Below are positions 1-64,000 of a DNA stretch of 64,000 nucleotides, one piece after another. The position numbers and the translations under genes were made by a program. The DNA lies in assembly GCA_963677595.1 (NCBI GenBank), contig OY782041.1:320001-384000 (forward strand), written 5' to 3'. The notes below the pieces were generated by a model, which saw nothing but the letters and a program-made list of their open reading frames with translations, did not search any database and was not told the origin of the DNA. How positions within the stretch are numbered: the stretch's first letter is position 1; every line of letters begins with the position of its first letter. Origin of the DNA: Spirochaetia bacterium (GTDB lineage Bacteria; Spirochaetota; Spirochaetia; CAKZLE01).

Positions 1-153
1 TTTCTCATACTCTGCTTCCGGGTAGATGTTGGAGTTCGAATAGAAGAGAACCACCTCCTCGCCGCGTTCGATGAGGCGTTCTATTGAGCCTGATGCGCAC
101 GGGGCGCAGCAGACATGGAGGAGATACTGATCGATTCTACCGCTGTTTGACAT
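1..153 (-). CDS. queH: Epoxyqueuosine reductase QueH (DUF208), 5' part; runs off the window
   Basis: Manual translation from ATG at 153: MSNSGRIDQYLLHVCCAPCASGSIERL...LFYSNSNIYPEAEYEK; matches the QueH LLHxCCAPC and FYNxNIxPxxEY motifs. Not in the ORF track. Confidence 0.88.
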   Translation of the reverse strand, partial: MSNSGRIDQYLLHVCCAPCASGSIERLIERGEEVVLFYSNSNIYPEAEYEK

Positions 154-216
154 TTCGCTACACATTATACATGATTATCCCGGTTTGGTAACCACCGGAG
201 GTCCCCCTGCGCACGA

Positions 217-238
217 GAAGCCGGGTCTCCCCGGCTTC
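217..238 (-). terminator. Hairpin downstream of ndk
   Basis: GAAGCCGGG-TCTC-CCCGGCTTC perfect 9-bp stem just past the ndk stop; weak U-tract. Confidence 0.5.
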
Positions 239-260
239 CGCTCGTCATCCCGTCAGCTTG

Positions 261-1442
261 CTAGAGCTGCAGGAAGGTCTCGATGATGGTAGAGCAGCTG
301 TTCTCCTCGATCTTGACGATCTTCATCTCCCTGACTGCATTGTCAGGTGAATCCGAGGCATGGGCTGTGTTGACCATGACGTTCTGGCCGAACTCCCTCC
401 TGATCGTACCGCCGGGAGCCTTGGTCGGGTCAGTCGGCCCGAGGACCTCCCTGATCTTCGCCACGGCATTCTCCCCTTCATAGATCAGGACCATGCTCTT
501 GACCGATCCAGGGCTCTTGTACTCGTCCACCGGACAGGTATCAGGACGCTTCCCGGTCATGAACTCCAGGATCTGGTAGAACTGGTCCAGGGCCAGCTCC
601 TCCCCGAAGGAGGTCGTGAGGGAGGTGTTCACCTCATCACTGCACTTCACCCCGAACTCCCGCTCCAGCACGGCCCTGGCTTTCTCTCCGTAGATCGGGG
701 AGAGCTTCTTCTTCAGGACATCCTTGACCGGACCATAGAACTCGAGGGCCTGGGCAAGTGCCATCTGCTGCAGCTTGCAGCTGATGATCCTCAAGCCTGT
801 CCTGCTGAACATGTCTATGATAGTTCCGGGCTTGGAGCTCGCGAACTTCCAGTTATCGGGTTTGATGATGACCAGGGTACGCTCGATCCTCTCGGGATGC
901 GGATAGGTCATGTTCTCGATGATGGTCGGTTCATCCTTGATGAAGTCCTTGAAGAGCTCCAGGTGCATCTTCGCGGCGACAGCGTTCCTTGGAGTCAGCA
1001 CCGCCGGCTCGTAATAGAGGACGTCATCAGGGTCATCATGGGATGAGACGAAGTCCGCGTAGGTATCGCGGATGGTCTCACCATTGATTCGCTCCCAGTT
1101 CGTGTTCTCCATATAGAGGGGACCTGCGATCTTCGAGAGCTGATCATATGCATTCTCTCCGCTGAAGAGGAGCATCAGGATGCGGTGCCTTCGTCCACCG
1201 CTCGGTGAGAATGCCTGGATGATATACTTCTGGAGCAGTTTCCTGCCCCGCTCGTCGATCCCGCTGAGTGAACTGCTCAGGGACTGGGCATACGCTTCTG
1301 CGAACTCAGCCGTGGGGGCGAACATCTGCGCTCCCACCAGCTCCAGGTTGACCCGTGACAGCAGTCTCGAGACGACCCCGCCCGTCCTGCTCTTCGCTAT
1401 CGTGTAGGGAGTCACGAGAACATATGATAATTCTTGAGCCAT
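261..1442 (-). CDS. ndk: Nucleoside diphosphate kinase, long two-domain form
   Basis: ERTLVIIKPD, GPTDP-x3-PGGTIRREFG and NTAHASDS (catalytic His); degenerate N-terminal NDK-like repeat (GETIRDTYA). Confidence 0.9.
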   Translation of the reverse strand: MAQELSYVLVTPYTIAKSRTGGVVSRLLSRVNLELVGAQMFAPTAEFAEAYAQSLSSSLSGIDERGRKLLQKYIIQAFSPSGGRRHRILMLLFSGENAYDQLSKIAGPLYMENTNWERINGETIRDTYADFVSSHDDPDDVLYYEPAVLTPRNAVAAKMHLELFKDFIKDEPTIIENMTYPHPERIERTLVIIKPDNWKFASSKPGTIIDMFSRTGLRIISCKLQQMALAQALEFYGPVKDVLKKKLSPIYGEKARAVLEREFGVKCSDEVNTSLTTSFGEELALDQFYQILEFMTGKRPDTCPVDEYKSPGSVKSMVLIYEGENAVAKIREVLGPTDPTKAPGGTIRREFGQNVMVNTAHASDSPDNAVREMKIVKIEENSCSTIIETFLQL

Positions 1443-1575
1443 TGAAAACCTCCTAGCTCATGTATAAGTTTCTAACCACCATCACACCGTATACCATACC
1501 TGAAGCCTTTTCTCAACCGGCAAACCCGGTATTCACGGGATAATCACGGAGATGGAACGGTATGCCGGCCTTACG

Positions 1576-1612
1576 CAAAAACAGCATACCGTCATCCCTG
1601 ATGATATGCTGC
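1576..1612 (-). terminator. Intrinsic terminator after lipoprotein gene
   Basis: Minus strand CAGCATATC...GGTATGCTG followed by TTTTT. Confidence 0.6.
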
Positions 1613-1638
1613 TGTTACTACCCCTGGAGATAGGGATC

Positions 1639-2337
1639 TTATTTGTAGGTGCCCGTTAACGTGAACTGCCCGACGGCTGCAAGATCCTCTTCATCATAGG
1701 GATTGTAATAGTTATCCCAAGCCAGGGATCCCGTTAGTGTTCCCTGCACATTATATGCAGATTCTCCCACTGATTTTGCCTTCATGCTCAATTCGCCATT
1801 GACCGGGAACATCCCGGAAATATCTCCATTGGCCTTAAAGGTCATGATCGGCAGGCCGCCTTTTATCAGGGTTATATCACTGTGGTTGACACCGGAGAGA
1901 TCGAATGCCCCATACTCATTCAACACCATGCTGAAGTTCGTCGCATTATCCATCATAATCGAAGCGCCATCGATATAGTCCCAGTCCGACTCGACAACAA
2001 GATTGTCCCAGCCGTAATAATAGAGGAGCATTGCCTGCTCTTCTTCAGAGATCCCAGCATACATGGTGAAGTAATCCCAGGTCAGGAATGACTCATCCCG
2101 GGTCAGCCAGCGATCCCCAGCACCTACGGGATACGTATCTGCCGCGATCTGGAACACCCGCACGGTAGCGGTGAATTGTGATGATTCGCCCTTCACCGCA
2201 TCATCGCTGGTGACTCCCCTGCTCTCTATTGCATAATCCTCTGTGACATCCTTCTGCATGAACAGGTCACAGCCTGCCAGACTCATGATCAGGATCATGG
2301 ATACTGCTAACAGTACAAATTTTCTCATAGTCAACAC
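1639..2337 (-). CDS. Hypothetical lipoprotein
   Basis: Basic N-terminus, hydrophobic core and LAGC lipobox; AAGGAG upstream; exact start uncertain. Confidence 0.75.
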   Translation of the reverse strand: MLTMRKFVLLAVSMILIMSLAGCDLFMQKDVTEDYAIESRGVTSDDAVKGESSQFTATVRVFQIAADTYPVGAGDRWLTRDESFLTWDYFTMYAGISEEEQAMLLYYYGWDNLVVESDWDYIDGASIMMDNATNFSMVLNEYGAFDLSGVNHSDITLIKGGLPIMTFKANGDISGMFPVNGELSMKAKSVGESAYNVQGTLTGSLAWDNYYNPYDEEDLAAVGQFTLTGTYK

Positions 2338-2464
2338 TCACTCCTTACATCATAACAACTAGCATAATCCTACACGAAAATAAGTTATCATGCAAAGACT
2401 TTAGGAGTTTTCTTATGAGTTTCTCATCATTACCGTAGAAGGATCTGAAACCAGATCAGAATTC

Positions 2465-2689
2465 TCAGCCCTGTACCCCTCCGATGATCAGGAGCACGAC
2501 CCCCGCAGCCCCGATCACGATCGCGGCTACCTGGCAGATCCTCACGGCGGTGTCGTCACTCATGTTCTTCCCGAGTTTCATCTTGACCAGCTTGAGTATG
2601 CCGGGGCTCCTCTTGATCCCCCCGAAATACCCGACGCCACCGAAATACAGCAGGCAGGCAAGCCCTCCAAGCAAATATCCTATTCCCAT
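2465..2689 (-). CDS. Small two-TM membrane protein, last gene of the exporter operon
   Basis: AGGAGG RBS, two hydrophobic segments, same strand as the operon. Confidence 0.7.
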   Translation of the reverse strand: MGIGYLLGGLACLLYFGGVGYFGGIKRSPGILKLVKMKLGKNMSDDTAVRICQVAAIVIGAAGVVLLIIGGVQG

Positions 2690-2732
2690 AATGAATCCTC
2701 CTATCTATCGTTCTTCGAGTGCTTCCCGCACC

Positions 2733-3737
2733 CTAACTCATCCCCTTCCTGATCCTCGGCATGGCTATGACATAGATGACCATGGAGAGGGCGAATACCA
2801 GTCCTGCGCTCAGCAGGACCTCTCCCCAGCCCGCCGTCTTCGTGAGGATCGACTCATTCGCCTTGTATGCCCAGTAGAACGGGCTCCAGTACATGGTCCA
2901 CTGCCACGTGTCCGAGAGGAACTCATAGCCTGCGATCGACCCTGCGATCGGCAGCAGGAGCATCTTCACACCCGAGGCCGCCTCGATGATGTCATTGCTG
3001 GTGAGTCCCTGGAGGAACCCGATGATGAGGCTCAGGATCATCGACATCAGCCCGATGAGGATGATCATGAACCAGTTGATGTCATAGTAGCCGGTGATCA
3101 GGACCGCTGAGACGATCCCCACCAGGGTCGTGAGCCCCCCGATCATGCTCTTCCCTACGATGAACTCATTCTGCGAGACCGGCGTGACATTGACGGCACT
3201 GATCGTGTTGCTCTGCTTCTCATCGACGATACCGAGCGCGATGAGCATGCCGGAGAGCATGATCGTCATGGCTATGAGCATATTGACCAGCTTCGTCTTG
3301 ATCGGCGATACCGTCCGCCCGAAGTCCACCATCTGAGCGGTGGAGTCCTCCTTCTTCGCATCCAGTTCATAGAGCGCCTGGTAGGTCCTTGCTGCCTCTA
3401 TGATGCTCTCAGCCTCGTTCCCCTGCACCAGGATCTCGTAACTCCCGTCCGTGAGGGGGATGAGCCCCATGATCTCATCCCGCTTGAGGACCCTCCGCTC
3501 CAGTTCATCCATGGAGGGGAACATCTCCACCTTCGCATACCGCTCCATGAAGGCGATATGCTGAGGAGTATCAGCCTCAAGCAGGGCGAACTTCACAGTC
3601 GTATCATTCAGCCCGGGGGCTGAGAAGTTGATGACAACGGCAATGATGATGGGGATGATCATGATATAGAGCATCAGCGCATCCCTCCGTGCCGAGAGGA
3701 GGTCGCGTCCTAACAATGCCAGTAACCGTTTCAACAT
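2733..3737 (-). CDS. ABC-2 type exporter permease
   Basis: N-terminal TM, soluble loop, five TMs; DEKQSNTISAVNVTP motif. Confidence 0.88.
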   Translation of the reverse strand: MLKRLLALLGRDLLSARRDALMLYIMIIPIIIAVVINFSAPGLNDTTVKFALLEADTPQHIAFMERYAKVEMFPSMDELERRVLKRDEIMGLIPLTDGSYEILVQGNEAESIIEAARTYQALYELDAKKEDSTAQMVDFGRTVSPIKTKLVNMLIAMTIMLSGMLIALGIVDEKQSNTISAVNVTPVSQNEFIVGKSMIGGLTTLVGIVSAVLITGYYDINWFMIILIGLMSMILSLIIGFLQGLTSNDIIEAASGVKMLLLPIAGSIAGYEFLSDTWQWTMYWSPFYWAYKANESILTKTAGWGEVLLSAGLVFALSMVIYVIAMPRIRKGMS

Positions 3738-3750
3738 ACTACCTTCCTCC

Positions 3751-4947
3751 TTATATCCTCAGGCTCTTCCGGAACCTGATGTCCGATAACCAGAGCAGCA
3801 GGACTCCCCCGATGAGGAATCCCGCTGATGCGACCCAGACATAGGTCAGGTCGCCTGACCCCAGCAGCAGGTCCCTGAACCCCTGCAGCAGCGGGTACGA
3901 CGGGAAGAACCGGAGCCAGAGTGGGTCGAAACTCGGGATGTAGTAGGAGAATCCCGGGATCATCAGCGCGATCATCAGTCCGTAGAGGATCCCGAAGGCC
4001 TTGCTGAGGGTATCGAAGAAGCTTGAGATCAGGAGTCCTGCAGCCGAGAAAGCGAACGAGGTGATGATGAGGTACAGGATGAGTACCGGGTAGTTCGGTC
4101 CTGCCCCCATGACCGGGATCACGATGATCGCCGAAGAGAGGATGATCGTAGTGCAGATCACCATGATCTTGCTCAGCAGGTAGCTCATCATCTTCACCGG
4201 CGTGACGACCAAGGCATTGATCACCCCCTCATCCTTGTCGAGATAGACATAGGCGACGACGATGAAGATACCCATGAGAGAGCCTGCGAAAGCGAGGAAG
4301 GCAGGCACGAGGTTCTCGCGGTTGTTCAGGCGGTCTGTTGACCCGAGCTCCCTGACCTGCTGCCTCTCTGCCTGTGCCTCGAGTACGGTAAGGTTCTCAT
4401 TGTGCAGGATGTACATCGCATCGATGAGCCGATCAGTCTCGTAGCCCTGGTTCACATACTCGTAGTGCACCCTCCCATCGTTCCCGAATGAGAGGACTGC
4501 CCCTATTGCCCGTTCCTGGTAAGCGATCCGATAGAGGTCCTCGATAGTATCGAGGAGGTACTGCGTACCTTCCACCCTCCCCGTCTCCGGATCGACCGAA
4601 TGGCGGGTCTCAAGAAGGAGGGTCTTCTCCTCCGGGAAATCATAATCGGTCACCACTCCGGTATCCCGGTTGGTGAGCGTGAACTTCGCGGGCTTCAGCA
4701 CCCACTCCGTCGGCTCCTCGAGGATGACGAGCTTACCCTCCTTCACCCGCTGGGCCTCGAAACTCCCTATGACGGCATCCATCGAGTCGTCATAGAGGAG
4801 GAACTCCTTCATCCTGCTGTCAGGGTTCTCCGAGATCCCGAACAGGAGGATGATGAGCATGATGACAGCGACGAAGAGCTCGATATAGAAGTAGAATCCC
4901 CGCGCCGCTATCTTCATCTCCTTCGCATAGACAGTCAGCAGTTTCAT
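3751..4947 (-). CDS. ABC-2 type exporter permease
   Basis: DKDEGVINALVVTP...YLLSK motif; multi-TM. Confidence 0.88.
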   Translation of the reverse strand: MKLLTVYAKEMKIAARGFYFYIELFVAVIMLIILLFGISENPDSRMKEFLLYDDSMDAVIGSFEAQRVKEGKLVILEEPTEWVLKPAKFTLTNRDTGVVTDYDFPEEKTLLLETRHSVDPETGRVEGTQYLLDTIEDLYRIAYQERAIGAVLSFGNDGRVHYEYVNQGYETDRLIDAMYILHNENLTVLEAQAERQQVRELGSTDRLNNRENLVPAFLAFAGSLMGIFIVVAYVYLDKDEGVINALVVTPVKMMSYLLSKIMVICTTIILSSAIIVIPVMGAGPNYPVLILYLIITSFAFSAAGLLISSFFDTLSKAFGILYGLMIALMIPGFSYYIPSFDPLWLRFFPSYPLLQGFRDLLLGSGDLTYVWVASAGFLIGGVLLLWLSDIRFRKSLRI

Positions 4948-5802
4948 CTATGACAGCCCCCTTCCCGTGACCTGGATGAAGATCTCCTCGAGCGTCGCCT
5001 CCTTGGTGTGCATCGTCTGGACCTGGCAGCTCCTCACGATCTCCCCGATCCGGTTCCGGTCTGAGTCCTCGACCGTCTTGAGGGTCTCTTTCTTCAAGAC
5101 ACCTTTCTCGATGTACTCGATCTCCACCAGCTTCTTCCCGTATTGGAGCTTCAGGTTCTTCGGGGTATCGATGAGCTTGATCTCCCCGTCGATGATGAAG
5201 GCGACACGGTCGCAGAGCTCATCCGCTATATACATGTTGTGGGTGGTGAGGAAACAGGTCGTCCCCGATGCTGCCTTATCCCGGATGATCGACTTGATCG
5301 TCGCTGCGATCGTGGGGTCGAGCCCGGTGGTCGGCTCATCGAGGAACCAGAGCTCGGGATTGTTGATCATGCTCCTGGCAAAGGTCAGCCGGTGCTTCAT
5401 CCCCTTGGAGAACTCCCCAGCCCGTATATCCTCCTTCCCGTCAAGCCCGACTAAGCTGATCAGCTCACGGGGATCAGCCGTGGGGACGTCGAAGAGATTC
5501 GCATAGAATTCGAGGTTCTCCCTGGCAGTCAGCTTGCCGTAGACGTTCGACTGCTCGAAGGAGACCCCGATCTTGTTGAACCGCTCCTTGCTCACCTTCT
5601 TCACGTCATACCCCGCGACGGAGACCTCCCCGGACTGCTGGACAAGGAGCCCGGTGAGGATGCCCTGGGTCGTCGACTTACCGGCACCCGACGGGCCGAG
5701 GAACCCGAAGGTCTCCCCCTTCCCGACCTCAAAGCTGATGTCGTTCACGGCGAACTTCCCATCCCTGTTGTATGAGTGAGACAGATTCTTCACTGAGATC
5801 AT
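4948..5802 (-). CDS. ABC exporter ATP-binding protein
   Basis: Walker A GPSGAGKST, signature FSKGM, Walker B WFLDEP, H-loop TTH. Confidence 0.95.
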   Translation of the reverse strand: MISVKNLSHSYNRDGKFAVNDISFEVGKGETFGFLGPSGAGKSTTQGILTGLLVQQSGEVSVAGYDVKKVSKERFNKIGVSFEQSNVYGKLTARENLEFYANLFDVPTADPRELISLVGLDGKEDIRAGEFSKGMKHRLTFARSMINNPELWFLDEPTTGLDPTIAATIKSIIRDKAASGTTCFLTTHNMYIADELCDRVAFIIDGEIKLIDTPKNLKLQYGKKLVEIEYIEKGVLKKETLKTVEDSDRNRIGEIVRSCQVQTMHTKEATLEEIFIQVTGRGLS

Positions 5803-6461
5803 TACTCCTCCCCTCCCTCCGGGTCCTTGTATATGGCCCGTTTCAGGATATCTGTATAGGTATCGAACGTCTGCTGGATATCATGGTAATGCCCCGGGTC
5901 ATGCTGCGAATGTTCCGGGGGGTAATACCGCTTCGAGATCCCCTCCATGGTCCATTCGAGCAGCTCGATATACTCCCCGACCCTGCCCGGGTCACGGAAC
6001 CGTGTGAAGTCTATATGTTCTGAGTAGATCCGCTGCATGAGCCCGTCCACGTCGATATCGAACCTGCGGTAGAGGGCCTTCGCCTTCCCGATGTCGATAT
6101 CGCCGGGGTCCGGTGCGATCAGCCGGTAGACGAAGTCGAAGAGGCCGGGATGCCGGTCCTCCATCTGGAGTTTCAGGATCGCGATCTGCCTGATACGGGC
6201 GATGAGGTCCGGCTCACTCCAGTCGAGGTTGTCCTCGATATGGTGGAACATCGTCGTGATGACGTAGGCGGAAAGGGAATCGTAGAGGTCCTGCTTGTCT
6301 GTGAAGTAGTGGAAGAGCAGGCCTTTCGAGATCCCGGCCTTCTTCACGATACTGTTGGTGGAAGCCTTCCCAAAGGGAAGATGTGAGAACTCATCGATCG
6401 CTGCGTTGATGAGACGGGTTCTCTTATCGGGATCCATCTGCTGGAGCTTGTCTTCCACCAT
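5802..6461 (-). CDS. TetR/AcrR family regulator
   Basis: HTH ASTNSIVKKAGISKGLLFHYF. Confidence 0.93.
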   Translation of the reverse strand: MVEDKLQQMDPDKRTRLINAAIDEFSHLPFGKASTNSIVKKAGISKGLLFHYFTDKQDLYDSLSAYVITTMFHHIEDNLDWSEPDLIARIRQIAILKLQMEDRHPGLFDFVYRLIAPDPGDIDIGKAKALYRRFDIDVDGLMQRIYSEHIDFTRFRDPGRVGEYIELLEWTMEGISKRYYPPEHSQHDPGHYHDIQQTFDTYTDILKRAIYKDPEGGEE

Positions 6462-6472
6462 ACCCTCCTGCG

Positions 6473-6523
6473 TTGACCACTGTGGTCAATACTATCGTAC
6501 TACCATTGACCACTGCGGTCAAT
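6473..6523. promoter_or_regulatory. Tandem palindromic TetR operators
   Basis: TTGACCAC-T-GTGGTCAA (6473-6489) and ATTGACCACTGCGGTCAAT (6505-6523) directly upstream of tetR. Confidence 0.85.
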
Positions 6524-6599
6524 ATGCGGGGGATGAAGTTTTTTCATGAGTTCCCCGCAAATTTAAATCAAAACGGCCGAATCCCTGTTAGTAACCAGT

Positions 6600-7574
6600 A
6601 TGAGGAGGCATGAAATGATAAGAGAACCTATCACGTATGACGGGAAGCTGCTCCTCCCGATCACGAGCGACATCATGTTCAAGGCTGTGTTCAGCCGACC
6701 CGAGAGCAGGGACCTCTTAGTCGACCTGCTGAACACCTACCTCAAGATGGGGATAGCTTCCCCTGAGGACATAGACCTGGTAGCCGGGGAGAAACTCCTG
6801 CGCTACACCGAGGACAAGCTCTTTCGCCTCGACCTGCGGGTGAAGACAGCCTCCGGTGAACAGGTCAACATAGAGATCCAGGCAGTCAACCATCATGACA
6901 TCATCGAACGCAGCCTCTTCTATGTCACCGGTATGTACCATGACCAGTTTGAGAAGGGAATGCCATATAATAAAGGGAGAAGGACTGTAGGGTTATACTT
7001 TCTGTGCTATAATGAGTTTGCAGGGAGTCACTTCAAACATTCGTTCATCTTCAGAGAAGAGACCGTCGAAGGGCTGCCGCTGAAGGAGTTGCTCAAGGTA
7101 GTCTACGTGGAGCTCCAGAAGGTCCCGAAGGAAGGGGCTGACATCTGGAGCAGGCTGCTCACAGCAGCGAGTGAAGATGACCTCAAGGAGCTTGAAGCCG
7201 AGGCTCCCCTGATACAGAAGGCGGTGGGTATCATGAAGATCGTAAGTGAGGATGATGAGTTACGGTTCATTGAAACGATGAAGCGTAAAGCCGTGATGGA
7301 TGAGTACTCCAGGAGGGCCTCTGCGTTGTCGGAGGGCATGGCTAAAGGCATAGCTAAAGGTAAAGTTGAAGGTAAAGTTGAAGGCCGTGAAGAGACGCAG
7401 CAGGAGATCGCCCTCAAGCTTGCAGAACAGGGCTTCTCAAGCGAGCAAATCATTTCCCTGACTGGTATCGATGCGAACAAGCTTGCCGAAATCTCTCAGA
7501 ACAGGGCTGCCGCTGAAGGAGTTGCTCAAGGTAGTCTACGTGGAGCTCCAGAAGGTCCCGGAGGAGAGGGCTGA
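6600..7574 (+). CDS. Rpn-family / PD-(D/E)XK nuclease (PDDEXK_2); C-terminus altered by duplication
   Basis: DIMFKAVF, RLDLRV...NIEIQ, ERSLFY, EG-x3 repeats and C-terminal HTH-like tail. Confidence 0.88.
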   Translation: MRRHEMIREPITYDGKLLLPITSDIMFKAVFSRPESRDLLVDLLNTYLKMGIASPEDIDLVAGEKLLRYTEDKLFRLDLRVKTASGEQVNIEIQAVNHHDIIERSLFYVTGMYHDQFEKGMPYNKGRRTVGLYFLCYNEFAGSHFKHSFIFREETVEGLPLKELLKVVYVELQKVPKEGADIWSRLLTAASEDDLKELEAEAPLIQKAVGIMKIVSEDDELRFIETMKRKAVMDEYSRRASALSEGMAKGIAKGKVEGKVEGREETQQEIALKLAEQGFSSEQIISLTGIDANKLAEISQNRAAAEGVAQGSLRGAPEGPGGEG

Positions 7575-7927
7575 CATCTGGAGCAGGCTGCTCACAGCAG
7601 CGAGTGAAGATGACCTCAAGGAGCTTGAAGCCGGGGCTCCCCTGATACAGAAGGCGGTGGGTATCATGAAGATCGTAAGTGAGGATGATGAGTTACGGTT
7701 CATTGAAACGATGAAGCGTAAAGCCGTGATGGATGAGTACTCCAGGAGGGCCTCTGCGTTGTCAGAGGGCATAGCCAAAGGTAAAGTTGAAGGTAAAGTT
7801 GAAGGCCGTGAAGAGACACAGCAGGAGATCGCCCTCAAGCTTGCAGAACAGGGATTCTCAAGCGAGCAGATCATTTCCCTGACTGGTATCGATGCGAACA
7901 AGCTTGCCGAAATCTCTCAGAACAGGG
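7070..7927 (+). repeat. Tandem duplication of the Rpn 3' region (7070-7502, 433 bp; 7503-7923, 421 bp)
   Basis: Near-identical copies joined at an AGGG microhomology; several substitutions and a 12-bp indel in the GxAK repeat. Confidence 0.95.
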
Positions 7928-7935
7928 AGGTCTGA
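7666..7935 (+). CDS. Stand-alone Rpn C-terminal ORF (candidate RpnS-like protein)
   Basis: Open frame in the second repeat copy; ATG preceded by AAGGCGGTGG; ends with the presumed native terminus QNREV*. Confidence 0.5.
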   Translation: MKIVSEDDELRFIETMKRKAVMDEYSRRASALSEGIAKGKVEGKVEGREETQQEIALKLAEQGFSSEQIISLTGIDANKLAEISQNREV

Positions 7936-7940
7936 TACCG

Positions 7941-8333
7941 ATGATCGAACATGTCCATGAACACATGCTGGATGAGATCCGGACGAATACCAGGACCGAT
8001 ACCATCTTCGTCCTGGCATCCATCATGCTCAACCTGATCACCCTTGCCGTGAATTCTGGCCTTGGCAGCGATGATGCCCCGAACTACGCGATCATGGCGA
8101 TCTTCACGATCCTCGTCATCGTCGTGAACTCTGTCGCCATCATCGGGCTGCTCAAGGGACGGGCTGCACGGGCAAAGCTCACCGAGGGGATCCTGAAGAT
8201 CTATGCCGATAATGGCGTCGACGGGTATTACGACCGCTCACTGCTCGAATCCTACCGAACACGCTACCTGCTCTTCATGCTCGTCGTACTTGCCACGGGT
8301 CTGGTATCAGCTGTCGTTCCCTATTTCCTCTGA
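7941..8333 (+). CDS. Hypothetical three-TM membrane protein
   Basis: GGAGG RBS, three hydrophobic helices. Confidence 0.75.
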   Translation: MIEHVHEHMLDEIRTNTRTDTIFVLASIMLNLITLAVNSGLGSDDAPNYAIMAIFTILVIVVNSVAIIGLLKGRAARAKLTEGILKIYADNGVDGYYDRSLLESYRTRYLLFMLVVLATGLVSAVVPYFL

Positions 8334-8353
8334 CACAGGCCAGTACAGCAGGG

Positions 8354-9985
8354 TCAGAATCTCCGAATCGGTCGGACTGGGACGTTAGCTGTTTTGGAGG
8401 CTGCATGATCATCACCATCCTCCATGCTGACGGACCGGGCACTGAGGGAATTCACTTCAGTGGAACTCAAGTACGACCTCTCCATGAAATTCCCAAGCCC
8501 TTTCGATGCAAGGGACTCATACAGGAAATACAGCTCCCCCTTGCTGGGAAGGTACCAGTCATCATAGCCTCCGAACACGAGGTCATCGCAAATCTCTGCG
8601 GCATAGGGCTCCTGCTCGACCGATGAGAGATACGATATGATCATCTTGGTATTGTAGAGTCCTGAATCGCTGGTATCGATCCTGACCTCCGAGATCTTGA
8701 TGCTCCTGCCGCCCCAGTGATACGAAGGATCCTCATCGGTCCCTGCCCAATCTGAAGGGGCTGCCTCGATATAACTCCAGTCGTCGGAGCTCTCTGGATT
8801 CACATAGGCTATGATCCCACCGGCAGGACCGGTGTCCCCGACGGTATACACAGCAGGGGCTGCAGTATCCTGGGGCTCAGGAGGTTCGAGACCATCATCA
8901 ATGAGCAGCTGGCCTGCCGGGGTTCCGGGAACCCTGCTCCCTGCCAGTACGATTTCCCTCAACTTGTCTGTATGGATACCATCGGACCAGAGGACACTAC
9001 CTGCTTCCATATCGATGCAGTAGAGTATCCCGCTCTTCGAACCGGCATAGACCAGACCGTCAGCATCTTCCGCGATCCCGAAGAGTACCTCATCGATGCC
9101 GGTGAACTCACTGATGATACTCCCGTCCTGCGGGTCTATCTTCTTTATGGCCCCGGAAGCATCCGCAGTGAGAACGGAGCCCTCTGCTCCCAAGGTCACA
9201 TAGGTCACATTCCCATCGAAGTCGGTGGTATTCCACAGCTTCTCGCCTGAGGGTGAGAGTTTCAGCAGCCCGTTCCCATTACCGCCTCCATCATAGAGAT
9301 CCCCTGCAGCATCAACGACCAGTTCATTGACATGATTTGCCTTGTAGGTCCACAGTAACTTCCCATCCCCATCAAGCTTCAGGATCCTGCCTGTTGACGA
9401 CCCTGCATAGACATTCCTTTCCCGATCGACGGCAAGGCCGTGCAAGCCTTCGGGGACACGATATGTCCAGACCTCCTCACCGCTGAGGGTGAGCTTCTTC
9501 ACGTGCCCGTCACTTCCTCCGGCAGCGGTATAGATGAAGCCGTTGCCGGCCACCACTTCATTCACTCCATTCCCATGACCAGAGAAGACCCAGACGACAC
9601 TTCCATCAGCAGGATCGATCTTCCGTATCCGGGCATCCCCGCCTGCTGTATAGAGGTAGCCTTCATCATCCATCGAGAGACCTGCCACCCAGCTCCCATG
9701 CCCGGCGAACTCCCAGAGGACCGCACCAGTCCCCAGGTCGACCTTCCTCAATGCACGGTCATGCCCGATGGTATAGATGTACCCGGAGGCTGTCCCTTCA
9801 TCCGGGATGACAGTCTCTTCCGGGGCTTCTTCCGGCTCTTCTATGTCAACGGTTTCTGCAGGTTCAGGAGACTGGACCTGCAGGATCGCAGGCCGCGGGG
9901 CGACTACCGTCGCACAACCAGATACCATGACCACTACTGCAGTCAAGACGATCCAACCTATAGCCCTCTTGATGTGTTCTCTCAT
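8354..9985 (-). CDS. Lipoprotein with PQQ/WD40-like beta-propeller and C-terminal DUF1566-like domain
   Basis: VSGC lipobox; GH...W repeats (G.VLW.F.GH); YTVGDTGPAGG...IEAAP...DDWYLPSKGEL...VRPIRRF. Confidence 0.8.
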   Translation of the reverse strand: MREHIKRAIGWIVLTAVVVMVSGCATVVAPRPAILQVQSPEPAETVDIEEPEEAPEETVIPDEGTASGYIYTIGHDRALRKVDLGTGAVLWEFAGHGSWVAGLSMDDEGYLYTAGGDARIRKIDPADGSVVWVFSGHGNGVNEVVAGNGFIYTAAGGSDGHVKKLTLSGEEVWTYRVPEGLHGLAVDRERNVYAGSSTGRILKLDGDGKLLWTYKANHVNELVVDAAGDLYDGGGNGNGLLKLSPSGEKLWNTTDFDGNVTYVTLGAEGSVLTADASGAIKKIDPQDGSIISEFTGIDEVLFGIAEDADGLVYAGSKSGILYCIDMEAGSVLWSDGIHTDKLREIVLAGSRVPGTPAGQLLIDDGLEPPEPQDTAAPAVYTVGDTGPAGGIIAYVNPESSDDWSYIEAAPSDWAGTDEDPSYHWGGRSIKISEVRIDTSDSGLYNTKMIISYLSSVEQEPYAAEICDDLVFGGYDDWYLPSKGELYFLYESLASKGLGNFMERSYLSSTEVNSLSARSVSMEDGDDHAASKTANVPVRPIRRF

Positions 9986-10131
9986 GTTCCCTCCCTGGTT
10001 ACAATCAGGTACCGTCATTATGAGGTACCCTATCACTCTCTTTCAGGTTAGCACAGCTGAAAGCAGGAGTTAAGGGTAACAGGGAGGAAAAACCGCCAGC
10101 CCCATCCAGAAGCACCTGTGCGGTATGCTTT

Positions 10132-10242
10132 ACCGCAGAAATAGGCAGGCAGTGGACTTCCGTGCTATGATACTGGTATGGGATGCAGGTCTAAGGGAGA
10201 ACGGCTATGATCACACGTGTGAGGTTCACGATCACCGGACGG
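10132..10242 (+). repeat. 111-bp direct repeat, copy 1 (acyP upstream region plus first 12 codons)
   Basis: Matches 13506-13616 with 3 mismatches. Confidence 0.95.
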
Positions 10243-10291
10243 AACCCTGCACCTGCTCTTCATGCTCACCGTATTTGCACAAGGCTTGGTC

Positions 10292-10654
10292 TCAGCTCTC
10301 ACCCCTAATTGCCTGTAGGGAGAGGATCTCCGACACAGATCTTCTTAACTCGGGAACATCAGCGATGGCGATCCGATAGATCCGCTCCTCAAGGATCTCC
10401 CCATATTCATGAGCAATGATGTTTCTCAATCCTATGATCAGCTTCCATGGAATATGATTATACACATCCCTACAACTTACCGAGAGATGAGCGGCGGCCT
10501 CACCTATGACAAGCAGTTGACGTTCAACAGCGAACCGCCTCATCTTATTCTGGGAGAACTCCGAGAATGATATATCCTGCATGAACTTGATGATATCAAT
10601 ACAGGCATCCTTGATATCCCAGAGATAGCCCTGATCCCTTTCATCAAGCTGCAT
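10292..10654 (-). CDS. hepT: HEPN (DUF86, HepT-like) ribonuclease toxin
   Basis: RNIIAHEY (Rx4HxY) motif, IGEA, IPW; overlaps the MNT stop. Confidence 0.9.
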   Translation of the reverse strand: MQLDERDQGYLWDIKDACIDIIKFMQDISFSEFSQNKMRRFAVERQLLVIGEAAAHLSVSCRDVYNHIPWKLIIGLRNIIAHEYGEILEERIYRIAIADVPELRRSVSEILSLQAIRGES

Positions 10655-10949
10655 AGATGACCTTTGCATTCTTTAGGATATGCTCTTTCCTGTAGGGGTT
10701 TCTCAGACTCCCTTTCTCAACAAGATCAACGCTCCTTCCCAGTGCTTTCTCAAATACCTCCTGTATGGCGAACAGGTCAAACAAGGAGTATGCAACACCT
10801 TCATTGAAAACAACCAGGAGATCTATATCACTCTCCTCAGTGAAGCTTTCAGTGAGTATCGATCCGAACAGGGAGAGCTCCTCGATGTGGTATGCTAAAG
10901 AGATAGCTTCTATTACCGTATCATCGATCTCATACTTAGGGAATCTCAT
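10644..10949 (-). CDS. mntA: Minimal nucleotidyltransferase antitoxin (MntA-like)
   Basis: LFGS-x9-SDIDLL, GRSVDLV; immediately upstream of HEPN. Confidence 0.9.
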   Translation of the reverse strand: MRFPKYEIDDTVIEAISLAYHIEELSLFGSILTESFTEESDIDLLVVFNEGVAYSLFDLFAIQEVFEKALGRSVDLVEKGSLRNPYRKEHILKNAKVIYAA

Positions 10950-10955
10950 AGCTTT

Positions 10956-10983
10956 ATTGTATATTCCACAGAATTATTGTCAA
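10956..10983 (-). promoter_or_regulatory. Sigma70-type promoter of mntA-hepT, probably leaderless
   Basis: TTGACA-N16-TACAAT, 6 nt before ATG, no SD. Confidence 0.6.
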
Positions 10984-11258
10984 GAGAGAGGATTCAGCAA
11001 ATAAGACCAGATTCCCGTCAGCAGGATTAGTTTCACCCCACATTCCTCACTTTCATGACGCACACATAGCAGGATTTTCCATTTCAGGAAAGGATTGAGA
11101 CTACGAAGGGCTATTCATCCTTACCGATCCTCCACACGGCATAAAAATCGGCAAATCCGCCTGGTTGCTACCCCGTCTGAACAGACATGCTGATGATCAG
11201 GACAGTAACCAGCCTTCTCATAGGTTCTGAGGATCAGACGCAGGTACACCTACGAAGT

Positions 11259-12962
11259 TCATGCATGCAGAGAGGTCAGGACACACCTCACCCCCTTGTC
11301 GTAGAATACGCGTTCATCAAGACCCAATGCAGACAGGAAGGCCAACTGACGGGAAGAGAGCGGATTTACCAGCACCGCTTCTGCTCCCATCTCTGCCGCC
11401 ATGATACCGCCAAACACGGTACTCATCATGAATGAAGTCGGCTTTGCCGTCGGTTTGTTGTCCCAGCCTGGTACCGTAGTACCTTCCTTCTGGAGATACC
11501 GCCGCATCTGCCGCTCCATCAACCGCCAGACCATCAGGGCGATCACGAGAATCATCCCCAATGCATCTATGCGGGAAGGGGTTTTCAGAAACAGGTCATT
11601 GACTACCAGGGGATCCTTGAGGAATGAAAAATCACTCTCGATCCCATACTGGCCTTTGTACGTACGCAGTACCGATGCGGCATCAAGCGATGCAACAGCA
11701 ACATTGGTAAGCAGCACAAAACATCCTGCCTGCTCTCTGAGCACCTGCAGCTTGTCCGACTTTTCGGTGATCTCCCAGTTCAACTCATACCGCAGATCTA
11801 CAGGCGGCGGACCCTCCTTCGGGGGACGTCCACGACGCCGAACCGCCACTTCTTGGATCGTAACCGTTAACGAGTGCAGCGGGGAAGAGACCGCAGCGAG
11901 GTTGGCAGCAGCAACCTGCGCATCTTCGCTGCAGTAATACTGTCGCTGAACTTTCTTCAATTTCCCGTTCAGCTCCTTCAACGATTGCTCAATCGCTTTG
12001 TCAATCTTCTTCTGCCTTCGCTTATCATGGGAACTCGAATGTATCACGACCCCGCGATAGGGCTTTTCATACAACGTTACCGTCGTCTCGCACCCCTTAT
12101 AGATCGCAGGAGGCCGGTTCTTCCCTGTTGGTGTTTCAGCCATCATGCCTATGGGACTCCAGCGACCCGCTCCGATCGCTTCCCTTATTGCCTGGTCACA
12201 TGCGCCGTAGGTTGCCGGAAGACGGCTGATGAATGGCATCGACCCTAAAGCCTCCAGATTCTCCTGCGTCACCATGGCCGAGTCTGCAACATAGATACAG
12301 GCCCCATCTCCCAACCCATGTCGGGAGAGCAGTGTACTGATCCGTGTGAGCATCGCATTGTTAGACGTCTTGTCTGAGGAGTTCCCATTGAGGGTACTGC
12401 TGAAGATTGGGACCCCATGATCCACGCACAGTAACTCCGTCATGAACTGCTTGAGATCCGGTCGGTGATCCTTGGAGTGCCCCAGGACGATCGAAGGCCC
12501 CGGGGTCTTTTCCTGCTCACTCCCCCGGTATTCCCCCCAGACACTCGTACTGGTAGTATCGTAACTGAGGGCATGCATATCCAGATCGAAGACCTGTGCT
12601 GCCCGAATCCCCAGTTCGGTCACAATCTTCGATGGGCCGGCATCGAAGATCGCATCCAGGGACCGAGCTATGTTCGTGTCATTGAACAGATGCGGATCTA
12701 CCTCCTGTCCCAGCAATAGGCTGCGGTTCTGCTGCTCGATGAACTGCTCGATCCGATACAGCGGCGACCGTCCATGCAGGACATCGAGCACCATCGTCTG
12801 TACCACGAGCCCCGGAGATAGCTGCATACGGGTCTCCACCGCCGCATCCACGATGTCTCTCAACCCGAGCATGCGGCAGTAGGCCGCCGCAATGGGCAGG
12901 TAGGAATGGGTATAGATTCTGGTATGCTGAAACAGGGTTGAAAGGGGCGGAGTACTGGCCAT
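11259..12962 (-). CDS. IS1634-family DDE transposase
   Basis: YDTTS, GHSKDHRPDLKQ, VADSA, YKGQYGIESDFSFLK (Y-x2-Q-x3-E-x6-K). Confidence 0.93.
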   Translation of the reverse strand: MASTPPLSTLFQHTRIYTHSYLPIAAAYCRMLGLRDIVDAAVETRMQLSPGLVVQTMVLDVLHGRSPLYRIEQFIEQQNRSLLLGQEVDPHLFNDTNIARSLDAIFDAGPSKIVTELGIRAAQVFDLDMHALSYDTTSTSVWGEYRGSEQEKTPGPSIVLGHSKDHRPDLKQFMTELLCVDHGVPIFSSTLNGNSSDKTSNNAMLTRISTLLSRHGLGDGACIYVADSAMVTQENLEALGSMPFISRLPATYGACDQAIREAIGAGRWSPIGMMAETPTGKNRPPAIYKGCETTVTLYEKPYRGVVIHSSSHDKRRQKKIDKAIEQSLKELNGKLKKVQRQYYCSEDAQVAAANLAAVSSPLHSLTVTIQEVAVRRRGRPPKEGPPPVDLRYELNWEITEKSDKLQVLREQAGCFVLLTNVAVASLDAASVLRTYKGQYGIESDFSFLKDPLVVNDLFLKTPSRIDALGMILVIALMVWRLMERQMRRYLQKEGTTVPGWDNKPTAKPTSFMMSTVFGGIMAAEMGAEAVLVNPLSSRQLAFLSALGLDERVFYDKGVRCVLTSLHA

Positions 12963-12993
12963 CGGTATCCTCCTGTAGCGGTCGTGGAAACAG

Positions 12994-13052
12994 GACTTGA
13001 CTGATCACTGAACCTACTGTATTATACAGTAGGACAAGAGAGGAGTCAAGTC
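12994..13052. promoter_or_regulatory. Symmetric overlapping divergent promoters within the IS
   Basis: + strand TTGACT(12997)-N17-TATTAT(13020); - strand TTGACT(13049)-N17-TATAAT(13026); dyad centre 13023. Confidence 0.85.
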
Positions 13053-13415
13053 ATGACCACCGAGACGGCACAGAAGCGCCTTCAGGTACTTCGCCGCAAA
13101 CAGCAGGAACTCGCCAAGGAACTGAGCACGATCGAATTTATCTGGTCAGGATCCATCTCCAAACGGTTTCTTACCTGCGGGAACCCCTCGTGCAAGTGTC
13201 ATACAGACACTGAGGCCAAGCATGGACCGTATTACTATTGGACGACCAAAAAGGGCGGGAAGACCGTAGCCAGGAAGCTCACAGAGCAGCAGGCTGAGGT
13301 CCTCCAACCATGGATTGAGAACAGGAGAACCCTGGAGAAGACGATGAATGCCATGAAGAAGCTCTCTCAGGATGCGTATGAAGCCATTTTGGTCCTCTTG
13401 GACGATGAAGGGTAG
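13053..13415 (+). CDS. IS passenger protein, DUF6788-like putative Zn-binding protein
   Basis: GS-x7-CGNPSCKC...HGPYYY; GAGGAG RBS; flanking coiled-coil-like helices. Confidence 0.8.
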   Translation: MTTETAQKRLQVLRRKQQELAKELSTIEFIWSGSISKRFLTCGNPSCKCHTDTEAKHGPYYYWTTKKGGKTVARKLTEQQAEVLQPWIENRRTLEKTMNAMKKLSQDAYEAILVLLDDEG

Positions 13416-13505
13416 CGCTTTTTAAACCGATTTTAGCCCGAAATTAAATACCCGTTTTTTGCTGAGAAATAGTGAGGAATGTGGGTTTCACCGTTTGGCA
13501 TCTTA

Positions 13506-13616
13506 ACCGCAGAAATAGGCAGGCAGTGGACTTCCGTGCTATGATACTGGTATGGGATGCAGGTCTAAGGGAGAACAGCTATGATCACACGAGTGAGGTT
13601 CACGATCACCGGGCGG
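13506..13616 (+). repeat. 111-bp direct repeat, copy 2 (intact acyP start)
   Basis: Matches 10132-10242. Confidence 0.95.
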
Positions 13617-13856
13617 GTGCAGATGGTAGGCTTCCGGTATTTCACCATCCACCAGGCACGTGATCTTGGGATCACCGGGTACGTACGCAACCTGCCCGAT
13701 GGTTCCGTGGAGGTCGTTGCCCACGGGGAAGAGTTTGCTGTCGAAGTACTATCCCTGCGACTGAGGCAAGGTCCCCCTTCCGCCCGGGTGGACTGGGTGT
13801 TCAGGGATGAGCTCGATCCTGCGGGAGAGACATTCCGAAACTTCTTCGTCAGATAG
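13581..13856 (+). CDS. acyP: Acylphosphatase
   Basis: [28 protein letters not shown]. Confidence 0.93.
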
Positions 13857-13865
13857 GAGCATCGC

Positions 13866-14291
13866 ATGAGCCTGAACCATATCAACATCATCGTCACGGA
13901 CCTCGAACGGGCCGCAGGGTTCTTCTCCCTCTTCGGCTACAGCCGAACCAATGCGAAGCATCTCTCTGGTTCCTGGTTCGAGGAGGTCACCGGGTTCCCT
14001 GCTGCCGAGGCTGACTACCTCGCTCTCAACCATCCCGATTCACCGGTACGGCTGGAACTCCTGTGCTACACCACTCCGCCCTCCCCGCCTCCCGTTGATA
14101 TAGGCTCCCTGAACCTCATCGGTTACCGGCATATTGCCCTTGAGGTCGACTATATCGAGGAGAAGCGCAAGCAGGTCGAGCAGGCTGGATACCGGTTCAC
14201 GAGCGCCATCAGGAGGAACTCCTACGGCAGGAAGATGTGCTACTGCATCGGACCGGACGGCATCGTGGTGGAGCTGCTCTCCCGTACCTGA
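13866..14291 (+). CDS. VOC/glyoxalase family protein
   Basis: NHINIIVTDLE, LEL, HIALEV, GPDGIVVEL. Confidence 0.9.
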   Translation: MSLNHINIIVTDLERAAGFFSLFGYSRTNAKHLSGSWFEEVTGFPAAEADYLALNHPDSPVRLELLCYTTPPSPPPVDIGSLNLIGYRHIALEVDYIEEKRKQVEQAGYRFTSAIRRNSYGRKMCYCIGPDGIVVELLSRT

Positions 14292-14388
14292 TGAGAAATC
14301 CCCATGTAGAACTTTCCCATCCTGCGATTATCAAGTATGATGAATACATAGCTATGCACCTAATTCAGGGAACCTCGTAATCAATGGA

Positions 14389-15879
14389 GTGAACACAGCC
14401 ATGTCGCTTGAAACCTATTTCTCCCCGTTCAGGGAACAGACGATCGGATCAGACCATACCATCTTCCTGCCGGATACCGGCAGGGAGCAGCCCCTGGTCT
14501 ACGCCGACTGGATAGCCTCCGGCCGGCTCTACCGGCCGATCGAGGAGTATATGCAGCAGGAGATCGGCCCTCTCATCGGGAACACCCATACCGAGACCTC
14601 CTACACCGGTACGGCGATGACCAGGGCCTATCATGACGCCCGGAAGGTGATCAAGCAGCATGTCAATGCCGGCGAGGAAGACCTGCTCTTCCTGGTGGGC
14701 AACGGTATGACGGGCACCGTCAACAAGATGCAGCGAATGCTCGGCCTCAGGGTCCCGGAACACCTTGTTCCTGAGAACCGTGAGGGGAAGCGACCGGTCG
14801 TCCTCATCACCCATATGGAGCACCACTCGAACCAGATCACCTGGGAGGAGTGCAATGTCGACCTCATCATCGTCCCCTACGTACAGGAGACCGGCCTCCC
14901 GGACCTCGAGGCCCTCGAGCAGCTGGCGATGAAATACGGGAAAGAACGTCCGATGCTCATCGGGTCCTTCACGGCCGGGTCCAATGTCACCGGTATCCTG
15001 ACCCCAGTCCACGAGATGGCTAAGATCATCCACCGCCACGGGGGATACTGTTTCGTCGATTATGCTGCGGCAGCTCCCTACGTTGAGATGGATATGCACC
15101 CGGAGGACCCTGAAGCCCGTCTGGACTGCATCATGTTCTCCCCGCACAAGTTCCTCGGCGGTCCGGGAACGGCAGGGGTCCTGGTGATGACCAGGTGCCT
15201 CTACCACAACGAGATACCGGACAACCCCGGCGGCGGTACGGTACGATGGACCAACCCATTCGGGCACCACCTCTATATCGAGGATATCGAGACGCGGGAG
15301 GACGGGGGCACCCCGGGCTTCCTCCAGGCGATCAGGACGGCCCTGACGCTCAAAGTCAAGGAGGCGATGGGGGTCGGGCAGATACACGACCGGGAGGAGG
15401 AGCTCATGGAGATCATCTTCTCACGCCTGGGGAAGGAAAAGGACATCGTCATCCTCGAGGGCCATAACCGGAACCGGCTCGGCATCATCTCCTTCTTCAC
15501 ACTCAGTGTCCACCATAACCTGATCGTGAAGCTCCTCAACGACCGTTTTGGGATCCAGACACGCGGCGGCTGCAGCTGTGCGGGCACCTACGGCCATATC
15601 CTCTTCCACATCAACAAGAACTCAAGTTCACGCATCGAGGAGATGGTAACGCATGGGGACCTTACTGAGAAGCCGGGATGGGTCAGGATATCGGTCCACC
15701 CGACCATGACCGATGCAGAGGCCGAATATATCGCTGAGAGCGTGATCAAAATCATCAGGAACAGTGATGATTGGGGGAAGGACTACCGGTTCGACAAGCA
15801 GTCCGCGGAGTTCATCAGGATCAGGGGCACAGGCCCGACCGTGCCGGACCTGGTCGAGGGATTCTCGCCGAAGGGCTAG
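14389..15879 (+). CDS. Class V PLP aminotransferase, cysteine desulfurase/selenocysteine lyase-like
   Basis: YADWIASG, EHHSN, SNVTG, SPHKFLGGPG (PLP Lys), RGGCSCAG. Confidence 0.9.
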   Translation: MNTAMSLETYFSPFREQTIGSDHTIFLPDTGREQPLVYADWIASGRLYRPIEEYMQQEIGPLIGNTHTETSYTGTAMTRAYHDARKVIKQHVNAGEEDLLFLVGNGMTGTVNKMQRMLGLRVPEHLVPENREGKRPVVLITHMEHHSNQITWEECNVDLIIVPYVQETGLPDLEALEQLAMKYGKERPMLIGSFTAGSNVTGILTPVHEMAKIIHRHGGYCFVDYAAAAPYVEMDMHPEDPEARLDCIMFSPHKFLGGPGTAGVLVMTRCLYHNEIPDNPGGGTVRWTNPFGHHLYIEDIETREDGGTPGFLQAIRTALTLKVKEAMGVGQIHDREEELMEIIFSRLGKEKDIVILEGHNRNRLGIISFFTLSVHHNLIVKLLNDRFGIQTRGGCSCAGTYGHILFHINKNSSSRIEEMVTHGDLTEKPGWVRISVHPTMTDAEAEYIAESVIKIIRNSDDWGKDYRFDKQSAEFIRIRGTGPTVPDLVEGFSPKG

Positions 15880-16220
15880 AAGGTCCCACCGTCCCAACCC
15901 CACTTATCATGCGGGGAATCAGTAAACTCGATATAGACCCGGTCGCCGGGAACCGAGAACAGCTCCTCGACGGCACTGCAGATACCCGCACTCAACCGGG
16001 ATGGGGAATCACCGGGCAAGCCGATGCTCTTCACCTCGATGAAGAGTGCCGGCTCATCACTCCCTCCAAAGCGTATGGGTTTCTGTTCATCCACCATGAC
16101 CATGATATAGGCCTTCGGCTTGTGGAGGACCTCCTCGACGACCGAGCAGAGCCGATCCTGCATATTCGATATATCTCCCGTCTCGATCGGGAAATTCCTG
16201 TGGACTATGACACACGGCAT
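15876..16220 (-). CDS. MIF / phenylpyruvate tautomerase family protein
   Basis: N-terminal Pro (MP), KPKAYIMV, KSIG, DRVYIEF, WGWDGGTF. Confidence 0.9.
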   Translation of the reverse strand: MPCVIVHRNFPIETGDISNMQDRLCSVVEEVLHKPKAYIMVMVDEQKPIRFGGSDEPALFIEVKSIGLPGDSPSRLSAGICSAVEELFSVPGDRVYIEFTDSPHDKWGWDGGTF

Positions 16221-16240
16221 ACGAACCTCCTCGTTACGGA

Positions 16241-17053
16241 CTATCCCAGTGCTACATCGAGGAGCATCATCACGGTGAACCCGCCCATGGCTCCCCAGGT
16301 AGCGAAATGGGAGTGTGACTGCGAATGGGACTCAGGCACGAGTTCCTCTACGACTACATAGATCATAGCACCGGCTGCAAATGCCAGTGCATAGGGCAAT
16401 AGCGGCCTCACATAGACGACCGCAAGGGCCCCGAGCACACCGGAGATCGGTTCGACCAAACCAGAAAGCTGTCCGTACCAGAAAGCCTTCGCCCTGCTGA
16501 GGTTCTCCTTACGCAAGGGAACCGATACCGAAGCACCTTCCGGGAAGTTCTGCAGCCCGATACCGATCGCCAGGGCAACAGCCCCTGCCACGGTCGCAGC
16601 AGGATACCCTGCGGCAGCCGCCCCGAAGGCAACACCGACTGCCAGCCCTTCCGGTATGTTATGGATCGTGATGGCCAGCACCAGCAGGATGCTCCGCTGC
16701 CAGGAGGTCTTGATCCCCTCGGCCTCGTTTGTCGCGAAACCGGGATGGAGATGAGGCAGGAGTTTGTCCACAGCGAAGAGGAACACCCCGCCGAAGAGGA
16801 ATCCCACTACGGCAGGAACCCAGGGTATGCCCCCCAGTTCCTCAGCCATGCTGATGGACGGTGCCAGCAGGGACCAGAAGCTTGCCGCGATCATGACCCC
16901 GGCAGCGAATCCCATCATGAAGTCGAGGGGCTTCCTTGAGATCTTCTTGAAGAAGAAGACCATGGCAGCGCCGAGGGCGGTCACGAACCAGGTGAAGAGG
17001 GTGCCGATGAAGGCCTGCACCAAGGGCGGGAACTGGGAAATCCACTGAATCAT
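16241..17053 (-). CDS. ZIP family metal transporter (ZupT/GufA-like)
   Basis: [31 protein letters not shown]. Confidence 0.93.
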
Positions 17054-17104
17054 AGCTGCCTCCTTTTTTAAGACAGTATACCCTCAAGCCCATACTGTTA
17101 GCAA

Positions 17105-18887
17105 CCCAAATTCCCGATAATTTGTAACTAGGAGAGAGGCGTGATGGTTTCGAAGGGATCCTGATCACCCTCATTCACCAGCTTTCCCTTCCAGGAATAC
17201 TGGACACCGAACAGGTCAAAGATAAGGCGCTGAGCTTTGGTCGGGACCGTAAAAACGTCACCATACTTGCCTCGGTAATGAACTTTCGAGTACGTATTTA
17301 CCTTATCCAGTACTTCCTTGTAGTTCCAATACTTGCGCTGCTTCGCAGGAATGAGCTTGATGCGTTCCTTCAGAGCAGTGAGAATAATCAGAGTTATGAA
17401 ATTAACGAAGAGCCTTCCCTGCATCACCTTGTCAGTATGGACTCTCAAGCGATTGCAATCGACAAGATTCTTCATATCATCGAAGAGCAGTTCAATGTCA
17501 TTTCTCTGCCGGTAGGCATATAAAGCCTGAACAGGATCCTTTTCTGCATTGGTATAGAGAACCCAGAATCCGCTTTGCCCATCGATGAAAGCCTGAACTT
17601 CCTGATCCTTAAGAATCACTCTCCTTCCTCTTTTAGGCGTCTCTTTCACTTCGAAGTATCGCTTATAGTACGACTGATGGTATTTAATTGGCTCATTCGC
17701 ATCAAGCTCGGCTTTGCATTTCTGCAGTCGCTCCATCAGACGGGCAACGTCCCGCTCTTTTCTTGCCGCATCGAAATAGACATGAGCCCACATTCTTCCG
17801 TGTTCAGTCTTCCTGATGGTCTTCAAACCATAGATGATGGCATCGGTATCATCCGCAGGAATAAGCGTGTTTGGACGTTGAATGGTACGGCGATGTTTCT
17901 CTATAAGTTCTCTAGCCCAGGTCACGTTCGAAGGAACAGGTATGAGGAATTCGTGACCATGATCGCTCAAATGAGCGATGTTATCGACAGAGCAGAACGC
18001 TCTGTCCCCTATGATCACAGAGGAAGGGATCTCAAGTTTTTTCAGCTGTTCGAGCACCTGTTGAAGAACTATTGAATCGTTCATACTTCCAGGCATTTCT
18101 GAAAACCAGAGAGGAAGGTGAGTTTCATAGGAACTGAGAAGCCCGATATTGATCTGAGGGATCTTTTCTTTGTCTCGGTTATACCCACGCTCTACATAGG
18201 GATTATGCTTCGCATAGCTGGAGATGCTGCTGATGTCGAATAACAGATTCTTCTTTTCCATGTTCTTTCCTATCCAGGAAGAGAAGAATGTGTTCTGAAT
18301 GTCCTTATCAAGTCTTTTCAGGAGTTCGGTGATCCTCTGTGAACAGAGGCTGGAACCATTGAATCCTCGGTCATCAAGCCAGGACTCAGCATAGCTGAGA
18401 GGTCTGCCGGTACAGATTGAGTATTTCGCAAGCTCGAGAACAGAGATCGCATCCTGAGATCCTAATGCCTTTGAAAGAATACGCCCCAGTCCGATGCGCC
18501 TGATGATAGGATCGAGGAGGAGATTCTGACCGAGCAGGGTTGTCTTTGATACAACAGGGACAGGAAGCTCTTTGGCTTGATTCTCTTGCTGCCGGGATAG
18601 GTAAAATGAGTTATAGATGATCTGTCCATGAGTATCAAGCTTACCGATACACTTACGGCTATGACGACCTTGCTTTTTCTCGCTATCCCAATAGGCGGTG
18701 TCTTCGTAGACATACGTGACATTGGATTTCTTGTTGTGGACCTTGATAATTTTGGCGGTATTCCCTGCTTTTGTCATAGTTCTAATTATAACTATGTTTT
18801 ACAGAATATTCAATCACCAAATAGATATCTAATACATATATTTAATGAATTTATGATTCCCTAGTTACAATTTATCGGGAATTTGGG
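17105..18887 (-). mobile_element. IS1634-family element, type B (1783 bp)
   Basis: 28-bp IR CCCAAATTCCCGATAA(T/A)TTGTAACTAGG with 1 mismatch; 7-bp TSD TTAGCAA. Confidence 0.95.
17128..18777 (-). CDS. IS1634-family transposase
   Basis: FDISSISSY, GYNRD, GDRAF, YRQRNDIELLFDDMK. Confidence 0.92.
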   Translation of the reverse strand: MTKAGNTAKIIKVHNKKSNVTYVYEDTAYWDSEKKQGRHSRKCIGKLDTHGQIIYNSFYLSRQQENQAKELPVPVVSKTTLLGQNLLLDPIIRRIGLGRILSKALGSQDAISVLELAKYSICTGRPLSYAESWLDDRGFNGSSLCSQRITELLKRLDKDIQNTFFSSWIGKNMEKKNLLFDISSISSYAKHNPYVERGYNRDKEKIPQINIGLLSSYETHLPLWFSEMPGSMNDSIVLQQVLEQLKKLEIPSSVIIGDRAFCSVDNIAHLSDHGHEFLIPVPSNVTWARELIEKHRRTIQRPNTLIPADDTDAIIYGLKTIRKTEHGRMWAHVYFDAARKERDVARLMERLQKCKAELDANEPIKYHQSYYKRYFEVKETPKRGRRVILKDQEVQAFIDGQSGFWVLYTNAEKDPVQALYAYRQRNDIELLFDDMKNLVDCNRLRVHTDKVMQGRLFVNFITLIILTALKERIKLIPAKQRKYWNYKEVLDKVNTYSKVHYRGKYGDVFTVPTKAQRLIFDLFGVQYSWKGKLVNEGDQDPFETITPLS

Positions 18888-18934
18888 TTAGCAAGATAGT
18901 TCACCCGATTGTGTTGAGTACTGCAAACGTAACA

Positions 18935-18970
18935 CGCCCCTGTATGGAGTGTTCTCTCCATACAGGGGCG
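18935..18970. terminator. Strong hairpin downstream of rubrerythrin
   Basis: CGCCCCTGTATGGAG-N6-CTCCATACAGGGGCG, 15-bp perfect stem. Confidence 0.75.
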
Positions 18971-18992
18971 CTGTATTATGCTTCAGGCAATC

Positions 18993-20168
18993 CTAGTAGT
19001 TCTCTTTCCGTACCTCGAAGAAGCTCTGAGAGAACTTGCAGACAGGGCAGACCTGGGGAGCTTTCTTCCCCATGACCAGGTGACCGCAGATGCGGCATTC
19101 CCACATGGTCTCCTCCCCTTTCTCGAAGACCTGCTGCATCTCGACGTTCTTCAGCAGGGCACGATACCGTTCTTCATGGGACTTCTCGATATCGGCTACA
19201 CGACGGAACCTGGCGGCCAGGTCGGCGAAGCCCTCTTCCTCTGCATCCTTGGCGAACCCGGCATACATCTCGGTCCACTCATAGTTCTCGCCCTCTGCCG
19301 CATGGAGCAGGTTCACTGCGGTCGATCCCAGGTTCCCCAGTTCCTCGTACCAGATCCTTGCGTGTTCCTGCTCATTCCTGGCCGTCTTGAGGAAGATCTC
19401 GGAGAGCTGGTCGTAGCCTTCACGCTGTGCGATGTTGGCGAAGTAGGTATACTTGTTTCTTGCCTGGCTCTCTCCTGAGAACGCCTCCATCAGGTTCTTC
19501 TCAGTCTTCGTTCCTGCATACTTGTTGACAGCAGGTTCCTGCTCCACGATCAGCTCGAAGGCTGAAGCCGGCTGCTTACACTGCGGGCAGGTGAAATCTG
19601 CTGTCAGTTCCCCTTCATGAATATAGCCGCATACGGTACATCGATATCGTTTCATCTTGTTCTCCTCGTTTTGTGAATGTGTGTTGCGTAATGATCGGAT
19701 CAGCTGCTCGGCAGCTGCCCTCGGGAAATCGCCTGACTGGTCAGATGCCGCCAGGTGTTCTACCAGAGTCAGGGCCTCCTGGCTCTGCTGCAGCATGAAA
19801 CCTGCCTCCCTGAGGAAATCCTCCGCCATGAGACGGTTGGACATCTCCACAGCAGCCGCCAGCTGCCTGGCCAGCGGGTCTTCAGAACTCTCCTTGACCT
19901 CCCGGGCGATCAGTTCCTGCTCTGTCTTGCTTTCAGAGAGGATACCGAGCACCTTCTTCACGTCATCAGTCTTCTCCTGCTGTTTCGGGTACTCCTCGGG
20001 CACCAGCGAGATCGCATGGGATGGACAGGCATCCACACACAACCGGCAGCCGCTGATGCACGTGTCCGGGTCTATCTGGCCGGACTCGGTATCAGTGGCA
20101 CCGGTCGGGCATACGAACAGGCAGAGACAGTCCTTCGTACAGAGACGGATATTTCTTACAGCATGCAT
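18993..20168 (-). CDS. Ferredoxin-rubredoxin-rubrerythrin fusion
   Basis: 4Fe-4S Cys motifs, CTVCG...[22 protein letters not shown]-terminal CRICG...CPVC. Confidence 0.9.
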
Positions 20169-20169
20169 A

Positions 20170-20841
20170 TCAGGCCCCCCTCTGGATCTGTGTCATCTTC
20201 ATATTGGGTACTTTGCAGACCGGGCACACCGCCGGCTTCTCATCCCCGATGAAGATGAATCCGCAGATCTCACAGACATAGACATGCGTATCCTCCAGGA
20301 ATGCAGAGGACGAAGCTTCCAGCCTCGCAAGATGGGCATTGGTCATCCTGGTCACCTGCTCGGCCCATTTCAAGGCACGCAATGCCCCGCGGTCCTTCGC
20401 GGCTCCGGCGACACCGTTCGCAGCGGTGAAATGGGATGAGAGGTCAGCCTCAACCATTGGATTCAGGTCAGAGAGCCCGGAACCACTTTTCGCTCCAGCT
20501 TTCTTCCCGTAGTAGGCTGCCAGCTCCCCATAGAGCGCCGCAGTCTCCGGGTCATACTGCTTCTCACAGCCCTTCTCAAGGTTGGAGAAGATCGCAGAGA
20601 GCTCAGCCTCGGTATAGCTGATCTCATCAGGCAGCGGGATGGCAGCTGCTGCTGCCGGTTCAACCGGTTCAGCCGGCTCTTCCGCCTGCTCCCGAAATTC
20701 CGATTTTGATGCCCCGCATAAGGGGCACTTGAATGAAGCCGGCACATCGTCCCAGACGGTTCCCGGCTGAATGCCTCCTTCAGGGTACCCCGATGATTCA
20801 TCATAGATGAACCCGCAGATCGTACATACATAGTTCTTCAT
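20170..20841 (-). CDS. Rubredoxin-domain protein (two rubredoxin-like domains around a helical core)
   Basis: [10 protein letters not shown]...CPLCG and CEICG...CPVC. Confidence 0.88.
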
Positions 20842-21117
20842 ATCGTATTGGTCTCCTTAGATAAAAATTATACGTGATTACCTTGTGATATGCAATATTT
20901 TTAGCATATTCTCATATATAACTCACAAGCAGCCGGTTCATGCTACACCAATCGAGCAGTCCATCTTGTCGAGGCGTTCTTCAGCAGCAACTGATCCCTG
21001 AGTTCAGGGGAACTGCGCTCACCAGGATCCCCGACTCCGCAGGGACGTATGGCTCCTGCCGTTATAGTTTGCCGATACGCCCCTCCTGTCAGTATATTCA
21101 TACTGAGGGAAGCCGTT

Positions 21118-21843
21118 ATGAACGAGGCAGATGCAACCAGAAGGGTCCTCCTCATTGAGGACGACAGGGAGATCGCCAGTGTCGTATCCATGAACCTGGA
21201 GAGTCAGGGGATTGGTACGGAAGAGGCCTATGATGGTCTCACCGGCCTGAAGCGGGCACTCTCAGGAGTATTCTCCCTCATCATCCTGGACATCATGCTC
21301 CCCGGCCTCGACGGCATCAGCCTGTGCCGCAGGATCCGGGAATCCGACCCGGACACCCCGATCCTCATGCTCACAGCCAGGACAGAAGAAATCGACCTGA
21401 TCCTGAGCCTGGAGGTGGGGGCTGATGACTATATGACCAAACCGTTCAGCATGCGGGAGCTCATCGCCAGGATCAATGCTCTGCTCAGGCGTTCAGGAAA
21501 GATCGAGCCTGACCAGAAGGGGATAGAGACCCTTAAGCTCGGGGAGTTCCTCCTTGATACACAGAAGCATCAGGCATTCCTGAGAGGTGAACCGTTGGAC
21601 CTGACGGTGAAGGAGTTCGAGCTGCTGAATCTCTTTATGAGGAATCCCGGCCGGGCCTTCAGCCGTTCGGAATTGCTGAACCGCATCTGGGGCTACAGCT
21701 TCGAGGGGTATGAGCATACCGTCAACACCCATATAAACCGGCTGAGGAACAAGATCGAACCTGATCCGGCCCACCCGGGACACCTCGTGACCGTATGGGG
21801 TATAGGATACCGGTTCTTGGACTTCGAGGAGGGTGAGCCATGA
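21118..21843 (+). CDS. OmpR-family response regulator
   Basis: IEDD, LDIMLP, GADDYMTKPF, winged helix TVWGIGY; start moved to ATG 21118. Confidence 0.95.
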   Translation: MNEADATRRVLLIEDDREIASVVSMNLESQGIGTEEAYDGLTGLKRALSGVFSLIILDIMLPGLDGISLCRRIRESDPDTPILMLTARTEEIDLILSLEVGADDYMTKPFSMRELIARINALLRRSGKIEPDQKGIETLKLGEFLLDTQKHQAFLRGEPLDLTVKEFELLNLFMRNPGRAFSRSELLNRIWGYSFEGYEHTVNTHINRLRNKIEPDPAHPGHLVTVWGIGYRFLDFEEGEP

Positions 21844-23300
21844 TCCTCCGTTCATTCTATGCCAAGGTCTCGCTGCTCTTCCTGCTCCTCGTCCTCATCC
21901 TGGGCGGGATGAGCCTCGTGATCGCCTTCCGTGCATCCCGACACCTCTTCGATGAGGTCGAACAGCTGCTCAACCGGGAATATGCCGCCAGTATCGCATC
22001 AGAGCTGGAAGCGATCGTCGGGGATGACATCTCAAGTGAGGCTGTCCCCGAGGCTATCCACTACATGATGGTCCTCAACCCCATGGTCGAGATCTACCTC
22101 ACCGACAGCGAGGGGACGATCCTCAGCTATTTCGCCGGGGGCGATGATGAGGTGATCAGGAAGAGGATCGACACTGCCCCGCTGGAACGGTTCCAGACCA
22201 GCAGAGGGTATGAGACCATACTCGGGGATGATCCCAGGACAGCAGACAGCAGCAAGCCGTTCTCAGCCGCCCCCCTCCATGCCGCAGGTGAGGACGGATG
22301 GGTCTATGTCATCCTCAGGGGCCAGAGTTACGACCATTCCCTTGCCATGGCACAGTCCAACTACTATATACGAACCGGGTTGACCACGTTCCTCATCGCT
22401 ACACTGGCCACCCTCACCCTCGGGCTCTTCCTATTCTTCCTCCTCACCGGTCGGCTGAGACGGCTCAGCATGGCTGTCGAGGCATTCAAGGATGGGCGGT
22501 ACGACCACAGGATCACCATACAGGGAGATGATGAGATCGCACGGCTGGGGACCGCCTTCAATGAGATGGCTTCCTCCATCGAGAGCGGTATCGAGAGGCT
22601 CAAGGAGGCTGACAGGATGCGGGGGGAACTGGTAGCCAACATCTCCCATGATCTGAGAAGCCCGCTGACCTCCATCAGGGGCCGTCTTGAGTCACTGCTC
22701 CTGAGCGAGAACAACATCTCAGAGGATGAACAGCGGGAATTCATCGCATTGACCCTCCGCACTGTCGCGGGCTTCCAGAGACTGGTAGAGGAGCTGCTTG
22801 ACCTGGCGAGACTGGAAGCCAGGCAGGTCTCACCGGAACGGCTCCCCTTCTCTCCCGCGGAGCTGGTGCAGGATGTGGTCCTGAAGCTGCGTCCACAGTC
22901 TGAGAAGAAACAGATAACCATGGTGTATGACCCGGACCCTGACCTTCCTGCCTACACTGGCGATATCGGGCTCATCGAACGCGCATTGACCAATATCATC
23001 GGGAATGCGGTCGAACACAGCCCGGATGGCGGGACCGTTACCGTTTCCGTGAAGCACATGCACCACAGGTATAGCATCTCGGTGACTGATAGGGGAAGCG
23101 GTATCCCAGAGAAGGACCTTCCCCATATCTTCGAGCGGTTCTACCGGGCAGACAAGAGCAGGGACAGGAGATCCGGGGGGGCAGGCCTCGGGCTGGCCAT
23201 TGCCAGGGAGGTGGTACAGCTCCACGGAGGCACGATCGAGGCACATAATACCAAAGACGGCGGAGCCGTCTTCACTATCACCCTCCCCTGTATTGTTTAA
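21840..23300 (+). CDS. HAMP sensor histidine kinase
   Basis: Two TMs, SHDLRSPL H-box, N/G1/F/G2 boxes. Confidence 0.95.
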   Translation: MILRSFYAKVSLLFLLLVLILGGMSLVIAFRASRHLFDEVEQLLNREYAASIASELEAIVGDDISSEAVPEAIHYMMVLNPMVEIYLTDSEGTILSYFAGGDDEVIRKRIDTAPLERFQTSRGYETILGDDPRTADSSKPFSAAPLHAAGEDGWVYVILRGQSYDHSLAMAQSNYYIRTGLTTFLIATLATLTLGLFLFFLLTGRLRRLSMAVEAFKDGRYDHRITIQGDDEIARLGTAFNEMASSIESGIERLKEADRMRGELVANISHDLRSPLTSIRGRLESLLLSENNISEDEQREFIALTLRTVAGFQRLVEELLDLARLEARQVSPERLPFSPAELVQDVVLKLRPQSEKKQITMVYDPDPDLPAYTGDIGLIERALTNIIGNAVEHSPDGGTVTVSVKHMHHRYSISVTDRGSGIPEKDLPHIFERFYRADKSRDRRSGGAGLGLAIAREVVQLHGGTIEAHNTKDGGAVFTITLPCIV

Positions 23301-23317
23301 CCTTTCTTGCAGGTTAT

Positions 23318-23334
23318 GTGACACTTTCGTGACA
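23318..23334 (+). promoter_or_regulatory. OmpR-type direct repeat upstream of trx-dipZ-msrBA
   Basis: GTGACA-CTTTC-GTGACA, 11-bp period. Confidence 0.7.
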
Positions 23335-23367
23335 ATCGGGGAGTACCTTTCAACCAGGAGGCAACCT

Positions 23368-23856
23368 ATGAAAGTGTTTATATTCTTGACTATTTTAGTA
23401 GTATTTACAGGAACGACCCTCTTCGCAGGCGGCCAGAAAGAGGAACCGCAGGAGTCCGTACCGGCCATGGCACCGGCTGGTTCCATGGTCATGGAGAACA
23501 CCATGACCATGACTGCCGGTGACACAAGCATGGCACAGGGCCCGTTCATCCCCTACCGGGACCCAGCGCAGACCATGATGCTGGCAGAGGGCAAGCCTAC
23601 CGTCCTCTTCTTCAATGCCAGCTGGTGTCCTGACTGCAGGGCCGCACGGGAGGACTTCACCGCACGGGCAGATGAGCTTACCGGGGTGAACCTCATCCTC
23701 GTCGATTATGACAATTCAGATGAGCTCCAAGCGAGATACGGCGTCACCTACCAGCACACCTTCGTCCAGATAGACAGCAATGGCAATGTACTGGCAACAT
23801 GGAACGGCGGCAGCACTGATGAACTCCTGGACCATCTGAGGAAAGAGGAGATGTGA
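23368..23856 (+). CDS. Exported thioredoxin-like protein with Met-rich linker
   Basis: Signal peptide ending FAGGQKE, WCPDC active site, YGVTYQHTF; AGGAGG RBS. Confidence 0.88.
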   Translation: MKVFIFLTILVVFTGTTLFAGGQKEEPQESVPAMAPAGSMVMENTMTMTAGDTSMAQGPFIPYRDPAQTMMLAEGKPTVLFFNASWCPDCRAAREDFTARADELTGVNLILVDYDNSDELQARYGVTYQHTFVQIDSNGNVLATWNGGSTDELLDHLRKEEM

Positions 23857-25553
23857 CCATGGCACTGCTGACGTTCTTCGCCTTTCTGGCAGGCATCGTG
23901 ACGATCCTCTCCCCCTGTATCCTGCCGGTTCTCCCCATCGTCCTCTCGGGGAGCATCGGGGGGAGGCGCAAGCCGCTCGGCATCATCACCGGGTTCATAG
24001 CCAGCTTCAGCCTCTTTACCCTGGCGCTGTCGGCAATCGTACAGACACTCTCCATTCCCCCTGACACACTCCGGTTCGCGGCGGTAGCCATCATCCTGTT
24101 CTTCGGGATCACGTTAGCGATCCCGAAACTGCAGATGAGATTAGAGGGCATCCTCTCGCGTACCGCAAAGAGCAGGAAGGCCTCAAGGAGGCAGGGGTTC
24201 GCCGGCGGGATACTGACAGGCATCAGCCTTGGGCTGGTCTGGACACCCTGTGTCGGGCCGATCATGGCATCGGTCATCAGCCTTGCGGTGAGCCGCCAGG
24301 TGGACGGCGGTGCAGTACTCATCATCGCAGCCTACTCTGCGGGTACAGCTATCCCCATGTTCGCCCTCATGGCAGGAGGCAGGAAGCTCCTTGCCAGGTT
24401 CCCCCGCCTTACTGCCCGTACTGCGGCCATCCAGCGGATCTTCGGCATCATCATGATCGCCGCAGGCCTCTCTATCGCTGCCGGGGTCGACAGGAAGTTC
24501 CAGACATTCGTGCTGGAGGTGTTCCCGAACTACGGGTCCGGACTCACAGCCATCGAGGAGCATGATGCCGTACGGGAAGCTTTGGATGCCAGAAGCGGCC
24601 AGTCTGGCTGGGAGTCCGCAGATACCGGCCTGCTTGGGGACTATGGGGAAGCCCCGCCCCTGATCGCAGGAGGCCCCTGGATCAACAGCGAGAAACCCCT
24701 GTCCATGGAGGGTCTCCGGGGTAAGGTGGTCATCGTGGACTTCTGGACCTACAGCTGTATCAACTGCGTGAGGACCCTGCCCTACCTGCGGGACTGGTAT
24801 GATACCTACTCAGCTTACGGTCTTGAGATCATCGGAGTACACTCGCCCGAGTTCCCCTTCGAGCGGAACATAAACAACGTGAAGAAAGCGGTGGAAGAAC
24901 TCGGGGTCACCTGGCCGGTCGTCCTCGATAACGACTTCGCTCAGTGGAACGCCTACAGCAACCGGTACTGGCCGGCCCACTTCTTCATCGATGCATCAGG
25001 GACCATCCGATACTTCCATTTCGGGGAGGGGGCTTACGAGGAGTCTGAGGCTGTCATCAGGGAGCTGCTCACGGAGGCCGGCTACGAGCTTCCTGATTCA
25101 TCAAGCTCCCCTGAGGCACAGGTACTTGGCAGCCGTACTCCGGAGATCTATCTCGGGTACAGCAGGTCGGAAGGTTTCCTCTCGGATACAACGCTGCATG
25201 ACGAAAAGGCAGCATACCAACTTGCCGCTGACCATGGACGGGGACAGTGGTCCCTCGAAGGTGAGTGGGTCATCAGGAATGATTTCATAGAGATTGACGG
25301 TACCGGCAGCCTTGAGCTCAGCTTCGAGGCAAAAGACCTCTACATCGTCATTGAACCCAGGGATGAGGAGAGCCGGGTGCATATCGAGATCGACGGCATG
25401 ACACCAAGGGACACTCCCGATGTGATGAATGGGCTCCTGAAGCTCGATGAGAGCAGGCTCTACCATCTTGCAGACTTCGATGAGTCTTCAGGGCATCTTC
25501 TCAAACTGACCATAGACGGTCATGTACGACTGTATACCTTCACCTTCGGGTAA
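23853..25553 (+). CDS. dipZ: DipZ-type CcdA-thioredoxin fusion
   Basis: [40 protein letters not shown]. Confidence 0.9.
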
Positions 25554-25570
25554 GGACAAAGGAGCAAGAT

Positions 25571-26779
25571 ATGAGAACGAGACAAGTATTCATCTTCGCA
25601 GTGGTCTTCGTGACCCTGCTGATAACCTTCCCGCTGTTCGCAGGCGGGAAGAAAGAGATCCAGGATGCCCCGGCTATGACACCGGACGCCGGGGAGGCAC
25701 TCCCCCCCCCGGGCTTCGACGGCAGCAGTTGGCAGAAGCCGGCTGATGAACAGTTGCGGCAGGAACTGACCGACCTCCAATACCAGGTGACCCAGCAGGA
25801 GGGGACCGAGCCGGCCTTCCGAAACGAACTGTGGGACAACCATGAGGAGGGCCTCTATGTCGATATCGTATCGGGGGAACCGCTCTTCAGTTCTACTGAC
25901 AAGTTCGACTCCGGTACCGGCTGGCCGAGTTTCACGAAGCCCATAGCAGAAGGGAACATCCTCGAACTCACCGACTCCTCTTACGGGATGGTGCGGACAG
26001 AAGTCCGGAGCCTCTTCGCTGACTCTCACCTCGGCCATGTATTCAATGACGGGCCAGACCCCACGGGCCTTCGCTACTGCATCAATTCCGCCTCTCTCAG
26101 GTTCATCCCTGTAGACCAGATGGAGTCTGCCGGGTACGGCAGCTACCTCTACCTGTTCGGGATGGGACCAGCCAAGGAGGTACAGGAGTTCAGTATACGG
26201 GGACAGCTTCCTGACTGGACGACCATGTATACCGAGGAACAGACAGCATCCGCGGTATTCGCAGGCGGCTGTTTCTGGGGCGTGGAAGCAGTATTCGAAC
26301 AGCTGCAGGGAGTCCTTGCCGTCGATTCCGGCTATGCCGGGGGCGAGGCTGACACAGCCCAGTATTATACTGTTGCATCAGGTACCACCGGGCATGCGGA
26401 ATCGGTGAGGATCATCTATGACCCGAAGCAGATAGACTTTTCAACGCTGCTCGAGGTATTCTTCACCGTAGCCCATGACCCTACCCAGCTCAACTACCAG
26501 GGCCCGGACCACGGGACGCAGTACCGGTCAGCGGTATTCTACGAGAACAATGACCAGAAACTGGAGGCAGAGAAGTATATCGCGCAGCTAACCAAACAGA
26601 AGGTCTACCCTGACCCGATCGTGACTGAAGTATCACCGCTGAGAGCATTCTACCCCGCAGAGGCCTACCACCAGGACTTCCTGAGGCTGAACCCGACTTA
26701 CCCCTACATCACCTACTGGGATATACCCAAGCTCAAGGACCTGAACCGGAAGTTCCCCGAACTGCTGGCTGAAGAATAA
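25571..26779 (+). CDS. msrAB: Exported methionine sulfoxide reductase MsrB-MsrA fusion
   Basis: Signal peptide; GTGWPSF and RYCINS (MsrB); GGCFWG and AEAYHQ (MsrA). Confidence 0.95.
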
Positions 26780-26958
26780 AGCTGTGTATTTACAGAAACC
26801 TAGCTGCGAGAGATACATCTACCGCAGCTGGGTTCCTATCGATCCTTGTTCTAGAATCTATTCAGAACGTTCATTAACAAGGGCTCTTTGGAGAAAAACC
26901 ACCACAAAGAACGCCTCATGTACAAATCCCCGAACCCTGCCATATGGTACGGCAGCAG

Positions 26959-27609
26959 TCAGTTCTTCTGTGTGGGAAGCATACAGTTCAGCTGCTGTAT
27001 GATGTCATGGAAGGTATCGTAAGGGAAGTAGGGGATTTCGTGCTTATTAAGGTTCTCGGCAAGCCTGTCGCGGGCAAAGATGATATCAGCAGCTTGTGCC
27101 ATGATGAAATCAGTATAGGAATCACCGATACAGATAGAAGTGTCGTAGCTGTAGCGAGACATAACCTCCCGTTTCCCCACGATCTCTAGGTCAGTCTCAT
27201 AATCAGACCAGTAGCGGACATACTTTTCGTTCAAGTCGACTTCCGCGGTATATAACTGCTGAATCCCGTCCATGAACGGTTCCAGGTTTCTCACCACCAT
27301 CTCCCTGATACCACCAGAGATAACCACAAGGGGAATTTGGTTCTGCTGCAGTACCTTCACAAATTCAGGGAATCCTCGACGAATCGTAAGAGTATCGAAG
27401 AACCACGTGTTCTGCAGGTACTCCTCGACGGGTATACGCGACATCATTTCACGAATTCCGCCTTTCACGGAATAGCCTTCCTGAAGCATCCGTGCCGCTG
27501 CATCCTGAATATCTTCATTGATGAACAGCTGAATAAACTCTTCCAAGCTCTCTTTCTCGGTAATCGTACCGTCAAAGTCTGAAAAAACTATCAGGGGATA
27601 GTGTTCCAA
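26959..27609 (-). CDS. HAD-IB phosphatase, MtnX-like
   Basis: SDFDGTIT, ISGG, K, IGDSYTD, FARD; probable TTG start after GGAGG. Confidence 0.85.
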   Translation of the reverse strand: MEHYPLIVFSDFDGTITEKESLEEFIQLFINEDIQDAAARMLQEGYSVKGGIREMMSRIPVEEYLQNTWFFDTLTIRRGFPEFVKVLQQNQIPLVVISGGIREMVVRNLEPFMDGIQQLYTAEVDLNEKYVRYWSDYETDLEIVGKREVMSRYSYDTSICIGDSYTDFIMAQAADIIFARDRLAENLNKHEIPYFPYDTFHDIIQQLNCMLPTQKN

Positions 27610-27693
27610 GGGACAGCCTCCATGACGCAGTTTCACATGGAAATGGAGGCAGATGGATATCCGCCTCCATTTCATAATCGATTGTACTATGAA

Positions 27694-29010
27694 TTATTTC
27701 ATCAGGTCGAAATTGCTCTGTGCATCCCAGCCTAATCGGTCAGCCATAGCCATCAGCTCAGGTGCATCTTTTGCATATTCTTTCAGGGGAATTCCCTTCT
27801 GAGCTGCATCGATAGCCTGTCTCATTGACTTAGCACCTGCTTGTGATCCCTGCGGGTGCCCGTGAATTGCTCCACCAGCGGCGATGATGCAGTCCGTTCC
27901 CAGGTCCTTGATGACTTCAGGAACGATCAACTGTGTGGTACCGCCTGAGGCTGCGCACATTGTCGGCTTGATATCCCACATGGGCTGGCTGAAGTTACGT
28001 GCTGTTCTTAGATAGGTGCGCTTGTTCAGAGGGAACTTGCCATACGGGCTTCCCCATATAGCCAGGTCGGCTCCGATCATCCTACTCATCTTTCCCACGA
28101 GCAGTGGTGCAGAAACACCATAATAGGGTGAACTGATTGAAGCCCCGGCGAAATCGATGTGGGACATGACCGGGAGGTTGATCTCCGGGTCCTCAATAAC
28201 GGATCGGGCAGCCGAGAATCCGGCAGTGTAGAAGTTGATCATCAGCGCATTGGCACCGGCTTCCTTAGCACGCATTGCATTTTCCCGCAGTTTGTCAGCA
28301 CGGTCCGTGATATTCACACAGTAGAGGGTATGCTCACCGGTTTCCTCAAACACCTGGCGTTCCTTCTCGATAAAGAGCTTTACACGCTTCTCAAGAGGGC
28401 AGTACGGGTGGTCAGCAGGCAGTAGCTCATCATCCTTGATGACATCACAGCCGCCTTTTGCTGCCTGGTAGAACAATTCTGCTCCCTCTTCAGGGGTCCA
28501 GCCTGTATTCGGCTTGATCATGGCGTTCAGCAGAGGTCGATCATATACGTTCAGCTTCTCCCTCAGTCCATGTGTACCGAATCTTGGCCCCTGGTATTTA
28601 TCAACATAACTTTTAGGGAATGCACAGTCGAGGAATTTCACCTTCCCTGCAGATGCCACATTCCCGATAACCGTTGACATGAGCATTGGCCAGCTGTCCC
28701 CGATAAAGAAGGAAGGAAAGGCGACCTGCACGATGACCGGCCTTTCACCGATGATCTCATCGCCGCAAGGGTCGGGTATCTCATACACAGCAACGACCTT
28801 CGCACCGAATCGTTTCTGGACTTCAGTAGTTTCTCCCCCGACAGAAATCCAGGTACCGGTTGACTGCTCGTCAGCCAATGCCTTGGCAAAAGCCTCTACA
28901 TTTGATGTAGGTGTGTGGACCAGGTAGGTAGCGATGATGTAGTCCTCGGAATAGGCCACTTCCGGATACGAGTGAAGCAGGTTCCAATCGTCAATAGATT
29001 TTACATACAT
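27694..29010 (-). CDS. RuBisCO-like protein (form IV)
   Basis: EQSTGTW, GPRFG, IKPNTG, IKDDE, SGG, GGAIHGHP; K177 and R295 equivalents replaced; no rbcS or prk nearby. Confidence 0.93.
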   Translation of the reverse strand: MYVKSIDDWNLLHSYPEVAYSEDYIIATYLVHTPTSNVEAFAKALADEQSTGTWISVGGETTEVQKRFGAKVVAVYEIPDPCGDEIIGERPVIVQVAFPSFFIGDSWPMLMSTVIGNVASAGKVKFLDCAFPKSYVDKYQGPRFGTHGLREKLNVYDRPLLNAMIKPNTGWTPEEGAELFYQAAKGGCDVIKDDELLPADHPYCPLEKRVKLFIEKERQVFEETGEHTLYCVNITDRADKLRENAMRAKEAGANALMINFYTAGFSAARSVIEDPEINLPVMSHIDFAGASISSPYYGVSAPLLVGKMSRMIGADLAIWGSPYGKFPLNKRTYLRTARNFSQPMWDIKPTMCAASGGTTQLIVPEVIKDLGTDCIIAAGGAIHGHPQGSQAGAKSMRQAIDAAQKGIPLKEYAKDAPELMAMADRLGWDAQSNFDLMK

Positions 29011-29060
29011 AATAATTCTCCTTATAATAGGTAAGTCAATTTATTCAGATATACTATCTG

Positions 29061-30101
29061 TTAAGCTAAGACTTCGGGATTGAGGCAGTACTTGAGTTCC
29101 TCATTCCGATGGAATCGAGCCAGATCCCCGATTGCACGCTCTATGGCACAGCGAATGGTTATCTGGGATGCTCCCCCGATATGGGGAGTGATGGTCACGT
29201 TCTCGAGCGGAAGATACCGGCTGTCCTTTTTCAGCGGTTCATGCTCAAACACATCCAATGCAGCACCGCCAATACGTTCATGTACCAATGCATCATAGAG
29301 CGCATCCATATCAACAAGCTCAGAACGTGCAGTATTAACCAAGAGGGCATCCTCTTTCATCATGTGAATCTGTTCACTCCCGACCATGTTATGATTAGCT
29401 TCTGTCACCTTAGCATGGACAGTAACAACGTCGCTGCCGGCACAGAGTCCATTGAGGGACATTGGTATACAACCTGCCTCACGTACGGCTTCGTCCTTCA
29501 CATAGGGATCGAACACCGCAACCTTACTGCCCAAAGCCTTGAAGAGCGATGCAACCTGTCGGCCGATATTCCCGAACCCGATAATCCCCACCTGAATTTC
29601 GGTAATCTCCCGGCTGACCTTTGCTGCACTGTAAAAATCACTTCGCCACTTGCCTTTTCTCAGGTCATGGTTTGCAATCGGGATATTCTTCAAGTGGGCC
29701 AGTACCAATGCCAATGTGAACTCCGCCACGGCTGAGAGATTCCTGCCGGGACTGTTGAACAATGGGATCCCGCGCTTTGTCAATTCTGCCAGGTCGATGT
29801 TCACTGCCCCTCCCCTGGTAGCTGCCACCGCCTTCAATTGAGGGAGGGCATCCAACACTTTGGCTGTGACGGGAGCAACATCAGTTACCAGATATTCAGC
29901 ACCAAGCGCTGCCTCAATAACCTCATCCTCGTTTCCGTCGTATTCTGAAATAGCCCCAGTCCCCTTTGCCACGGCCTGGCTCAGATCCAGAGGCCAGCCG
30001 GTACTGTATCCTCCTACCTCCGCGTCGGGAAAGTTCCGCTTGATCTCTTCAGCCATAACCTCATAACGGATGAACTGATTTCCAATTGCCGCTATTTTCA
30101 T
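29061..30101 (-). CDS. D-isomer-specific 2-hydroxyacid dehydrogenase
   Basis: GFGNIG, NTAR, LDVFEHEP, TPHIGG. Confidence 0.92.
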   Translation of the reverse strand: MKIAAIGNQFIRYEVMAEEIKRNFPDAEVGGYSTGWPLDLSQAVAKGTGAISEYDGNEDEVIEAALGAEYLVTDVAPVTAKVLDALPQLKAVAATRGGAVNIDLAELTKRGIPLFNSPGRNLSAVAEFTLALVLAHLKNIPIANHDLRKGKWRSDFYSAAKVSREITEIQVGIIGFGNIGRQVASLFKALGSKVAVFDPYVKDEAVREAGCIPMSLNGLCAGSDVVTVHAKVTEANHNMVGSEQIHMMKEDALLVNTARSELVDMDALYDALVHERIGGAALDVFEHEPLKKDSRYLPLENVTITPHIGGASQITIRCAIERAIGDLARFHRNEELKYCLNPEVLA

Positions 30102-30130
30102 ATGGTAAATCCTCCAATCTGTACTTTATA

Positions 30131-30335
30131 GCACATTTGTTCTGCACATTTGTTCTTATTAAAAACACATTACCATAGGGATTCCAGGTTGTCAAGAAAA
30201 AATATGTTAATTCTACCCTCTGTAAAGGCAGTCATTTTCATCTCCAAAACTGACGGTACTAAGTTTATTACATATTTGACAGATGGGGAAACCCATGCTA
30301 ACGTAATTGAGGAACATATTTTATGCACATTTGTT
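30131..30335. promoter_or_regulatory. Divergent promoters with tandem SorC-type operators
   Basis: GCACATTTGTTCT x2 (30131-30156); GAACATATTTTAT-GCACATTTGTT (30312-30335); TTGACA-N17-TAATGT (-, 30195-30167); TTGACA-N17-TAACGT (+, 30276-30304). Confidence 0.75.
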
Positions 30336-30381
30336 ATTTCCTAATCGATAAAATATATTTCAGGTAGAAAGGAGAAGAAGT

Positions 30382-31911
30382 ATGGGGAACAGTTATATCA
30401 TAGGTATTGATGCCGGCACCTCAATGGTTAAAAGCATTGTTTTTGGTAAGGGGGGAGAAGAACTTGCTGTCTCGAGCCGTAAGGTAGAGCTTATCATTCC
30501 TTCCCAGGGCCGGGTAGAACAGAACATGGATGAGGTATGGGATTCTGTGGCTGAAACCATTCGCGAGGTCCTGACTATGACAGCCATAGACCCAAATGAT
30601 GTGGCAGCTGTCGCTGTCACTGCAGAAGGTGACGGTTTATGGATGATCGGCTATGACGGTAACCCGGCAGGGAATGCCATCAACTGGATGGACAGCCGGG
30701 GGTCAGATCTCTGTGTAAGATGGTACACTGATGGTACGGCAACCAAGATTTATGGAGTAAACGGTTTCCCCATGTATCCAGGCAATTACCTCTGTCTGGT
30801 TCGCTGGGTGATAGAGAACGATCCCGAACTTCTGGAAAACACCGCCTGGCTCGCTGACTGTAAAGACTGGCTGAAGTTCAAGATGACCGGAAAAGTCAGC
30901 AGGGATGAGAGCATGGCCCTGCTGCACGATATCGCCACCACAGAATTCGAACCTGCCATGATCGAGATCTGCGGGTTTGAATCCGTGAAGGATAAATTCC
31001 CCGAGACCTTAGGATGCCTGGAGAACCATGCACCGCTCACTGAGGACATGGCGGTTAAACTGGGATTGCCGGCAGGGATTCCGGTATTTGGCGGGCCCTT
31101 CGATGTCATTGCCTGTGCTGTGGGGGCAGGAGTCCTGGGTGAGGGAGATGCCTCAGTGACGATTGGGACAACAACCATGGTGGCATTGGGCCAGAACAGC
31201 CCGTATGTGGACTCTATCAGCCCTACCCTCAATAACGGCTTCCCGAATAGCTGGTTACGGGTACAGGGCGTCATGACCGGTACACCCAACATCGAATGGG
31301 CTATAAAGAATCTCGGAATGAAATATGAAGAATCCGCAAAACTCAACAACTGCTCCATCTATGAAGAGATTGAGCGGCACATATCCACCGTCAACCCCGG
31401 CTGTGACGGGGTCATGTATCACCCATACCTCTCACCGTCCGGGGAACGGTCGCCTTTCGTCAAACCATCTGCCAAGGCCCAGTTCTTTGGGATTTCCACT
31501 GAGCACACGACAGATCACCTGTTTCGCGCCGTCTACGAAGGTATCGGGTTCTCGGTCATGAACTGTATTGATTTGAGCCAAGCCACCCTGAAATCTTTGC
31601 GGCTGATCGGTGGCGGGTCCAAGAGCCCGTTCCTATGCCAGCTCATGGCAGACATGACAGGGTTGGAAATTCTGGTGGTCGACGGTGAGCAGGTCGGGGC
31701 AAGGGGCAGTTCCATTGTTGCCAGCGTCGCACTTAACCTGTACCCCTCAGCAGAAGAGGCACGGAACCAGTGCATCGAGATCAAGGGCAGATATACACCG
31801 AACCCGGAGCTTGTGGAAAAATACCAGAAGCTGTACAAGCTGTATGTTGCAGTCTATAAGAGCCTCTGGGATACCTGGGATCTTCGGGCAGAGATACTTC
31901 AAGGTCTGTAG
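30382..31911 (+). CDS. FGGY carbohydrate kinase, EryA/L-xylulose kinase-like
   Basis: IGIDAGTS, VTAEGDG, WMDSR, YHPYLSPSGERSPF, YEG, GGGSKS. Confidence 0.9.
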   Translation: MGNSYIIGIDAGTSMVKSIVFGKGGEELAVSSRKVELIIPSQGRVEQNMDEVWDSVAETIREVLTMTAIDPNDVAAVAVTAEGDGLWMIGYDGNPAGNAINWMDSRGSDLCVRWYTDGTATKIYGVNGFPMYPGNYLCLVRWVIENDPELLENTAWLADCKDWLKFKMTGKVSRDESMALLHDIATTEFEPAMIEICGFESVKDKFPETLGCLENHAPLTEDMAVKLGLPAGIPVFGGPFDVIACAVGAGVLGEGDASVTIGTTTMVALGQNSPYVDSISPTLNNGFPNSWLRVQGVMTGTPNIEWAIKNLGMKYEESAKLNNCSIYEEIERHISTVNPGCDGVMYHPYLSPSGERSPFVKPSAKAQFFGISTEHTTDHLFRAVYEGIGFSVMNCIDLSQATLKSLRLIGGGSKSPFLCQLMADMTGLEILVVDGEQVGARGSSIVASVALNLYPSAEEARNQCIEIKGRYTPNPELVEKYQKLYKLYVAVYKSLWDTWDLRAEILQGL

Positions 31912-32001
31912 GAGAGTTTCCTCTTCAACACGGGTACTGAGGCACAATGGGGGTGGCGATGAGTCGCCCCAAGTGCAGCCCAGGATAATCATATATGGAG
32001 C

Positions 32002-32559
32002 ATGAACGGCGTGAGAGAAATCGAGGTAAAATATCAGTATTGGGACACGGACAGGACCCACATCGAGCAGACATGCAGAAAGCTGGGATTCGTTCACATA
32101 AAAACAGTCACTGAACACGATATCTATTATACCCCCTCAGGGAGGAACCTGCTGAAGGAAGGCACCGCTTTTCGGTTGCGGTCAATCATGGAGGGGAAGT
32201 CCGCAAACTGGGAAATCACCTACAAAGGCCCCAATCTCTCCCCAGGCGGGCAGGATCGCGAGGAATTAGAGGTAGCTGTCCAAAACAATGGAGCCCTCCT
32301 TCCACGGATCCTTGAGCATGTGGGGTTCATAAAACTGGCAGAAATTCATAAAACAAGAGCCTACTTTCACCATAAGGATATTACCATATGTATTGATTCA
32401 GTGGTGAATCTTGGCGAGTACCTGGAAGTAGAAATATTGGGGACTGAAGAATCATCTGAGGAAGTTTATAACAAGATAGGCAGCATCATCGATGCATTCG
32501 GTTTGGCTCATATGGAGAACGAGCCAAGAACTTACCTGGAAATGCTTCTTACCCCCTAA
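32002..32559 (+). CDS. CYTH-domain protein (class IV adenylate cyclase/triphosphatase-like)
   Basis: EIEVK (ExExK), DIYY, RLR, TYKGP, REELE, KTR, LGEYLEVE, TYLE. Confidence 0.9.
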   Translation: MNGVREIEVKYQYWDTDRTHIEQTCRKLGFVHIKTVTEHDIYYTPSGRNLLKEGTAFRLRSIMEGKSANWEITYKGPNLSPGGQDREELEVAVQNNGALLPRILEHVGFIKLAEIHKTRAYFHHKDITICIDSVVNLGEYLEVEILGTEESSEEVYNKIGSIIDAFGLAHMENEPRTYLEMLLTP

Positions 32560-32591
32560 TATTTTATTCATTTGTCTGATACGGTTCACTT

Positions 32592-33578
32592 ATGAGAAAG
32601 AAGAATGTACTGATTGAGAGAATGACTCTCTATGATGTAGCAAAGATGTATTACATCGATAATAAGAGTCAGCAGGAAATCTCAACAATCATCGGGGTGT
32701 CCAGACCTCAGATATCCAAGATGCTCAAGGAAGCGAGAGAACAGAATATCGTCGAGATCAGTTTGAATTTACCGGTCGATATTATAAGTTCCAACCTTGA
32801 GAATCGACTGAAAGAGGTACTTGGCATCTCAAAAGTCCATATCGTGATGACCGATGATATTCCCAAAGAGAATTATGACAAAAGACTTGATTCGGTTACC
32901 ATCTTCTTTGCATCATACCTGCTGGACAACATGGTTCGCTTCAAGCGAATCGGTCTAGGCTGGGGTCGGACCCTGTATCAGGCAATCCTGAAACTCCCCT
33001 TCAGCTCAAACCATACTGATACGTTGTTCATGCCCCTGGTGGGAGGTGCCGGTATGGAACCCTGGTACCAGACAAACTCTATCATCGATCGAATCGCTGA
33101 GAAGTTCAAATGTGATACCTTTTTTATCAATGCCCCTGCGTTTGTCCTGAACCCCCTGGTTCGCCAGTATATTTCTGAAAAGAAAAACCTGGGGTTTGAG
33201 ATCAACCAGTGGGAACAGCTTGAAGTTGCCTATTTCAGTGTTGGCGGTTCCCTGCGGTATTCAAAAAGTATCCTTACTGCCATCAGCAACGACAAGATTG
33301 CCGATATGCTGATAAATCGTGGTGCCATAGGTGACATTCTGGGGAATTTCTTGAACGATGAGGGAAACCCAGTTCTTTCGGCAGAAGAGGCGATCAGTGT
33401 CTCCATACCCTTAGAAACATTAGCCGCGGTTCCAGAACGTGTATGCATAGCTATAGGAGAAGAAAAGCTCGAGCTTCTGACCGTAGCTGCCAAGAAAGGG
33501 TATATCACGGAATTAATCACCGACAGCCATACAGCCTTGCAGGCCCTGAAATTGTTTGAAAACACAACCGAGCATTGA
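32592..33578 (+). CDS. SorC/DeoR sugar-binding transcriptional regulator
   Basis: YYIDNKSQQEIS...SRPQISKML, GLGWGRTL, PLVGG, GAIGDI, LITD. Confidence 0.93.
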   Translation: MRKKNVLIERMTLYDVAKMYYIDNKSQQEISTIIGVSRPQISKMLKEAREQNIVEISLNLPVDIISSNLENRLKEVLGISKVHIVMTDDIPKENYDKRLDSVTIFFASYLLDNMVRFKRIGLGWGRTLYQAILKLPFSSNHTDTLFMPLVGGAGMEPWYQTNSIIDRIAEKFKCDTFFINAPAFVLNPLVRQYISEKKNLGFEINQWEQLEVAYFSVGGSLRYSKSILTAISNDKIADMLINRGAIGDILGNFLNDEGNPVLSAEEAISVSIPLETLAAVPERVCIAIGEEKLELLTVAAKKGYITELITDSHTALQALKLFENTTEH

Positions 33579-33862
33579 TGTCTACGTGAGATGACTCACA
33601 CAGCAGGGTTCCGATTCAGGATTACCACACATTTCCCTAACGACATGAGCACTACTTCATTTTTAGTCTCCTCCTCCCTGCACTTGAATCCTGCTCCTAT
33701 TCAGTCTGGACAAGACCGTATTTGATACATAATGGTCAAATACAATCATTATATCCTCACTATTACTGTTCATACTTGTGCATTATACAGCTCATACCAT
33801 AAGGACAATTCAGCTTTCCCGTGGTATACTACCAACAAGAATCACCAGTAAAAGGAGTTGAC

Positions 33863-35983
33863 ATGAAAGATATCGATTTCTCAGTACGTTCCCTCGCCGA
33901 GATCTACGGGGAGAACAGTTTCACTGAAGCATTCATGAAGGAACGGCTTCCATCCAATGTGTTCAAGGAGTTCAAGCGGGTCCAGATGGGCGAGAGCACA
34001 CTGACCCGGGAGACTGCGGAGATCATCGCCAACTCCATGAAAGACTGGGCTCTCGAGCGGGGAGCCACCCACTTCTCCCACTGGTTCCAGCCGCTCACCG
34101 GGCTGACTGCTGAGAAGCATGACTCATTCATCAACCCCTGCAGTGACGGCACGGTGCTGATGGAGTTCTCCGGCAAGGAGTTGATCCAGGGCGAGCCTGA
34201 TGCCTCCTCCTTCCCGAGCGGAGGGCTTCGGGCGACCTTCGAGGCCCGCGGGTATACCGCATGGGACACGACCTCCCCTGCGTTCATCAAGGATCAGGAC
34301 GGGGTGAAGACATTGAACATCCCGACGGCATTCGTCTCCTATACCGGCGAGGCACTCGATAAGAAGGTCCCTCTGCTGCGTTCCATGGAGGCAGTGAACA
34401 AGGCTGCCCTCAGGGTACTCAGGGCATTGGGGAACACCACCTCGAAACGGGTCCACGCCCATGTCGGCCCCGAGCAGGAGTATTTCCTCGTAGACAAGGA
34501 GCTCTTTGCAAAACGGCCGGACCTGCTGCTCACCGGTCGCACCGTCTTCGGGACGATGAGCGCCAAGGGGCAGGAGCTCGATGACCACTATTTCGGCGCG
34601 ATCAAGGAGCGGGTAGCCAAGTTCATGCAGGAGCTTAACCTGGAACTCTGGCGACTCGGCATCTCCGCGAAGACCCAGCATAACGAGGTAGCCCCCAACC
34701 AGTTCGAGATAGCCAATGTATTCTCCACGGCGAACTCAGCTACCGACACGAATTAGCTCGTCATGGAGACGCTCAAGACCGTTGCCAACCGTCATGACAT
34801 GGTAGCGCTGCTGCACGAGAAACCCTTCGCAGGGGTGAACGGTTCCGGCAAGCACGACAACTGGTCGATCGATACCGATGACGGCATCCGGCTGCTCAAA
34901 CCAGGCGAGAACCCACAGGAGGATGCCCAGTTCCTCCTCTTCCTCACCGCAGTCATCACCGCAGTGGACCGGTATGCGCCCTACCTGAGGTTGACTGCCG
35001 CGAATGCGGGGAATGACCACAGACTCGGGGCCAACGAAGCCCCGCCGGCAATCATCTCCATCTTCCTCGGTGACCAGCTGACTGAGATCCTGGACTCCAT
35101 CGTCGACGGCACTCCCTACAGGGAGCGTGGAGGCGAGATCCTCAAGATAGGGGCAACGACGCTCCCTTCCTTTCCGAGGGATATATCAGACAGGAACAGG
35201 ACTTCGCCGTTCGCCTTCACCGGCAGCAAGTTCGAGTTCAGGATGGTAGGCTCCTCGCAGTCCCTGGCAGGACCGAACGTCATGCTCAACACCACCGTGG
35301 CCCAGGTACTGACGGAGTTCGCGGAACGGCTCGAGCAGGCTGATGATACGATGGCCGGGATCAATGCCGTCATAAAGGAGTATTATACCACCCATCGAAG
35401 GGTAATCTTCAACGGGAATGGCTACTCGGATGAGTGGGTCGCCGAGGCTGGGAAACGGGGACTGCCGAACCTGACCAATACCGTCGATGCACTGACCCGC
35501 ATGCTCGATGAGGAATGCGTGGACCTCTTCGCGAACCAGAAGGTCCTCAGCAAGGAAGAGCTGGAGTCACGGCTCGAGATCTACCTCGAGACCTACAGCA
35601 AGCAGGTCAACATCGAGGCTGGGGTCATGTTCGAGATGGCGAAACGGCTGGTCGCCCCGGCCGTGAACCGCTACCTGCAGGAGATCATCACCTCGGTGAA
35701 GGAACTGAAGAAGCTCGGGGTGGAGTCCCCGGAGCAGATGAAGCTCATCCGTACGATCACACAGCTGATGAACGATCTCCTCTCACGTGCAGATGAACTA
35801 TCAGACAGGATCACCGAGGCCCTTGCTATCGGGGAAGATGTGCTTGCCCAGGCGAAAGCCTATCGCGGGCAGGTCGTGCCGGCGATGGCAGCACTCCGGG
35901 AGAAGGCCGACGCACTGGAGAAGTGCACCGATAAGAATCACTGGCCCTACCCCTCGTATGAGGATATGCTCTTCAGGCTGTAG
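33863..35983 (+). pseudogene. glnA: Glutamine synthetase type III interrupted by an in-frame TAG (34754-34756)
   Basis: [62 protein letters not shown]; both ORF halves in the same frame. Confidence 0.85.
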
Positions 35984-35990
35984 TAATCAT

Positions 35991-36018
35991 GGAGATCCAG
36001 CGCATGCTGGATCTCCTG
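35991..36018. terminator. Hairpin between convergent genes
   Basis: GGAGATCCAGC-GCAT-GCTGGATCTCC. Confidence 0.65.
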
Positions 36019-36025
36019 TTCACCG

Positions 36026-36862
36026 CTAGCTGCAGAACGCCGCTTTCAGGGTAGCGGCATCCTTCGCCGCCAGCTCAAGATAATCACTGCCTGCGAACTC
36101 GGGGGCGAAATAGAAGGTCTCCGAGATGAACCAGCCGGTATAATCGAGGGCATTGATCGCCTTTACGCACTTGGCGAACCCGCTCTCCCCCTCACCGATG
36201 AGGCGCATGGGGGTCGTGTACTTGGTGAAGTAGCCGTTGGCATTGCGGACACAGTCCTTGACGTGGAAATGGTCGATCACCTCCGTGCCGAGCTCGGTGA
36301 GCAGCGCATGTGGCTCCCCGATGCCGTAGATCGTGGGGTTCATGGTATCGAAGCAGATCTTTAGTCCCGGTCCCACGATGTCGCGCAGCTCCCGGATCTC
36401 AGCCGGGGTCATGTCAGTCTCCATGGAGAGCTGCACCCCGTTCTCCTCACAGACCTCGATGGCATAGCGTATCGCGTCTGTCACATAATCGTACTCCTCC
36501 CGGTTCATGATGCTCGTAGCAGTCATCATCATCGTTGGGATCCCCATCTTCCTGCAGGATACCGCACCGTTGAGCAGGCTGATCCTCGCTTCCTTCCCCT
36601 CTGCACTCCGCGGGGCTTTATGGATGAATCGCTGCTGGAAGAGCGTGTGGAGGTGCAGGGCCTGGAAGGTGATCTCGTTCTCCTCTGCCGACCGCATATA
36701 GGCATCCCGGATCGTCTGGTTCATGAAGGGGTAGGAATTCCGTGATCCCCCGCAGTCTGCCAGCTGCATCCCCTCGAACCCCGCCTTGTGAGCCATACTG
36801 ATCGCGATCGGTCCCCAGCACGGCAGGGAAAACTCGCATACGCCTATCCTGTTTCTATCCAT
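36026..36862 (-). CDS. Sugar phosphate isomerase/epimerase (xylose isomerase-like TIM barrel)
   Basis: GFEGMQL, MET, CFDTMN, HFHVKD, IGEG, YTGWFISE. Confidence 0.85.
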   Translation of the reverse strand: MDRNRIGVCEFSLPCWGPIAISMAHKAGFEGMQLADCGGSRNSYPFMNQTIRDAYMRSAEENEITFQALHLHTLFQQRFIHKAPRSAEGKEARISLLNGAVSCRKMGIPTMMMTATSIMNREEYDYVTDAIRYAIEVCEENGVQLSMETDMTPAEIRELRDIVGPGLKICFDTMNPTIYGIGEPHALLTELGTEVIDHFHVKDCVRNANGYFTKYTTPMRLIGEGESGFAKCVKAINALDYTGWFISETFYFAPEFAGSDYLELAAKDAATLKAAFCS

Positions 36863-38379
36863 CTCTGTCTCTCCTTCATAAAATTACAATGTATGTAATT
36901 TAAATATCTTTTTAACGATGTTTTCTTATCGTTATTTGATTATAACCGATTATTACTATTCTTACCACCATATTCCGAATTGACTCATCAGTAGACAAAC
37001 TGCCCTCTTTTATCTAAGATCTTCTCATACCTTCAGGAGCAGGCAGCATGGGAACCATCAAGACCGTCTCCGGCAGTATCTGCCGCGGGGCACTGGTAAC
37101 AGTCTCTCTTCTCTACATGATCGGGGCACTCTCCCCGGCAGACCTGTCATCGGTCCTGGGGATCGGCGGCTTACTGATCATGGTCTCAGCGATCCCCCTG
37201 GTCAAACCCTCCTACGGGCGGCCGGCTGCTGTCTTCATCCTGCTGTCAGCGATCGGATACATCCGGTACGGCATGACTGTAGATGTGGTGACAGCCGGGA
37301 TCAACTCCATGCTTTCGATCGTTGCCATCATCACCGTGCTGCAGCTCTTCATCGTCCCTATCAGGGCTGGAGGCTATGATACCGCCCTGAACTGGTACCT
37401 GAAGAGACGCTTCACCACTGAGGCAGGACTCTATCTCTTCATCAGCCTCATCGCCCATTTCCTGGGAAGCTTCATGCTCTTCGGGACGGTCCCGATGCTC
37501 TATGCCCTCTTCGGGAATTCCCTGAAGGAGATGGTGCGTGAACCGGGCAGGTTCACTGTCACAGCCATTGGCAGAAGCTTCACCCTGGTCACACTCTGGG
37601 CCCCCGGGGCGGTCAGCGTCGTATTGGTGCTTGAGAGTACCGGGGCAGCTTGGACCGCGATCCTCCCATCAGTACTGGCGATCGCCCTCCTCGGGCTGCT
37701 GACCTCCCTGGGCCTGGAGCAGGTACGCATGTTCAAGGGAAGGAAGGTCACAGCAGATGAGGCAGATACCCTGTCGGTATCGAACGGTGACAGCAAAAAG
37801 ATCGTCACGCTCTTCGCCGTCGCCGGGATCCTGCTGCTGGGTATTCTGGCTATGGACCTGCTGGACCTGCTCTCAAGCGGTTCAGCACGTGTGATCGTAG
37901 TCGGGCTGGTCATCGCACTGGCCTGGACCTCCCTGCATAGGAAAGGGGGCAATGTACGGAAACACATCGGTGAGTACTGGAACAACTCGCTGAGCATCGT
38001 ACCGGACCTGACGGTGATGTTCCTCGCGATGGGGATCTTCACCGAGGTCATCAAAACCACCCCGTTCATAGGGAATATTGAAAGCTGGATCATGGAGACA
38101 GCCACTAGTATGGGAGCCTTCTATTTCTTCATGATCCCACCGCTGATCATCGGGCTCTCCCTGACCGGGATCCATCCCTTCATCGGGGTGATCTTCCTCG
38201 GGAGCCTGCTCTCATCAGCCATGCCTGACCAGACCAGTCTGACGGCCCTCGCCCTCCTCCTTGGGAGCGCCATCTCCTATTCCGTCTCACCCTTCGCAGG
38301 CACGCTCATCACCCTGTCACGATTCGCAGGCTGTTCACCGGCGAAGGCAGCATTCTCCTGGAACGGGATCTTCTCTTTA

Positions 38380-39676
38380 GGATCTGTGTATAAATAATCT
38401 ATGCGAATATTTCTGATGGAGCAATGCAGTAATTCCATTCTCCATGAAATTCATTCCTCGTAATATTGATCCTCTCAAGTTCTTCAGCTGATACCTTTAT
38501 CCCTGTCTCATAGATGTTCTGATCCAATTCGCATTGTATCTTCAATCCTGATTCGGTCGTTGTTGACTCAATCAGACTGATTATGACAAGGAGGGTTTCA
38601 AGGGGTCTTCCCCTCCAATTCTTTGAGATGTAGCTAAACATTCGATGTTCGATCTTATTCCACTTTGAAGTTCCCGGTGGGAAATGGGAGACATAGATCT
38701 GCAATCCCGTTTCATTCGCCAGTTCCTGCAGTTCGGTCTTCCAGAGTCTGTTCCTGCTCCCGTTACTCCCACCACCGTCTGCGGTAATGTAGAGCTTTGA
38801 TGCTGAAGGGTACCGACTTTTGCCCATCTCATCCCACCATTCCCGGATAGAATTCACCGCAAACTTTGCCGTGTCTGAGCTGACCCCAAGATTGATGAAT
38901 CCTTCATTCTTCGCTATATCATAGATCCCATACGGTGCAACCTTCCCAAGATCAGGCAGCGGAAAGTCGTGATCAAGGACTTTCACCGGATTCCCTGATT
39001 TAGCATACTCTGCACCCTGATTCTTGAAATTACCCACCAGTTCTTTCTTTTTACAATCAATAGAGATCACTGGTAACCCTTCTGCTATGAATCCTTTAGC
39101 CATCTCGTTGATATGCTGAAATTGCTCATCCCGGTCAGGATGGGGCTTCCCGACCTGCAGCATCTTCTGGTTTAGCTGCATGCTGTAGCCCAAGTCGGAA
39201 AGCATCTGCCTGACCTTGGAAAACGAGACCTGAAAGCCCTGTTTACCGAGGACGTCACTCAGGTTCCTTAGACTTTTTGTCGTCCACAGCAGTGGTGATT
39301 CCGGATTACCGAAACTGCTGTCAGCAACCAGGGCTTCTAACGCCTTCGTGATGCCAGGTTGCGTCTCTTCTATTGGCTTGCGGCCACCACCTTCCTTCCG
39401 AATCCTGGTTGAAGATCTTGGATCAACAGGTTCCCTGATCTCCTTGATCCCGGCAGCAATGGTATTACGAGAAACACCAAGCGCTTTACTGATCTGGGTA
39501 ATCCCTCCGCGACCAATACTCTCAGCCTCAGCTGCAAGATATTTACGCTTCTGACTCTCATCTAGTAGAGGAACTATGGTATGTATGCGTTTTATCGTTA
39601 TCTCATCGAGCATGCACCATTCTATCATGAGAAGACAAAGAAATCAATATTGCTTATGTTATTTATGCACAGTTCC
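38380..39676 (-). mobile_element. ISAzo13-family element (1297 bp)
   Basis: 18-bp IR GGA(T/A)CTGTG(T/C)ATAAATAA; 3-bp TSD TTA. Confidence 0.93.
38399..39613 (-). CDS. ISAzo13 transposase
   Basis: GGGRK, WTTKSLRNL, HPDRDEQF, ISIDCKKKE, ADGGGSNG, PPGTSKWNKIEHR. Confidence 0.95.
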   Translation of the reverse strand: MLDEITIKRIHTIVPLLDESQKRKYLAAEAESIGRGGITQISKALGVSRNTIAAGIKEIREPVDPRSSTRIRKEGGGRKPIEETQPGITKALEALVADSSFGNPESPLLWTTKSLRNLSDVLGKQGFQVSFSKVRQMLSDLGYSMQLNQKMLQVGKPHPDRDEQFQHINEMAKGFIAEGLPVISIDCKKKELVGNFKNQGAEYAKSGNPVKVLDHDFPLPDLGKVAPYGIYDIAKNEGFINLGVSSDTAKFAVNSIREWWDEMGKSRYPSASKLYITADGGGSNGSRNRLWKTELQELANETGLQIYVSHFPPGTSKWNKIEHRMFSYISKNWRGRPLETLLVIISLIESTTTESGLKIQCELDQNIYETGIKVSAEELERINITRNEFHGEWNYCIAPSEIFA

Positions 39677-39789
39677 TTAGTACTCCTGCTCGAAGGATTC
39701 GCCGTCCTTACGGTCACGGCACTCCTTGTGTAGGGGAGCAGGGACCTATGCATATTTGGGTATTCATCAGATACTCAAAAATTGGAATA

Positions 39790-39947
39790 GAGATACCTTT
39801 CCGATGAAGCTAGAAGGAGATCCAAAAGCATGTAATGCTATGTATGCCCTGAAGGAAGCAAGTCGCATCGCCGGGGAGCACGGTATATCTGATATGACAC
39901 TGGAAGAGATCAATTCAGAGATAGCCGAAGCACGAAGTGACTCGTGA
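39790..39947 (+). pseudogene. Probable C-terminal remnant of a RelB/DinJ- or AbrB-type antitoxin
   Basis: GISDMTLEEINSEIAEAR tail; no N-terminal DNA-binding part and no toxin seen. Confidence 0.45.
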
Positions 39948-39977
39948 TCAATATCCCTGTATGCCGAACCTTTCTCC

Positions 39978-40820
39978 CTATTTCACTCCTCCGAAGGTCA
40001 ACCCACTGATATAGTACTTCTGAAGCATGAGCGACAGCAGGATCACCGGCAGGATCGCCACGACACCCATCGCCGCCATATAGGTCCAGCCCTGCTGCAG
40101 GATCCCGAAGGTGCTGAGCATCCCAAGGGGGAGTGTGCTCGTATCAGGGGAGGTCAACGTCAGGGCGAACAGGAAGTCATTCCAGGAGAAGATGAATGCG
40201 AACAGGGACGAGGTTACCAGTCCCGGCTTGCTCAGCGGTACCGCGATATAGAGGAAAGCCTGCACGGGATTGCATCCGTCAATGCGCCCTGCATCCTCGA
40301 GGTCCGACGGGATCGACTCGAAGATCCCGCTCATGAGCCAGAACGTGAATGCAGCGTTGTACACCGTATCGATCAGGATAACCGCAGCCCTGGTACCGAG
40401 CAGGCCAAAGTTCTGCATGATGATCCGAAAGGGCATCACCAGGACGATGGTGGGGAGAGCCCTGGTCATGAGGATCATGATCAGCAGCAGCTTCTTCCCC
40501 CTGAACTGGATCCTCGAAAAGGCATAGCCTGCCGGGACTCCTATCAGGAGGGAAAGAACCATGGTTCCCAGCGAAATCACCAGGGAGTTCACGATCCAGC
40601 TGTTTATCGCCATGTTGGTGAAGACATACTTGAAATTATCGAAGATGAACGCACCGAAGAGCTTCGGAGGCAGCTTGAACATGGAGATGCGCTGGGCCAG
40701 TGACGTCGACAGGATCCAGACGACAGGCAGCGCGATGAATGCCATAATGAAGATGATCAGGAGGATCCGGAATATATTCATCACAGACTGAAAAGAATTG
40801 CTTTTACCGACTACCGCCAT
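39978..40820 (-). CDS. Carbohydrate ABC permease (MalG-like)
   Basis: EAA loop LEDAGRIDG, FSWNDF. Confidence 0.93.
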   Translation of the reverse strand: MAVVGKSNSFQSVMNIFRILLIIFIMAFIALPVVWILSTSLAQRISMFKLPPKLFGAFIFDNFKYVFTNMAINSWIVNSLVISLGTMVLSLLIGVPAGYAFSRIQFRGKKLLLIMILMTRALPTIVLVMPFRIIMQNFGLLGTRAAVILIDTVYNAAFTFWLMSGIFESIPSDLEDAGRIDGCNPVQAFLYIAVPLSKPGLVTSSLFAFIFSWNDFLFALTLTSPDTSTLPLGMLSTFGILQQGWTYMAAMGVVAILPVILLSLMLQKYYISGLTFGGVK

Positions 40821-40821
40821 C

Positions 40822-41727
40822 TCAGGACTCCTTGTTCTCGTAGATGAATCGTATGAAGAAGACGCCGACGATCACACCGATGATCAGCAGCACATTTGAC
40901 AAGGCCGCAGCGTACCCGATCCGCAGCTGGTTCATCCCGACCTCATAGATCCTGAGGTTCGCGACCGTGGTCGAAGTACCGGGGCCGCCCCCGGTGATTG
41001 CCCAGATGATGTCGAAGACCTTCAGGGCATCAAGGGAACGGATGAGCAGCGCGACAAGCAGCGTCGGCCGCAGGAGCGGCAGCGTGATTCTGAAGAAAAG
41101 CGGGATCTCCCCTGCCCCGTCGATCCTTGCTGCCTCGTAGGGTTCGGAGGGCAGACTCTTCAGCCCGGCGAGTATGATGATCACCATCAGGGGTGTCCAT
41201 TCCCAGATGTCTACCGCGATGACGGCACCAAGGGCGAGGGACCGTTCAACGATGAGCCCCCTCCCGATATCGATGCCCAGCTTCCGGAGGTAATAGGTGA
41301 TCATGCCGAGATCCGGGTGGTAGAGGGACTTCCATACGAGCCCTGCCACCAGAGGGGTGAATACCGTGGGGATCAGGATGAATGTCCTGATGGCCTCCAT
41401 CACGGCATTCTCATGGTTCAGGAGAAAGGCTATGAGCATGCCGAACAGCACCTCTATCGTGACCGCGAAAAAGACGAAGACCAGCGTGGTGATCAGGGAC
41501 TTCAGGAACTGGGTATCCGCGAGCATCTCACGGTAGTTGTCCAGTCCATTGAACACCGGGGTCCTGCCCAGTTTCAGATCAAAGAACCCGATGAAGATGT
41601 TGTACAGCACAGGGTAGAGAAAGAAGATCATCATGTACAGGATGATAGGCACGAGAAACCACATGAGGCTTTTCTTCTTCTTGTCGATGGATAGCAGGGA
41701 GCTGATGGTCATTTGATCCTCCGACAA
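40822..41727 (-). CDS. Carbohydrate ABC permease (MalF-like)
   Basis: YEAARIDGA, ITLPLL, TGGGPG. Confidence 0.93.
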   Translation of the reverse strand: MSEDQMTISSLLSIDKKKKSLMWFLVPIILYMMIFFLYPVLYNIFIGFFDLKLGRTPVFNGLDNYREMLADTQFLKSLITTLVFVFFAVTIEVLFGMLIAFLLNHENAVMEAIRTFILIPTVFTPLVAGLVWKSLYHPDLGMITYYLRKLGIDIGRGLIVERSLALGAVIAVDIWEWTPLMVIIILAGLKSLPSEPYEAARIDGAGEIPLFFRITLPLLRPTLLVALLIRSLDALKVFDIIWAITGGGPGTSTTVANLRIYEVGMNQLRIGYAAALSNVLLIIGVIVGVFFIRFIYENKES

Positions 41728-41783
41728 AGCCGGATGATGAAAAAGTCATCCGGCTCTGTTCTTAGTTCTTCAGTTGTAATGAG

Positions 41784-43133
41784 CTAGAAGATCGCCTTGA
41801 TCTCTTCTGCTGCAAGGTCGAGAGCTTCTTTTGCCCCAAGTTCATGGGTGATCGCCTGGTTCACCCGCAGTCCGAGGATATCCTGGATCTGGCTGTATTC
41901 AGGTACTCGTGGTCGGTAGTCGCCATCCCCATTCTCATACACTGCAAGGATCCTGCTCATCCATGGCATCTCCTGGTTCAGCGCGCTGTCAGTGAGCACT
42001 GAGTAGCGGATCGGTGCCCCGTTGTTCCTTGTCCATGCCAGCTGAGCGTCCTTGCTTGTGATGTACTTGATGAATTCCCAAGCCACTTCAGCATTCTGGT
42101 CTGATGAATCAGCATTGATGGAGATCCCCCATCCGCCTACACCGTATCCGGGGTTTGAGCCGGCGACTCTCGGGGGAACAGCCATGCCTGTCTTGCCGGC
42201 AACGAGAGAGATTGACTCATCCTCATACCCTGCACGTGCGATACTCCAGGAGGACTGCATGACAGTCTGGCCGGTCCTGTAGGAAGACTCCCGGTCATCC
42301 CACCAGTAGCCGATCGCACCCTGGGGAGCCCAATCGTCGAACAGTTCCACGAAGAATTCGAGTGAATCGACACATTCGCTGCTGTTGACCGTCACGTTCC
42401 CATTGCCGTCAAAGATCTGACCGCCGAAGCCCCTCATGAATTCCATCCAGTCCTGTGCTACTGCAGGGCCCCTGGCTCCGCAGGCAACGAGGCCATACAT
42501 GTTCTCATCCGGGCGGGTGAAGAACTCGGAGATGTCGGCGAGCTGGTCCATAGTCTCCGGGGTTTCCAGCTCATACCCGTATTTGGCCTTGAAAGCAGCT
42601 TTCTCTGCAGGATCCTCATAGAGGTCCTTCCGGTAGATCAGGCTGTTCGCATAGGCAGCCATCGGGTACCCGATCTGCTTGCCGTTCCAGTCACCCATGA
42701 CCCACAGGATCGGCATGATGTCATCATAATCGATCTCGGCTTTGTCCCTGGCGATCCAGCTGGTGAGGTCTTTCGTCCATCCCTCCTGCTCGAACTGACC
42801 GGTCCAGACAATGTCCATCGTAGCCAGGTCGTAATCGGCTGACCCGGTCGCGAAATCCTGGGTGATCTTCTGCTGCAGTTCCACATAGCCCAGGACGTCG
42901 ATACGGACATCTGCACCTGTCTTTGCCTTGAATTCAGCACTTAAGGTCGGAAGATGATCCGCAAACTGTTCAGCGGCCACGGCGAAATGCAGGACGACTC
43001 CCTCGTACGGAAGGGCCTGGCTTACCGGTTCCGGAGAAGGACTACTCGCTGTTTCCTTCGCCCCGCCTGCGAAGATCATCACACAGGAGAGAAGCATAAC
43101 CGAGACGATAACCATTACTCTACTCTTTTTCAT
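41784..43133 (-). CDS. Carbohydrate ABC substrate-binding protein
   Basis: FAGGAKE signal, YRKDL, GGWGISIN, AWEFIKY. Confidence 0.92.
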   Translation of the reverse strand: MKKSRVMVIVSVMLLSCVMIFAGGAKETASSPSPEPVSQALPYEGVVLHFAVAAEQFADHLPTLSAEFKAKTGADVRIDVLGYVELQQKITQDFATGSADYDLATMDIVWTGQFEQEGWTKDLTSWIARDKAEIDYDDIMPILWVMGDWNGKQIGYPMAAYANSLIYRKDLYEDPAEKAAFKAKYGYELETPETMDQLADISEFFTRPDENMYGLVACGARGPAVAQDWMEFMRGFGGQIFDGNGNVTVNSSECVDSLEFFVELFDDWAPQGAIGYWWDDRESSYRTGQTVMQSSWSIARAGYEDESISLVAGKTGMAVPPRVAGSNPGYGVGGWGISINADSSDQNAEVAWEFIKYITSKDAQLAWTRNNGAPIRYSVLTDSALNQEMPWMSRILAVYENGDGDYRPRVPEYSQIQDILGLRVNQAITHELGAKEALDLAAEEIKAIF

Positions 43134-43199
43134 TTTCCACTCCTAAAAATATTTTCCATCCGAAAGCGCTGAGTCTTACCAAGTGCACCGGATTGGATT

Positions 43200-44228
43200 T
43201 CAAAAATTGATAGCGACCCTGAACGTATCCGGGTCGAGAGCCCGCTCAAAGGCTTTACCAGCCTCATTTGCATCCCACTGCTCGGAGAGGAACTCCTCCA
43301 CGCTGACCAGCCTGCCGGAAAGCAGGCGGGATGCGGTATAGAAGTCACTGGTTGCAGGGCTGTAGGAACCGGTGATCACATACTCCCCGTAGTGGACCCA
43401 GTTGGGGTCGAGCTTGATGGGGTCATTGGGATGGAACGAGCCATAGAACATCATGGTTCCCATCTTCTTGAGGTAGCCCAGGGCCTCCTCGGCTATGGAG
43501 GGTCTCGCGGCAGTGAAGAACACGTATTCAGCACCCTCCCCTGAGGTGATCCCTGAGATGACTGCCTTCGCGTCCTCATTGATCGGGTCAACAGCGTAAT
43601 GTGCCCCCGCCTTCAGGGCCAGCTGACGACGATCCTCTCGCGGCTCTACCATGATTACCCTCGTCCCCCGCAGGAGACTGAGTTTCAGGTGGAGCATCCC
43701 CATGATACCGGCACCGATGATCACCACCGTCTCCCCGAGGTCAGGGTTGGCCCGCTTGATACTGTGCACACAGCAGGCCAGCGGTTCGGTGAAGGCAGCT
43801 TCCTGGAAGCTTATATCACCCGAGACCGTGAACACCTTGTTCACATCCATGGCGATGAGCTCAGCGAGCCCGCCGCTGGACGGGATGTTGTCGTAGGACC
43901 GCTTCTCCGGTGTACCGCCGCAGAGGTTGTTGAACCCCTGGTAGCAGAACGAGCAGTGCCCGCAGTCATCAAGCGTCTTGAACACGACCCGGTCCCCTAC
44001 CTTGAAGGAGGTGATCGTCCCGTCAGGGATCTCCACGATCTCCCCTGCTGCCTCATGGCCGGGGATGAACGGCAGGTTCATGCTCGAGGCACCGGAGAAG
44101 ATACGCTGCTCCCAGGTGCACAGCAGGCAGGTATGGATCCGTATCAGGACCTGTCCATGCCTGGGTTGCGGAGCCGCTACGTTCACGAGCTCTGCCTTCC
44201 TGGTCCCGGTCACTGCTACCGCTCTCAT
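43200..44228 (-). CDS. Zn-dependent (polyol-type) dehydrogenase
   Basis: GHE, CGHCSFC-x7-C, GAGIMG. Confidence 0.92.
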   Translation of the reverse strand: MRAVAVTGTRKAELVNVAAPQPRHGQVLIRIHTCLLCTWEQRIFSGASSMNLPFIPGHEAAGEIVEIPDGTITSFKVGDRVVFKTLDDCGHCSFCYQGFNNLCGGTPEKRSYDNIPSSGGLAELIAMDVNKVFTVSGDISFQEAAFTEPLACCVHSIKRANPDLGETVVIIGAGIMGMLHLKLSLLRGTRVIMVEPREDRRQLALKAGAHYAVDPINEDAKAVISGITSGEGAEYVFFTAARPSIAEEALGYLKKMGTMMFYGSFHPNDPIKLDPNWVHYGEYVITGSYSPATSDFYTASRLLSGRLVSVEEFLSEQWDANEAGKAFERALDPDTFRVAINF

Positions 44229-44995
44229 AGGTTCCTCCCGGCTTCCGAGGCCGTCTTCCCGTTATGGACGATATCGACCAGAGCGGCTGTCAATGCGCCC
44301 GGGTCGGGATGCTGCCATACATTCCTGCCTATGGCTACCCCTTGTGCCCCGGCCTCCATAGCCTGTTCCACGACCAGGAACAGGTCCTGCAGGTTCTTCG
44401 ACTTTGCCCCGCCGAGGACGATCACCGGACGGAAGCAGCCGTCCACAATCGTCTTGAACTCAGCAGTGGTCCCCACAAAACTCGTCTTGATGATGTCAGC
44501 ACCAAGCTCAGCCCCGATACGGGCTGCCAGCCTGATGGTCTCGACCGTCTTCGCAGGCTCAGGAGAGAACCCGCCGGGGAGCATCTCTGCCAGGAGCGGC
44601 ATCCCCCAGGCATGGGCCTCTGCCGCGAGCTCTGACACATTCGTCAGGGTCTCGATCTCATTGACCGCACCGGGAAACCCCATGCATGCCAGGCAATCAG
44701 CCCCTGCCTGTAGTGCTGTCTCGGTATCGAGCAGCCGGTTCCCTGTGGGCAGGCTGGAAAGGGCGGAGTTGCCCCCATCCATACGGAGGATCAGTCCGGT
44801 TCCCTTCAACTCTTCCTCAAAACGCGATGCCATACCGTAACCGGCCAGCACTGCGTCAGCACCGCCGGCAACAACGGACCTGATGATACCTGAGGTATCC
44901 TGCATACCGGGAAGCACATCCAATCCAAGACCATGGTCCATCGCAACGACCACCGTCCTCTTGTCTTCCCTGAAGATGTTTCCGAGTCTACGCAT
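44225..44995 (-). CDS. DhnA/LsrF-type class I aldolase
   Basis: AMDHG, AELGADIIKT, LGG, GRNVWQ. Confidence 0.9.
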   Translation of the reverse strand: MRRLGNIFREDKRTVVVAMDHGLGLDVLPGMQDTSGIIRSVVAGGADAVLAGYGMASRFEEELKGTGLILRMDGGNSALSSLPTGNRLLDTETALQAGADCLACMGFPGAVNEIETLTNVSELAAEAHAWGMPLLAEMLPGGFSPEPAKTVETIRLAARIGAELGADIIKTSFVGTTAEFKTIVDGCFRPVIVLGGAKSKNLQDLFLVVEQAMEAGAQGVAIGRNVWQHPDPGALTAALVDIVHNGKTASEAGRNL

Positions 44996-44996
44996 T

Positions 44997-46442
44997 TCAT
45001 TCTCCTTCTATCGTTATCTCATGAGTTTTTGTTCTCACGGCAGACAGCCTGTGGGATGTCTCCCGTATTCCTGCATATGTCGTATCGTATATCGCATACA
45101 GCTCATCCCAGAGGTCAGCATGCGGACCTTCAGGCTCGATGCTGAAGTTGATGTTCACCCACCTGTCAGTCAGTTCCCTGATGCTGCCGGCCCCGCCCGC
45201 ATAGGAGGCAAGGATCATGGCCCCTAAGGGAGCGGCATCTGTCTCCTTCATCGAATGGAACACAGCACCGGTGATGTTCGCCTTGTACTGGAGCAGGGCC
45301 CGGTTATTTGCCCCGCCCCCAACCGCGCGTATCGCTCCCATGTCGCGTGAACTTCCTCCATGTACGATCTCGATACACTGCCGCGTACCAAACGAGATCC
45401 CCTGGAGCACGCTCCGTACGAGTTCTTCAGCTGTCGTACCTGAGCTCATCCCGATGAACGAAGCTGAGGCCTTCTCATCCCACACGGGGCTTCGTTCCCC
45501 GTTGAGGTACGGCAGGTAGATCAGGGGGAGCGGTGTGCGAACGTCCATGGACCGTATAGCATCGATCGTCATTCCAGTGAGCCTGCTGACCCAGGCGATG
45601 GATGCCCCAGTCGAGGACATGGTCTCGATGCTCAAGCCTCGCTGCGGGATCACATGCAGGAGCGGAGTCGCTCCTTCTTCCCAGCATCGTGTGATGCAGG
45701 TGGAGGTCCCGGTCCCGTCGACCATCATGCCGTCATCCACAGCCCCGGCACCAATAGCCTCGCACCAGGCATCGATCCCACCCGTCACAACAGGAATACC
45801 AGCGGCCAGACCGCAGTCTTCGGCAAACTGACTGGATGTCACCCCGACGATCTCCCAGGATTCCACCAGTTCAGGGAACACCCCTGAGGGGATACCGCAA
45901 CATGCCGTATCCAGCGTCCTGGTCCCCTTGTCATAGAAAGCAAGTGTGGAGGCCGTCGAGTGATCCAGGCATGTTCTCCCGGTGAGGAGATAGACTGCCA
46001 GGTCCTTGGGGTAGAGCGCCGTGACCGGTTCCTGGAACAGGTCGTTCGATTCCCGATAGAGTTTCAGGAGCTTCGCCTCAAAGCAGGTGCCGTCCTTGGT
46101 GAACCCCGGGATCAGCTGTCTCAACTCACTCGCTGCATCGACTGCGGTATTGTCCTGCCAGGTGATGATGTCCGTCAGCAACTCGCCGTCAGCTGAAACG
46201 AGGATGATGCTCGGGCCATGCCCGCAGAAGCTTATTCCCTCGATGGCCTCATACCGTGCGGAACTAAATGCGGAGAGGTTCTGCATCAGTCTTCTGAACG
46301 CTTCGATGAAATACTCCTGTGAATGTATCCCGGGTTTGAACATTCCGGCAGGATACTGCCGGGAGATCACGTGCAGCTCACCGCCAGCGGTACCAAGCAC
46401 GGCCTTCAGGCTGCCGGTCCCAATATCGATACCCACGTACAT
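44997..46442 (-). CDS. FGGY carbohydrate kinase (xylulokinase-like)
   Basis: GIDIGTGS, WQD, PYLNGERSP, GGGA. Confidence 0.9.
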   Translation of the reverse strand: MYVGIDIGTGSLKAVLGTAGGELHVISRQYPAGMFKPGIHSQEYFIEAFRRLMQNLSAFSSARYEAIEGISFCGHGPSIILVSADGELLTDIITWQDNTAVDAASELRQLIPGFTKDGTCFEAKLLKLYRESNDLFQEPVTALYPKDLAVYLLTGRTCLDHSTASTLAFYDKGTRTLDTACCGIPSGVFPELVESWEIVGVTSSQFAEDCGLAAGIPVVTGGIDAWCEAIGAGAVDDGMMVDGTGTSTCITRCWEEGATPLLHVIPQRGLSIETMSSTGASIAWVSRLTGMTIDAIRSMDVRTPLPLIYLPYLNGERSPVWDEKASASFIGMSSGTTAEELVRSVLQGISFGTRQCIEIVHGGSSRDMGAIRAVGGGANNRALLQYKANITGAVFHSMKETDAAPLGAMILASYAGGAGSIRELTDRWVNINFSIEPEGPHADLWDELYAIYDTTYAGIRETSHRLSAVRTKTHEITIEGE

Positions 46443-46452
46443 TACAGCACCC

Positions 46453-47175
46453 CTACCTTTTCAGCGTCACGATATGCTTGTATCGGTCCGCTCGGTAGAC
46501 ACCTTCAGCATATTCGACCGGGCTTCCATCTGTCGCATAGGTCGTGTGCCTGATGATCAGGATAGGGTCACCTTTTGAGATACCCAGGGTGGAGGAGACC
46601 TCGTTCCCCGCGATATCGGCCTCAATGATCTTTGCAGCCTCACCGATCTGTATATGGTATGTTCCCTCGAGCAGGTCATAGATCGACTTGCTGAAATCAT
46701 CCTCTTCCGTCACACCAGTACTGGTCGCAAGGTAGTTCTCAAATACCGCGACCGGTTCATCTTCTACCAGCCTAAGTCGTTTTGCGTAGATCACCGGGTC
46801 CCCGGGATTGATCCGCAGGTGCTCCGCGATTCTCTCGCTGGCTGGGATCCGCAGGACCTCAAGCACCGAAGTGGCGATCTTGACTCCCTGCTGCGCCATC
46901 TTCTCGGTAAAACTCTGGAGCCTTGAGTTCCCGTCATCGGTCATCTTGGGATACGCCACGATAGTCCCGTACCCCTGCTTCTTCACCAGCAGGTCCTCGA
47001 AGACAAGCCCGTGTATTGCATTACGAACAGTGATCCGTGATATCCCGTACATCTTCTGGAGGTCCTTCTCACAGGGGATCAGGTCCCCAGGTTTGTAATA
47101 CCCCTCAAGAATCTGTTTCCTCAGTTTTTCCTGCAGTTGGAAGTAGAGTGGGACGCGACTGTTCTGATCCAGCAT
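46453..47175 (-). CDS. GntR-family (HutC/UTRA) regulator
   Basis: PLYFQL, SRITVRNA, GYGT, UTRA-like C-terminus. Confidence 0.93.
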   Translation of the reverse strand: MLDQNSRVPLYFQLQEKLRKQILEGYYKPGDLIPCEKDLQKMYGISRITVRNAIHGLVFEDLLVKKQGYGTIVAYPKMTDDGNSRLQSFTEKMAQQGVKIATSVLEVLRIPASERIAEHLRINPGDPVIYAKRLRLVEDEPVAVFENYLATSTGVTEEDDFSKSIYDLLEGTYHIQIGEAAKIIEADIAGNEVSSTLGISKGDPILIIRHTTYATDGSPVEYAEGVYRADRYKHIVTLKR

Positions 47176-47194
47176 GACGGCTCCTTTTTCATCA

Positions 47195-47251
47195 TAACGT
47201 TAGAACGTTATAACGTTTCGTAGCATAACAGGTACATACCAATACTGTCAA
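47195..47251 (-). promoter_or_regulatory. gntR operon promoter with AACGTT x3 operator
   Basis: TTGACA-N18-TATGCT followed by AACGTT at 47196, 47204 and 47212 (contains palindrome AACGTTATAACGTT). Confidence 0.7.
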
Positions 47252-47410
47252 GTCCCTGCCCGTAAACCTGCGAATACGATAAGACTCTGTGAAAGCTATA
47301 CGGTTCTCATATGCTTGCAAATTTATACATAAGTTCTTCGTGTTTCTTATAGACATACCATAGTATACATATAGTAAAGTATAGTCATACTATACAAAGG
47401 AGTTCGTTAC

Positions 47411-47725
47411 ATGAAAAGAGTGCTATTTCTCGTGCTTGTGATCATTTTAGCCAGTTCCCCGCTGTTTGCGCAGGAAGTTCCCGCGATCCAGGACGATGAC
47501 CTGGACAGTATCAACCTTGACCTGGATAGCCTGGGTAAGGATCTCGCGATCGGCATAGCCGTATCAGGGGCTGCTATCGGTATCGGGACGCTTGTAGCTT
47601 CTGCTCTGGATGGCATAGCCCGTAACCCTGAACTGGAATCAAAACTTACCAATACTATGTATACCGGTATCATTGCCTGCGCCGGGCTTGCCCTCGGGGC
47701 CATGGCAGTGACCATCGCTTTCTAA
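47411..47725 (+). CDS. Orphan F-type ATP synthase subunit c-like protein with signal peptide
   Basis: LAIGIAVSGAAIGIG...ALDGIARNPE...KL..TM..G hairpin; AAGGAG RBS; no carboxylate in helix 2. Confidence 0.8.
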   Translation: MKRVLFLVLVIILASSPLFAQEVPAIQDDDLDSINLDLDSLGKDLAIGIAVSGAAIGIGTLVASALDGIARNPELESKLTNTMYTGIIACAGLALGAMAVTIAF

Positions 47726-47752
47726 AGAAGACAGTTTCTCATTGGAATCCAT

Positions 47753-47785
47753 GAAGCCCTTCCTGTTCCGGGAGGGCTTTCTTTT
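47753..47785 (+). terminator. Intrinsic terminator
   Basis: AAGCCCTTCC-N6-GGGAGGGCTT followed by TCTTTT. Confidence 0.8.
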
Positions 47786-47932
47786 AAGGGCAAGATTGTA
47801 GCATCGTAGGCATTGACGATATCTCTATCAGGTTTTCTGTATAGCACACCTTCTCCATCACTCACAGAAGCTGCTCAGTACCAACATCTTGTAGAATATC
47901 CTTCTCTTAGGCTCACCGCCAAGAAACCGGAG

Positions 47933-48003
47933 CCTGACAAAATTATGCCATATTTCCCCCCTATGATATGACTCATAGAACGGGTGACAACCCATGAGGA
48001 GAA
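47933..48003 (+). promoter_or_regulatory. Conserved promoter/leader, copy A
   Basis: CCTGACAAAATT-N4-CATATTTCCCCC-N-TAT-N-ATAT...GGGTGACAACCC..AGGAGAA; homologous to 51929-51998 (-). Confidence 0.8.
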
Positions 48004-48008
48004 ACAGT

Positions 48009-48566
48009 ATGAGAAAGAACAGATTCATCATCCTGCTGGCACTTTTCGCCTTGGCAGTATCAGGGGGCCTCTATGCAGCAAACACCTTCAGTGCAGGCGT
48101 CGCAGGCTACTACACCTACGATGACCTGACTGCAGGCAATTATCGCACATTCCTTCCCGGAGTACGGGTGGAATTCTTCCTGAATGATTTCTTGGGCGTA
48201 TCAGGAGATGCAGTGTTCAAGCAGGATGCCGATTACGAGGATGTCTATTCCGCTACCTGTATTGCCGATGTAGTGCTCCGGCTCCCGCTCGGGCCGCTGG
48301 AACCGTATGTAGCGACAGGTCCTGCGTTCGAGGGTATCATCGTGGGCGACTACTTCGATATCGAGGACAGTGCTTTTGCCTACAACCTCAGAGGCGGAGT
48401 CGACCTGAACCTCTGGGACACATTCTCGGTAGGGACGGAGGTCAACTTCCTGGTAGATGATGTGATCTCATTCGTGGAGGGGTTCTCAGACCTGACCCCC
48501 ACCCAGCAGAGCCAGGTCCTCAAGGAGTACGGTACCATCGGCCTAACAGCTAAGCTCAAGTTCTGA
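48009..48566 (+). CDS. Outer-membrane beta-barrel-like protein
   Basis: Signal peptide, alternating beta-strands, EPYV..G motif, terminal Phe (LTAKLKF). Confidence 0.7.
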   Translation: MRKNRFIILLALFALAVSGGLYAANTFSAGVAGYYTYDDLTAGNYRTFLPGVRVEFFLNDFLGVSGDAVFKQDADYEDVYSATCIADVVLRLPLGPLEPYVATGPAFEGIIVGDYFDIEDSAFAYNLRGGVDLNLWDTFSVGTEVNFLVDDVISFVEGFSDLTPTQQSQVLKEYGTIGLTAKLKF

Positions 48567-48591
48567 GCTAAAAAAGCTGTGCTGTCATAGT

Positions 48592-49959
48592 TCAAACTGG
48601 GGGTTGAGTCGGGAACTCGATAATAAAACAGTTCCCGACTCCTTCACGACTCTCCAGCTTGACATCCCCGCCATGCAGCTGTGCTATCTGGCGTACGATC
48701 GAGAGCCCAAGACCGTTCCCCGGTGTTAAACTGCCCCGGGAAGTATCACCGCGGTAGAACCTTTCGAATATCTTCTCACGCAGCAGGGCAGGTATAGGTT
48801 CCCCGTCATCACACACTTCTATCCGGCAGAGATCCTGCTCGATGCTGCCGCTTATCACAACATGCTTACCGCTTCGGTTGTACCGTATCGCATTCTGGAT
48901 GAGGTTGCCGACAGCCCTTCGCATTCTCACCTCATCCATCAAAACAGTACCAGCCTCCCCTTCCGGCAGCCTGCAGGAGAGCGACTTGGCCCCTATGGCG
49001 GCTGCACTCCTCCACTGCCGCTCCACTGTGGAGAGAACCATCCGCAGATCAAGTGCTCGCAGGTTCAGCCGTATCTCTCCGCAGTCCGCCTCAGAGAGGT
49101 ACTCCAGGTCATATACCAGGCCCGAGAGCGAATCGATGCTGCCGATCATGCCCCTGGTTGCCTCATCAACGGTGGTGATGCCGTCTTTGAGAGATCTAGC
49201 CTCAAGCCGGATCGCGTGCAGTGGTCCGTTGAGGTCATGGGCGAGGTCTGCCATCAACTGCCGCCTCAAACCCCTCTGCCGCTCAAGCTCCCCGCTCATC
49301 TCATTGAATGATTCCCCGAGACTCGTGGTCTCGGAACTCCCGGAAGGGATGATCTCCTTCTGCTCCCCTGAGGCGACAGCTGTCATCGCATGCTGAAGCT
49401 CACTGAGCGGCCGTGTGATCCGCCTTGACATGATGGCCAGGATGAGGACTGCGATACCGGCAGTCACGACCTCCCTCCAGAGGAGAGACGTGAGGAGAGA
49501 TGTGAGGTATTTTCTGCTCTCGGCATCGATATAGTCAGCGCTGATATAGAGCGTCACCGACCCGACAGCCTCCAAGGCTTCAAGGTCGCGTATCTCGCAG
49601 CGGTCACCCTTAATCAGGGCGCTGTTTCCCACGGTGGAGAGGGTCTCGAAACTGTTTAGCAGCATCTTCCCCTCGACATCATGGACCACCAGGCGGATGT
49701 GGGCATCCTGCTCTCCGAGGTAATCGAGGGAGATCATATGCTCAAGTTCTGTTTCCAGTTCATCCCACCCCTGGTCCCGTGTGTAGACGGCACTCAGGTA
49801 CCCGCCTATCAGCTCGCTCCTGAAACTCGTCAGGAGCAGCGGCAGGTCTCGCCGATACTGCATATAATCAAGTGCCATACTCAACGCGGATGAGAGGAGG
49901 ACGATGAGGAAGAATACCGATGTGATGTAGACGTACATCGGGACGTTTCTTACTCGCAT
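48592..49959 (-). CDS. HAMP sensor histidine kinase (BaeS-like)
   Basis: AHDLNGPL, NLIQNAIRY, FERFYR, GNGLGL. Confidence 0.93.
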   Translation of the reverse strand: MRVRNVPMYVYITSVFFLIVLLSSALSMALDYMQYRRDLPLLLTSFRSELIGGYLSAVYTRDQGWDELETELEHMISLDYLGEQDAHIRLVVHDVEGKMLLNSFETLSTVGNSALIKGDRCEIRDLEALEAVGSVTLYISADYIDAESRKYLTSLLTSLLWREVVTAGIAVLILAIMSRRITRPLSELQHAMTAVASGEQKEIIPSGSSETTSLGESFNEMSGELERQRGLRRQLMADLAHDLNGPLHAIRLEARSLKDGITTVDEATRGMIGSIDSLSGLVYDLEYLSEADCGEIRLNLRALDLRMVLSTVERQWRSAAAIGAKSLSCRLPEGEAGTVLMDEVRMRRAVGNLIQNAIRYNRSGKHVVISGSIEQDLCRIEVCDDGEPIPALLREKIFERFYRGDTSRGSLTPGNGLGLSIVRQIAQLHGGDVKLESREGVGNCFIIEFPTQPPV

Positions 49960-50624
49960 ACCAACCGGTACCCCCCTCCATAGACTGTCTGGATCGGGGC
50001 GAATCCATCTGCGTGGATGATCTTCCTCAAACGGCGGATATGAGAGTCTACAGCCCGGTCGTACCCTTCGAACGAATCGGGGAAGGACTGCTCGATGATC
50101 TGCTCCCGGGACAGCACTGCTCCCGGCTGTCTCAGGAGGGTCCAGAGGATGAGGAACTGGGCCTGTGTGACTGGCAGCCGCGCCCCATCCAGGAAGACCT
50201 CAGCGGTATCGCTGTCCGCACTCAGCCGGCCGCAGGTTATCGTTCTGCGCACCTGGCTCCTCGTCCGTCGCAGGAGGGCTTTCACCCGTGCCACAAGCTC
50301 ATCCGGGTCAAAGGGTTTAGTGATATAGTCATCAGCACCGCCGTCCAGCCCTTTCAGGCGGTCATCGCGGGAACCAAGGGCAGTCACCATGATGATAGGC
50401 ACATCCGAATCCTGCCGTATGATCCTACGGAGCTCGCTCCCGTCGATCCCCGGCAGCATGATATCGAGGAGGATCAGGTCGAAGCTCTCAGTGCGAATCG
50501 CCTCCAGCGCCTTCCTGCCGTCCGGGACATGCATAGTCCTGAGACCGGATCGTTCCAGGTACGCGCTGACCAGATGTGCACTGCGCACATCATCCTCAAC
50601 CAGCAGTATCCGGGTCTCACTCAT
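49950..50624 (-). CDS. OmpR-family response regulator (BaeR-like)
   Basis: VEDD, LDIMLP, GADDYITKPF, RAVDSHIRRLR. Confidence 0.95.
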   Translation of the reverse strand: MSETRILLVEDDVRSAHLVSAYLERSGLRTMHVPDGRKALEAIRTESFDLILLDIMLPGIDGSELRRIIRQDSDVPIIMVTALGSRDDRLKGLDGGADDYITKPFDPDELVARVKALLRRTRSQVRRTITCGRLSADSDTAEVFLDGARLPVTQAQFLILWTLLRQPGAVLSREQIIEQSFPDSFEGYDRAVDSHIRRLRKIIHADGFAPIQTVYGGGYRLVCE

Positions 50625-51205
50625 CTCTTGCTGGACTCTCTATGGTTCGCGGTTGGTGCTGGCTGCTGAGATGGGGAGGGACCTGACGGTCCCGCACCGC
50701 CGGCTGGGGACGTTTGGGGACTCTCTTCATGATCGGTATGGTCCGAGGGTTGCCCTACGGGTTCATCTGGCTGGTGATTATCCTGCTCATTCGTCTGGTG
50801 ACCTGAAGGTTCATCCACCTGCTCATGAGTCTGTACTGCTGAAGTACTCCCCCCTGTTGGCCGGGAGTTGTCAGTTCGGGTGACCTTACCCCCACTGTTC
50901 ATCCCGGCAAACAGGGATTGGGCCTCATCAGCAGTTAGCTCACCTTCCGCGATACGATAGAGGAGGACCTCGAGCACACCGGAGGTGTCGGTGAAGGGAA
51001 CTCGGTAGTCCCGCCTCAATTCATCGAGGGCAGCCTGAGCTTCCGCCACAGACAGCTCGCCGGTACTGACCTTGAGGCTCAACTCGGAGAAAGTCTGTGA
51101 CAACGTACTTTCGTAGCCTGTCTCTCTGGACCCCAGGCTGTACAAACTGGAGCATAGCAGCAGCATGCAGCAGATAAGAACTACTATGATCCTCTTTCTC
51201 TTCAC
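50621..51205 (-). CDS. Exported hypothetical protein, low-complexity C-terminus
   Basis: Signal peptide (YSLGSRE), repeated GELS/T..EAQ, Q/H/P/S-rich tail. Confidence 0.7.
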   Translation of the reverse strand: MKRKRIIVVLICCMLLLCSSLYSLGSRETGYESTLSQTFSELSLKVSTGELSVAEAQAALDELRRDYRVPFTDTSGVLEVLLYRIAEGELTADEAQSLFAGMNSGGKVTRTDNSRPTGGSTSAVQTHEQVDEPSGHQTNEQDNHQPDEPVGQPSDHTDHEESPQTSPAGGAGPSGPSPSQQPAPTANHRESSKR

Positions 51206-51348
51206 TCGCAGTCACTCCCTTTCAACTGAACAAGACCCTATGGACCCAGTCATTGTACCATGCTGGTTGTTCACCCGCAACTGGGCACGTCATGCTGCGC
51301 GAACAGGGAGCAGGGCGGTCCAGTTTCTCCCAAAAGTGCGTATCATGA

Positions 51349-51924
51349 TCAGTGGGACCCATGCCCGTGGGTCCCTGCAGCAGGAGCACCAGGGCTTGCC
51401 TGTGCTGGGGGTGCAGCATGTTCATGGACAGGGGGTGAAGGCACCTGTGTCAGGTCCGTACCCTCTTCAGAGTCGGGCTCTGTCTCAGTCACTGTACCGA
51501 TACCGCTGTCAACACCGACAGCCGCATGGAGTTCGTGCTGATAGTGCGTCTGAGCCCCAGGTGCATCAAGAGATGCAGCCCCGGTATATGTCACATTCGC
51601 TCCCCCGAACTCCACCAGACCGAGTATACTGGCGAGGGAGGCAAGTTCCTCATCCGTGAGTTCTGCGTCTTCGATCCCGGCAGCGACTGCAGCGTAATCG
51701 AAGCTGCTCCCGTCAGAGAAGCCTTCCAGCCCCAGGATATCGGCAAGTGAAGCCAATTCCTCGTCCGAGAGTGCGTCCTCTGCTGTTCCTGCATCGAGGA
51801 GGGCAGACTGTATGTCAGATACCGTCGTGAGGGCCTCGCTTTCCGATGAGCCCCCGGCAAAGGCCGCACCACATACCAGTACCGTCAGCATGATGCTCAG
51901 CACCACAATCTTCTTCATGTTCAT
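51349..51924 (-). CDS. Exported hypothetical protein with internal repeat and His-rich tail
   Basis: FAGGSSE signal; L(S/T)DEELASLAxILGL twice; ends THGHGSH. Confidence 0.75.
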   Translation of the reverse strand: MNMKKIVVLSIMLTVLVCGAAFAGGSSESEALTTVSDIQSALLDAGTAEDALSDEELASLADILGLEGFSDGSSFDYAAVAAGIEDAELTDEELASLASILGLVEFGGANVTYTGAASLDAPGAQTHYQHELHAAVGVDSGIGTVTETEPDSEEGTDLTQVPSPPVHEHAAPPAQASPGAPAAGTHGHGSH

Positions 51925-51928
51925 CCTC

Positions 51929-51998
51929 TTCTCCTTGCGGGTCGTTACCCAATACCTGAGGATATGATACGGGGGAAATATGACGCAATTTTGTCAGG
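51929..51998 (-). promoter_or_regulatory. Conserved promoter/leader, copy B
   Basis: Reverse complement CCTGACAAAATTGCGTCATATTTCCCCCGTATCATAT...GGGTAACGACCC..AGGAGAA. Confidence 0.8.
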
Positions 51999-52106
51999 AG
52001 GATAATTTCTGATCAAGATCTGAGCCTACGGAGCATACGTTGAGTAAAACTCATGCATGAAGAGTTCACCCTGCAGGGGTATCGATCAGGGCTGGTCTTT
52101 TGGACA

Positions 52107-52568
52107 TCATGTACGAGACTCTATCATCTTGTGGTAGGCATTCAGCTTGGTGACATGCGCAAAGTAATCTCCCTGCTCATCAGGCGGCAGGCGATCGAGG
52201 ATCTCTGTCATGTATGCCCAGTGTTCGTTCTTAAAGCGTGTGGTCAGCTCCATACCCGCTTCCGTCAGCACAAGATTGTATACCCGCTTGTCCCCGGCTG
52301 ACTGCTCCTTCTCTATATACCCGCCCGTGATCAGCCTTGCAGCCACAGGGGTAAAGGACCCTTTCGCGATGACGAGCATGCGGCTCAGATCGGACATGGT
52401 CATCTTCCCATGGAACCGAAGTGTCAGCATAGCCTTCATATGGGTGAAGTTCAGGCCTTCCGGGAGCTTGAACACCTCTTCGAAGTCCTTGAAGAATACC
52501 GATATGATGTATCGGTGCAGGTCGAACAGGCTCTCGATCCGCTCTTCTGCTAGGTTAGCTTTTTCCAT
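52107..52568 (-). CDS. MarR-family regulator
   Basis: MTMSDLS, DKRVYNLVLTEAG. Confidence 0.92.
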   Translation of the reverse strand: MEKANLAEERIESLFDLHRYIISVFFKDFEEVFKLPEGLNFTHMKAMLTLRFHGKMTMSDLSRMLVIAKGSFTPVAARLITGGYIEKEQSAGDKRVYNLVLTEAGMELTTRFKNEHWAYMTEILDRLPPDEQGDYFAHVTKLNAYHKMIESRT

Positions 52569-52582
52569 ACGTCATTATAGTC

Positions 52583-53995
52583 CTACGAGAACTCTTTGAC
52601 TACACGCATCCTGGAGTCTTCCAGGATACAGCCTCCCGTCGTCTCCTTCTCATCATGCAGCCGGTTCAACTCCCGGAAGAACGAGAGGCTCATCAGCATG
52701 GCAACACCGGTAGTGAGGATGTCAGCGATCGGCTGGGCATAGATGAACCCATTGAACCCAAAGAGGTCATTGAGCAGGAACAGCGCTGGGAGATAGATGA
52801 TGCACTGCCTGCCGAGCGATACGACCATTGCCCTGAAGGCTTTACCGACCGACTGGAAGGTGATCATCATCGCCATCTGCAGGCCGATGAACGGCAGCCC
52901 TATGGAGAAAGCCTTGATCATCTTCGTACCAGCCGCTATGGTTGCAGGATCCTTGATGAAGAGGCCTATCAGGTTCTCCCCGAAGAGCAGGAATACGACC
53001 ATGAAGAAGGCAGCGAGTCCTGTTGCGTAGAGGAGTGTTATCTTGAATCCTTCCTTGAGCCTGTCATACTTCTGTGCGCCGTAATTATACCCCGCAAACG
53101 GCTGGTACCCCTGGGCCAACCCCATGATGAGCATGAAGGCCATACTCACGACCCGCATCTGGACACCATTTCCGGCAACGATATGGTCCCCATATCCTGC
53201 GGCGATGATGTTGACGAGCACCATGGAGAAGGACATCACCAGGTTGGACAGCGCGGAGGGGATGCCGATCTTGAAGATCTCCCCGTATATACGCTTCGTA
53301 GGATGAATATGCCGTACCTTCACTGACAGCAGGGTCCTCTTCGACATCAGGTGTGACGCGAAATAGAGAGCCCCGATCCCAGTGCCGATCACGGTCGCCC
53401 AGGCTGCCCCGGCAACCCCCATATCGAGGACGAAGATGAACACAGGGTCCAGGATGATATTAGACCCGATGCCCAGGACCATCCCGATCATGGCCTTGTT
53501 GGTTGCGCCCTCACTCCTGATAAGACCCGATAACGTAATCTGCAGGATGAACACGATCGAGAAGACTGAGATGACTGAGAAATATGCATTGGTCGCCTGG
53601 AATGTCGCGGGGCTTGTCCCGATGACCGAAAGCAAAGGCTGGCGGAATAGCATCAATACTGCAGTTATGATGATCCCTATGGCAGTTGCTGTATATACTG
53701 CCGTGGACGAGGTCCTCTTAGCTTCATCATAGTCCTTCGAACCGAGTTTCCGGGATATGTAGCTGGATGCCCCATTCGCGAAGATGTTCCCGATTGCCTG
53801 GATACCCATGAACACCGGGGTCGCGATCGAGAGGGCGGCGACCAGGTTCGGGTCATTCAGCCTCCCGATGAAGAAGGTATCCGTGAGATTATATATCATG
53901 ACCACGGTCATAGACAGCATCGTGGGCAGGGAGAGTCTCAGGATCGCCTGCCTGACCGGCGCTTTCTCCATGAGCTGTATTCTATCAGTATCCAT
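52583..53995 (-). CDS. MATE efflux transporter (MepA-like)
   Basis: YNLTDTFFIG, NIILDPVFIF..MGVAGAAWAT, GYNYGA. Confidence 0.93.
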   Translation of the reverse strand: MDTDRIQLMEKAPVRQAILRLSLPTMLSMTVVMIYNLTDTFFIGRLNDPNLVAALSIATPVFMGIQAIGNIFANGASSYISRKLGSKDYDEAKRTSSTAVYTATAIGIIITAVLMLFRQPLLSVIGTSPATFQATNAYFSVISVFSIVFILQITLSGLIRSEGATNKAMIGMVLGIGSNIILDPVFIFVLDMGVAGAAWATVIGTGIGALYFASHLMSKRTLLSVKVRHIHPTKRIYGEIFKIGIPSALSNLVMSFSMVLVNIIAAGYGDHIVAGNGVQMRVVSMAFMLIMGLAQGYQPFAGYNYGAQKYDRLKEGFKITLLYATGLAAFFMVVFLLFGENLIGLFIKDPATIAAGTKMIKAFSIGLPFIGLQMAMMITFQSVGKAFRAMVVSLGRQCIIYLPALFLLNDLFGFNGFIYAQPIADILTTGVAMLMSLSFFRELNRLHDEKETTGGCILEDSRMRVVKEFS

Positions 53996-54022
53996 GTATG
54001 TGCTCCTACGCATCTGTATAAT

Positions 54023-54088
54023 TAGTTTGTTTTCTAACTAAATATACCGAGCCTTGCAGAAAGAGTCAAGTAGTTTGTTTTCTAACTA
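54023..54088 (-). promoter_or_regulatory. MATE promoter flanked by two identical MarR-type boxes
   Basis: TAGTTTGTTTTCTAACTA at 54023-54040 and 54071-54088, around TTGACT-N17-TATATT. Confidence 0.85.
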
Positions 54089-54188
54089 TATACCAGTATG
54101 AGCAGCTGGTATGCGCTGTGATGCACACACATACAGTATTCTCTCCAGGAATTGAATCAAACACGACTTTTTCGTGTTTAGTACCAGT

Positions 54189-55610
54189 ATGGACTATACA
54201 CGAATCAACGACATCGTACAGAAGAAGTTCTCCATCCCCTCCCTCTACCCTTACCAGCAGCTGGTCATCACCAACATCATCGAGGGGATCGAGGAGGATC
54301 TCGAACCCCATGACCAGCTGGTGATCCTGCCCACAGGCTACGGGAAGTCGATCTGCTTCATGGTGCCTGGGCTGCTCATCAAGGGGCTCACGCTGGTGAT
54401 CTATCCCCTCCTCTCCCTGCTCAACGACCAGGAACGGCGCTTCAGGAAGATTGGGGCCCCTGCCATCGTGATCAGGGGTGGTGATGATCGGGAGGAGCGG
54501 CGAAAAGCTGTCTCATATATCGCATCACAGGAACGGGGCTTCATCCTGACGACCCCGGAGTCGCTGGAGACTAACACGGTACAAGCTATGATGCAGAGCC
54601 TCCCCATCCGCCATATCGTCATCGACGAGGCCCATATCGTGAGCTTCTGGGGTAAGAGTTTCCGCCCTGCCTATGCACGGTTGGGGGAGACGATCTCTCG
54701 CTTGAGAGTTTCCCAGATTACTGCCTTCACTGCCACGGCTGCAGCACATACCATCGATGATATCAGACAGCTCCTGTTCCTGGGACGTCCGGTCCACCTC
54801 ATCGAGGGGATGACCGACCGTCCCAACATCTTCTACAAGGTCATCCCCTCGATCAGCAAGGTCCATGACCTGCACTACCTCTTCAGCCGTGAACAGATAC
54901 AGAAACCTATACTCGTGTTCTGCCCCAGGCGGGCACTGACCGAACAGCTTGCCTATCTCTTCCGAATGAGACTCGGCAGCAAAGAGATCTACTACTACCA
55001 TGCAGGGATGGAGAAGGATGAACGGAACTATGTGGAGAAGTGGTTCCACCCCTCGTCTGACGGGATCCTCTTCGCCACATCGGCCTTCGGTCTGGGGGTG
55101 GACAAACCGGATGTGCGGACGGTCATCCACCACACGGTATCCTCGACGGTAGAGGCCTTCCTCCAGGAATCAGGACGGGCCGGCCGGGACGGTAAGCCGT
55201 CCCTCTCAGTCGTCCTCCATCACTGGAAGGATGGTCTCTCAGCATCAGTGAAGCCGTTCATCACGTCCGTCTCCACGTGCAGGAGGACCACCCTGCTCGA
55301 GGGGTTCTCCCTGCAGCCGGACTCCTGCTTCGGCTGTGATGTCTGCAGGAAGAGCGTCATCACCCTCCCCGACGGGTATGAGCAGATCATGAACCTGATC
55401 CGGCAGTACCCCCGCCGTTTCTTAACAGAGCAGGCTGCCTTAGTCCTGTACGGGCGGATGTCATACACCGTGCGCCGGGAGCGTCTCCATGACTGCAGGT
55501 ATTTCGGCATCCTCTCCTCCTGGCAACTCGATGATATCATGGAGGCAGTGGGTTCCATGACGAGGTTGGGGATCCTGAGAACAGATACACACGGCAGGCT
55601 GAGCCAATAA
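54189..55610 (+). CDS. recQ: RecQ-family ATP-dependent DNA helicase (short form)
   Basis: PTGYGKS, DEAH, FRPAY, TATA, YHAG, QESGRAGRDG, CRR...CxxCDVC. Confidence 0.9.
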   Translation: MDYTRINDIVQKKFSIPSLYPYQQLVITNIIEGIEEDLEPHDQLVILPTGYGKSICFMVPGLLIKGLTLVIYPLLSLLNDQERRFRKIGAPAIVIRGGDDREERRKAVSYIASQERGFILTTPESLETNTVQAMMQSLPIRHIVIDEAHIVSFWGKSFRPAYARLGETISRLRVSQITAFTATAAAHTIDDIRQLLFLGRPVHLIEGMTDRPNIFYKVIPSISKVHDLHYLFSREQIQKPILVFCPRRALTEQLAYLFRMRLGSKEIYYYHAGMEKDERNYVEKWFHPSSDGILFATSAFGLGVDKPDVRTVIHHTVSSTVEAFLQESGRAGRDGKPSLSVVLHHWKDGLSASVKPFITSVSTCRRTTLLEGFSLQPDSCFGCDVCRKSVITLPDGYEQIMNLIRQYPRRFLTEQAALVLYGRMSYTVRRERLHDCRYFGILSSWQLDDIMEAVGSMTRLGILRTDTHGRLSQ

Positions 55611-55614
55611 CTCG

Positions 55615-56034
55615 CTATGGTCGTTCTGCAATGAACGTCACAAACCGAGTGGTCTGGGTGTCATCATCCCAGAAGGTGATCGAGAGAGTCGAGTCAGTTA
55701 TGGTGAAGGTGCCGAAGACATCAGTCTCTATCAAATCAGGCCTGTAGTCCTGCTGCTTGATGATATAGTCGAAGTCCTCGCTGCCGACATTGAAGATGAT
55801 ACCGCGTTCGAAGATCGTGTCCTCATCATCGAGGATGAACATCTCATCATCGGTGAAGATGAACATATAGTGGGGAGTCGCGTTATCAGGGTTGGAAGTG
55901 ATCACCTATCTTCCGATCAGGGGATTCGAGTCATCCCCTCCTAAACCTAATAGGGAACATCCCACCCCCATGATCAGGATGATGAGCATCATCAGCATGG
56001 TCACACCCATTGACATGATTCGCTTCTTATTCAT
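55615..56034 (-). pseudogene. Lipoprotein interrupted by an in-frame TAG (55906-55908)
   Basis: AAGGAGGT RBS; MNKKR...MGVGC lipobox...NPLIGR*VITS continues in frame into ORF 55615-55905. Confidence 0.75.
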
Positions 56035-57469
56035 ACAGACCTCCTTGGTATTCTCTCTGCGGACAGCTTGAAGACCTGTTCGGGCTGCCCGCAGGAACTC
56101 ATAAAAAAGATTATCAGCTTGTATATGGCATGGAGTGGGAGGGCATGGCGAGCTGTACAGACATACACAGGCTCTATGTTCAATTATATGACCGCATTCT
56201 GAGAAGTCAACGTTATATTCATAATATTATTGAGTTTCTTTCTATGTTTCTTTGAGTGTTTTTATCTATTCACCTGCTATACAATCACTTTTACCATGCA
56301 CCCTATCAGTGATCATGGTATAGGGCTACCCTATGTGTCATTCCGTATGATACCTCATTCTGAACCCAGCAGGATGCTCCCCTCCACTGACAAGCCTGCC
56401 GGTATCTGCTACACTGATGCCATTCCTGGCAGTATCAGCCGGGGACTATCTCCCATATCATGGAGGCACTTCAGATGAGACATGACATACAGTTCCCCAG
56501 GATGGCCATGGGCACCTGGACCTTCGCAGGCGATACGATCTGGGACGCCTCTGACGAACAGGAGTCTATCTCCGTCATCCATGCTGCCCTCGATATGGGC
56601 ATCACCCTCTTCGACTCCTCCCCCAATTACGGGAACGGGCGCAGCGAGTCCATCCTGGGTAGGGCCCTGGCTGATCACCCTGAAGCTATGGTCGCAACAA
56701 AGACCAAGATCCAGGGGCAGAGTCGTGACGCTTTGAGGGCTGCTGTAGAAGGTAGCCTGAGGAGGCTCGGAAGAGAAGCGATCGACCTCATACAGATCCA
56801 TTGGCCGGGCACTCCCGAGGAGACCGCTGAGGCACTGGGACTCTTCATGGAGATGCGTCAGGAAGGGGAGATCCGGGCTGTCGGGGTATGTAATTTCGGA
56901 GTATATGACCTGAAAGAGACTGCAGGCTATCCCATCATCAGCAACCAGCTGCCGTACAACCTGATGTGGCGGGTCATTGAGAGGGAGATAGCTCCTCTTT
57001 CCAAAGAGATGGGGAAGCAGGTATGGGTCTATTCCCCGCTTCAGCAGGGGCTGCTGACCGGGAAATATTCCGACCTCACTGGTTTCCCATCGGGGAGGAA
57101 ACGTACACGGCATTATGCATCCTCTCATCCAGCAGCGAACCATGGTGAGGCAGGAATGGAAGCTGAGACACAGGCTGCATTGACAGGATTCCTTGAGATA
57201 GCTGAAGAGACCGGTATTGGACCGCTGGAACTGGGGCTCCGTTATATCCCACATTCCTCACTTTCATGACGCACACATAGCAGGATTTTCCATTTCAGGA
57301 AAGGATTGAGACTACGAAGGGCTATTCATCCTTACCGATCCTCCACACGGCATAAAAATCGGCAAATCCGCCTGGTTGCTACCCCGTCTGAACAGACATG
57401 CTGATGATCAGGACAGTAACCAGCCTTCTCATAGGTTCTGAGGATCAGACGCAGGTACACCTACGAAGT

Positions 57470-59173
57470 TCATGCATGCAGAGAGGTCAGGACACACCTC
57501 ACCCCCTTGTCGTAGAATACGCGTTCATCAAGACCCAATGCAGACAGGAAGGCCAACTGACGGGAAGAGAGCGGATTTACCAGCACCGCTTCTGCTCCCA
57601 TCTCTGCCGCCATGATACCGCCAAACACGGTACTCATCATGAATGAAGTCGGCTTTGCCGTCGGTTTGTTGTCCCAGCCTGGTACCGTAGTACCTTCCTT
57701 CTGGAGATACCGCCGCATCTGCCGCTCCATCAACCGCCAGACCATCAGGGCGATCACGAGAATCATCCCCAATGCATCTATGCGGGAAGGGGTTTTCAGA
57801 AACAGGTCATTGACTACCAGGGGATCCTTGAGGAATGAAAAATCACTCTCGATCCCATACTGGCCTTTGTACGTACGCAGTACCGATGCGGCATCAAGCG
57901 ATGCAACAGCAACATTGGTAAGCAGCACAAAACATCCTGCCTGCTCTCTGAGCACCTGCAGCTTGTCCGACTTTTCGGTGATCTCCCAGTTCAACTCATA
58001 CCGCAGATCTACAGGCGGCGGACCCTCCTTCGGGGGACGTCCACGACGCCGAACCGCCACTTCTTGGATCGTAACCGTTAACGAGTGCAGCGGGGAAGAG
58101 ACCGCAGCGAGGTTGGCAGCAGCAACCTGCGCATCTTCGCTGCAGTAATACTGTCGCTGAACTTTCTTCAATTTCCCGTTCAGCTCCTTCAACGATTGCT
58201 CAATCGCTTTGTCAATCTTCTTCTGCCTTCGCTTATCATGGGAACTCGAATGTATCACGACCCCGCGATAGGGCTTTTCATACAACGTTACCGTCGTCTC
58301 GCACCCCTTATAGATCGCAGGAGGCCGGTTCTTCCCTGTTGGTGTTTCAGCCATCATGCCTATGGGACTCCAGCGACCCGCTCCGATCGCTTCCCTTATT
58401 GCCTGGTCACATGCGCCGTAGGTTGCCGGAAGACGGCTGATGAATGGCATCGACCCTAAAGCCTCCAGATTCTCCTGCGTCACCATGGCCGAGTCTGCAA
58501 CATAGATACAGGCCCCATCTCCCAACCCATGTCGGGAGAGCAGTGTACTGATCCGTGTGAGCATCGCATTGTTAGACGTCTTGTCTGAGGAGTTCCCATT
58601 GAGGGTACTGCTGAAGATTGGGACCCCATGATCCACGCACAGTAACTCCGTCATGAACTGCTTGAGATCCGGTCGGTGATCCTTGGAGTGCCCCAGGACG
58701 ATCGAAGGCCCCGGGGTCTTTTCCTGCTCACTCCCCCGGTATTCCCCCCAGACACTCGTACTGGTAGTATCGTAACTGAGGGCATGCATATCCAGATCGA
58801 AGACCTGTGCTGCCCGAATCCCCAGTTCGGTCACAATCTTCGATGGGCCGGCATCGAAGATCGCATCCAGGGACCGAGCTATGTTCGTGTCATTGAACAG
58901 ATGCGGATCTACCTCCTGTCCCAGCAATAGGCTGCGGTTCTGCTGCTCGATGAACTGCTCGATCCGATACAGCGGCGACCGTCCATGCAGGACATCGAGC
59001 ACCATCGTCTGCACCACGAGCCCCGGAGATAGCTGCATACGGGTCTCCACCGCCGCATCCACGATGTCTCTCAACCCGAGCATGCGGCAGTAGGCCGCCG
59101 CAATGGGCAGGTAGGAATGGGTATAGATTCTGGTATGCTGAAACAGGGTTGAAAGGGGCGGAGTACTGGCCAT
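57470..59173 (-). CDS. IS1634-family DDE transposase
   Basis: Protein identical to 11259-12962. Confidence 0.93.
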   Translation of the reverse strand: MASTPPLSTLFQHTRIYTHSYLPIAAAYCRMLGLRDIVDAAVETRMQLSPGLVVQTMVLDVLHGRSPLYRIEQFIEQQNRSLLLGQEVDPHLFNDTNIARSLDAIFDAGPSKIVTELGIRAAQVFDLDMHALSYDTTSTSVWGEYRGSEQEKTPGPSIVLGHSKDHRPDLKQFMTELLCVDHGVPIFSSTLNGNSSDKTSNNAMLTRISTLLSRHGLGDGACIYVADSAMVTQENLEALGSMPFISRLPATYGACDQAIREAIGAGRWSPIGMMAETPTGKNRPPAIYKGCETTVTLYEKPYRGVVIHSSSHDKRRQKKIDKAIEQSLKELNGKLKKVQRQYYCSEDAQVAAANLAAVSSPLHSLTVTIQEVAVRRRGRPPKEGPPPVDLRYELNWEITEKSDKLQVLREQAGCFVLLTNVAVASLDAASVLRTYKGQYGIESDFSFLKDPLVVNDLFLKTPSRIDALGMILVIALMVWRLMERQMRRYLQKEGTTVPGWDNKPTAKPTSFMMSTVFGGIMAAEMGAEAVLVNPLSSRQLAFLSALGLDERVFYDKGVRCVLTSLHA

Positions 59174-59263
59174 CGGTATCCTCCTGTAGCGGTCGTGGAA
59201 ACAGGACTTGACTGATCACTGAACCTACTGTATTATACAGTAGGACAAGAGAGGAGTCAAGTC

Positions 59264-59626
59264 ATGACCACCGAGACGGCACAGAAGCGCCTTCAGGTAC
59301 TTCGCCGCAAACAGCAGGAACTCGCCAAGGAACTGAGCACGATCGAATTTATCTGGTCAGGATCCATCTCCAAACGGTTTCTTACCTGCGGGAACCCCTC
59401 GTGCAAGTGTCATACAGACACTGAGGCCAAGCATGGACCGTATTACTATTGGACGACCAAAAAGGGCGGGAAGACCGTAGCCAGGAAGCTCACAGAGCAG
59501 CAGGCTGAGGTCCTCCAACCATGGATTGAGAACAGGAGAACCCTGGAGAAGACGATGAATGCCATGAAGAAGCTCTCTCAGGATGCGTATGAAGCCATTT
59601 TGGTCCTCTTGGACGATGAAGGGTAG
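59264..59626 (+). CDS. IS passenger protein, DUF6788-like
   Basis: Identical to 13053-13415. Confidence 0.8.
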   Translation: MTTETAQKRLQVLRRKQQELAKELSTIEFIWSGSISKRFLTCGNPSCKCHTDTEAKHGPYYYWTTKKGGKTVARKLTEQQAEVLQPWIENRRTLEKTMNAMKKLSQDAYEAILVLLDDEG

Positions 59627-59902
59627 CGCTTTTTAAACCGATTTTAGCCCGAAATTAAATACCCGTTTTTTGCTGAGAAATAGTGAGGAATGTGGGTTAT
59701 ATCATGAGCCACAGCTTCATAGACACCCTGCTTGTAGGAGCCCGATCAGTCAAGCAGCTTGCCGACCTGTATGCATCAAGTGAGGGATCACTTGATCCAT
59801 CGATCGTCGAACGGCTTGATGCCGTATCACAGCCGCTCCTTACAGCGACGAAAGGGAACCCGGACATGTACCAGTCGGTATCGCGGGTACGGTACTGATC
59901 AG

Positions 59903-60121
59903 ATGGACATCATACCAAGGATACGCAATCTCTCCCCTCCTGCGCAGCAGGAGCTCTTCAGAAGAATCTCACATGTCATCTCGAATCGGGACCTGACCCA
60001 TATCATGGAGGATGTCGCTCGTGGCATCTCGATCATGCGGGCACACCAGCGGCAGGGTATATTCCGCCGCTATATCGCAGACATCCTGCGGTTCCTTGAC
60101 GAGATCGAGGGGATTGTTTGA
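59903..60121 (+). CDS. Small hypothetical protein
   Basis: 72-aa ORF starting 4 nt after the AKR stop and filling the gap to a convergent gene. Confidence 0.45.
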   Translation: MDIIPRIRNLSPPAQQELFRRISHVISNRDLTHIMEDVARGISIMRAHQRQGIFRRYIADILRFLDEIEGIV

Positions 60122-60130
60122 AGTATTTCC

Positions 60131-61477
60131 CTACTTATTCAATTTGCTGACAGCAACATTGCCGGCAGTATTCATGACATCCCAGGTCCGTGCGAACGGC
60201 GGTGCGTAGCAGAGGTCAGCCATGGCCAGGTCCTCGACGGTTGCCTTCTGCCCGATAGCCATCGCGATGGTATCTATACGCAGTACAGCCCCGTTCTTCC
60301 CGGCACTCTGCGCCGAGAGGATCTCACCGGTATCAGCGTTATAGGTGAGCTTCACCATGATATCTTCCTGCCCGGGGTAATAATCGGTCTGGTTCTTGTC
60401 GTTGATCGTGACCGATGCAATCTTCATCTCCAGGGCTTCCAGGTCTCTCGATGAGAGACCGGTACGACCGAGCTCAAGGTCGAAGACCTTGACGCAGGAC
60501 GAAGAGAGTGTGCCGGGATACTCCCGCGTTCCCCCGGCGATATGCTCCCCGATGATCCTGCCTACCTTGTTCGCCGTGGTAGCCAGGGGAACGAAGACCG
60601 CTTCCCCGGTGATCATATGGGGAACAGCAGCGCAGTCGCCTGCGGCATAGACTCCTTCCACACTGGTCCTTCCGAATCCGTCGGTGATGATCGCACCGTT
60701 CGGGAGCTTCTCGATTCCGGATCCTTCGGAGAACAGGGTATCGGGCCTCACCCCGACCGAGAGGATTACCAAGTCAGCAGGATAGGTACCCTGGTCAGTG
60801 ACGACCCCGGAAACCTTCCCCTCTTCCCCCTGGAAACTCATCACCCGCTCCCCAAGACTGCAGGAGACACCATGGGCCTCGAGCTCGGTGAGGATCAGGT
60901 CCGAGAACTCCCTGTCGACAGCCGGCTTCATGAGCTGGTCCTCCAGCTCGATGAGCCTCACTGATTTGCCCTGTTTTGTGAGGGCTTCAGCAAGCTCCAG
61001 CCCGATGAACCCCCCGCCCTCGATGACGGCATGCTCACCGACAGAGGAGAGGGCCTGCCTGATCGACTGGCCGTCGTGCAGGTTTCGCAGGGTGAATATA
61101 TTACTCAGATCCTTACCCGGGAAGGGCGGGATCACAGCCGAGGCACCGGTCGCGATGATCAGCTTATCGTAGGTATCAGGGAAGGACTCCCCCTCCCCGT
61201 TCGTGACGGTCAGGCTCCGGGCCTGTGTGTCTATCGAGGTGACCGTATGGTTGAGCCTCAGGTCGATGCCTGAGGCGATGAATGCCTCCGGGGTTCGTGC
61301 GACCATACGTTCGGTATCATCGAAGTATCCCGCTATATAGTACGGGAGGCCGCAGGAGCCGAAGGAGACAATCTCCCCCTGCTCATAGACAGTCACGATA
61401 CTACCCTTGAGCGCACGTTTCACCTTCGCTGCGGCACTCATCCCTGCAGCGTTGGCCCCGATGACTATAATATGCAT
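60131..61477 (-). CDS. CoA-disulfide reductase / NADH oxidase family
   Basis: SFGSCGLPY redox Cys, ATGA, GGGFIGLE, YAAGD, YAPPF. Confidence 0.92.
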   Translation of the reverse strand: MHIIVIGANAAGMSAAAKVKRALKGSIVTVYEQGEIVSFGSCGLPYYIAGYFDDTERMVARTPEAFIASGIDLRLNHTVTSIDTQARSLTVTNGEGESFPDTYDKLIIATGASAVIPPFPGKDLSNIFTLRNLHDGQSIRQALSSVGEHAVIEGGGFIGLELAEALTKQGKSVRLIELEDQLMKPAVDREFSDLILTELEAHGVSCSLGERVMSFQGEEGKVSGVVTDQGTYPADLVILSVGVRPDTLFSEGSGIEKLPNGAIITDGFGRTSVEGVYAAGDCAAVPHMITGEAVFVPLATTANKVGRIIGEHIAGGTREYPGTLSSSCVKVFDLELGRTGLSSRDLEALEMKIASVTINDKNQTDYYPGQEDIMVKLTYNADTGEILSAQSAGKNGAVLRIDTIAMAIGQKATVEDLAMADLCYAPPFARTWDVMNTAGNVAVSKLNK

Positions 61478-61497
61478 ATGATCCCCCTGAAAGAATT

Positions 61498-62055
61498 CTA
61501 GTGGTGAGGCACCACGAAGAAGATGACCTCTGAGACATTGGTATGGATGTTCCGTGCTGAATGGGGTTCGTCCGTCTTCATATTGAGCGAATCCCCCTTG
61601 TTCAGGATGAAGACCTCATCCCCGAGCCGTGCTTCCACCTTGCCCCTGCTCACGAACATGACCTGGCTCCCGAACCTCTTATAGGAGGAGGCATCATCGC
61701 CGGTCTGTGCTCCGACCTGGAGCTCGACCACCGCGACCTCCATGATCTTCGAGAGGACGCTGTTCGTGGCGAAGGAGATGGAGATCCCCTCGTTGAGCGA
61801 GGAGGCCATCCTCCGGTTCTCTTTCCTGATGACCGGGCTCTCATCCCTGCTCGAGACCTCCTCGAAGAGGCCCTGGATCGTCGTCCCGAGGGAGTCGGCG
61901 ATCTTCACCAGGGAAGAGAGGGAAGGAGAGACCTTCCCGTTCTCTATCTGCGAGATATAGCTGGAAGAGAGACCGGTGCGGTCAGCGAGTTCCCTGAGGC
62001 TGTAGCCGCAGGCTTCCCTGTTATGTTTTATGATCAATCCGATAGCTTCGTTCAA
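61498..62055 (-). CDS. XRE-HTH + cupin regulator (PuuR/SutR-like)
   Basis: SLRELADRTGLSSSYISQIENG; L.KGDS...PH..RN cupin. Confidence 0.9.
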   Translation of the reverse strand: MNEAIGLIIKHNREACGYSLRELADRTGLSSSYISQIENGKVSPSLSSLVKIADSLGTTIQGLFEEVSSRDESPVIRKENRRMASSLNEGISISFATNSVLSKIMEVAVVELQVGAQTGDDASSYKRFGSQVMFVSRGKVEARLGDEVFILNKGDSLNMKTDEPHSARNIHTNVSEVIFFVVPHH

Positions 62056-62199
62056 TGGTGTTCTCCGTAATTACCTAGACAGCCTGCTGCTCCTTCGTCC
62101 TGTGCCGCATCACGAACCTGAAGCAGTAGAACCTATTCAATAATATACAATATAGATGTCATGCCTGTAAAGATTTGCGCCTCTCTAGGTGTTCTCTCA

Positions 62200-62562
62200 T
62201 CAAATTTGTGATAGAAAAATCTTCAATCCCTTGAACACTGTAGCCTTCTGCATACCGCCCCCGAAGACCGTCGCATCGGTCTTCGACCCGGCCATATGGA
62301 TATGGATGAACCATCCATCGTCGTCTACCCGGCAGATCTCCCCGCAGAATGAGAGGATCTCGAACGGTCCCGCTATATGGGTGTAGTTCACCTCCGGCGG
62401 GATGGTCGTGGTCGCGGCATTACCGACGGTCACGTCCACGACTGAGCCGAGGGCTCCCGTAACGACGGCTGTCTCCCAGCCGTTCTCTTCCATATACTCT
62501 TCCAGTTTCTCCTTGACCTGGTCCCCTTTCACGAGTTCCAGTATCTGTATACCTTTCGCCAT
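62200..62562 (-). CDS. PPC domain / DUF296 protein
   Basis: ALGS, GPFEILSFCG, HIH, GG. Confidence 0.85.
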   Translation of the reverse strand: MAKGIQILELVKGDQVKEKLEEYMEENGWETAVVTGALGSVVDVTVGNAATTTIPPEVNYTHIAGPFEILSFCGEICRVDDDGWFIHIHMAGSKTDATVFGGGMQKATVFKGLKIFLSQI

Positions 62563-62574
62563 CTTACGTTATCC

Positions 62575-63771
62575 TTATCTTATGTATTCAACACTCATAT
62601 AATCCAGCACCATACCAACCATAGTTTTAACTCCTACGGCTAAGCTCTTCTCATCACTATAATACGTAGGTGAGTGCATGGAACCATAGTCTCCACCAGG
62701 AGTCCTGGTCCCTAGCCGGATGAATACTCCAGGCTTTTTCTCAACAATATAAGCAAAATCTTCCCCACCCATAGAAGGCCTTTCCATCATAATTACATTA
62801 TCATTCCCAAGAAGTCTGGTACCTACCCTTATCACCCGCGCGACCCACTCTTCTGAACTGATAAGCGGTGGAGGGCCAGTATGGATTGTAGGAGAAATCT
62901 CTGTCCTCGTCGTTCTAGAAACACCTTCACAAACCGCTTTTATGCGTTCGTGCATCATCTTGCGAGTATCAGGATTAATCGTCCTTACCGTACCTGTAAG
63001 CTCTAACTTATCGGGAATGATATTACTTGTTTTACCCGCATGAATTGTTCCAAAAGACACAACAGATGAATCAGTTGCTGATGTATCTCGAGAAACTAGT
63101 GTTTGCAGTGCCATGATAAGCTGTGCTGCTGCAGTAATCGGATCTCTGACAGTATCAGGATGTGCAGCATGACCCTGTTTGCCTTTAATAGTGATTTCTA
63201 ATTTATCAGGAGCGGCTAGGATCGGCCCCCTACGAATACCGATTGTCCCAGAGGGAATCTCCGGCGACACATGAAGTGCTGCTACACCATCGATCTCATT
63301 GAATGGTACATCTTTATCTTCCAGGAGTAGCTTGGCACCAGCTAATATTTCCTCTCCAGGCTGGAAAAAGCAGTAAAGTGTACCAGAGAAGGTATCTTTC
63401 AGTTTATCAATAATACGGACTACTGCTAAGAGTATCGAGGTATGCACATCATGCCCACAGGCATGCATAACCCCATCAACCTGAGAAGCATACGGTAACC
63501 CAGTAGCCTCAGTCACAGGTAATGCATCCATATCGCCCCGGAGAAGCATTGTCCCACCATCACCAGGTTTATTGCCTTTGATCGCAACAAGCAAACCAGT
63601 CTCTCCAATCTTACGGATTGCATTAACTGTAGTCTTACTAAGAATCTCATGTTCAATAAAACGCGATGTATTATATTCTTTCATGCTCAATTCAGGATTC
63701 TGATGCAAGTGTTTCCAGCAGGAAATAACCTCTGGTTCAATTTCGTCTATAAATTTTTCAATTTCTATCAT
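62575..63771 (-). CDS. M20D family amidohydrolase
   Basis: LHQNPELS..E, RGDMDALP, MHACGHDVH, FQPGEE, GEDF. Confidence 0.93.
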   Translation of the reverse strand: MIEIEKFIDEIEPEVISCWKHLHQNPELSMKEYNTSRFIEHEILSKTTVNAIRKIGETGLLVAIKGNKPGDGGTMLLRGDMDALPVTEATGLPYASQVDGVMHACGHDVHTSILLAVVRIIDKLKDTFSGTLYCFFQPGEEILAGAKLLLEDKDVPFNEIDGVAALHVSPEIPSGTIGIRRGPILAAPDKLEITIKGKQGHAAHPDTVRDPITAAAQLIMALQTLVSRDTSATDSSVVSFGTIHAGKTSNIIPDKLELTGTVRTINPDTRKMMHERIKAVCEGVSRTTRTEISPTIHTGPPPLISSEEWVARVIRVGTRLLGNDNVIMMERPSMGGEDFAYIVEKKPGVFIRLGTRTPGGDYGSMHSPTYYSDEKSLAVGVKTMVGMVLDYMSVEYIR

Positions 63772-63917
63772 CTAAAAATATCCCTGAGAGTTTTTTGAAC
63801 TTGGATCAGATTTGTCTGATCCATTTTAAATAGCTCTAATATTTGGCTCTTATCGTAAATATAATTTCTGTGCAAAAAGCAAATATCATGAGTTTACGAA
63901 AAGAGCCATTTGGTATT

Positions 63918-64000
63918 TTATAATCCTGTCCATTGAATGGACTGAAGTATAGTAATGACAATAAAGCCTAATGCCAACTGAGAAACTAAGAGAGGCCAAA
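63918..64000 (-). CDS. 3' end of a membrane protein, possibly YfcC/DcuC-like; partial
   Basis: WPLLVSQLALGFIVITILQSIQWTGL* hydrophobic terminus. Confidence 0.45.
   Translation of the reverse strand, partial: WPLLVSQLALGFIVITILQSIQWTGL

Follow-up and report, generated by a model that had tools for sequence, protein, structure and literature searches.

The dyad at 12994-13052, located between an IS1634 transposase gene and a divergent DUF6788 gene, raises the question of whether it switches expression between the two genes, as a preliminary description of the sequence proposed, or serves another kind of control, and of which protein acts on it. The comparison of DUF6788 loci presented below argues that DUF6788 is probably an autorepressor encoded by the element and acting on both promoters at once. 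The window, namely the whole stretch of 64,000 nt that was analysed, corresponds to positions 320,001-384,000 of the forward strand of contig OY782041.1 in the Spirochaetia bacterium assembly GCA_963677595.1, and the features relevant to the dyad are collected in Table 1.

Table 1. Coordinates of the element, its genes and the predicted regulatory features in the window.
Feature	Position	Strand	Remarks
IS1634-family element with DUF6788 passenger, copy 1, 2,449 bp	11037-13485	.	target duplication 6 bp at 11031-11036 / 13486-13491
Terminal inverted repeat, 15 bp, transposase-distal end	11037-11051	+	
Terminal inverted repeat, 15 bp, DUF6788 end	13471-13485	-	
IS1634 transposase, 567 aa, DUF4277 + DDE	11259-12962	-	NF033559, 287 bits (cut-off 100)
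Predicted sigma-70 promoter of DUF6788: -35 TTGACT 12997-13002, 17 bp, -10 TATTAT 13020-13025	12997-13025	+	10/12
Predicted operator, half-sites 13013-13019 and 13027-13033 round 7-bp -10 core	13013-13033	.	
Predicted sigma-70 promoter of transposase: -35 TTGACT 13049-13044, 17 bp, -10 TATAAT 13026-13021	13021-13049	-	11/12
DUF6788 gene, 120 aa, pI 9.2; likely repressor	13053-13415	+	Pfam DUF6788, E 2.6e-32
Element copy 2, one substitution, own 6-bp target duplication	57248-59696	.	
Copy 2 transposase	57470-59173	-	
Dyad of copy 2, identical	59205-59263	.	
Copy 2 DUF6788 gene	59264-59626	+	

The element belongs to the IS1634 family: its transposase scores above the NF033559 cut-off, its ends, which are perfect terminal inverted repeats, start with C, and it generates 6-bp target duplications. 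In the available part of the family description, the ends begin with C, the target duplications measure 5-6 bp and the stated length is 1,500-2,000 bp for a transposase-only element (PMC2266710); the present element, with two genes, exceeds this length because it carries the passenger gene. Moreover, its transposase, whose ATG is preceded by the Shine-Dalgarno sequence AGGAGG at a distance of 6 nt, is devoid of the N-terminal beta domain found in many IS1634 transposases, a domain matched by none of 55 DUF6788-linked IS1634 transposases. The 4.33-Mb genome holds eight insertions, each with a separate 6-bp target duplication (8/8); identity among the six uninterrupted copies is 99.96-100%, one of the eight insertions has landed inside another copy, one copy is interrupted, and the depth over the element is about 8x that of the flanks in the DNA-type contig set X1, possibly the source sample. 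The element is an actively spreading insertion sequence. The nested insertion disrupts the transposase of the copy that received it, with a 6-bp duplication, and a different insert of 2.15 kb, with its own inverted ends, divides another copy (G000:C1:1683475-1688378 / 1734198-1738806 for the two cases jointly).

The symmetry about 13023, the outer TTGACT -35 boxes, the 17-bp spacers and the identity of the second dyad, all claimed from the letters of the sequence at the outset, are borne out; specifically, the dyad arms are perfect in their inner (10+10) and outer (9+9) parts, and 4 of the 10 spacer positions on each side pair as well. The claim that both -10 boxes occupy the same base pairs stands for five positions out of six (13021-13025) and not for all six. 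The start sites would lie near 13032 (+) and 13014 (-), 18 bp apart, so that the predicted operator spans both -10 boxes and both predicted starts. The two promoters are two of five promoter-like sites detected in 2.8 kb, where 2.2 are expected, and the dyad of copy 2 does not provide independent support, because both dyads sit in copies of one insertion sequence. A search of the genome with the 21-mer, allowing up to 4 mismatches, returned eight occurrences, all within copies of the element, while the search for the half-site pair in the host within one mismatch returned no site at 7-bp spacing and one at 8-bp spacing.

The preliminary description knew no account of the module, but its promoter geometry turns out to be that of the commonest bidirectional promoter of E. 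coli, with coincident -10 boxes and starts 18 bp apart. According to the available text of Warman et al. (10.1101/2020.01.31.928960), 19% of E. coli start sites belong to divergent pairs, the bidirectional class comprises mapped divergent starts 7-25 bp apart with activity in both orientations, the most frequent distance is 18 bp, at which positions 2 and 6 of the opposing -10 boxes base-pair, and 23 bp is also favoured. The dyad resembles this class in that positions 2 and 6 of its -10 boxes pair and its predicted starts are 18 bp apart, and 23 bp, the second commonest spacing among DUF6788 loci, is likewise listed there. It differs in having two near-consensus -35 boxes and a clade-specific palindrome on either side of the -10 core; moreover, as far as the available text of that study goes, the E. 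coli class involves neither an insertion sequence nor a dedicated regulator.

To place the dyad among its relatives, 180 loci were collected; filtering them for the cysteine motif of DUF6788 and for 230 nt of upstream sequence, and collapsing those more than 85% identical, left 106, and the removal of four weak matches left 102 non-redundant DUF6788 loci. A divergent transposase is present at 79 of them, 54 of the IS1634 family and 25 of other groups (IS4, IS5/ISNCY-like, IS1182-like, IS66, IS1380, ISAs1, ISKra4-like, IS701-like and IS481-like), several of these non-IS1634 assignments falling below the NCBIfam cut-offs, while at 4 of the 102 loci the transposase lies downstream on the same strand. 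Facing TTGAC..GTCAA boxes occur at 47 loci as opposed to 0.3 in dinucleotide shuffles (maximum 2), and inverted 7+7 pairs free of mismatches, separated by 7-9 bp, at 44 loci as opposed to 2.1 in shuffles (maximum 5) and to 4 of 100 in a coding control. When the loci are set in register by a unique TTGAC alone (69 loci), strong symmetry appears over the -10/+1 region, at 26-26.5 and 29.5 bp downstream of the box, with 7, 14 and 9 loci at 26, 26.5 and 29.5 bp, 5 at 27.5 bp and at most 3 elsewhere. Promoters matching at least 9 of 12 positions on both strands were recognised at 46 of the 102 loci (1.3 in shuffles); the distance between the predicted starts is 18 bp at 20 of these loci and 23 bp at 14, together 34 of the 46, and 21 bp at 5. 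These comparisons lend support to the claim of overlapping divergent promoters with an operator over both -10 boxes. At the other 56 loci recognition of both sigma-70 promoters failed, and the reverse -35 box is missing in the Actinomycetota group of DUF6788 loci, two points that weigh against the autorepressor.

Some of these loci have individual traits. In close relatives (L019, L020, L032, proteins P0002-P0014), the reverse -35 box falls inside the first codons of the DUF6788 frame as annotated (Met-Ser-Gln), so that the transposase promoter overlaps the coding start of the passenger. At three loci (L003, L010, L013), DUF6788 and a long palindrome lie behind an ISKra4-like end with no intact transposase nearby, and these are possibly non-autonomous remnants.

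Facing -35 boxes are mostly missing where an IS1634 element has no DUF6788. Among 60 IS1634 loci chosen by their transposase, 54 of which were used after leaving out six that were truncated or duplicates, facing -35 boxes occur at 2 of 2 loci with DUF6788 and at 2 of 52 without it, both DUF6788-bearing loci being already part of the set of 102 and the stretches scanned in the controls being wider (330 nt) with a few of them short. The 44 control loci whose transposase has the N-terminal beta domain show mostly a one-way promoter, and palindromes upstream of them are not enriched (3 of 44, as opposed to 0.84 in shuffles with a maximum of 3; two starts were mis-picked). In many of the beta-domain elements (L192-L248), the predicted start of the sigma-70 promoter coincides with the transposase ATG, which suggests leaderless mRNAs.

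An operator could be registered at 56 of the 102 loci (at least 6 of 7 positions symmetric), with no clean operator at the remaining 46; since this set was selected for symmetry, its pairing rate is not evidence. Fifteen distinct, perfectly symmetric half-sites are found among the 56, and in a Spirochaetota subclade both arms have changed to TCCCCAG. The check proposed at the outset, whether symmetry persists ahead of DUF6788 genes elsewhere while the two arms change together, thus came out positive. On the contrary, the proposal that the whole 21-bp palindrome is the operator unit is not supported: the 7-8-bp core is the -10 region and is not symmetric in the class with an 8-bp gap (45 loci), and this, together with the 15 half-site types, indicates that the conserved unit consists of two 7-bp half-sites.

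The letters of these half-sites track DUF6788 across transposase families and phyla, and not the transposase, while the spacers decay. In 87 pairs of loci with a DUF6788 identity of 65-80%, the conservation of half-site letters is 0.91/0.89 as opposed to 0.39/0.40 for the spacers, and the corresponding values are still 0.85/0.83 and 0.33/0.34 in the 61 pairs whose transposases are unrelated and whose DUF6788 proteins are at least 55% identical. Over 50 loci, the operator shows a partial rank correlation of 0.62 with DUF6788 as opposed to 0.14 with the transposase; the correlation with DUF6788 is 0.60 in 612 cross-family pairs, a value reached by none of 1,000 permutations, and within transposase families it is 0.60 with DUF6788 and 0.04 with the transposase, the compared pairs not being independent. 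The half-site CTAGCAG accompanies IS1634, IS4, IS5-like and ISKra4-like elements in seven phyla, and CATACCA is found in both IS1634 and IS66, while one phylum holds several half-site types. Because operator and gene are adjacent, linkage would suffice to make them travel together, a reading weakened by the spacer control. The half-site types were mapped on a DUF6788 tree of 95 columns with many forks open, and the mutual information between residues and bases, confounded by clades, was set aside. On these comparative grounds DUF6788 is a likely binder of the palindrome, which gives support to the role of regulator first ascribed to the DUF6788-like protein.

The same data bear on two other candidate binders. 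The transposase itself might bind the palindrome and repress or toggle both promoters, as the divergent transposase at 79 of the 102 loci and the co-inheritance of both genes within IS1634 could suggest; with the same half-site accompanying unrelated transposases, an operator that within families follows DUF6788 and not the transposase, and a dyad mostly missing from IS1634 elements without DUF6788, this is very improbable. Equally improbable is a host regulator such as LexA, which would link transposition to stress: the genome has lexA and recA, and the dyad arms resemble the E. coli SOS half-site, but the inner spacing is 5 bp and not the 8 bp of the E. coli LexA SOS box, the site is absent from the 300 bp upstream of lexA and recA with no near-match elsewhere at the same spacing, and one half-site type spans seven phyla while one phylum has several types.

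A further alternative dispenses with a DNA-binding protein altogether. The dyad would be a bidirectional promoter at which polymerase competition limits the transposase, the palindrome would be a by-product of promoter symmetry and of homogenisation by template switching, and DUF6788 would act on RNA, on the transposase or on the target. Both promoters are near consensus, and competition at bidirectional promoters arises only when they are strong (PMC12825309, available part); moreover, the overlap of the -10 boxes forces symmetry on the 7-bp core, inverted repeats can be perfected by template switching without selection (PMC7202029, PMC8604942, in the parts available), and G:T mismatches are slightly more numerous than A:C (26 versus 16, a weak excess), as a hairpin might give. 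Linkage and template switching can contribute to the shared and symmetric letters, which counts against the autorepressor. However, the half-sites lie outside the hexamers and keep about 0.9 of their clade-specific letters while the spacers drop to about 0.4, they persist where the reverse promoter is not seen, neither predicted transcript holds both dyad arms, and a specific contact of DUF6788 with each of about ten unrelated transposase families is improbable; taken as a whole, this explanation is unlikely.

The DUF6788 protein has features compatible with the binding of DNA. Its predicted fold (pLDDT 97.7) consists of a helix (residues 3-25), three strands (34-40, 57-67 and 70-76) and a long helix (78-119), and the sheet region (residues 33-76) is basic, with 9 K/R as opposed to 2 D/E. 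Among 104 homologs, C47, C49 and H57 are invariant and C42 is nearly so, and the four residues likely form a zinc site. The prediction of a zinc-bound homodimer scored 0.79, next to 0.77 for the control, and does not count as evidence. Helical hairpins made up most of the matches in a fold search with the full model, while the search with the core domain gave no match at E up to 0.001 in the PDB or in the viral library; the best core match (Z 3.7) is an unrelated enzyme, and the AP2 and integrase arm-binding domains tie with unrelated folds (6sy0, Z 2.9, rmsd 3.7, 45 aligned residues; 3jtz, Z 2.8, rmsd 3.3, 44 aligned residues). This lack of a clear match to a solved DNA-binding fold counts against the autorepressor. 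A sequence search of the PDB gave nothing under E 0.2, the ESM Atlas returned DUF6788 clusters only (next family 0.76), no PHROGs family matched more than 2 of the 104 members, NCBIfam has no family for DUF6788, Rfam gave 0 matches, viral contigs held no relative and the plasmid search returned one weak record. The family counts 2,172 clusters at 50% identity. Two assignments were rejected, namely homology to the N-terminal domain of IS1634 transposases, as a detached version of it (hhalign probability 0.4%, E 0.17; best HMM E 0.2), and a ribbon-helix-helix fold, since the model shows a helix, three strands and a long helix, and Pfam gives DUF6788 alone.

In the proposed mechanism, both promoters would fire from the predicted starts; the basic three-stranded sheet of DUF6788, held by the Cys3His zinc site, would read the 7-bp half-sites, two copies of the protein would bridge them, and the protein sitting over both -10 boxes and both starts would block the polymerase in either direction. 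DUF6788 would thereby repress its own gene and the transposase, in a negative autoregulation with co-repression rather than a toggle or a bistable circuit. The switch between transposase and passenger proposed at first is not supported: a toggle implies two regulators or sites and mutual repression, whereas a single operator was found that tracks DUF6788 alone, the exact -35 span of 53 seen in the window recurs at only 13 of the 47 facing-box loci, and the unit also precedes transposases on the same strand. Moreover, DUF6788 would act in trans on every copy of the element, so that the transposase produced per copy would fall as copies accumulate, with a burst upon entry into a repressor-free cell; the eight near-identical insertions imply that any repression is leaky or at times lifted. 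One locus counts against the autorepressor, as its dyad keeps a 12/12 reverse promoter toward the element end with no gene behind (L009, G023:C96). The IS1634 transposase of that locus is 61% identical to that of the window, and its gene is preceded, in the same orientation, by that of a distant DUF6788.

A reading close to the toggle would retain DUF6788 as the binder and make its action either signal-gated, with the zinc site sensing oxidation or metals, or one-sided, resulting in a switch between passenger and transposase. A MerR-type site was rejected, as it requires a dyad between misspaced -35 and -10 boxes, while here the spacers measure 17 bp and the centre of the dyad falls on the -10. 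MerR-type promoters have a 19-bp spacer. The conserved cysteines and histidine are in line with such a sensor, the position of the operator relative to the promoters varies (spacings 18, 21, 23 and 26-30), and MerR-type regulators hold the polymerase to one orientation at bidirectional promoters (PMC12825309, available part). Nonetheless, in the window both -10 boxes lie at the centre of the operator, which also extends over the two predicted starts, and the spacers measure 17 bp, at variance with a MerR site; one operator with one regulator yields no mutual repression and no signal input was found in the analysis, making a gated or one-sided regulator a distinctly unlikely reading.

Co-repression by DUF6788 would have several counterparts among known systems. 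InsA of IS1, OrfA of the IS3 family and TnpR of Tn3 are element-encoded repressors of transposase transcription, TnpR acting from divergent promoters; InsA and OrfA bind the ends and are encoded within the transposase frame, and TnpR is a resolvase, whereas DUF6788 has a gene of its own and an operator inside the element. At tetA/tetR of Tn10, TetR is an autorepressor made from one side of a bidirectional promoter that represses both RNAs, a ligand-induced protein of the TetR helix-turn-helix family whose target is an efflux pump rather than a transposase. AcrR likewise represses both RNAs of PacrA/acrR (PMC12825309, available part), being an autorepressor made from one side of a bidirectional promoter; it differs in its TetR-family helix-turn-helix, its induction by ligands and its control of an efflux pump instead of a transposase. 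The closest tested precedent is Arc, a small accessory protein encoded by an insertion sequence, which binds the bidirectional intergenic IS605 promoter at inverted motifs over promoter elements, with repression shown in one direction and autoregulation proposed (2026 preprint, 10.64898/2026.09.24.754181, as far as its available text goes). However, Arc is a ribbon-helix-helix protein of HUH/TnpB elements, while the predicted fold of DUF6788 sets a zinc-bound sheet of three strands on a helical hairpin; DUF6788 is associated with about ten DDE families, and its site, unlike that of Arc, is centred on the shared -10. The main text of the preprint contains no occurrence of "DUF".

Neither the geometry of the promoters nor the logic of the regulation is thus new, as far as the available parts of these sources go, and what is added is DUF6788 as a probable regulator, unstudied and portable. 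No paper found by the literature search names DUF6788 or PF20586, the available part of PMC3942029 names no such gene, and no prior description of the DUF6788-palindrome module was found in the literature within reach, which does not include subscription journals and ISfinder notes. A broader reading, to which slightly less than an even chance is given, holds that DUF6788 and its operator-promoter form a self-contained governor cassette acquired by about ten unrelated DDE transposase families, that its zinc-bound DNA-binding domain is one without a clear solved relative, that the operator letters diverge with the protein into orthogonal pairs, and that the cassette caps the transposase as copies grow and allows a burst in a naive host. 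If the autorepressor is real, it would provide a function and a binding site for an unstudied family, indicate that dedicated, swappable repressors are not confined to IS605 and Arc but are present across many DDE insertion sequences, and bear on the limits to the copy number of insertion sequences. The 15 perfect half-site types form a natural series of protein/operator pairs, which makes a recognition code testable, and such pairs could yield compact orthogonal two-way promoters.

Lastly, other repeats are present in the window. A 115-nt direct repeat (97%; 10128-10242 and 13502-13616) flanks an MNT-HepT toxin-antitoxin pair (10292-10949, -) together with the insertion sequence; it copies the promoter and gene start of an acylphosphatase, and the arrangement resembles a small integrated islet. 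Two stretches bounded by inverted repeats, 17103-18889 (30 nt, 97%) and 47933-51998 (37 nt, 86%), are probably other mobile elements, and 7070-7927 contains a near-identical duplication in tandem, its period being about 420-430 bp.

What the first reader, a model, noticed from the sequence alone, without database searches (positions are those of the whole stretch)
26959..33578. Candidate new RuBisCO-like-protein pathway: dehydrogenase-RLP-MtnX-like / EryA-like kinase-CYTH-SorC
Seen: two divergent three-gene arms, somewhat more AT-rich than the flanks, sharing operators. Known: RLP plus MtnX acts in methionine salvage with MtnK/A/B/D, and other RLPs act in tetronate, apionate or hamamelose catabolism. 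Here the RLP-phosphatase pair has no mtn genes nearby. It is instead coupled to an FGGY kinase and a 2-hydroxyacid dehydrogenase under a sugar-phosphate-sensing SorC repressor. Inference: kinase and oxidation generate a keto-sugar(-acid) phosphate, the RLP enolises, isomerises or decarboxylates it, and the HAD enzyme dephosphorylates it. This gene set matches no pathway I can name.
Basis: partly seen in the sequence, partly recalled or inferred. Interest (0 to 1): 0.8.

Follow-up and report, generated by a model that had tools for sequence, protein, structure and literature searches.

The report
RuBisCO relative in sugar-alcohol breakdown
Six intact genes under one shared control region join a relative of the CO2-fixing enzyme RuBisCO to a kinase and a dehydrogenase related to known sugar-alcohol catabolic enzymes, so this is likely an undescribed way to break down a small sugar alcohol, with the RuBisCO relative predicted to act on a ketose-1-phosphate.

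Summary
In detail: six intact genes, two mirror-image promoters, two 25-bp operators, mildly low GC. The RLP is not MtnW: it scores below the cut-offs, has Asn where MtnW has Lys, and MtnK, MtnB and MtnD were not found in the genome (mtnA lies elsewhere). It keeps RuBisCO's P1 site, Mg motif and loop-6 Lys, but its P2 pocket is hydrophobic. The kinase is in the erythritol-kinase (EryA) clade; the dehydrogenase is 42% identical to the Sinorhizobium gene I identify by gene order as the pentitol gene rbtA. Elsewhere this pair sits with a class II aldolase; here the RLP takes that slot. Kinase, dehydrogenase and RLP have consecutive accessions in Extibacter muris. The wider RLP clade usually pairs with another kinase and an aminotransferase, often with this HAD and CYTH; the scan noted that clade six times on other DNA, but not this front end. 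Likely route: polyol, polyol-1-P, ketose-1-P, then RLP. Isomerisation is my first choice, carboxylative cleavage the bold alternative. No chemistry is shown, and the full six-gene set was not seen elsewhere.

The parts
26959..27675 (-). HAD-IB phosphatase, MtnX-like but below the MtnX cut-offs; probable start TTG at 27609 (216 aa)
   Evidence: best score 150 bits to HADs beside related RLPs against 93 bits to Priestia MtnX
27694..29010 (-). RuBisCO-like protein (form IV), 438 aa, the only RuBisCO-family gene in the genome; uncharacterised clade
29061..30101 (-). D-2-hydroxyacid-dehydrogenase-family enzyme of the RbtA clade; predicted polyol-phosphate dehydrogenase
30133..30157 (.). Operator-like 25-nt repeat, copy 1 (two ACATTTGTT units 13 nt apart); predicted SorC site
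30167..30195 (-). Promoter-like site for the minus arm (TTGACA, 17 nt, TAATGT)
30276..30304 (+). Promoter-like site for the plus arm (TTGACA, 17 nt, TAACGT)
30314..30338 (.). Operator-like 25-nt repeat, copy 2
30382..31911 (+). FGGY kinase of the EryA-containing clade; predicted polyol kinase
32002..32559 (+). CYTH (triphosphate tunnel) protein, over the TIGR00318 cut-off; role unexplained
   Evidence: best 100 bits to CYTHs beside related RLPs against 43 bits to the genome's other CYTH
32592..33578 (+). SorC/DeoR-family repressor (same family as EryD, 22% identity)
26798..26836 (.). Hairpin between the convergent msrAB and HAD genes; possible shared terminator
   Evidence: -24.3 kcal/mol for 26790-26850, no shuffle control; not found by the terminator scan

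Best explanation
The locus is a co-regulated unit that likely catabolises a small polyol (erythritol, ribitol or L-arabitol type): the EryA-clade kinase is predicted to make the polyol-1-phosphate, the RbtA-clade dehydrogenase would oxidise C2 to a ketose-1-phosphate, and the RLP would enolise it and re-protonate the enediolate as an isomerase or epimerase. That would do the work of the class II aldolase or of the EryC/TpiB/RpiB isomerases found in other polyol loci. The HAD would remove phosphate from the product or from accumulating intermediates, and SorC would repress both arms until a phosphorylated intermediate binds. Shown: genes, families, residues, repeats, conservation. Inferred: every reaction. 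I put the ketose-1-phosphate front end at about 0.75, and isomerisation at about half of the RLP step.
For: Kinase: in a 24-row clade with S. meliloti and Marinovum EryA (SH 99) and shares their Gly-Asp signature at the GlpK R83/E84 positions; the 23 sampled kinases from the usual RLP loci fall outside it. Dehydrogenase: best plasmid hits, 41-43%, are the gene after the kinase in the Sinorhizobium erythritol/pentitol locus; PMC3599248 says EryA also takes adonitol and L-arabitol and that lalA-rbtABC serve these pentitols. Slot exchange: the kinase goes with this dehydrogenase and a class II aldolase in Streptomyces, Sinorhizobium and Paracoccus, with GlpABC and an aldolase in two haloarchaea, with EryB/EryC/TpiB/RpiB in Marinovum. 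G000 has no EryB or EryC match and one triose-phosphate isomerase match. Convergence: other RLPs of the clade follow a galactitol-type PTS plus an RbtA-clade dehydrogenase (L038, L044, L110), a kinase plus Zn-dehydrogenase (L155), or a kinase plus class III aminotransferase (70 of 132 loci). Each front end could deliver a 1-phospho-2-keto-3-hydroxy compound. Active site: T65, K175, K334, G381, G403, G404 and KDDE kept; R295, H327, H298 replaced by Ile, Ile, Ala, which fits a monophosphate. Precedent: the R. rubrum RLP is a ketose-1-phosphate 1,3-isomerase (PMC6302742).
Against: No activity was measured. I found no paper giving the reaction of RbtA, and the gene name rests on gene order. Identity to EryA is only 30%, below the 46% cut-off that PMC3599248 used for EryA homologues, and 42% to RbtA is below its 50%. 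E60, N123 and K334 are kept in 132, 133 and 132 of 133 clade sequences, more than a plain isomerase obviously needs. A product such as pentulose-5-P would not need a phosphatase, yet one follows the RLP in many loci. The locus has no transporter. In two relatives kinase and RLP accessions are consecutive and no RbtA-type hit matched their contigs. CYTH is unexplained.
Confidence: 0.42

Rival explanations
1. Same front end, but the RLP carboxylates the enediolate and hydrolyses the C2-C3 bond as RuBisCO does: for example erythrulose-1-P + CO2 + H2O gives 3-phosphoglycerate + glycolate. It would then replace the aldolase as the cleavage step.
For: E60, T65, N123, K175, KDDE, H294, K334 and S379 are all kept, while Priestia MtnW differs at E60, T65, N123 and K334. 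The RLP stands where a C-C-cleaving aldolase stands in sister loci. A transcarboxylating and hydrolysing RLP is known in apiose catabolism (PMC6302742). In 5 of 7 same-phylum loci the kinase-aminotransferase-RLP unit lies beside a sphingosine-1-phosphate-lyase homologue, as if it were a second way to cleave an amino-diol phosphate.
Against: K177 is Asn and L335 is Phe. The passages I read state that RLPs do not fix CO2 (PMC6404388). 3-Phosphoglycerate would need no phosphatase. The apionate decarboxylase OiaX also keeps K334, so that Lys does not mark carboxylation.
Confidence: 0.2
2. The substrate is a branched sugar acid (hamamelonate or apionate type). Kinase and dehydrogenase make a 2-carboxy-3-keto-1-phosphate, the RLP decarboxylates it to a ketose-1-phosphate, and the HAD frees the ketose for a housekeeping kinase.
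For: K334 is shared with OiaX and a Microvirga RLP of a similar locus. The dehydrogenase family normally acts on acids. This route gives the HAD an obvious job.
Against: OiaX score 172 against cut-off 700; the OiaX-type loci fetched use a four-carbon acid sugar kinase, not FGGY, and keep R295. Kinase and dehydrogenase have their characterised kin in polyol loci, and PTS-linked versions imply a polyol phosphate.
Confidence: 0.13
3. The RLP and HAD are an ordinary MtnW/MtnX pair for methionine salvage, and the neighbours are unrelated.
For: Best solved relatives by sequence and fold are MtnW enzymes, about 34% identity; RLP followed by an MtnX-like HAD is the mtnWX order; JGI labels many relatives as the enolase; mtnA is in the genome.
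Against: Below all four MtnW/MtnX cut-offs; Asn117 where MtnW has Lys; no MtnK, MtnB or ARD found, so the diketo substrate has no evident source; no cluster of mtn genes turned up among the recurring neighbours of related loci.
Confidence: 0.04
4. The RLP isomerises methylthioribulose-1-P or 5-deoxyribulose-1-P made by the distant MtnA, as in R. rubrum.
For: mtnA present without MtnB; the hydrophobic P2 pocket would suit a methylthio or methyl tail.
Against: mtnA lies about 150 kb away beside a PLP enzyme gene; it does not explain co-regulation with the kinase and dehydrogenase; the entry I recall as a DeepYkr RLP (3QFW) is not among the 60 best PDB sequence hits.
Confidence: 0.05

Closest known systems
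Sinorhizobium meliloti erythritol/adonitol/L-arabitol locus (eryD, mptABCDE, eryA, rbtA, fucA, eryB, lalA, rbtBC, eryC, tpiB, rpiB)
   Same: EryA-clade kinase (30%), RbtA-clade dehydrogenase (42%), SorC-family regulator (22%), and a HAD phosphatase in the locus (PMC3599248).
   Different: No EryB, EryC, LalA, RbtB, aldolase, TpiB, RpiB or transporter in this locus; an RLP, a HAD of another subfamily and a CYTH instead.
Kinase + RbtA-like dehydrogenase + class II aldolase (+ SorC) clusters of Streptomyces and Paracoccus; kinase + GlpABC + aldolase in haloarchaea
   Same: Same kinase clade, same dehydrogenase clade, SorC regulator in Streptomyces.
   Different: The aldolase slot holds the RLP here. 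I found no characterisation of these clusters; they resemble the old Propionibacterium erythrulose-1-P cleavage route, whose genes PMC4437456 could not assign.
MtnW/MtnX (DK-MTP-1-P enolase and phosphatase of Bacillus and Geobacillus; PDB 2OEK, 2ZVI)
   Same: Fold (TM about 0.85), KDDE, hydrophobic P2 region, RLP followed by a HAD-IB gene.
   Different: About 34% identity; E60, T65, N123, K334 kept here and changed in MtnW; no MtnK/B/D found.
R. rubrum methylthioribulose-1-P 1,3-isomerase
   Same: Works like the favoured mechanism: an RLP acting on a ketose-1-phosphate by enediolate re-protonation (PMC6302742).
   Different: Fed by SAM by-products and followed by a cupin; here fed by a kinase and a dehydrogenase.
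OiaX / OiaT apionate RLPs and the hamamelose-pathway RLP
   Same: Kinase + oxidoreductase + RLP logic; K334 kept.
   Different: About 31% identity; separate branch; they use DUF1537-type kinases and keep R295.

Membership tests
RuBisCO superfamily, form IV (RLP) | RuBisCO large-subunit fold with KDDE motif | tested here: met
Bona fide RuBisCO (forms I-III) | K177, R295, H327 and L335 present; score over family cut-off | tested here: not met
   N168, I285, I318, F326; 261 against 497 and 251 against 438
MtnW enolase | Score over NF007095 / TIGR03332 cut-off | tested here: not met
   339 against 409; 304 against 514
MtnW enolase | Lys at the N123 position (its role as general base is recalled from Imker 2007, not read) | tested here: not met
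   Asn in 133 of 133 clade sequences, Lys in Priestia MtnW
MtnW enolase | MtnK, MtnB and MtnD in the genome | tested here: not met
   genome 95.4% complete; mtnA present
MtnW enolase | Enolises DK-MTP-1-P | not testable with these tools
   needs an assay
MtnX phosphatase | Score over NF007103 / TIGR03333 / TIGR01489 cut-off | tested here: not met
   120 against 292; 103 against 303; 54 against 82; passes only generic HAD-IB
OiaX decarboxylase | Score over NF042437 cut-off; DUF1537-type kinase neighbour | tested here: not met
   172 against 700
DeepYkr / IV-Aful RLP clades | Monophyly with the R. rubrum or Archaeoglobus RLP | not tested
   no reference sequence was in hand; clade names from PMC6389311 passages, the listing and recall
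EryA clade of FGGY kinases | Groups with EryA; Gly-Asp at GlpK R83/E84 and Asp at D245 (positions from PMC3245297) | tested here: met
   (FastTree, SH 99); only three of the five signature positions could be read with confidence
EryA orthologue in the strict sense | At least 46% identity to S. meliloti EryA (cut-off of PMC3599248) | tested here: not met
   29.8%
RbtA clade of dehydrogenases | Groups with the S. meliloti gene after eryA; best match to it in own genome; catalytic Arg, Glu, His | tested here: met
   (SH 98, 25 rows); 41.6% is below the paper's 50% cut-off for RbtA
Ery/Rbt polyol pathway of rhizobia | eryB, eryC, tpiB | tested here: not met
   tblastn of G000: EryB 0 hits, EryC 0 hits, TpiB one 40% hit far away
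Class IV adenylate cyclase (CyaB) | TIGR00318 cut-off | tested here: met
   106.7 against 57.95; many CYTH proteins are triphosphatases (recalled), so activity is not implied
SorC regulon | Repressor binds the paired repeats and is released by a sugar phosphate | not testable with these tools
   repeats and their position shown; binding not

The most novel reading that the evidence does not exclude
The RLP is a true carboxylase of a ketose monophosphate: polyol-derived ketose-1-P plus CO2 gives 3-phosphoglycerate plus an aldonic acid, making polyol fermentation net CO2-fixing. The same chemistry would let the large kinase-aminotransferase-RLP clade of anaerobes cleave sphingoid-like amino-diols to 3-phosphoglycerate and a fatty acid. 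That would be free-CO2 fixation by a form IV protein and a living model of the step from RLP to RuBisCO.
Probability: 0.17. Interest if true: 0.92.

Novelty: new variant of a known kind. Interest (0 to 1): 0.62.

Why it matters
Only a handful of RLPs are characterised (PMC10176493), and how carboxylation arose from an RLP is open. This clade is large (2426 proteins at E <= 1e-60, a count that may include other RLP groups), keeps most RuBisCO catalytic residues, and is often mislabelled as the methionine-salvage enolase. Its usual partners give no known substrate. This locus is the version whose front end has genetically characterised kin (EryA, RbtA) and a named gut species carrying the trio (Extibacter muris). 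It therefore narrows the substrate to a short, purchasable list and makes the clade's reaction directly testable. It would also be a polyol route in anaerobes without the rhizobial ery genes.

Tried and rejected
DNA of the closest RLP subclade (66-84% identity) was not obtained: the genome scan gave 6 loci at 51-57%, the metagenome scan 80 loci at 48-63%, the viral scan none, and samples of 301, 401, 401 and 400 genomes gave no member of the subclade (one genome not scored). Co-location there rests on accession order and equal contig lengths. Expression and read support were not obtained. The IQ-TREE run did not finish; all trees are FastTree, and MtnW's place inside the clade is a long-branch join that I do not rely on. 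The first H327/K334 columns were one position off and were corrected. The FlaA search for host lineage rang nowhere, controls included, so I do not name the host phylum. Primary papers not held: Carter 2018, Tabita 2007, Imker 2008, Erb 2012 and one paper I meant as Barbier 2014. Rejected: (a) 3-keto-L-gulonate-6-P decarboxylation with an LyxK kinase, because the phosphate would need the lost P2 site and the kinase has the EryA signature; (b) L104's dehydrogenase as a partner, 5.9 kb away and outside the RbtA clade; (c) a contig-length match of 1154 between P0188 and P0291, different sources, counted as chance; (d) the sugar operon at window 39978-47175 as part of the unit: own GntR regulator, beyond a transposase; (e) a clade-type aminotransferase elsewhere in G000: best hit 28% over 290 aa. 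No complex prediction was run, as no binding is claimed.
Full report
1. The observation. Six open frames lie at the stated place in two divergent arms. Pfam and NCBIfam give HAD, RuBisCO large subunit, D-2-hydroxyacid dehydrogenase, FGGY kinase, CYTH and SorC-type sugar-binding regulator. Locus GC is 0.489 against 0.546 for the genome, 11% of 1305 windows are as low, and GC3 is 0.54-0.61 against 0.72-0.78 in flanking genes. The 280-nt spacer holds two 25-nt repeats, 21 of 25 identical; 1 of 500 shuffles matched that, and no third copy was found in the genome. Each repeat lies 9-10 nt downstream of a TTGACA-17-TAAyGT site, one per strand, the place of a repressor operator. The generic scan did not list these sites. 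Binding by SorC is inferred.

2. A recent arrival. The five closest held genomes match the window's flanks but not 26959-33578. Their best RLP hits are 34% and 29% in 2 of 5 and their best kinase hits 30% or less. In the same-genus genome G001 other genes follow msrAB. The closest named homologues are clostridial. Transfer is likely; its direction was not tested, and three of these genomes are fragmented.

3. The RLP is not MtnW. It is the only RuBisCO-family gene in G000. It scores under the cut-offs for MtnW, forms II and III and OiaX. Best solved relatives are MtnW enzymes at about 34% (model pLDDT 89). Against form I numbering, it keeps E60, T65, W66, N123, K175, K201, D203, E204, H294, K334 (Lys325), S379, G381, G403 and G404. 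K177 is Asn, R295 Ile, H298 Ala, H327 Ile, L335 Phe, Q401 Ala. In 133 clade sequences E60, N123 and K334 are kept in 132, 133 and 132; position 327 is Ile, Val or Leu in all 133. Priestia MtnW has Gly, Lys and Ser at 60, 123 and 334. The roles of these positions (P1 site, P2 site, loop 6) are recalled from the RuBisCO literature. G000 has mtnA far away, and MtnK, MtnB and ARD were not found.

4. The clade. I examined 132 loci holding an RLP 40-63% identical to this one, 68 groups at 90% identity, leaving out the window, its duplicate and the two distant RLPs of relatives. Within 7 kb: FGGY kinase 87 of 132 (45 of 68 groups), class III aminotransferase 70 (38), TetR 50 (26), HAD homologue 45 (18), CYTH homologue 35 (14), Zn-dehydrogenase 10 (8), 2-hydroxyacid dehydrogenase 6 (5; one is an unrelated bystander), SorC 5 (5), PHP 4 (3). 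Many loci are cut short; in the 64 with long flanks the counts are 51, 48, 35, 28, 19, 5, 4, 1 and 3. The window's HAD and CYTH are closer to these neighbours than to MtnX or to the genome's other CYTH. So RLP, HAD and CYTH are an inherited set. None of the 132 loci has the window's six genes, and their kinases are at most 31% identical to the window's. The scan had noted the kinase-RLP clade six times on other DNA; searches by words, by the dehydrogenase and by place found nothing for this version.

5. The window's subclade. The RLP belongs to a 15-row branch, SH 100, made of 13 database clusters at 66-84% identity. I could not fetch their DNA. In Extibacter muris the kinase, dehydrogenase and RLP have consecutive accessions, MCB6203318, 319 and 320, and likewise in two more accession series and in WP_227187905-907. 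Kinase and RLP are consecutive in an Oscillospiraceae and a Eubacterium assembly. Both partner searches scored only about 8000 candidates, so misses are not absences. HAD, CYTH and SorC were not tested in this subclade.

6. The front end. The kinase groups with S. meliloti and Marinovum EryA, SH 99, and shares their Gly-Asp signature; the usual clade kinases do not (positions from PMC3245297 passages). The dehydrogenase's best plasmid hits are the gene right after the kinase in the Sinorhizobium polyol locus. The record does not name it; the order of names in PMC3599248 matches the gene order and makes it rbtA. That paper (Background section and passages read) says EryA also takes adonitol and L-arabitol and that lalA-rbtABC are needed for them. 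Both window genes are the best G000 matches to these two proteins, at 30% and 42%, below the paper's orthologue cut-offs. The same kinase clade recurs with an oxidising enzyme (RbtA-like, EryB or GlpABC) and a ketose-phosphate enzyme (class II aldolase, or EryC/TpiB/RpiB) in 6 of the 7 annotated regions I opened; Streptomyces KN37 had a second kinase and a histidine phosphatase instead. RbtA-like and EryB/GlpABC thus look interchangeable, and RbtA-clade enzymes also follow a galactitol-type PTS, which points to polyol-phosphate oxidation. EryC, LerI and DerI act on erythrulose phosphates, and FucA-type aldolases make or cleave erythrulose-1-P (PMC10733421 passages).

7. Mechanism. Inferred: polyol to polyol-1-P to ketose-1-P, bound in the intact P1 site with its tail in a hydrophobic pocket. 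All characterised RLPs form an enediolate of a RuBP-like substrate and differ in what follows (PMC10176493 passages). Four front ends in this clade (kinase plus aminotransferase, kinase plus RbtA-type, kinase plus Zn-dehydrogenase, PTS plus RbtA-type) could each give a 1-phospho-2-keto-3-hydroxy compound. I favour re-protonation (isomerase or epimerase), 0.42 overall: there is direct precedent in R. rubrum (PMC6302742 passages), G000 lacks EryC, and a downstream phosphatase recurs. Carboxylative cleavage gets 0.20: E60, N123 and K334 are kept and the RLP stands in the aldolase's slot; against it, K177 is lost, 3-phosphoglycerate needs no phosphatase, and PMC6404388 states that RLPs do not fix CO2 (passage). 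Decarboxylation of a branched acid gets 0.13, MtnW 0.04, SAM by-product isomerase 0.05; the rest is for routes I did not think of. Unexplained: the CYTH gene, the missing transporter, and what oxidises the substrate in relatives where kinase and RLP are adjacent.

8. Literature and novelty. Nine full-text searches listed no paper on an RLP with an FGGY or erythritol kinase, a polyol dehydrogenase, an aminotransferase or a CYTH; I read listings and abstract openings, and passages of nine papers. One search matched 2601 papers and showed 30, none with the RuBisCO term. The library lacks most subscription papers, the primary RLP papers were not held, and no supplements were read; genome-neighbourhood supplements from the Gerlt group could already list this cluster. 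Verdict: a new variant of a known kind, a polyol-catabolic unit in which an uncharacterised RLP replaces the known third step. Interest 0.62: the chemistry is unproven and the clade was seen before by this scan, but this version makes the clade's reaction directly testable.

Noticed in passing
window 33845-35983: Glutamine synthetase type III gene with one in-frame TAG at 34754-34756 where five relatives have Gln; the genome has a second, intact copy at C1:4298546-4300666 that is the one syntenic with G001. Pseudogene or sequencing error.
   Followed up: yes
L119, L120, L123, L124, L125: In 5 of 7 loci from same-phylum family f41, the kinase-aminotransferase-RLP unit lies beside a second FGGY kinase and a sphingosine-1-phosphate-lyase homologue (E 1.5e-188 to PDB 3MAD). 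Suggests the main clade handles sphingoid-like 2-amino-1,3-diols.
   Followed up: partly
L103:10551-11993 and 70 of 132 loci: The clade's usual partner is a class III PLP enzyme closest to glutamate-1-semialdehyde aminomutase but below its cut-offs.
   Followed up: partly
L038, L044, L110, L039: RbtA-clade dehydrogenase, RLP and PHP phosphatase in a row; in the three longer loci preceded by a PRD regulator, PTS EI and galactitol-type PTS. A second polyol front end on this RLP clade.
   Followed up: partly
L155; L147, L148; L116: Further variants: GlpK-like kinase, Zn-dehydrogenase, RLP, HAD, CYTH in one run (L155); RLP, Zn-dehydrogenase and two HAD genes, one scored as Cof-type (L147, L148); Zn-dehydrogenase, RLP, TPP E1-like pair and PTS (L116).
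   Followed up: partly
G006, G008: Single clostridial genomes carry three or four paralogues of this RLP clade in different gene contexts.
   Followed up: partly
L054, L086, L111, L153, L117: RLPs beside UPF0261 (Tm-1-like) genes, mostly with PEP-hydrolase-like genes, as in earlier finding e1-3588771.
   Followed up: no
window 39978-47175 (-): Separate sugar operon: GntR/UTRA regulator, FGGY kinase, DeoC/LacD aldolase, Zn-dehydrogenase, ABC transporter.
   Followed up: no
window 17128-18777 and 38399-39628: Two transposase genes (DDE_Tnp_1 and ISAzo13 type) bracket the region; the second starts right after the membrane-protein gene 37048-38397.
   Followed up: no
G000 C1:492848-496344: A deacetylase-like gene appears twice with the same start, on either side of a 630-aa ORF, just upstream of mtnA; looks like an insertion with duplication.
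   Followed up: no
L007:9998-11313: The RLP of G010 is split into two frames.
   Followed up: no

Follow-up and report, generated by a model that had tools for sequence, protein, structure and literature searches.

Within the 64,000-nt window analyzed here, a stretch of the genome of a Spirochaetia bacterium (G000), we identified a gene on the + strand (47411-47725; coordinates are those of the whole window unless stated otherwise) whose 104-aa product, P0001, is shown by its open reading frame, profile matches, and alignment to be an ion-blind homolog of subunit c of F-type ATP synthases. P0001 belongs to a family of such proteins in which the residue preceding the lost carboxylate is an invariant cysteine (Cys90). 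Both the family and its Cys90 had been missed by an earlier note on this DNA, made from the letters alone (hereafter the sequence-only reading), which had otherwise described the protein correctly in several respects.

Fold and Ion-Binding Site of P0001

The assignment of P0001 to the PF00137 superfamily rests on a profile score of 32 bits, compared to the curated cut-off of 24, and on a two-helix hairpin fold. The best NCBIfam matches were F-type c models, and P0001 fell below all 14 of the F-type cut-offs listed (e.g., 30.2 vs. 43.95 for TIGR01260). The AlphaFold model consists of a separate helix (residues 2-19) and the two helices of the hairpin (28-71 and 73-103), with a mean pLDDT of 77.6 that reaches ~90 over residues 61-90, and its top Foldseek matches were c-ring chains (rmsd 1.4-1.9 Å for ranks 1-9). 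With no other atp gene at 40000-55000, where five nearby proteins were scanned, the orphan c-subunit homolog proposed in the sequence-only reading is therefore borne out by both profile and structure. A complex prediction with four copies of residues 26-104 scored 0.28 against a mark of 0.42, in a run that had no folded controls, and was weighed neither way in the choice among explanations.

HMMER alignments to c subunits of known structure place Ala91 (codon at 47681-47683, + strand) in the column of the ion-binding Glu/Asp, and helix 2 is devoid of any Asp or Glu, just as the sequence-only reading had stated. The placement of Ala91 agrees with the spacing of 20 residues from the loop Arg in the Bacillus pseudofirmus c subunit, in which the RQPE loop spans residues 34-37 and the ion-binding residue is Glu54, i.e., R34/E54 (PMC2914638, in excerpt). 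A register shifted by one residue, with Cys90 (codon at 47678-47680, + strand) in the Glu column, is disfavored by the ungapped structure alignment and by the match of G92, L93, and A94; under either register, the column holds Cys90 or Ala91 and no acid. According to established c-ring chemistry, a c subunit without its carboxylate does not carry ions in the usual way, and the job of a rotor needs subunit a. The earlier statement that P0001 could not translocate ions thus stands for the usual route and, because the carboxylate is missing and an F-type a subunit was not found (see below), P0001 should not be able to do the rotor's job.

Gene Structure and Upstream Region

The gene is preceded by a Shine-Dalgarno-like AAAGGAG (47396-47402, + strand) located 8 nt 5' of the ATG. 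The parts of the protein follow the same strand in order: a predicted Sec/SPase I signal peptide (residues 1-20, 47411-47470), likely cleaved at A20/Q21 in PLFA/QE; an acidic linker (residues 21-40, 47471-47530), predicted to be periplasmic; the packing motif of the inner helix with G48, G53, G57, and G59 (residues 48-59, 47552-47587); and the cytoplasmic loop ARNPE (residues 70-74, 47618-47632). The signal-like N-terminus, the glycines, and the loop were all described as such in the sequence-only reading. In the AlphaFold model, residues 28-40 of the linker lengthen helix 1 at its N-terminal end, and the length of the linker varies across the family.

The same reading listed a signal peptide among the features of P0001. 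Because a signal-like extension occurs in 75 of 201 canonical single-hairpin c matches, a set biased by the query, and likewise in the single-hairpin K subunit of the host, the signal peptide of P0001 is not special among c subunits. Its pattern is common to 32 other N-termini in G000, mostly of secreted-type proteins. A Cys in the signal-like helix (residue 14 column) is present in 18 of the 20 aligned family members, though absent from the window's own P0001, and is unusual for signal peptides of this genome, as only 2 of 33 similar N-termini in G000 contain a Cys.

Regarding expression signals, the ribosome-binding site claimed by the sequence-only reading is present, its terminator is plausible, and its monocistronic gene can be inferred from the gene layout, with no promoter identified by a sequence scan of the upstream DNA. 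The candidate terminator is a hairpin followed by a T-rich tail (47758-47776, + strand) with moderate support; it is not outstanding, given that the terminator scan found one such hairpin against a shuffle mean of 1.0 and that 11 of 200 shuffles folded equally well (z = -1.82). The 7-bp inverted repeat adjoining the ribosome-binding site (47379-47395, no strand assigned) exists as the sequence-only reading had described, yet it does not exceed chance and lacks conservation. Perfect 7-bp repeats with loops of 0-8 nt occur at 1.7 per kb in G000 (0.21 per kb for 3-nt loops only), the repeat folds with a z of 0.07, and it has no counterpart 5' of the three other genome copies of the gene; we therefore rejected it as a regulator. 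A search of Rfam returned just two sub-threshold matches, at chance level.

The DNA at 47232-47366 belongs to a duplicated sugar-uptake cassette, so only ~45 nt of the upstream region is the gene's own, and a link between the P0001 gene and the upstream gntR region seems doubtful. The cassette on the left of the gene (gntR, kinase, aldolase, dehydrogenase, and ABC sugar transporter) has a second remnant, 88-93% identical (window 39781-40202 and 47232-47366), at G000:C1:2305302-2306310 (L222), where the deletion of ~7 kb has left the gntR promoter region immediately next to the final 75 permease codons. The intact cassette is flanked by a gene at 38399-39643 that we take to be a probable transposase. 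Two similar 12-mers (47230-47241 and 47349-47360), one of them inside the predicted gntR promoter, share ACATACCA and are presumably candidate operators of a UTRA-type GntR. Farther downstream, two 70-nt segments in opposite orientation (47933-48003 and 51929-51998; 76% identical) lie 5' of an outer-membrane beta-barrel gene (47994-48566) and of a cluster for secreted proteins and a two-component system, and are candidate sites of a shared regulator. One sequencing run, probably from the source sample and so not independent support, matches the stretch in one contig without differences; none of the runs listed as containing the gene was of RNA. In the same run, a 1039-nt contig matches the gene over 68 nt (47612-47679) on the opposite strand with six differences; the assembled genome lacks a counterpart of this contig, which is probably a chance match or derived from another organism.

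A Family of Ion-Blind Hairpins

Our search of 1.84 billion representative sequences yielded seven further full-length relatives of P0001 in separate 50% clusters, and a profile built from the eight sequences recovered seven more clusters, none of them used in building it, at 92-150 bits compared to 61 bits for the next match. A cluster look-up for ten of the clusters added members, for a total of 24 proteins (some near-duplicates) in addition to the copy in genome G001, representing 15 clusters at 90% identity and 8 at 50%. The sequence-only reading had named a lack of conserved homologs, together with no expression, as a sign of a decaying relic; here, a family was found, and its reading frames are open throughout the 15 clusters even though members are just 34-57% identical to P0001. 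All 24 are single hairpins of 59-130 aa, and no fused or longer forms were found, which is weak evidence. Gene context is known for the four genome copies and comes from none of the metagenomic members, of which P0267, P0269, P0271, and P0273 are on contigs of 43-421 kb.

The helix-2 acid is absent from all 24 proteins, and Cys90, located at R+19 and one residue before the lost Glu, is present in all of them as well as in the G001 copy. We compared 17 distinct family rows with 47 canonical hairpins. At position 91, the family has Val, Ala, Leu, or Cys, compared to 46 Glu and 1 Asp in the canonical set, and Cys is not among the five commonest canonical residues at column 90. Nine residues are invariant in the 17 rows (G48, G53, I58, R71, P73, E74, G86, A89, and C90), while G57 is found in 15 and G59 in 16. 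A motif of the GxGxGxG type is thus retained through G53, G57, and G59, with an Ala-type variant at position 55, which is always Ala or Thr in the family and Gly in 30 of the 47 canonical sequences. Position 52 is Ser in 11 rows and Phe or Tyr in 6, compared to Ile or Leu in 36 of 47 canonical sequences, and a polar residue has been gained at helix-2 position 84 (Asn in 11 of 17 rows). The R-[QN]-P cytoplasmic loop is kept in the family through R71, P73, and E74; the canonical set was gathered with loop patterns, so its own loop conservation is biased.

Pattern scans of metagenome and genome contigs gave no family members among the matches listed (at least 160 loci), which were all ordinary c subunits and served as the canonical set. 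No family match was obtained from viral contigs, in a search for close relatives only, and the ESM Atlas returned PF00137 clusters only. We found no description of an ion-blind family in the open literature searched, from which most subscription papers are absent, and orphan c subunits go unmentioned in the accessible part of a preprint with broad c-subunit sampling (bioRxiv 10.64898/2026.10.01.756066).

Several other proteins outside this family are worth noting. P0009, P0016, P0046, P0057, and P0104 (232-511 aa) are of the signal or lipoprotein type and contain four to seven repeats of the c-loop region. The model of P0104 is that of a helical-repeat protein (pLDDT 78.6), for which the PDB gave no match at an E-value of 0.001. 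In these proteins, the c hairpin may have been repurposed independently a second time. In addition, P0169 and P0130 are double-hairpin PF00137 proteins with F-type loops in which the ion position of the first hairpin lacks an acid, as that of the second apparently does too.

Probable Affiliation With F-Type c Subunits

In a tree of 66 alignment columns, the 17 family rows form one clade among F-type c subunits (100/97, starred), with P0001 as its earliest branch and a sister branch with values of 83/87 (not starred). F-type c models match all 20 members scanned, while a V-type K model matches 4 of the 20. For each of the 17 rows, every one of 63 F-type hairpins, which were gathered with family-derived queries, outscored every host K subunit, and the family profile gave 29 bits for the host single-hairpin K compared to about 44-60 for F-type c subunits. 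Profile matches and pair scores thus favor an F-type origin, and an approximately unbiased (AU) test that placed the family and the host single-hairpin K in one clade did not reject that arrangement (p = 0.135).

Distribution and ATPase Partner Genes

The family is present in four of six genomes of the order (G000, G001, G002, and G005), which are 86-97% complete, and was not found in G003 and G004 (93% and 96% complete) even at an E-value of 1. It is absent from 395 other genomes of the class that were searched, and in a sample of 400 other genomes of the phylum no score exceeded 54.9 bits, as high as ordinary c subunits reach. One further member, identical to the G005 copy, was labeled Spirochaetota by its source.

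None of the six genomes was found to encode an F-type a subunit, an epsilon subunit, or UncI, nor an F-type b subunit above the cut-off (one match below it lies beside the V-type A gene in G005), and F-type gamma was not found in G000, the one genome searched for it. By contrast, A/V-type operons are present twice in G000; the K subunit of the first is a single hairpin with a signal, and that of the second a double hairpin. G000 also has a fifth, weaker PF00006 match without annotation, which is presumably Rho. This inventory agrees with the earlier remark that many spirochaetes use V/A-type rather than F-type enzymes. It does not support an F-type rotor as the target of the dominant-negative inhibitor or stoichiometry modulator proposed in the sequence-only reading; since the F-type genes were not found, a modulator could act just on an A/V-type K ring. 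Both A/V-type operons were also seen in G003 and G005, and only the double-hairpin operon was found in G001 and G002. As a result, the intact family copies, those of G000 and G005, coincide with the single-hairpin K operon in both cases, while G003 has that operon and no family copy was found there.

In all four genomes, the family gene stands alone outside the ATPase operons, and in G000 it is far from both. Its neighborhood differs among G000, G001/G002, and G005, with nothing shared across the four. A link to the neighboring two-component system was considered and rejected, as the kinases beside the gene in G000 and in G001 share 22% identity. In G005 (L213:8662-12252, G005:C1), a sodium-translocating pyrophosphatase gene is followed first by a gene for a 261-aa protein of no known family and then by the family gene; the pair of pyrophosphatase and 261-aa protein occurs elsewhere in G000.

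Selection and Decay

The comparison of substitution rates among homologs that the sequence-only reading had proposed gave pN values (0.22-0.40) below pS (0.68-0.79, near saturation) in all six genome pairs, and second codon positions are 70-83% identical between genome copies despite the saturated synonymous sites. For G001/G002, the pN/pS ratio of the hairpin is 0.21; three ordinary genes gave 0.15, 0.16, and 0.23, and the double-hairpin K gave 0.09. For G000/G005, the hairpin ratio is 0.53, compared to 0.20 and 0.18 for the two K subunits and 0.35 for ispG (all ratios are uncorrected and inflated by saturation). Between G000 and G005, the hairpin is 47% identical, whereas the single-hairpin K subunits reach 71% and the double-hairpin ones 82%, such that the family changes at two to three times the pace of working rotor subunits. 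Overall, selection on the family is purifying and looser than that on working rotor subunits. The constraint seen between G001 and G002, where the single-hairpin K operon was not found, suggests that it need not depend on that ring. Both of these copies appear damaged at the 5' end: that of G001 has TTA at the start position and Glu at Gly59, while in G002 the upstream sequence is shorter by ~100 nt and the signal is altered, and either case could be recent decay or assembly error.

Possible Functions of the Family

We tentatively favor the explanation that an exapted F-type c hairpin, kept under selection, packs into a non-rotary, homo-oligomeric membrane ring, which develops the suggestion of a repurposed ring or scaffold in the sequence-only reading. 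The starting point is a c-type hairpin with no carboxylate, an invariant Cys90, and no F-type a, b, epsilon, or UncI detected. The signal peptide would be cleaved and would set the usual N-out, loop-in topology in the inner membrane, where side-by-side packing of the hairpins may rely on the Gly motif and the R-[QN]-P-E loop, both of which are retained. The helix-1 Gly motif sets the contact between adjacent c subunits (PMC7594442, in excerpt), and Ala in this motif widens rings (PMC2914638, in excerpt), so the presence of Ala/Thr at position 55 suggests that such a ring is probably wider than usual. In the last and weakest step, the ring would neither turn nor carry ions, because it lacks the acid and an F-type a subunit, and may instead be a lipid-filled structural ring or a docking platform in which Cys90 acts as a newly gained functional site. 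This explanation draws on the fold, the single clade, the undetected F-type partners, the purifying selection, the kept packing features, and the differing gene neighborhoods of the four genomes, and a homo-ring is favored in particular because the packing features and loop have been kept though epsilon was not found in the six genomes and gamma was not found in G000. However, retention of the motif could be an inherited fold constraint instead of a sign of ring assembly, and the divergence faster than that of rotors, the two apparently damaged copies among four, and the failure to find the family in G003 and G004 all count against this explanation. It is very unlikely, in our estimate, that the c-ring was exapted into a stand-alone gated pore, widened by Ala/Thr55, with a waist made more polar by Ser at position 52 and with a belt of invariant, mid-membrane Cys residues that would switch it by sensing redox state or metal. 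Position 52 matches Ile22, the narrowest point of the pea chloroplast ring (PMC3458034, in excerpt); such a pore is made less plausible by the highly variable lumen residues of c-rings (same source), by the normally hydrophobic, lipid-filled nature of c-ring pores (PMC2914638, in excerpt), and by the Phe or Tyr found at position 52 in 6 of the 17 rows.

The restriction of intact copies to genomes with the single-hairpin K operon, and their damage in G001 and G002 where the operon was not found, would be better explained than by a homo-ring if the hairpin were a free, ion-blind spacer or brake in the single-hairpin K ring of the host A-type ATPase, lowering the ions per ATP or damping activity like an unfused half of the V-type or Acetobacterium woodii hybrid rotor. 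We consider this rather doubtful, though it is the main alternative. P0001 shares its layout with the host K subunit (a signal ending in SPLFA, a polar linker, and one hairpin), hhalign relates the two with a probability of 86, rings containing carboxylate-less hairpins are known (PMC9171764, in excerpt), and the AU test does not reject the common clade. Such a spacer is at odds with the F-type affiliation of the sequence in model matches and pair scores, with the distance of the gene from both A/V operons, with the lack of a family copy in G003, and with the long purifying selection in G001 and G002; these six related genomes are too few to settle the question. A hairpin that forms no ring and instead acts as partner or regulator of another membrane protein, with the loop docking and Cys90 serving as a redox, metal, or acylation site, seems unlikely. 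Cys14 may join Cys90 in most members if the N-terminal helix remains uncleaved, and the invariance of the loop and Cys90, the enrichment of this second Cys, and the polar residue gained at position 84 are all consistent with such a role, as is the existence of unrelated carboxylate-less c-like repeat proteins, one of which models as a helical repeat and not as a c-ring arc. On the other hand, P0001 itself lacks Cys14, neither a conserved neighbor nor a fused form indicates a partner (the fusion search being weak), and the inner-helix Gly motif, known for packing between subunits, is kept. Finally, the fast divergence, the 5' damage, and the narrow range with no copy found in two of six genomes would fit a functionless relic in slow decay, left from an F-type operon that was lost or acquired in part, which we regard as improbable. 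A neutral gene would not be expected to keep open frames across 15 clusters (8 at 50%) at such low identity, constrained second codon positions beside saturated synonymous sites, and the new residues Cys90, Ala89, and Gly86 fixed in all 17 rows, and for the family as a whole this reading is largely refuted.

Comparison With Known Systems and Implications

The best solved matches of P0001 are F-type AtpE proteins (PF00137, TIGR01260) of Chloroflexus aurantiacus (9ITJ/9ITT) and Bacillus PS3 (1WU0/7WEM/6N2D), with which it shares the two-helix hairpin, the Gly motif, the R-[QN]-P-E loop, and ~32% identity at an rmsd of 1.0-1.7 Å. Unlike AtpE, it has no helix-2 Glu/Asp, an invariant Cys preceding that position, and Ala/Thr55, it scores below every NCBIfam cut-off, and it is encoded outside an atp operon in a set of six genomes where no F-type partner was found. 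Retained hairpins without a carboxylate occur in V-type c/K subunits and in c1 of the A. woodii hybrid rotor (4BEM) (PMC9171764, in excerpt). These resemble P0001 in being c-type hairpins that lost the ion site and are still kept; however, they are fused to a working hairpin as part of a rotor, whereas P0001 is a free, single, F-type hairpin whose gene is unlinked to either A/V operon. To our knowledge, the known carboxylate-less hairpins are all fused inside working rotors. The single-hairpin A-type K of the host (G000:C1, about 2.8567 Mb), for all its similarity in signal peptide, polar linker, and single hairpin, retains the Glu, differs in its loop, and is part of a full A/V operon, unlike P0001. 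The idea of a c-ring acting apart from ATP synthesis is shared with the proposed leak channel of the mitochondrial c subunit (PMC7594442, in excerpt). That proposal concerns a working, Glu-bearing ring, unlike P0001, for which channel activity is hypothetical. The leak channel proposal itself is reportedly disputed.

Overall, the general weight of these findings is limited by the small size of the family and its confinement, in the genomes searched, to one spirochaete order. The family is a variant of a protein at the core of bioenergetics, narrow in distribution and under selection, undescribed in the open literature searched, with a putative second job. The c subunit is regarded as a one-job part with one indispensable residue; a free-standing family in which the acid is lost and a Cys is fixed, and which persists in genomes that yielded no F-type enzyme, suggests that the hairpin has a second use. 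If the proteins insert into the A-type ring, the number of ions per ATP would be tuned from a separate gene, in contrast to a ring stoichiometry that is held fixed per species (PMC7594442, in excerpt). If they form a gated pore, it would be a natural c-ring channel without an ATP synthase and a clean test of c-ring conduction. If, as we tentatively favor, they form a ring of their own, the family would provide a natural system for studying a c-ring, including its conduction, without subunit a and F1.
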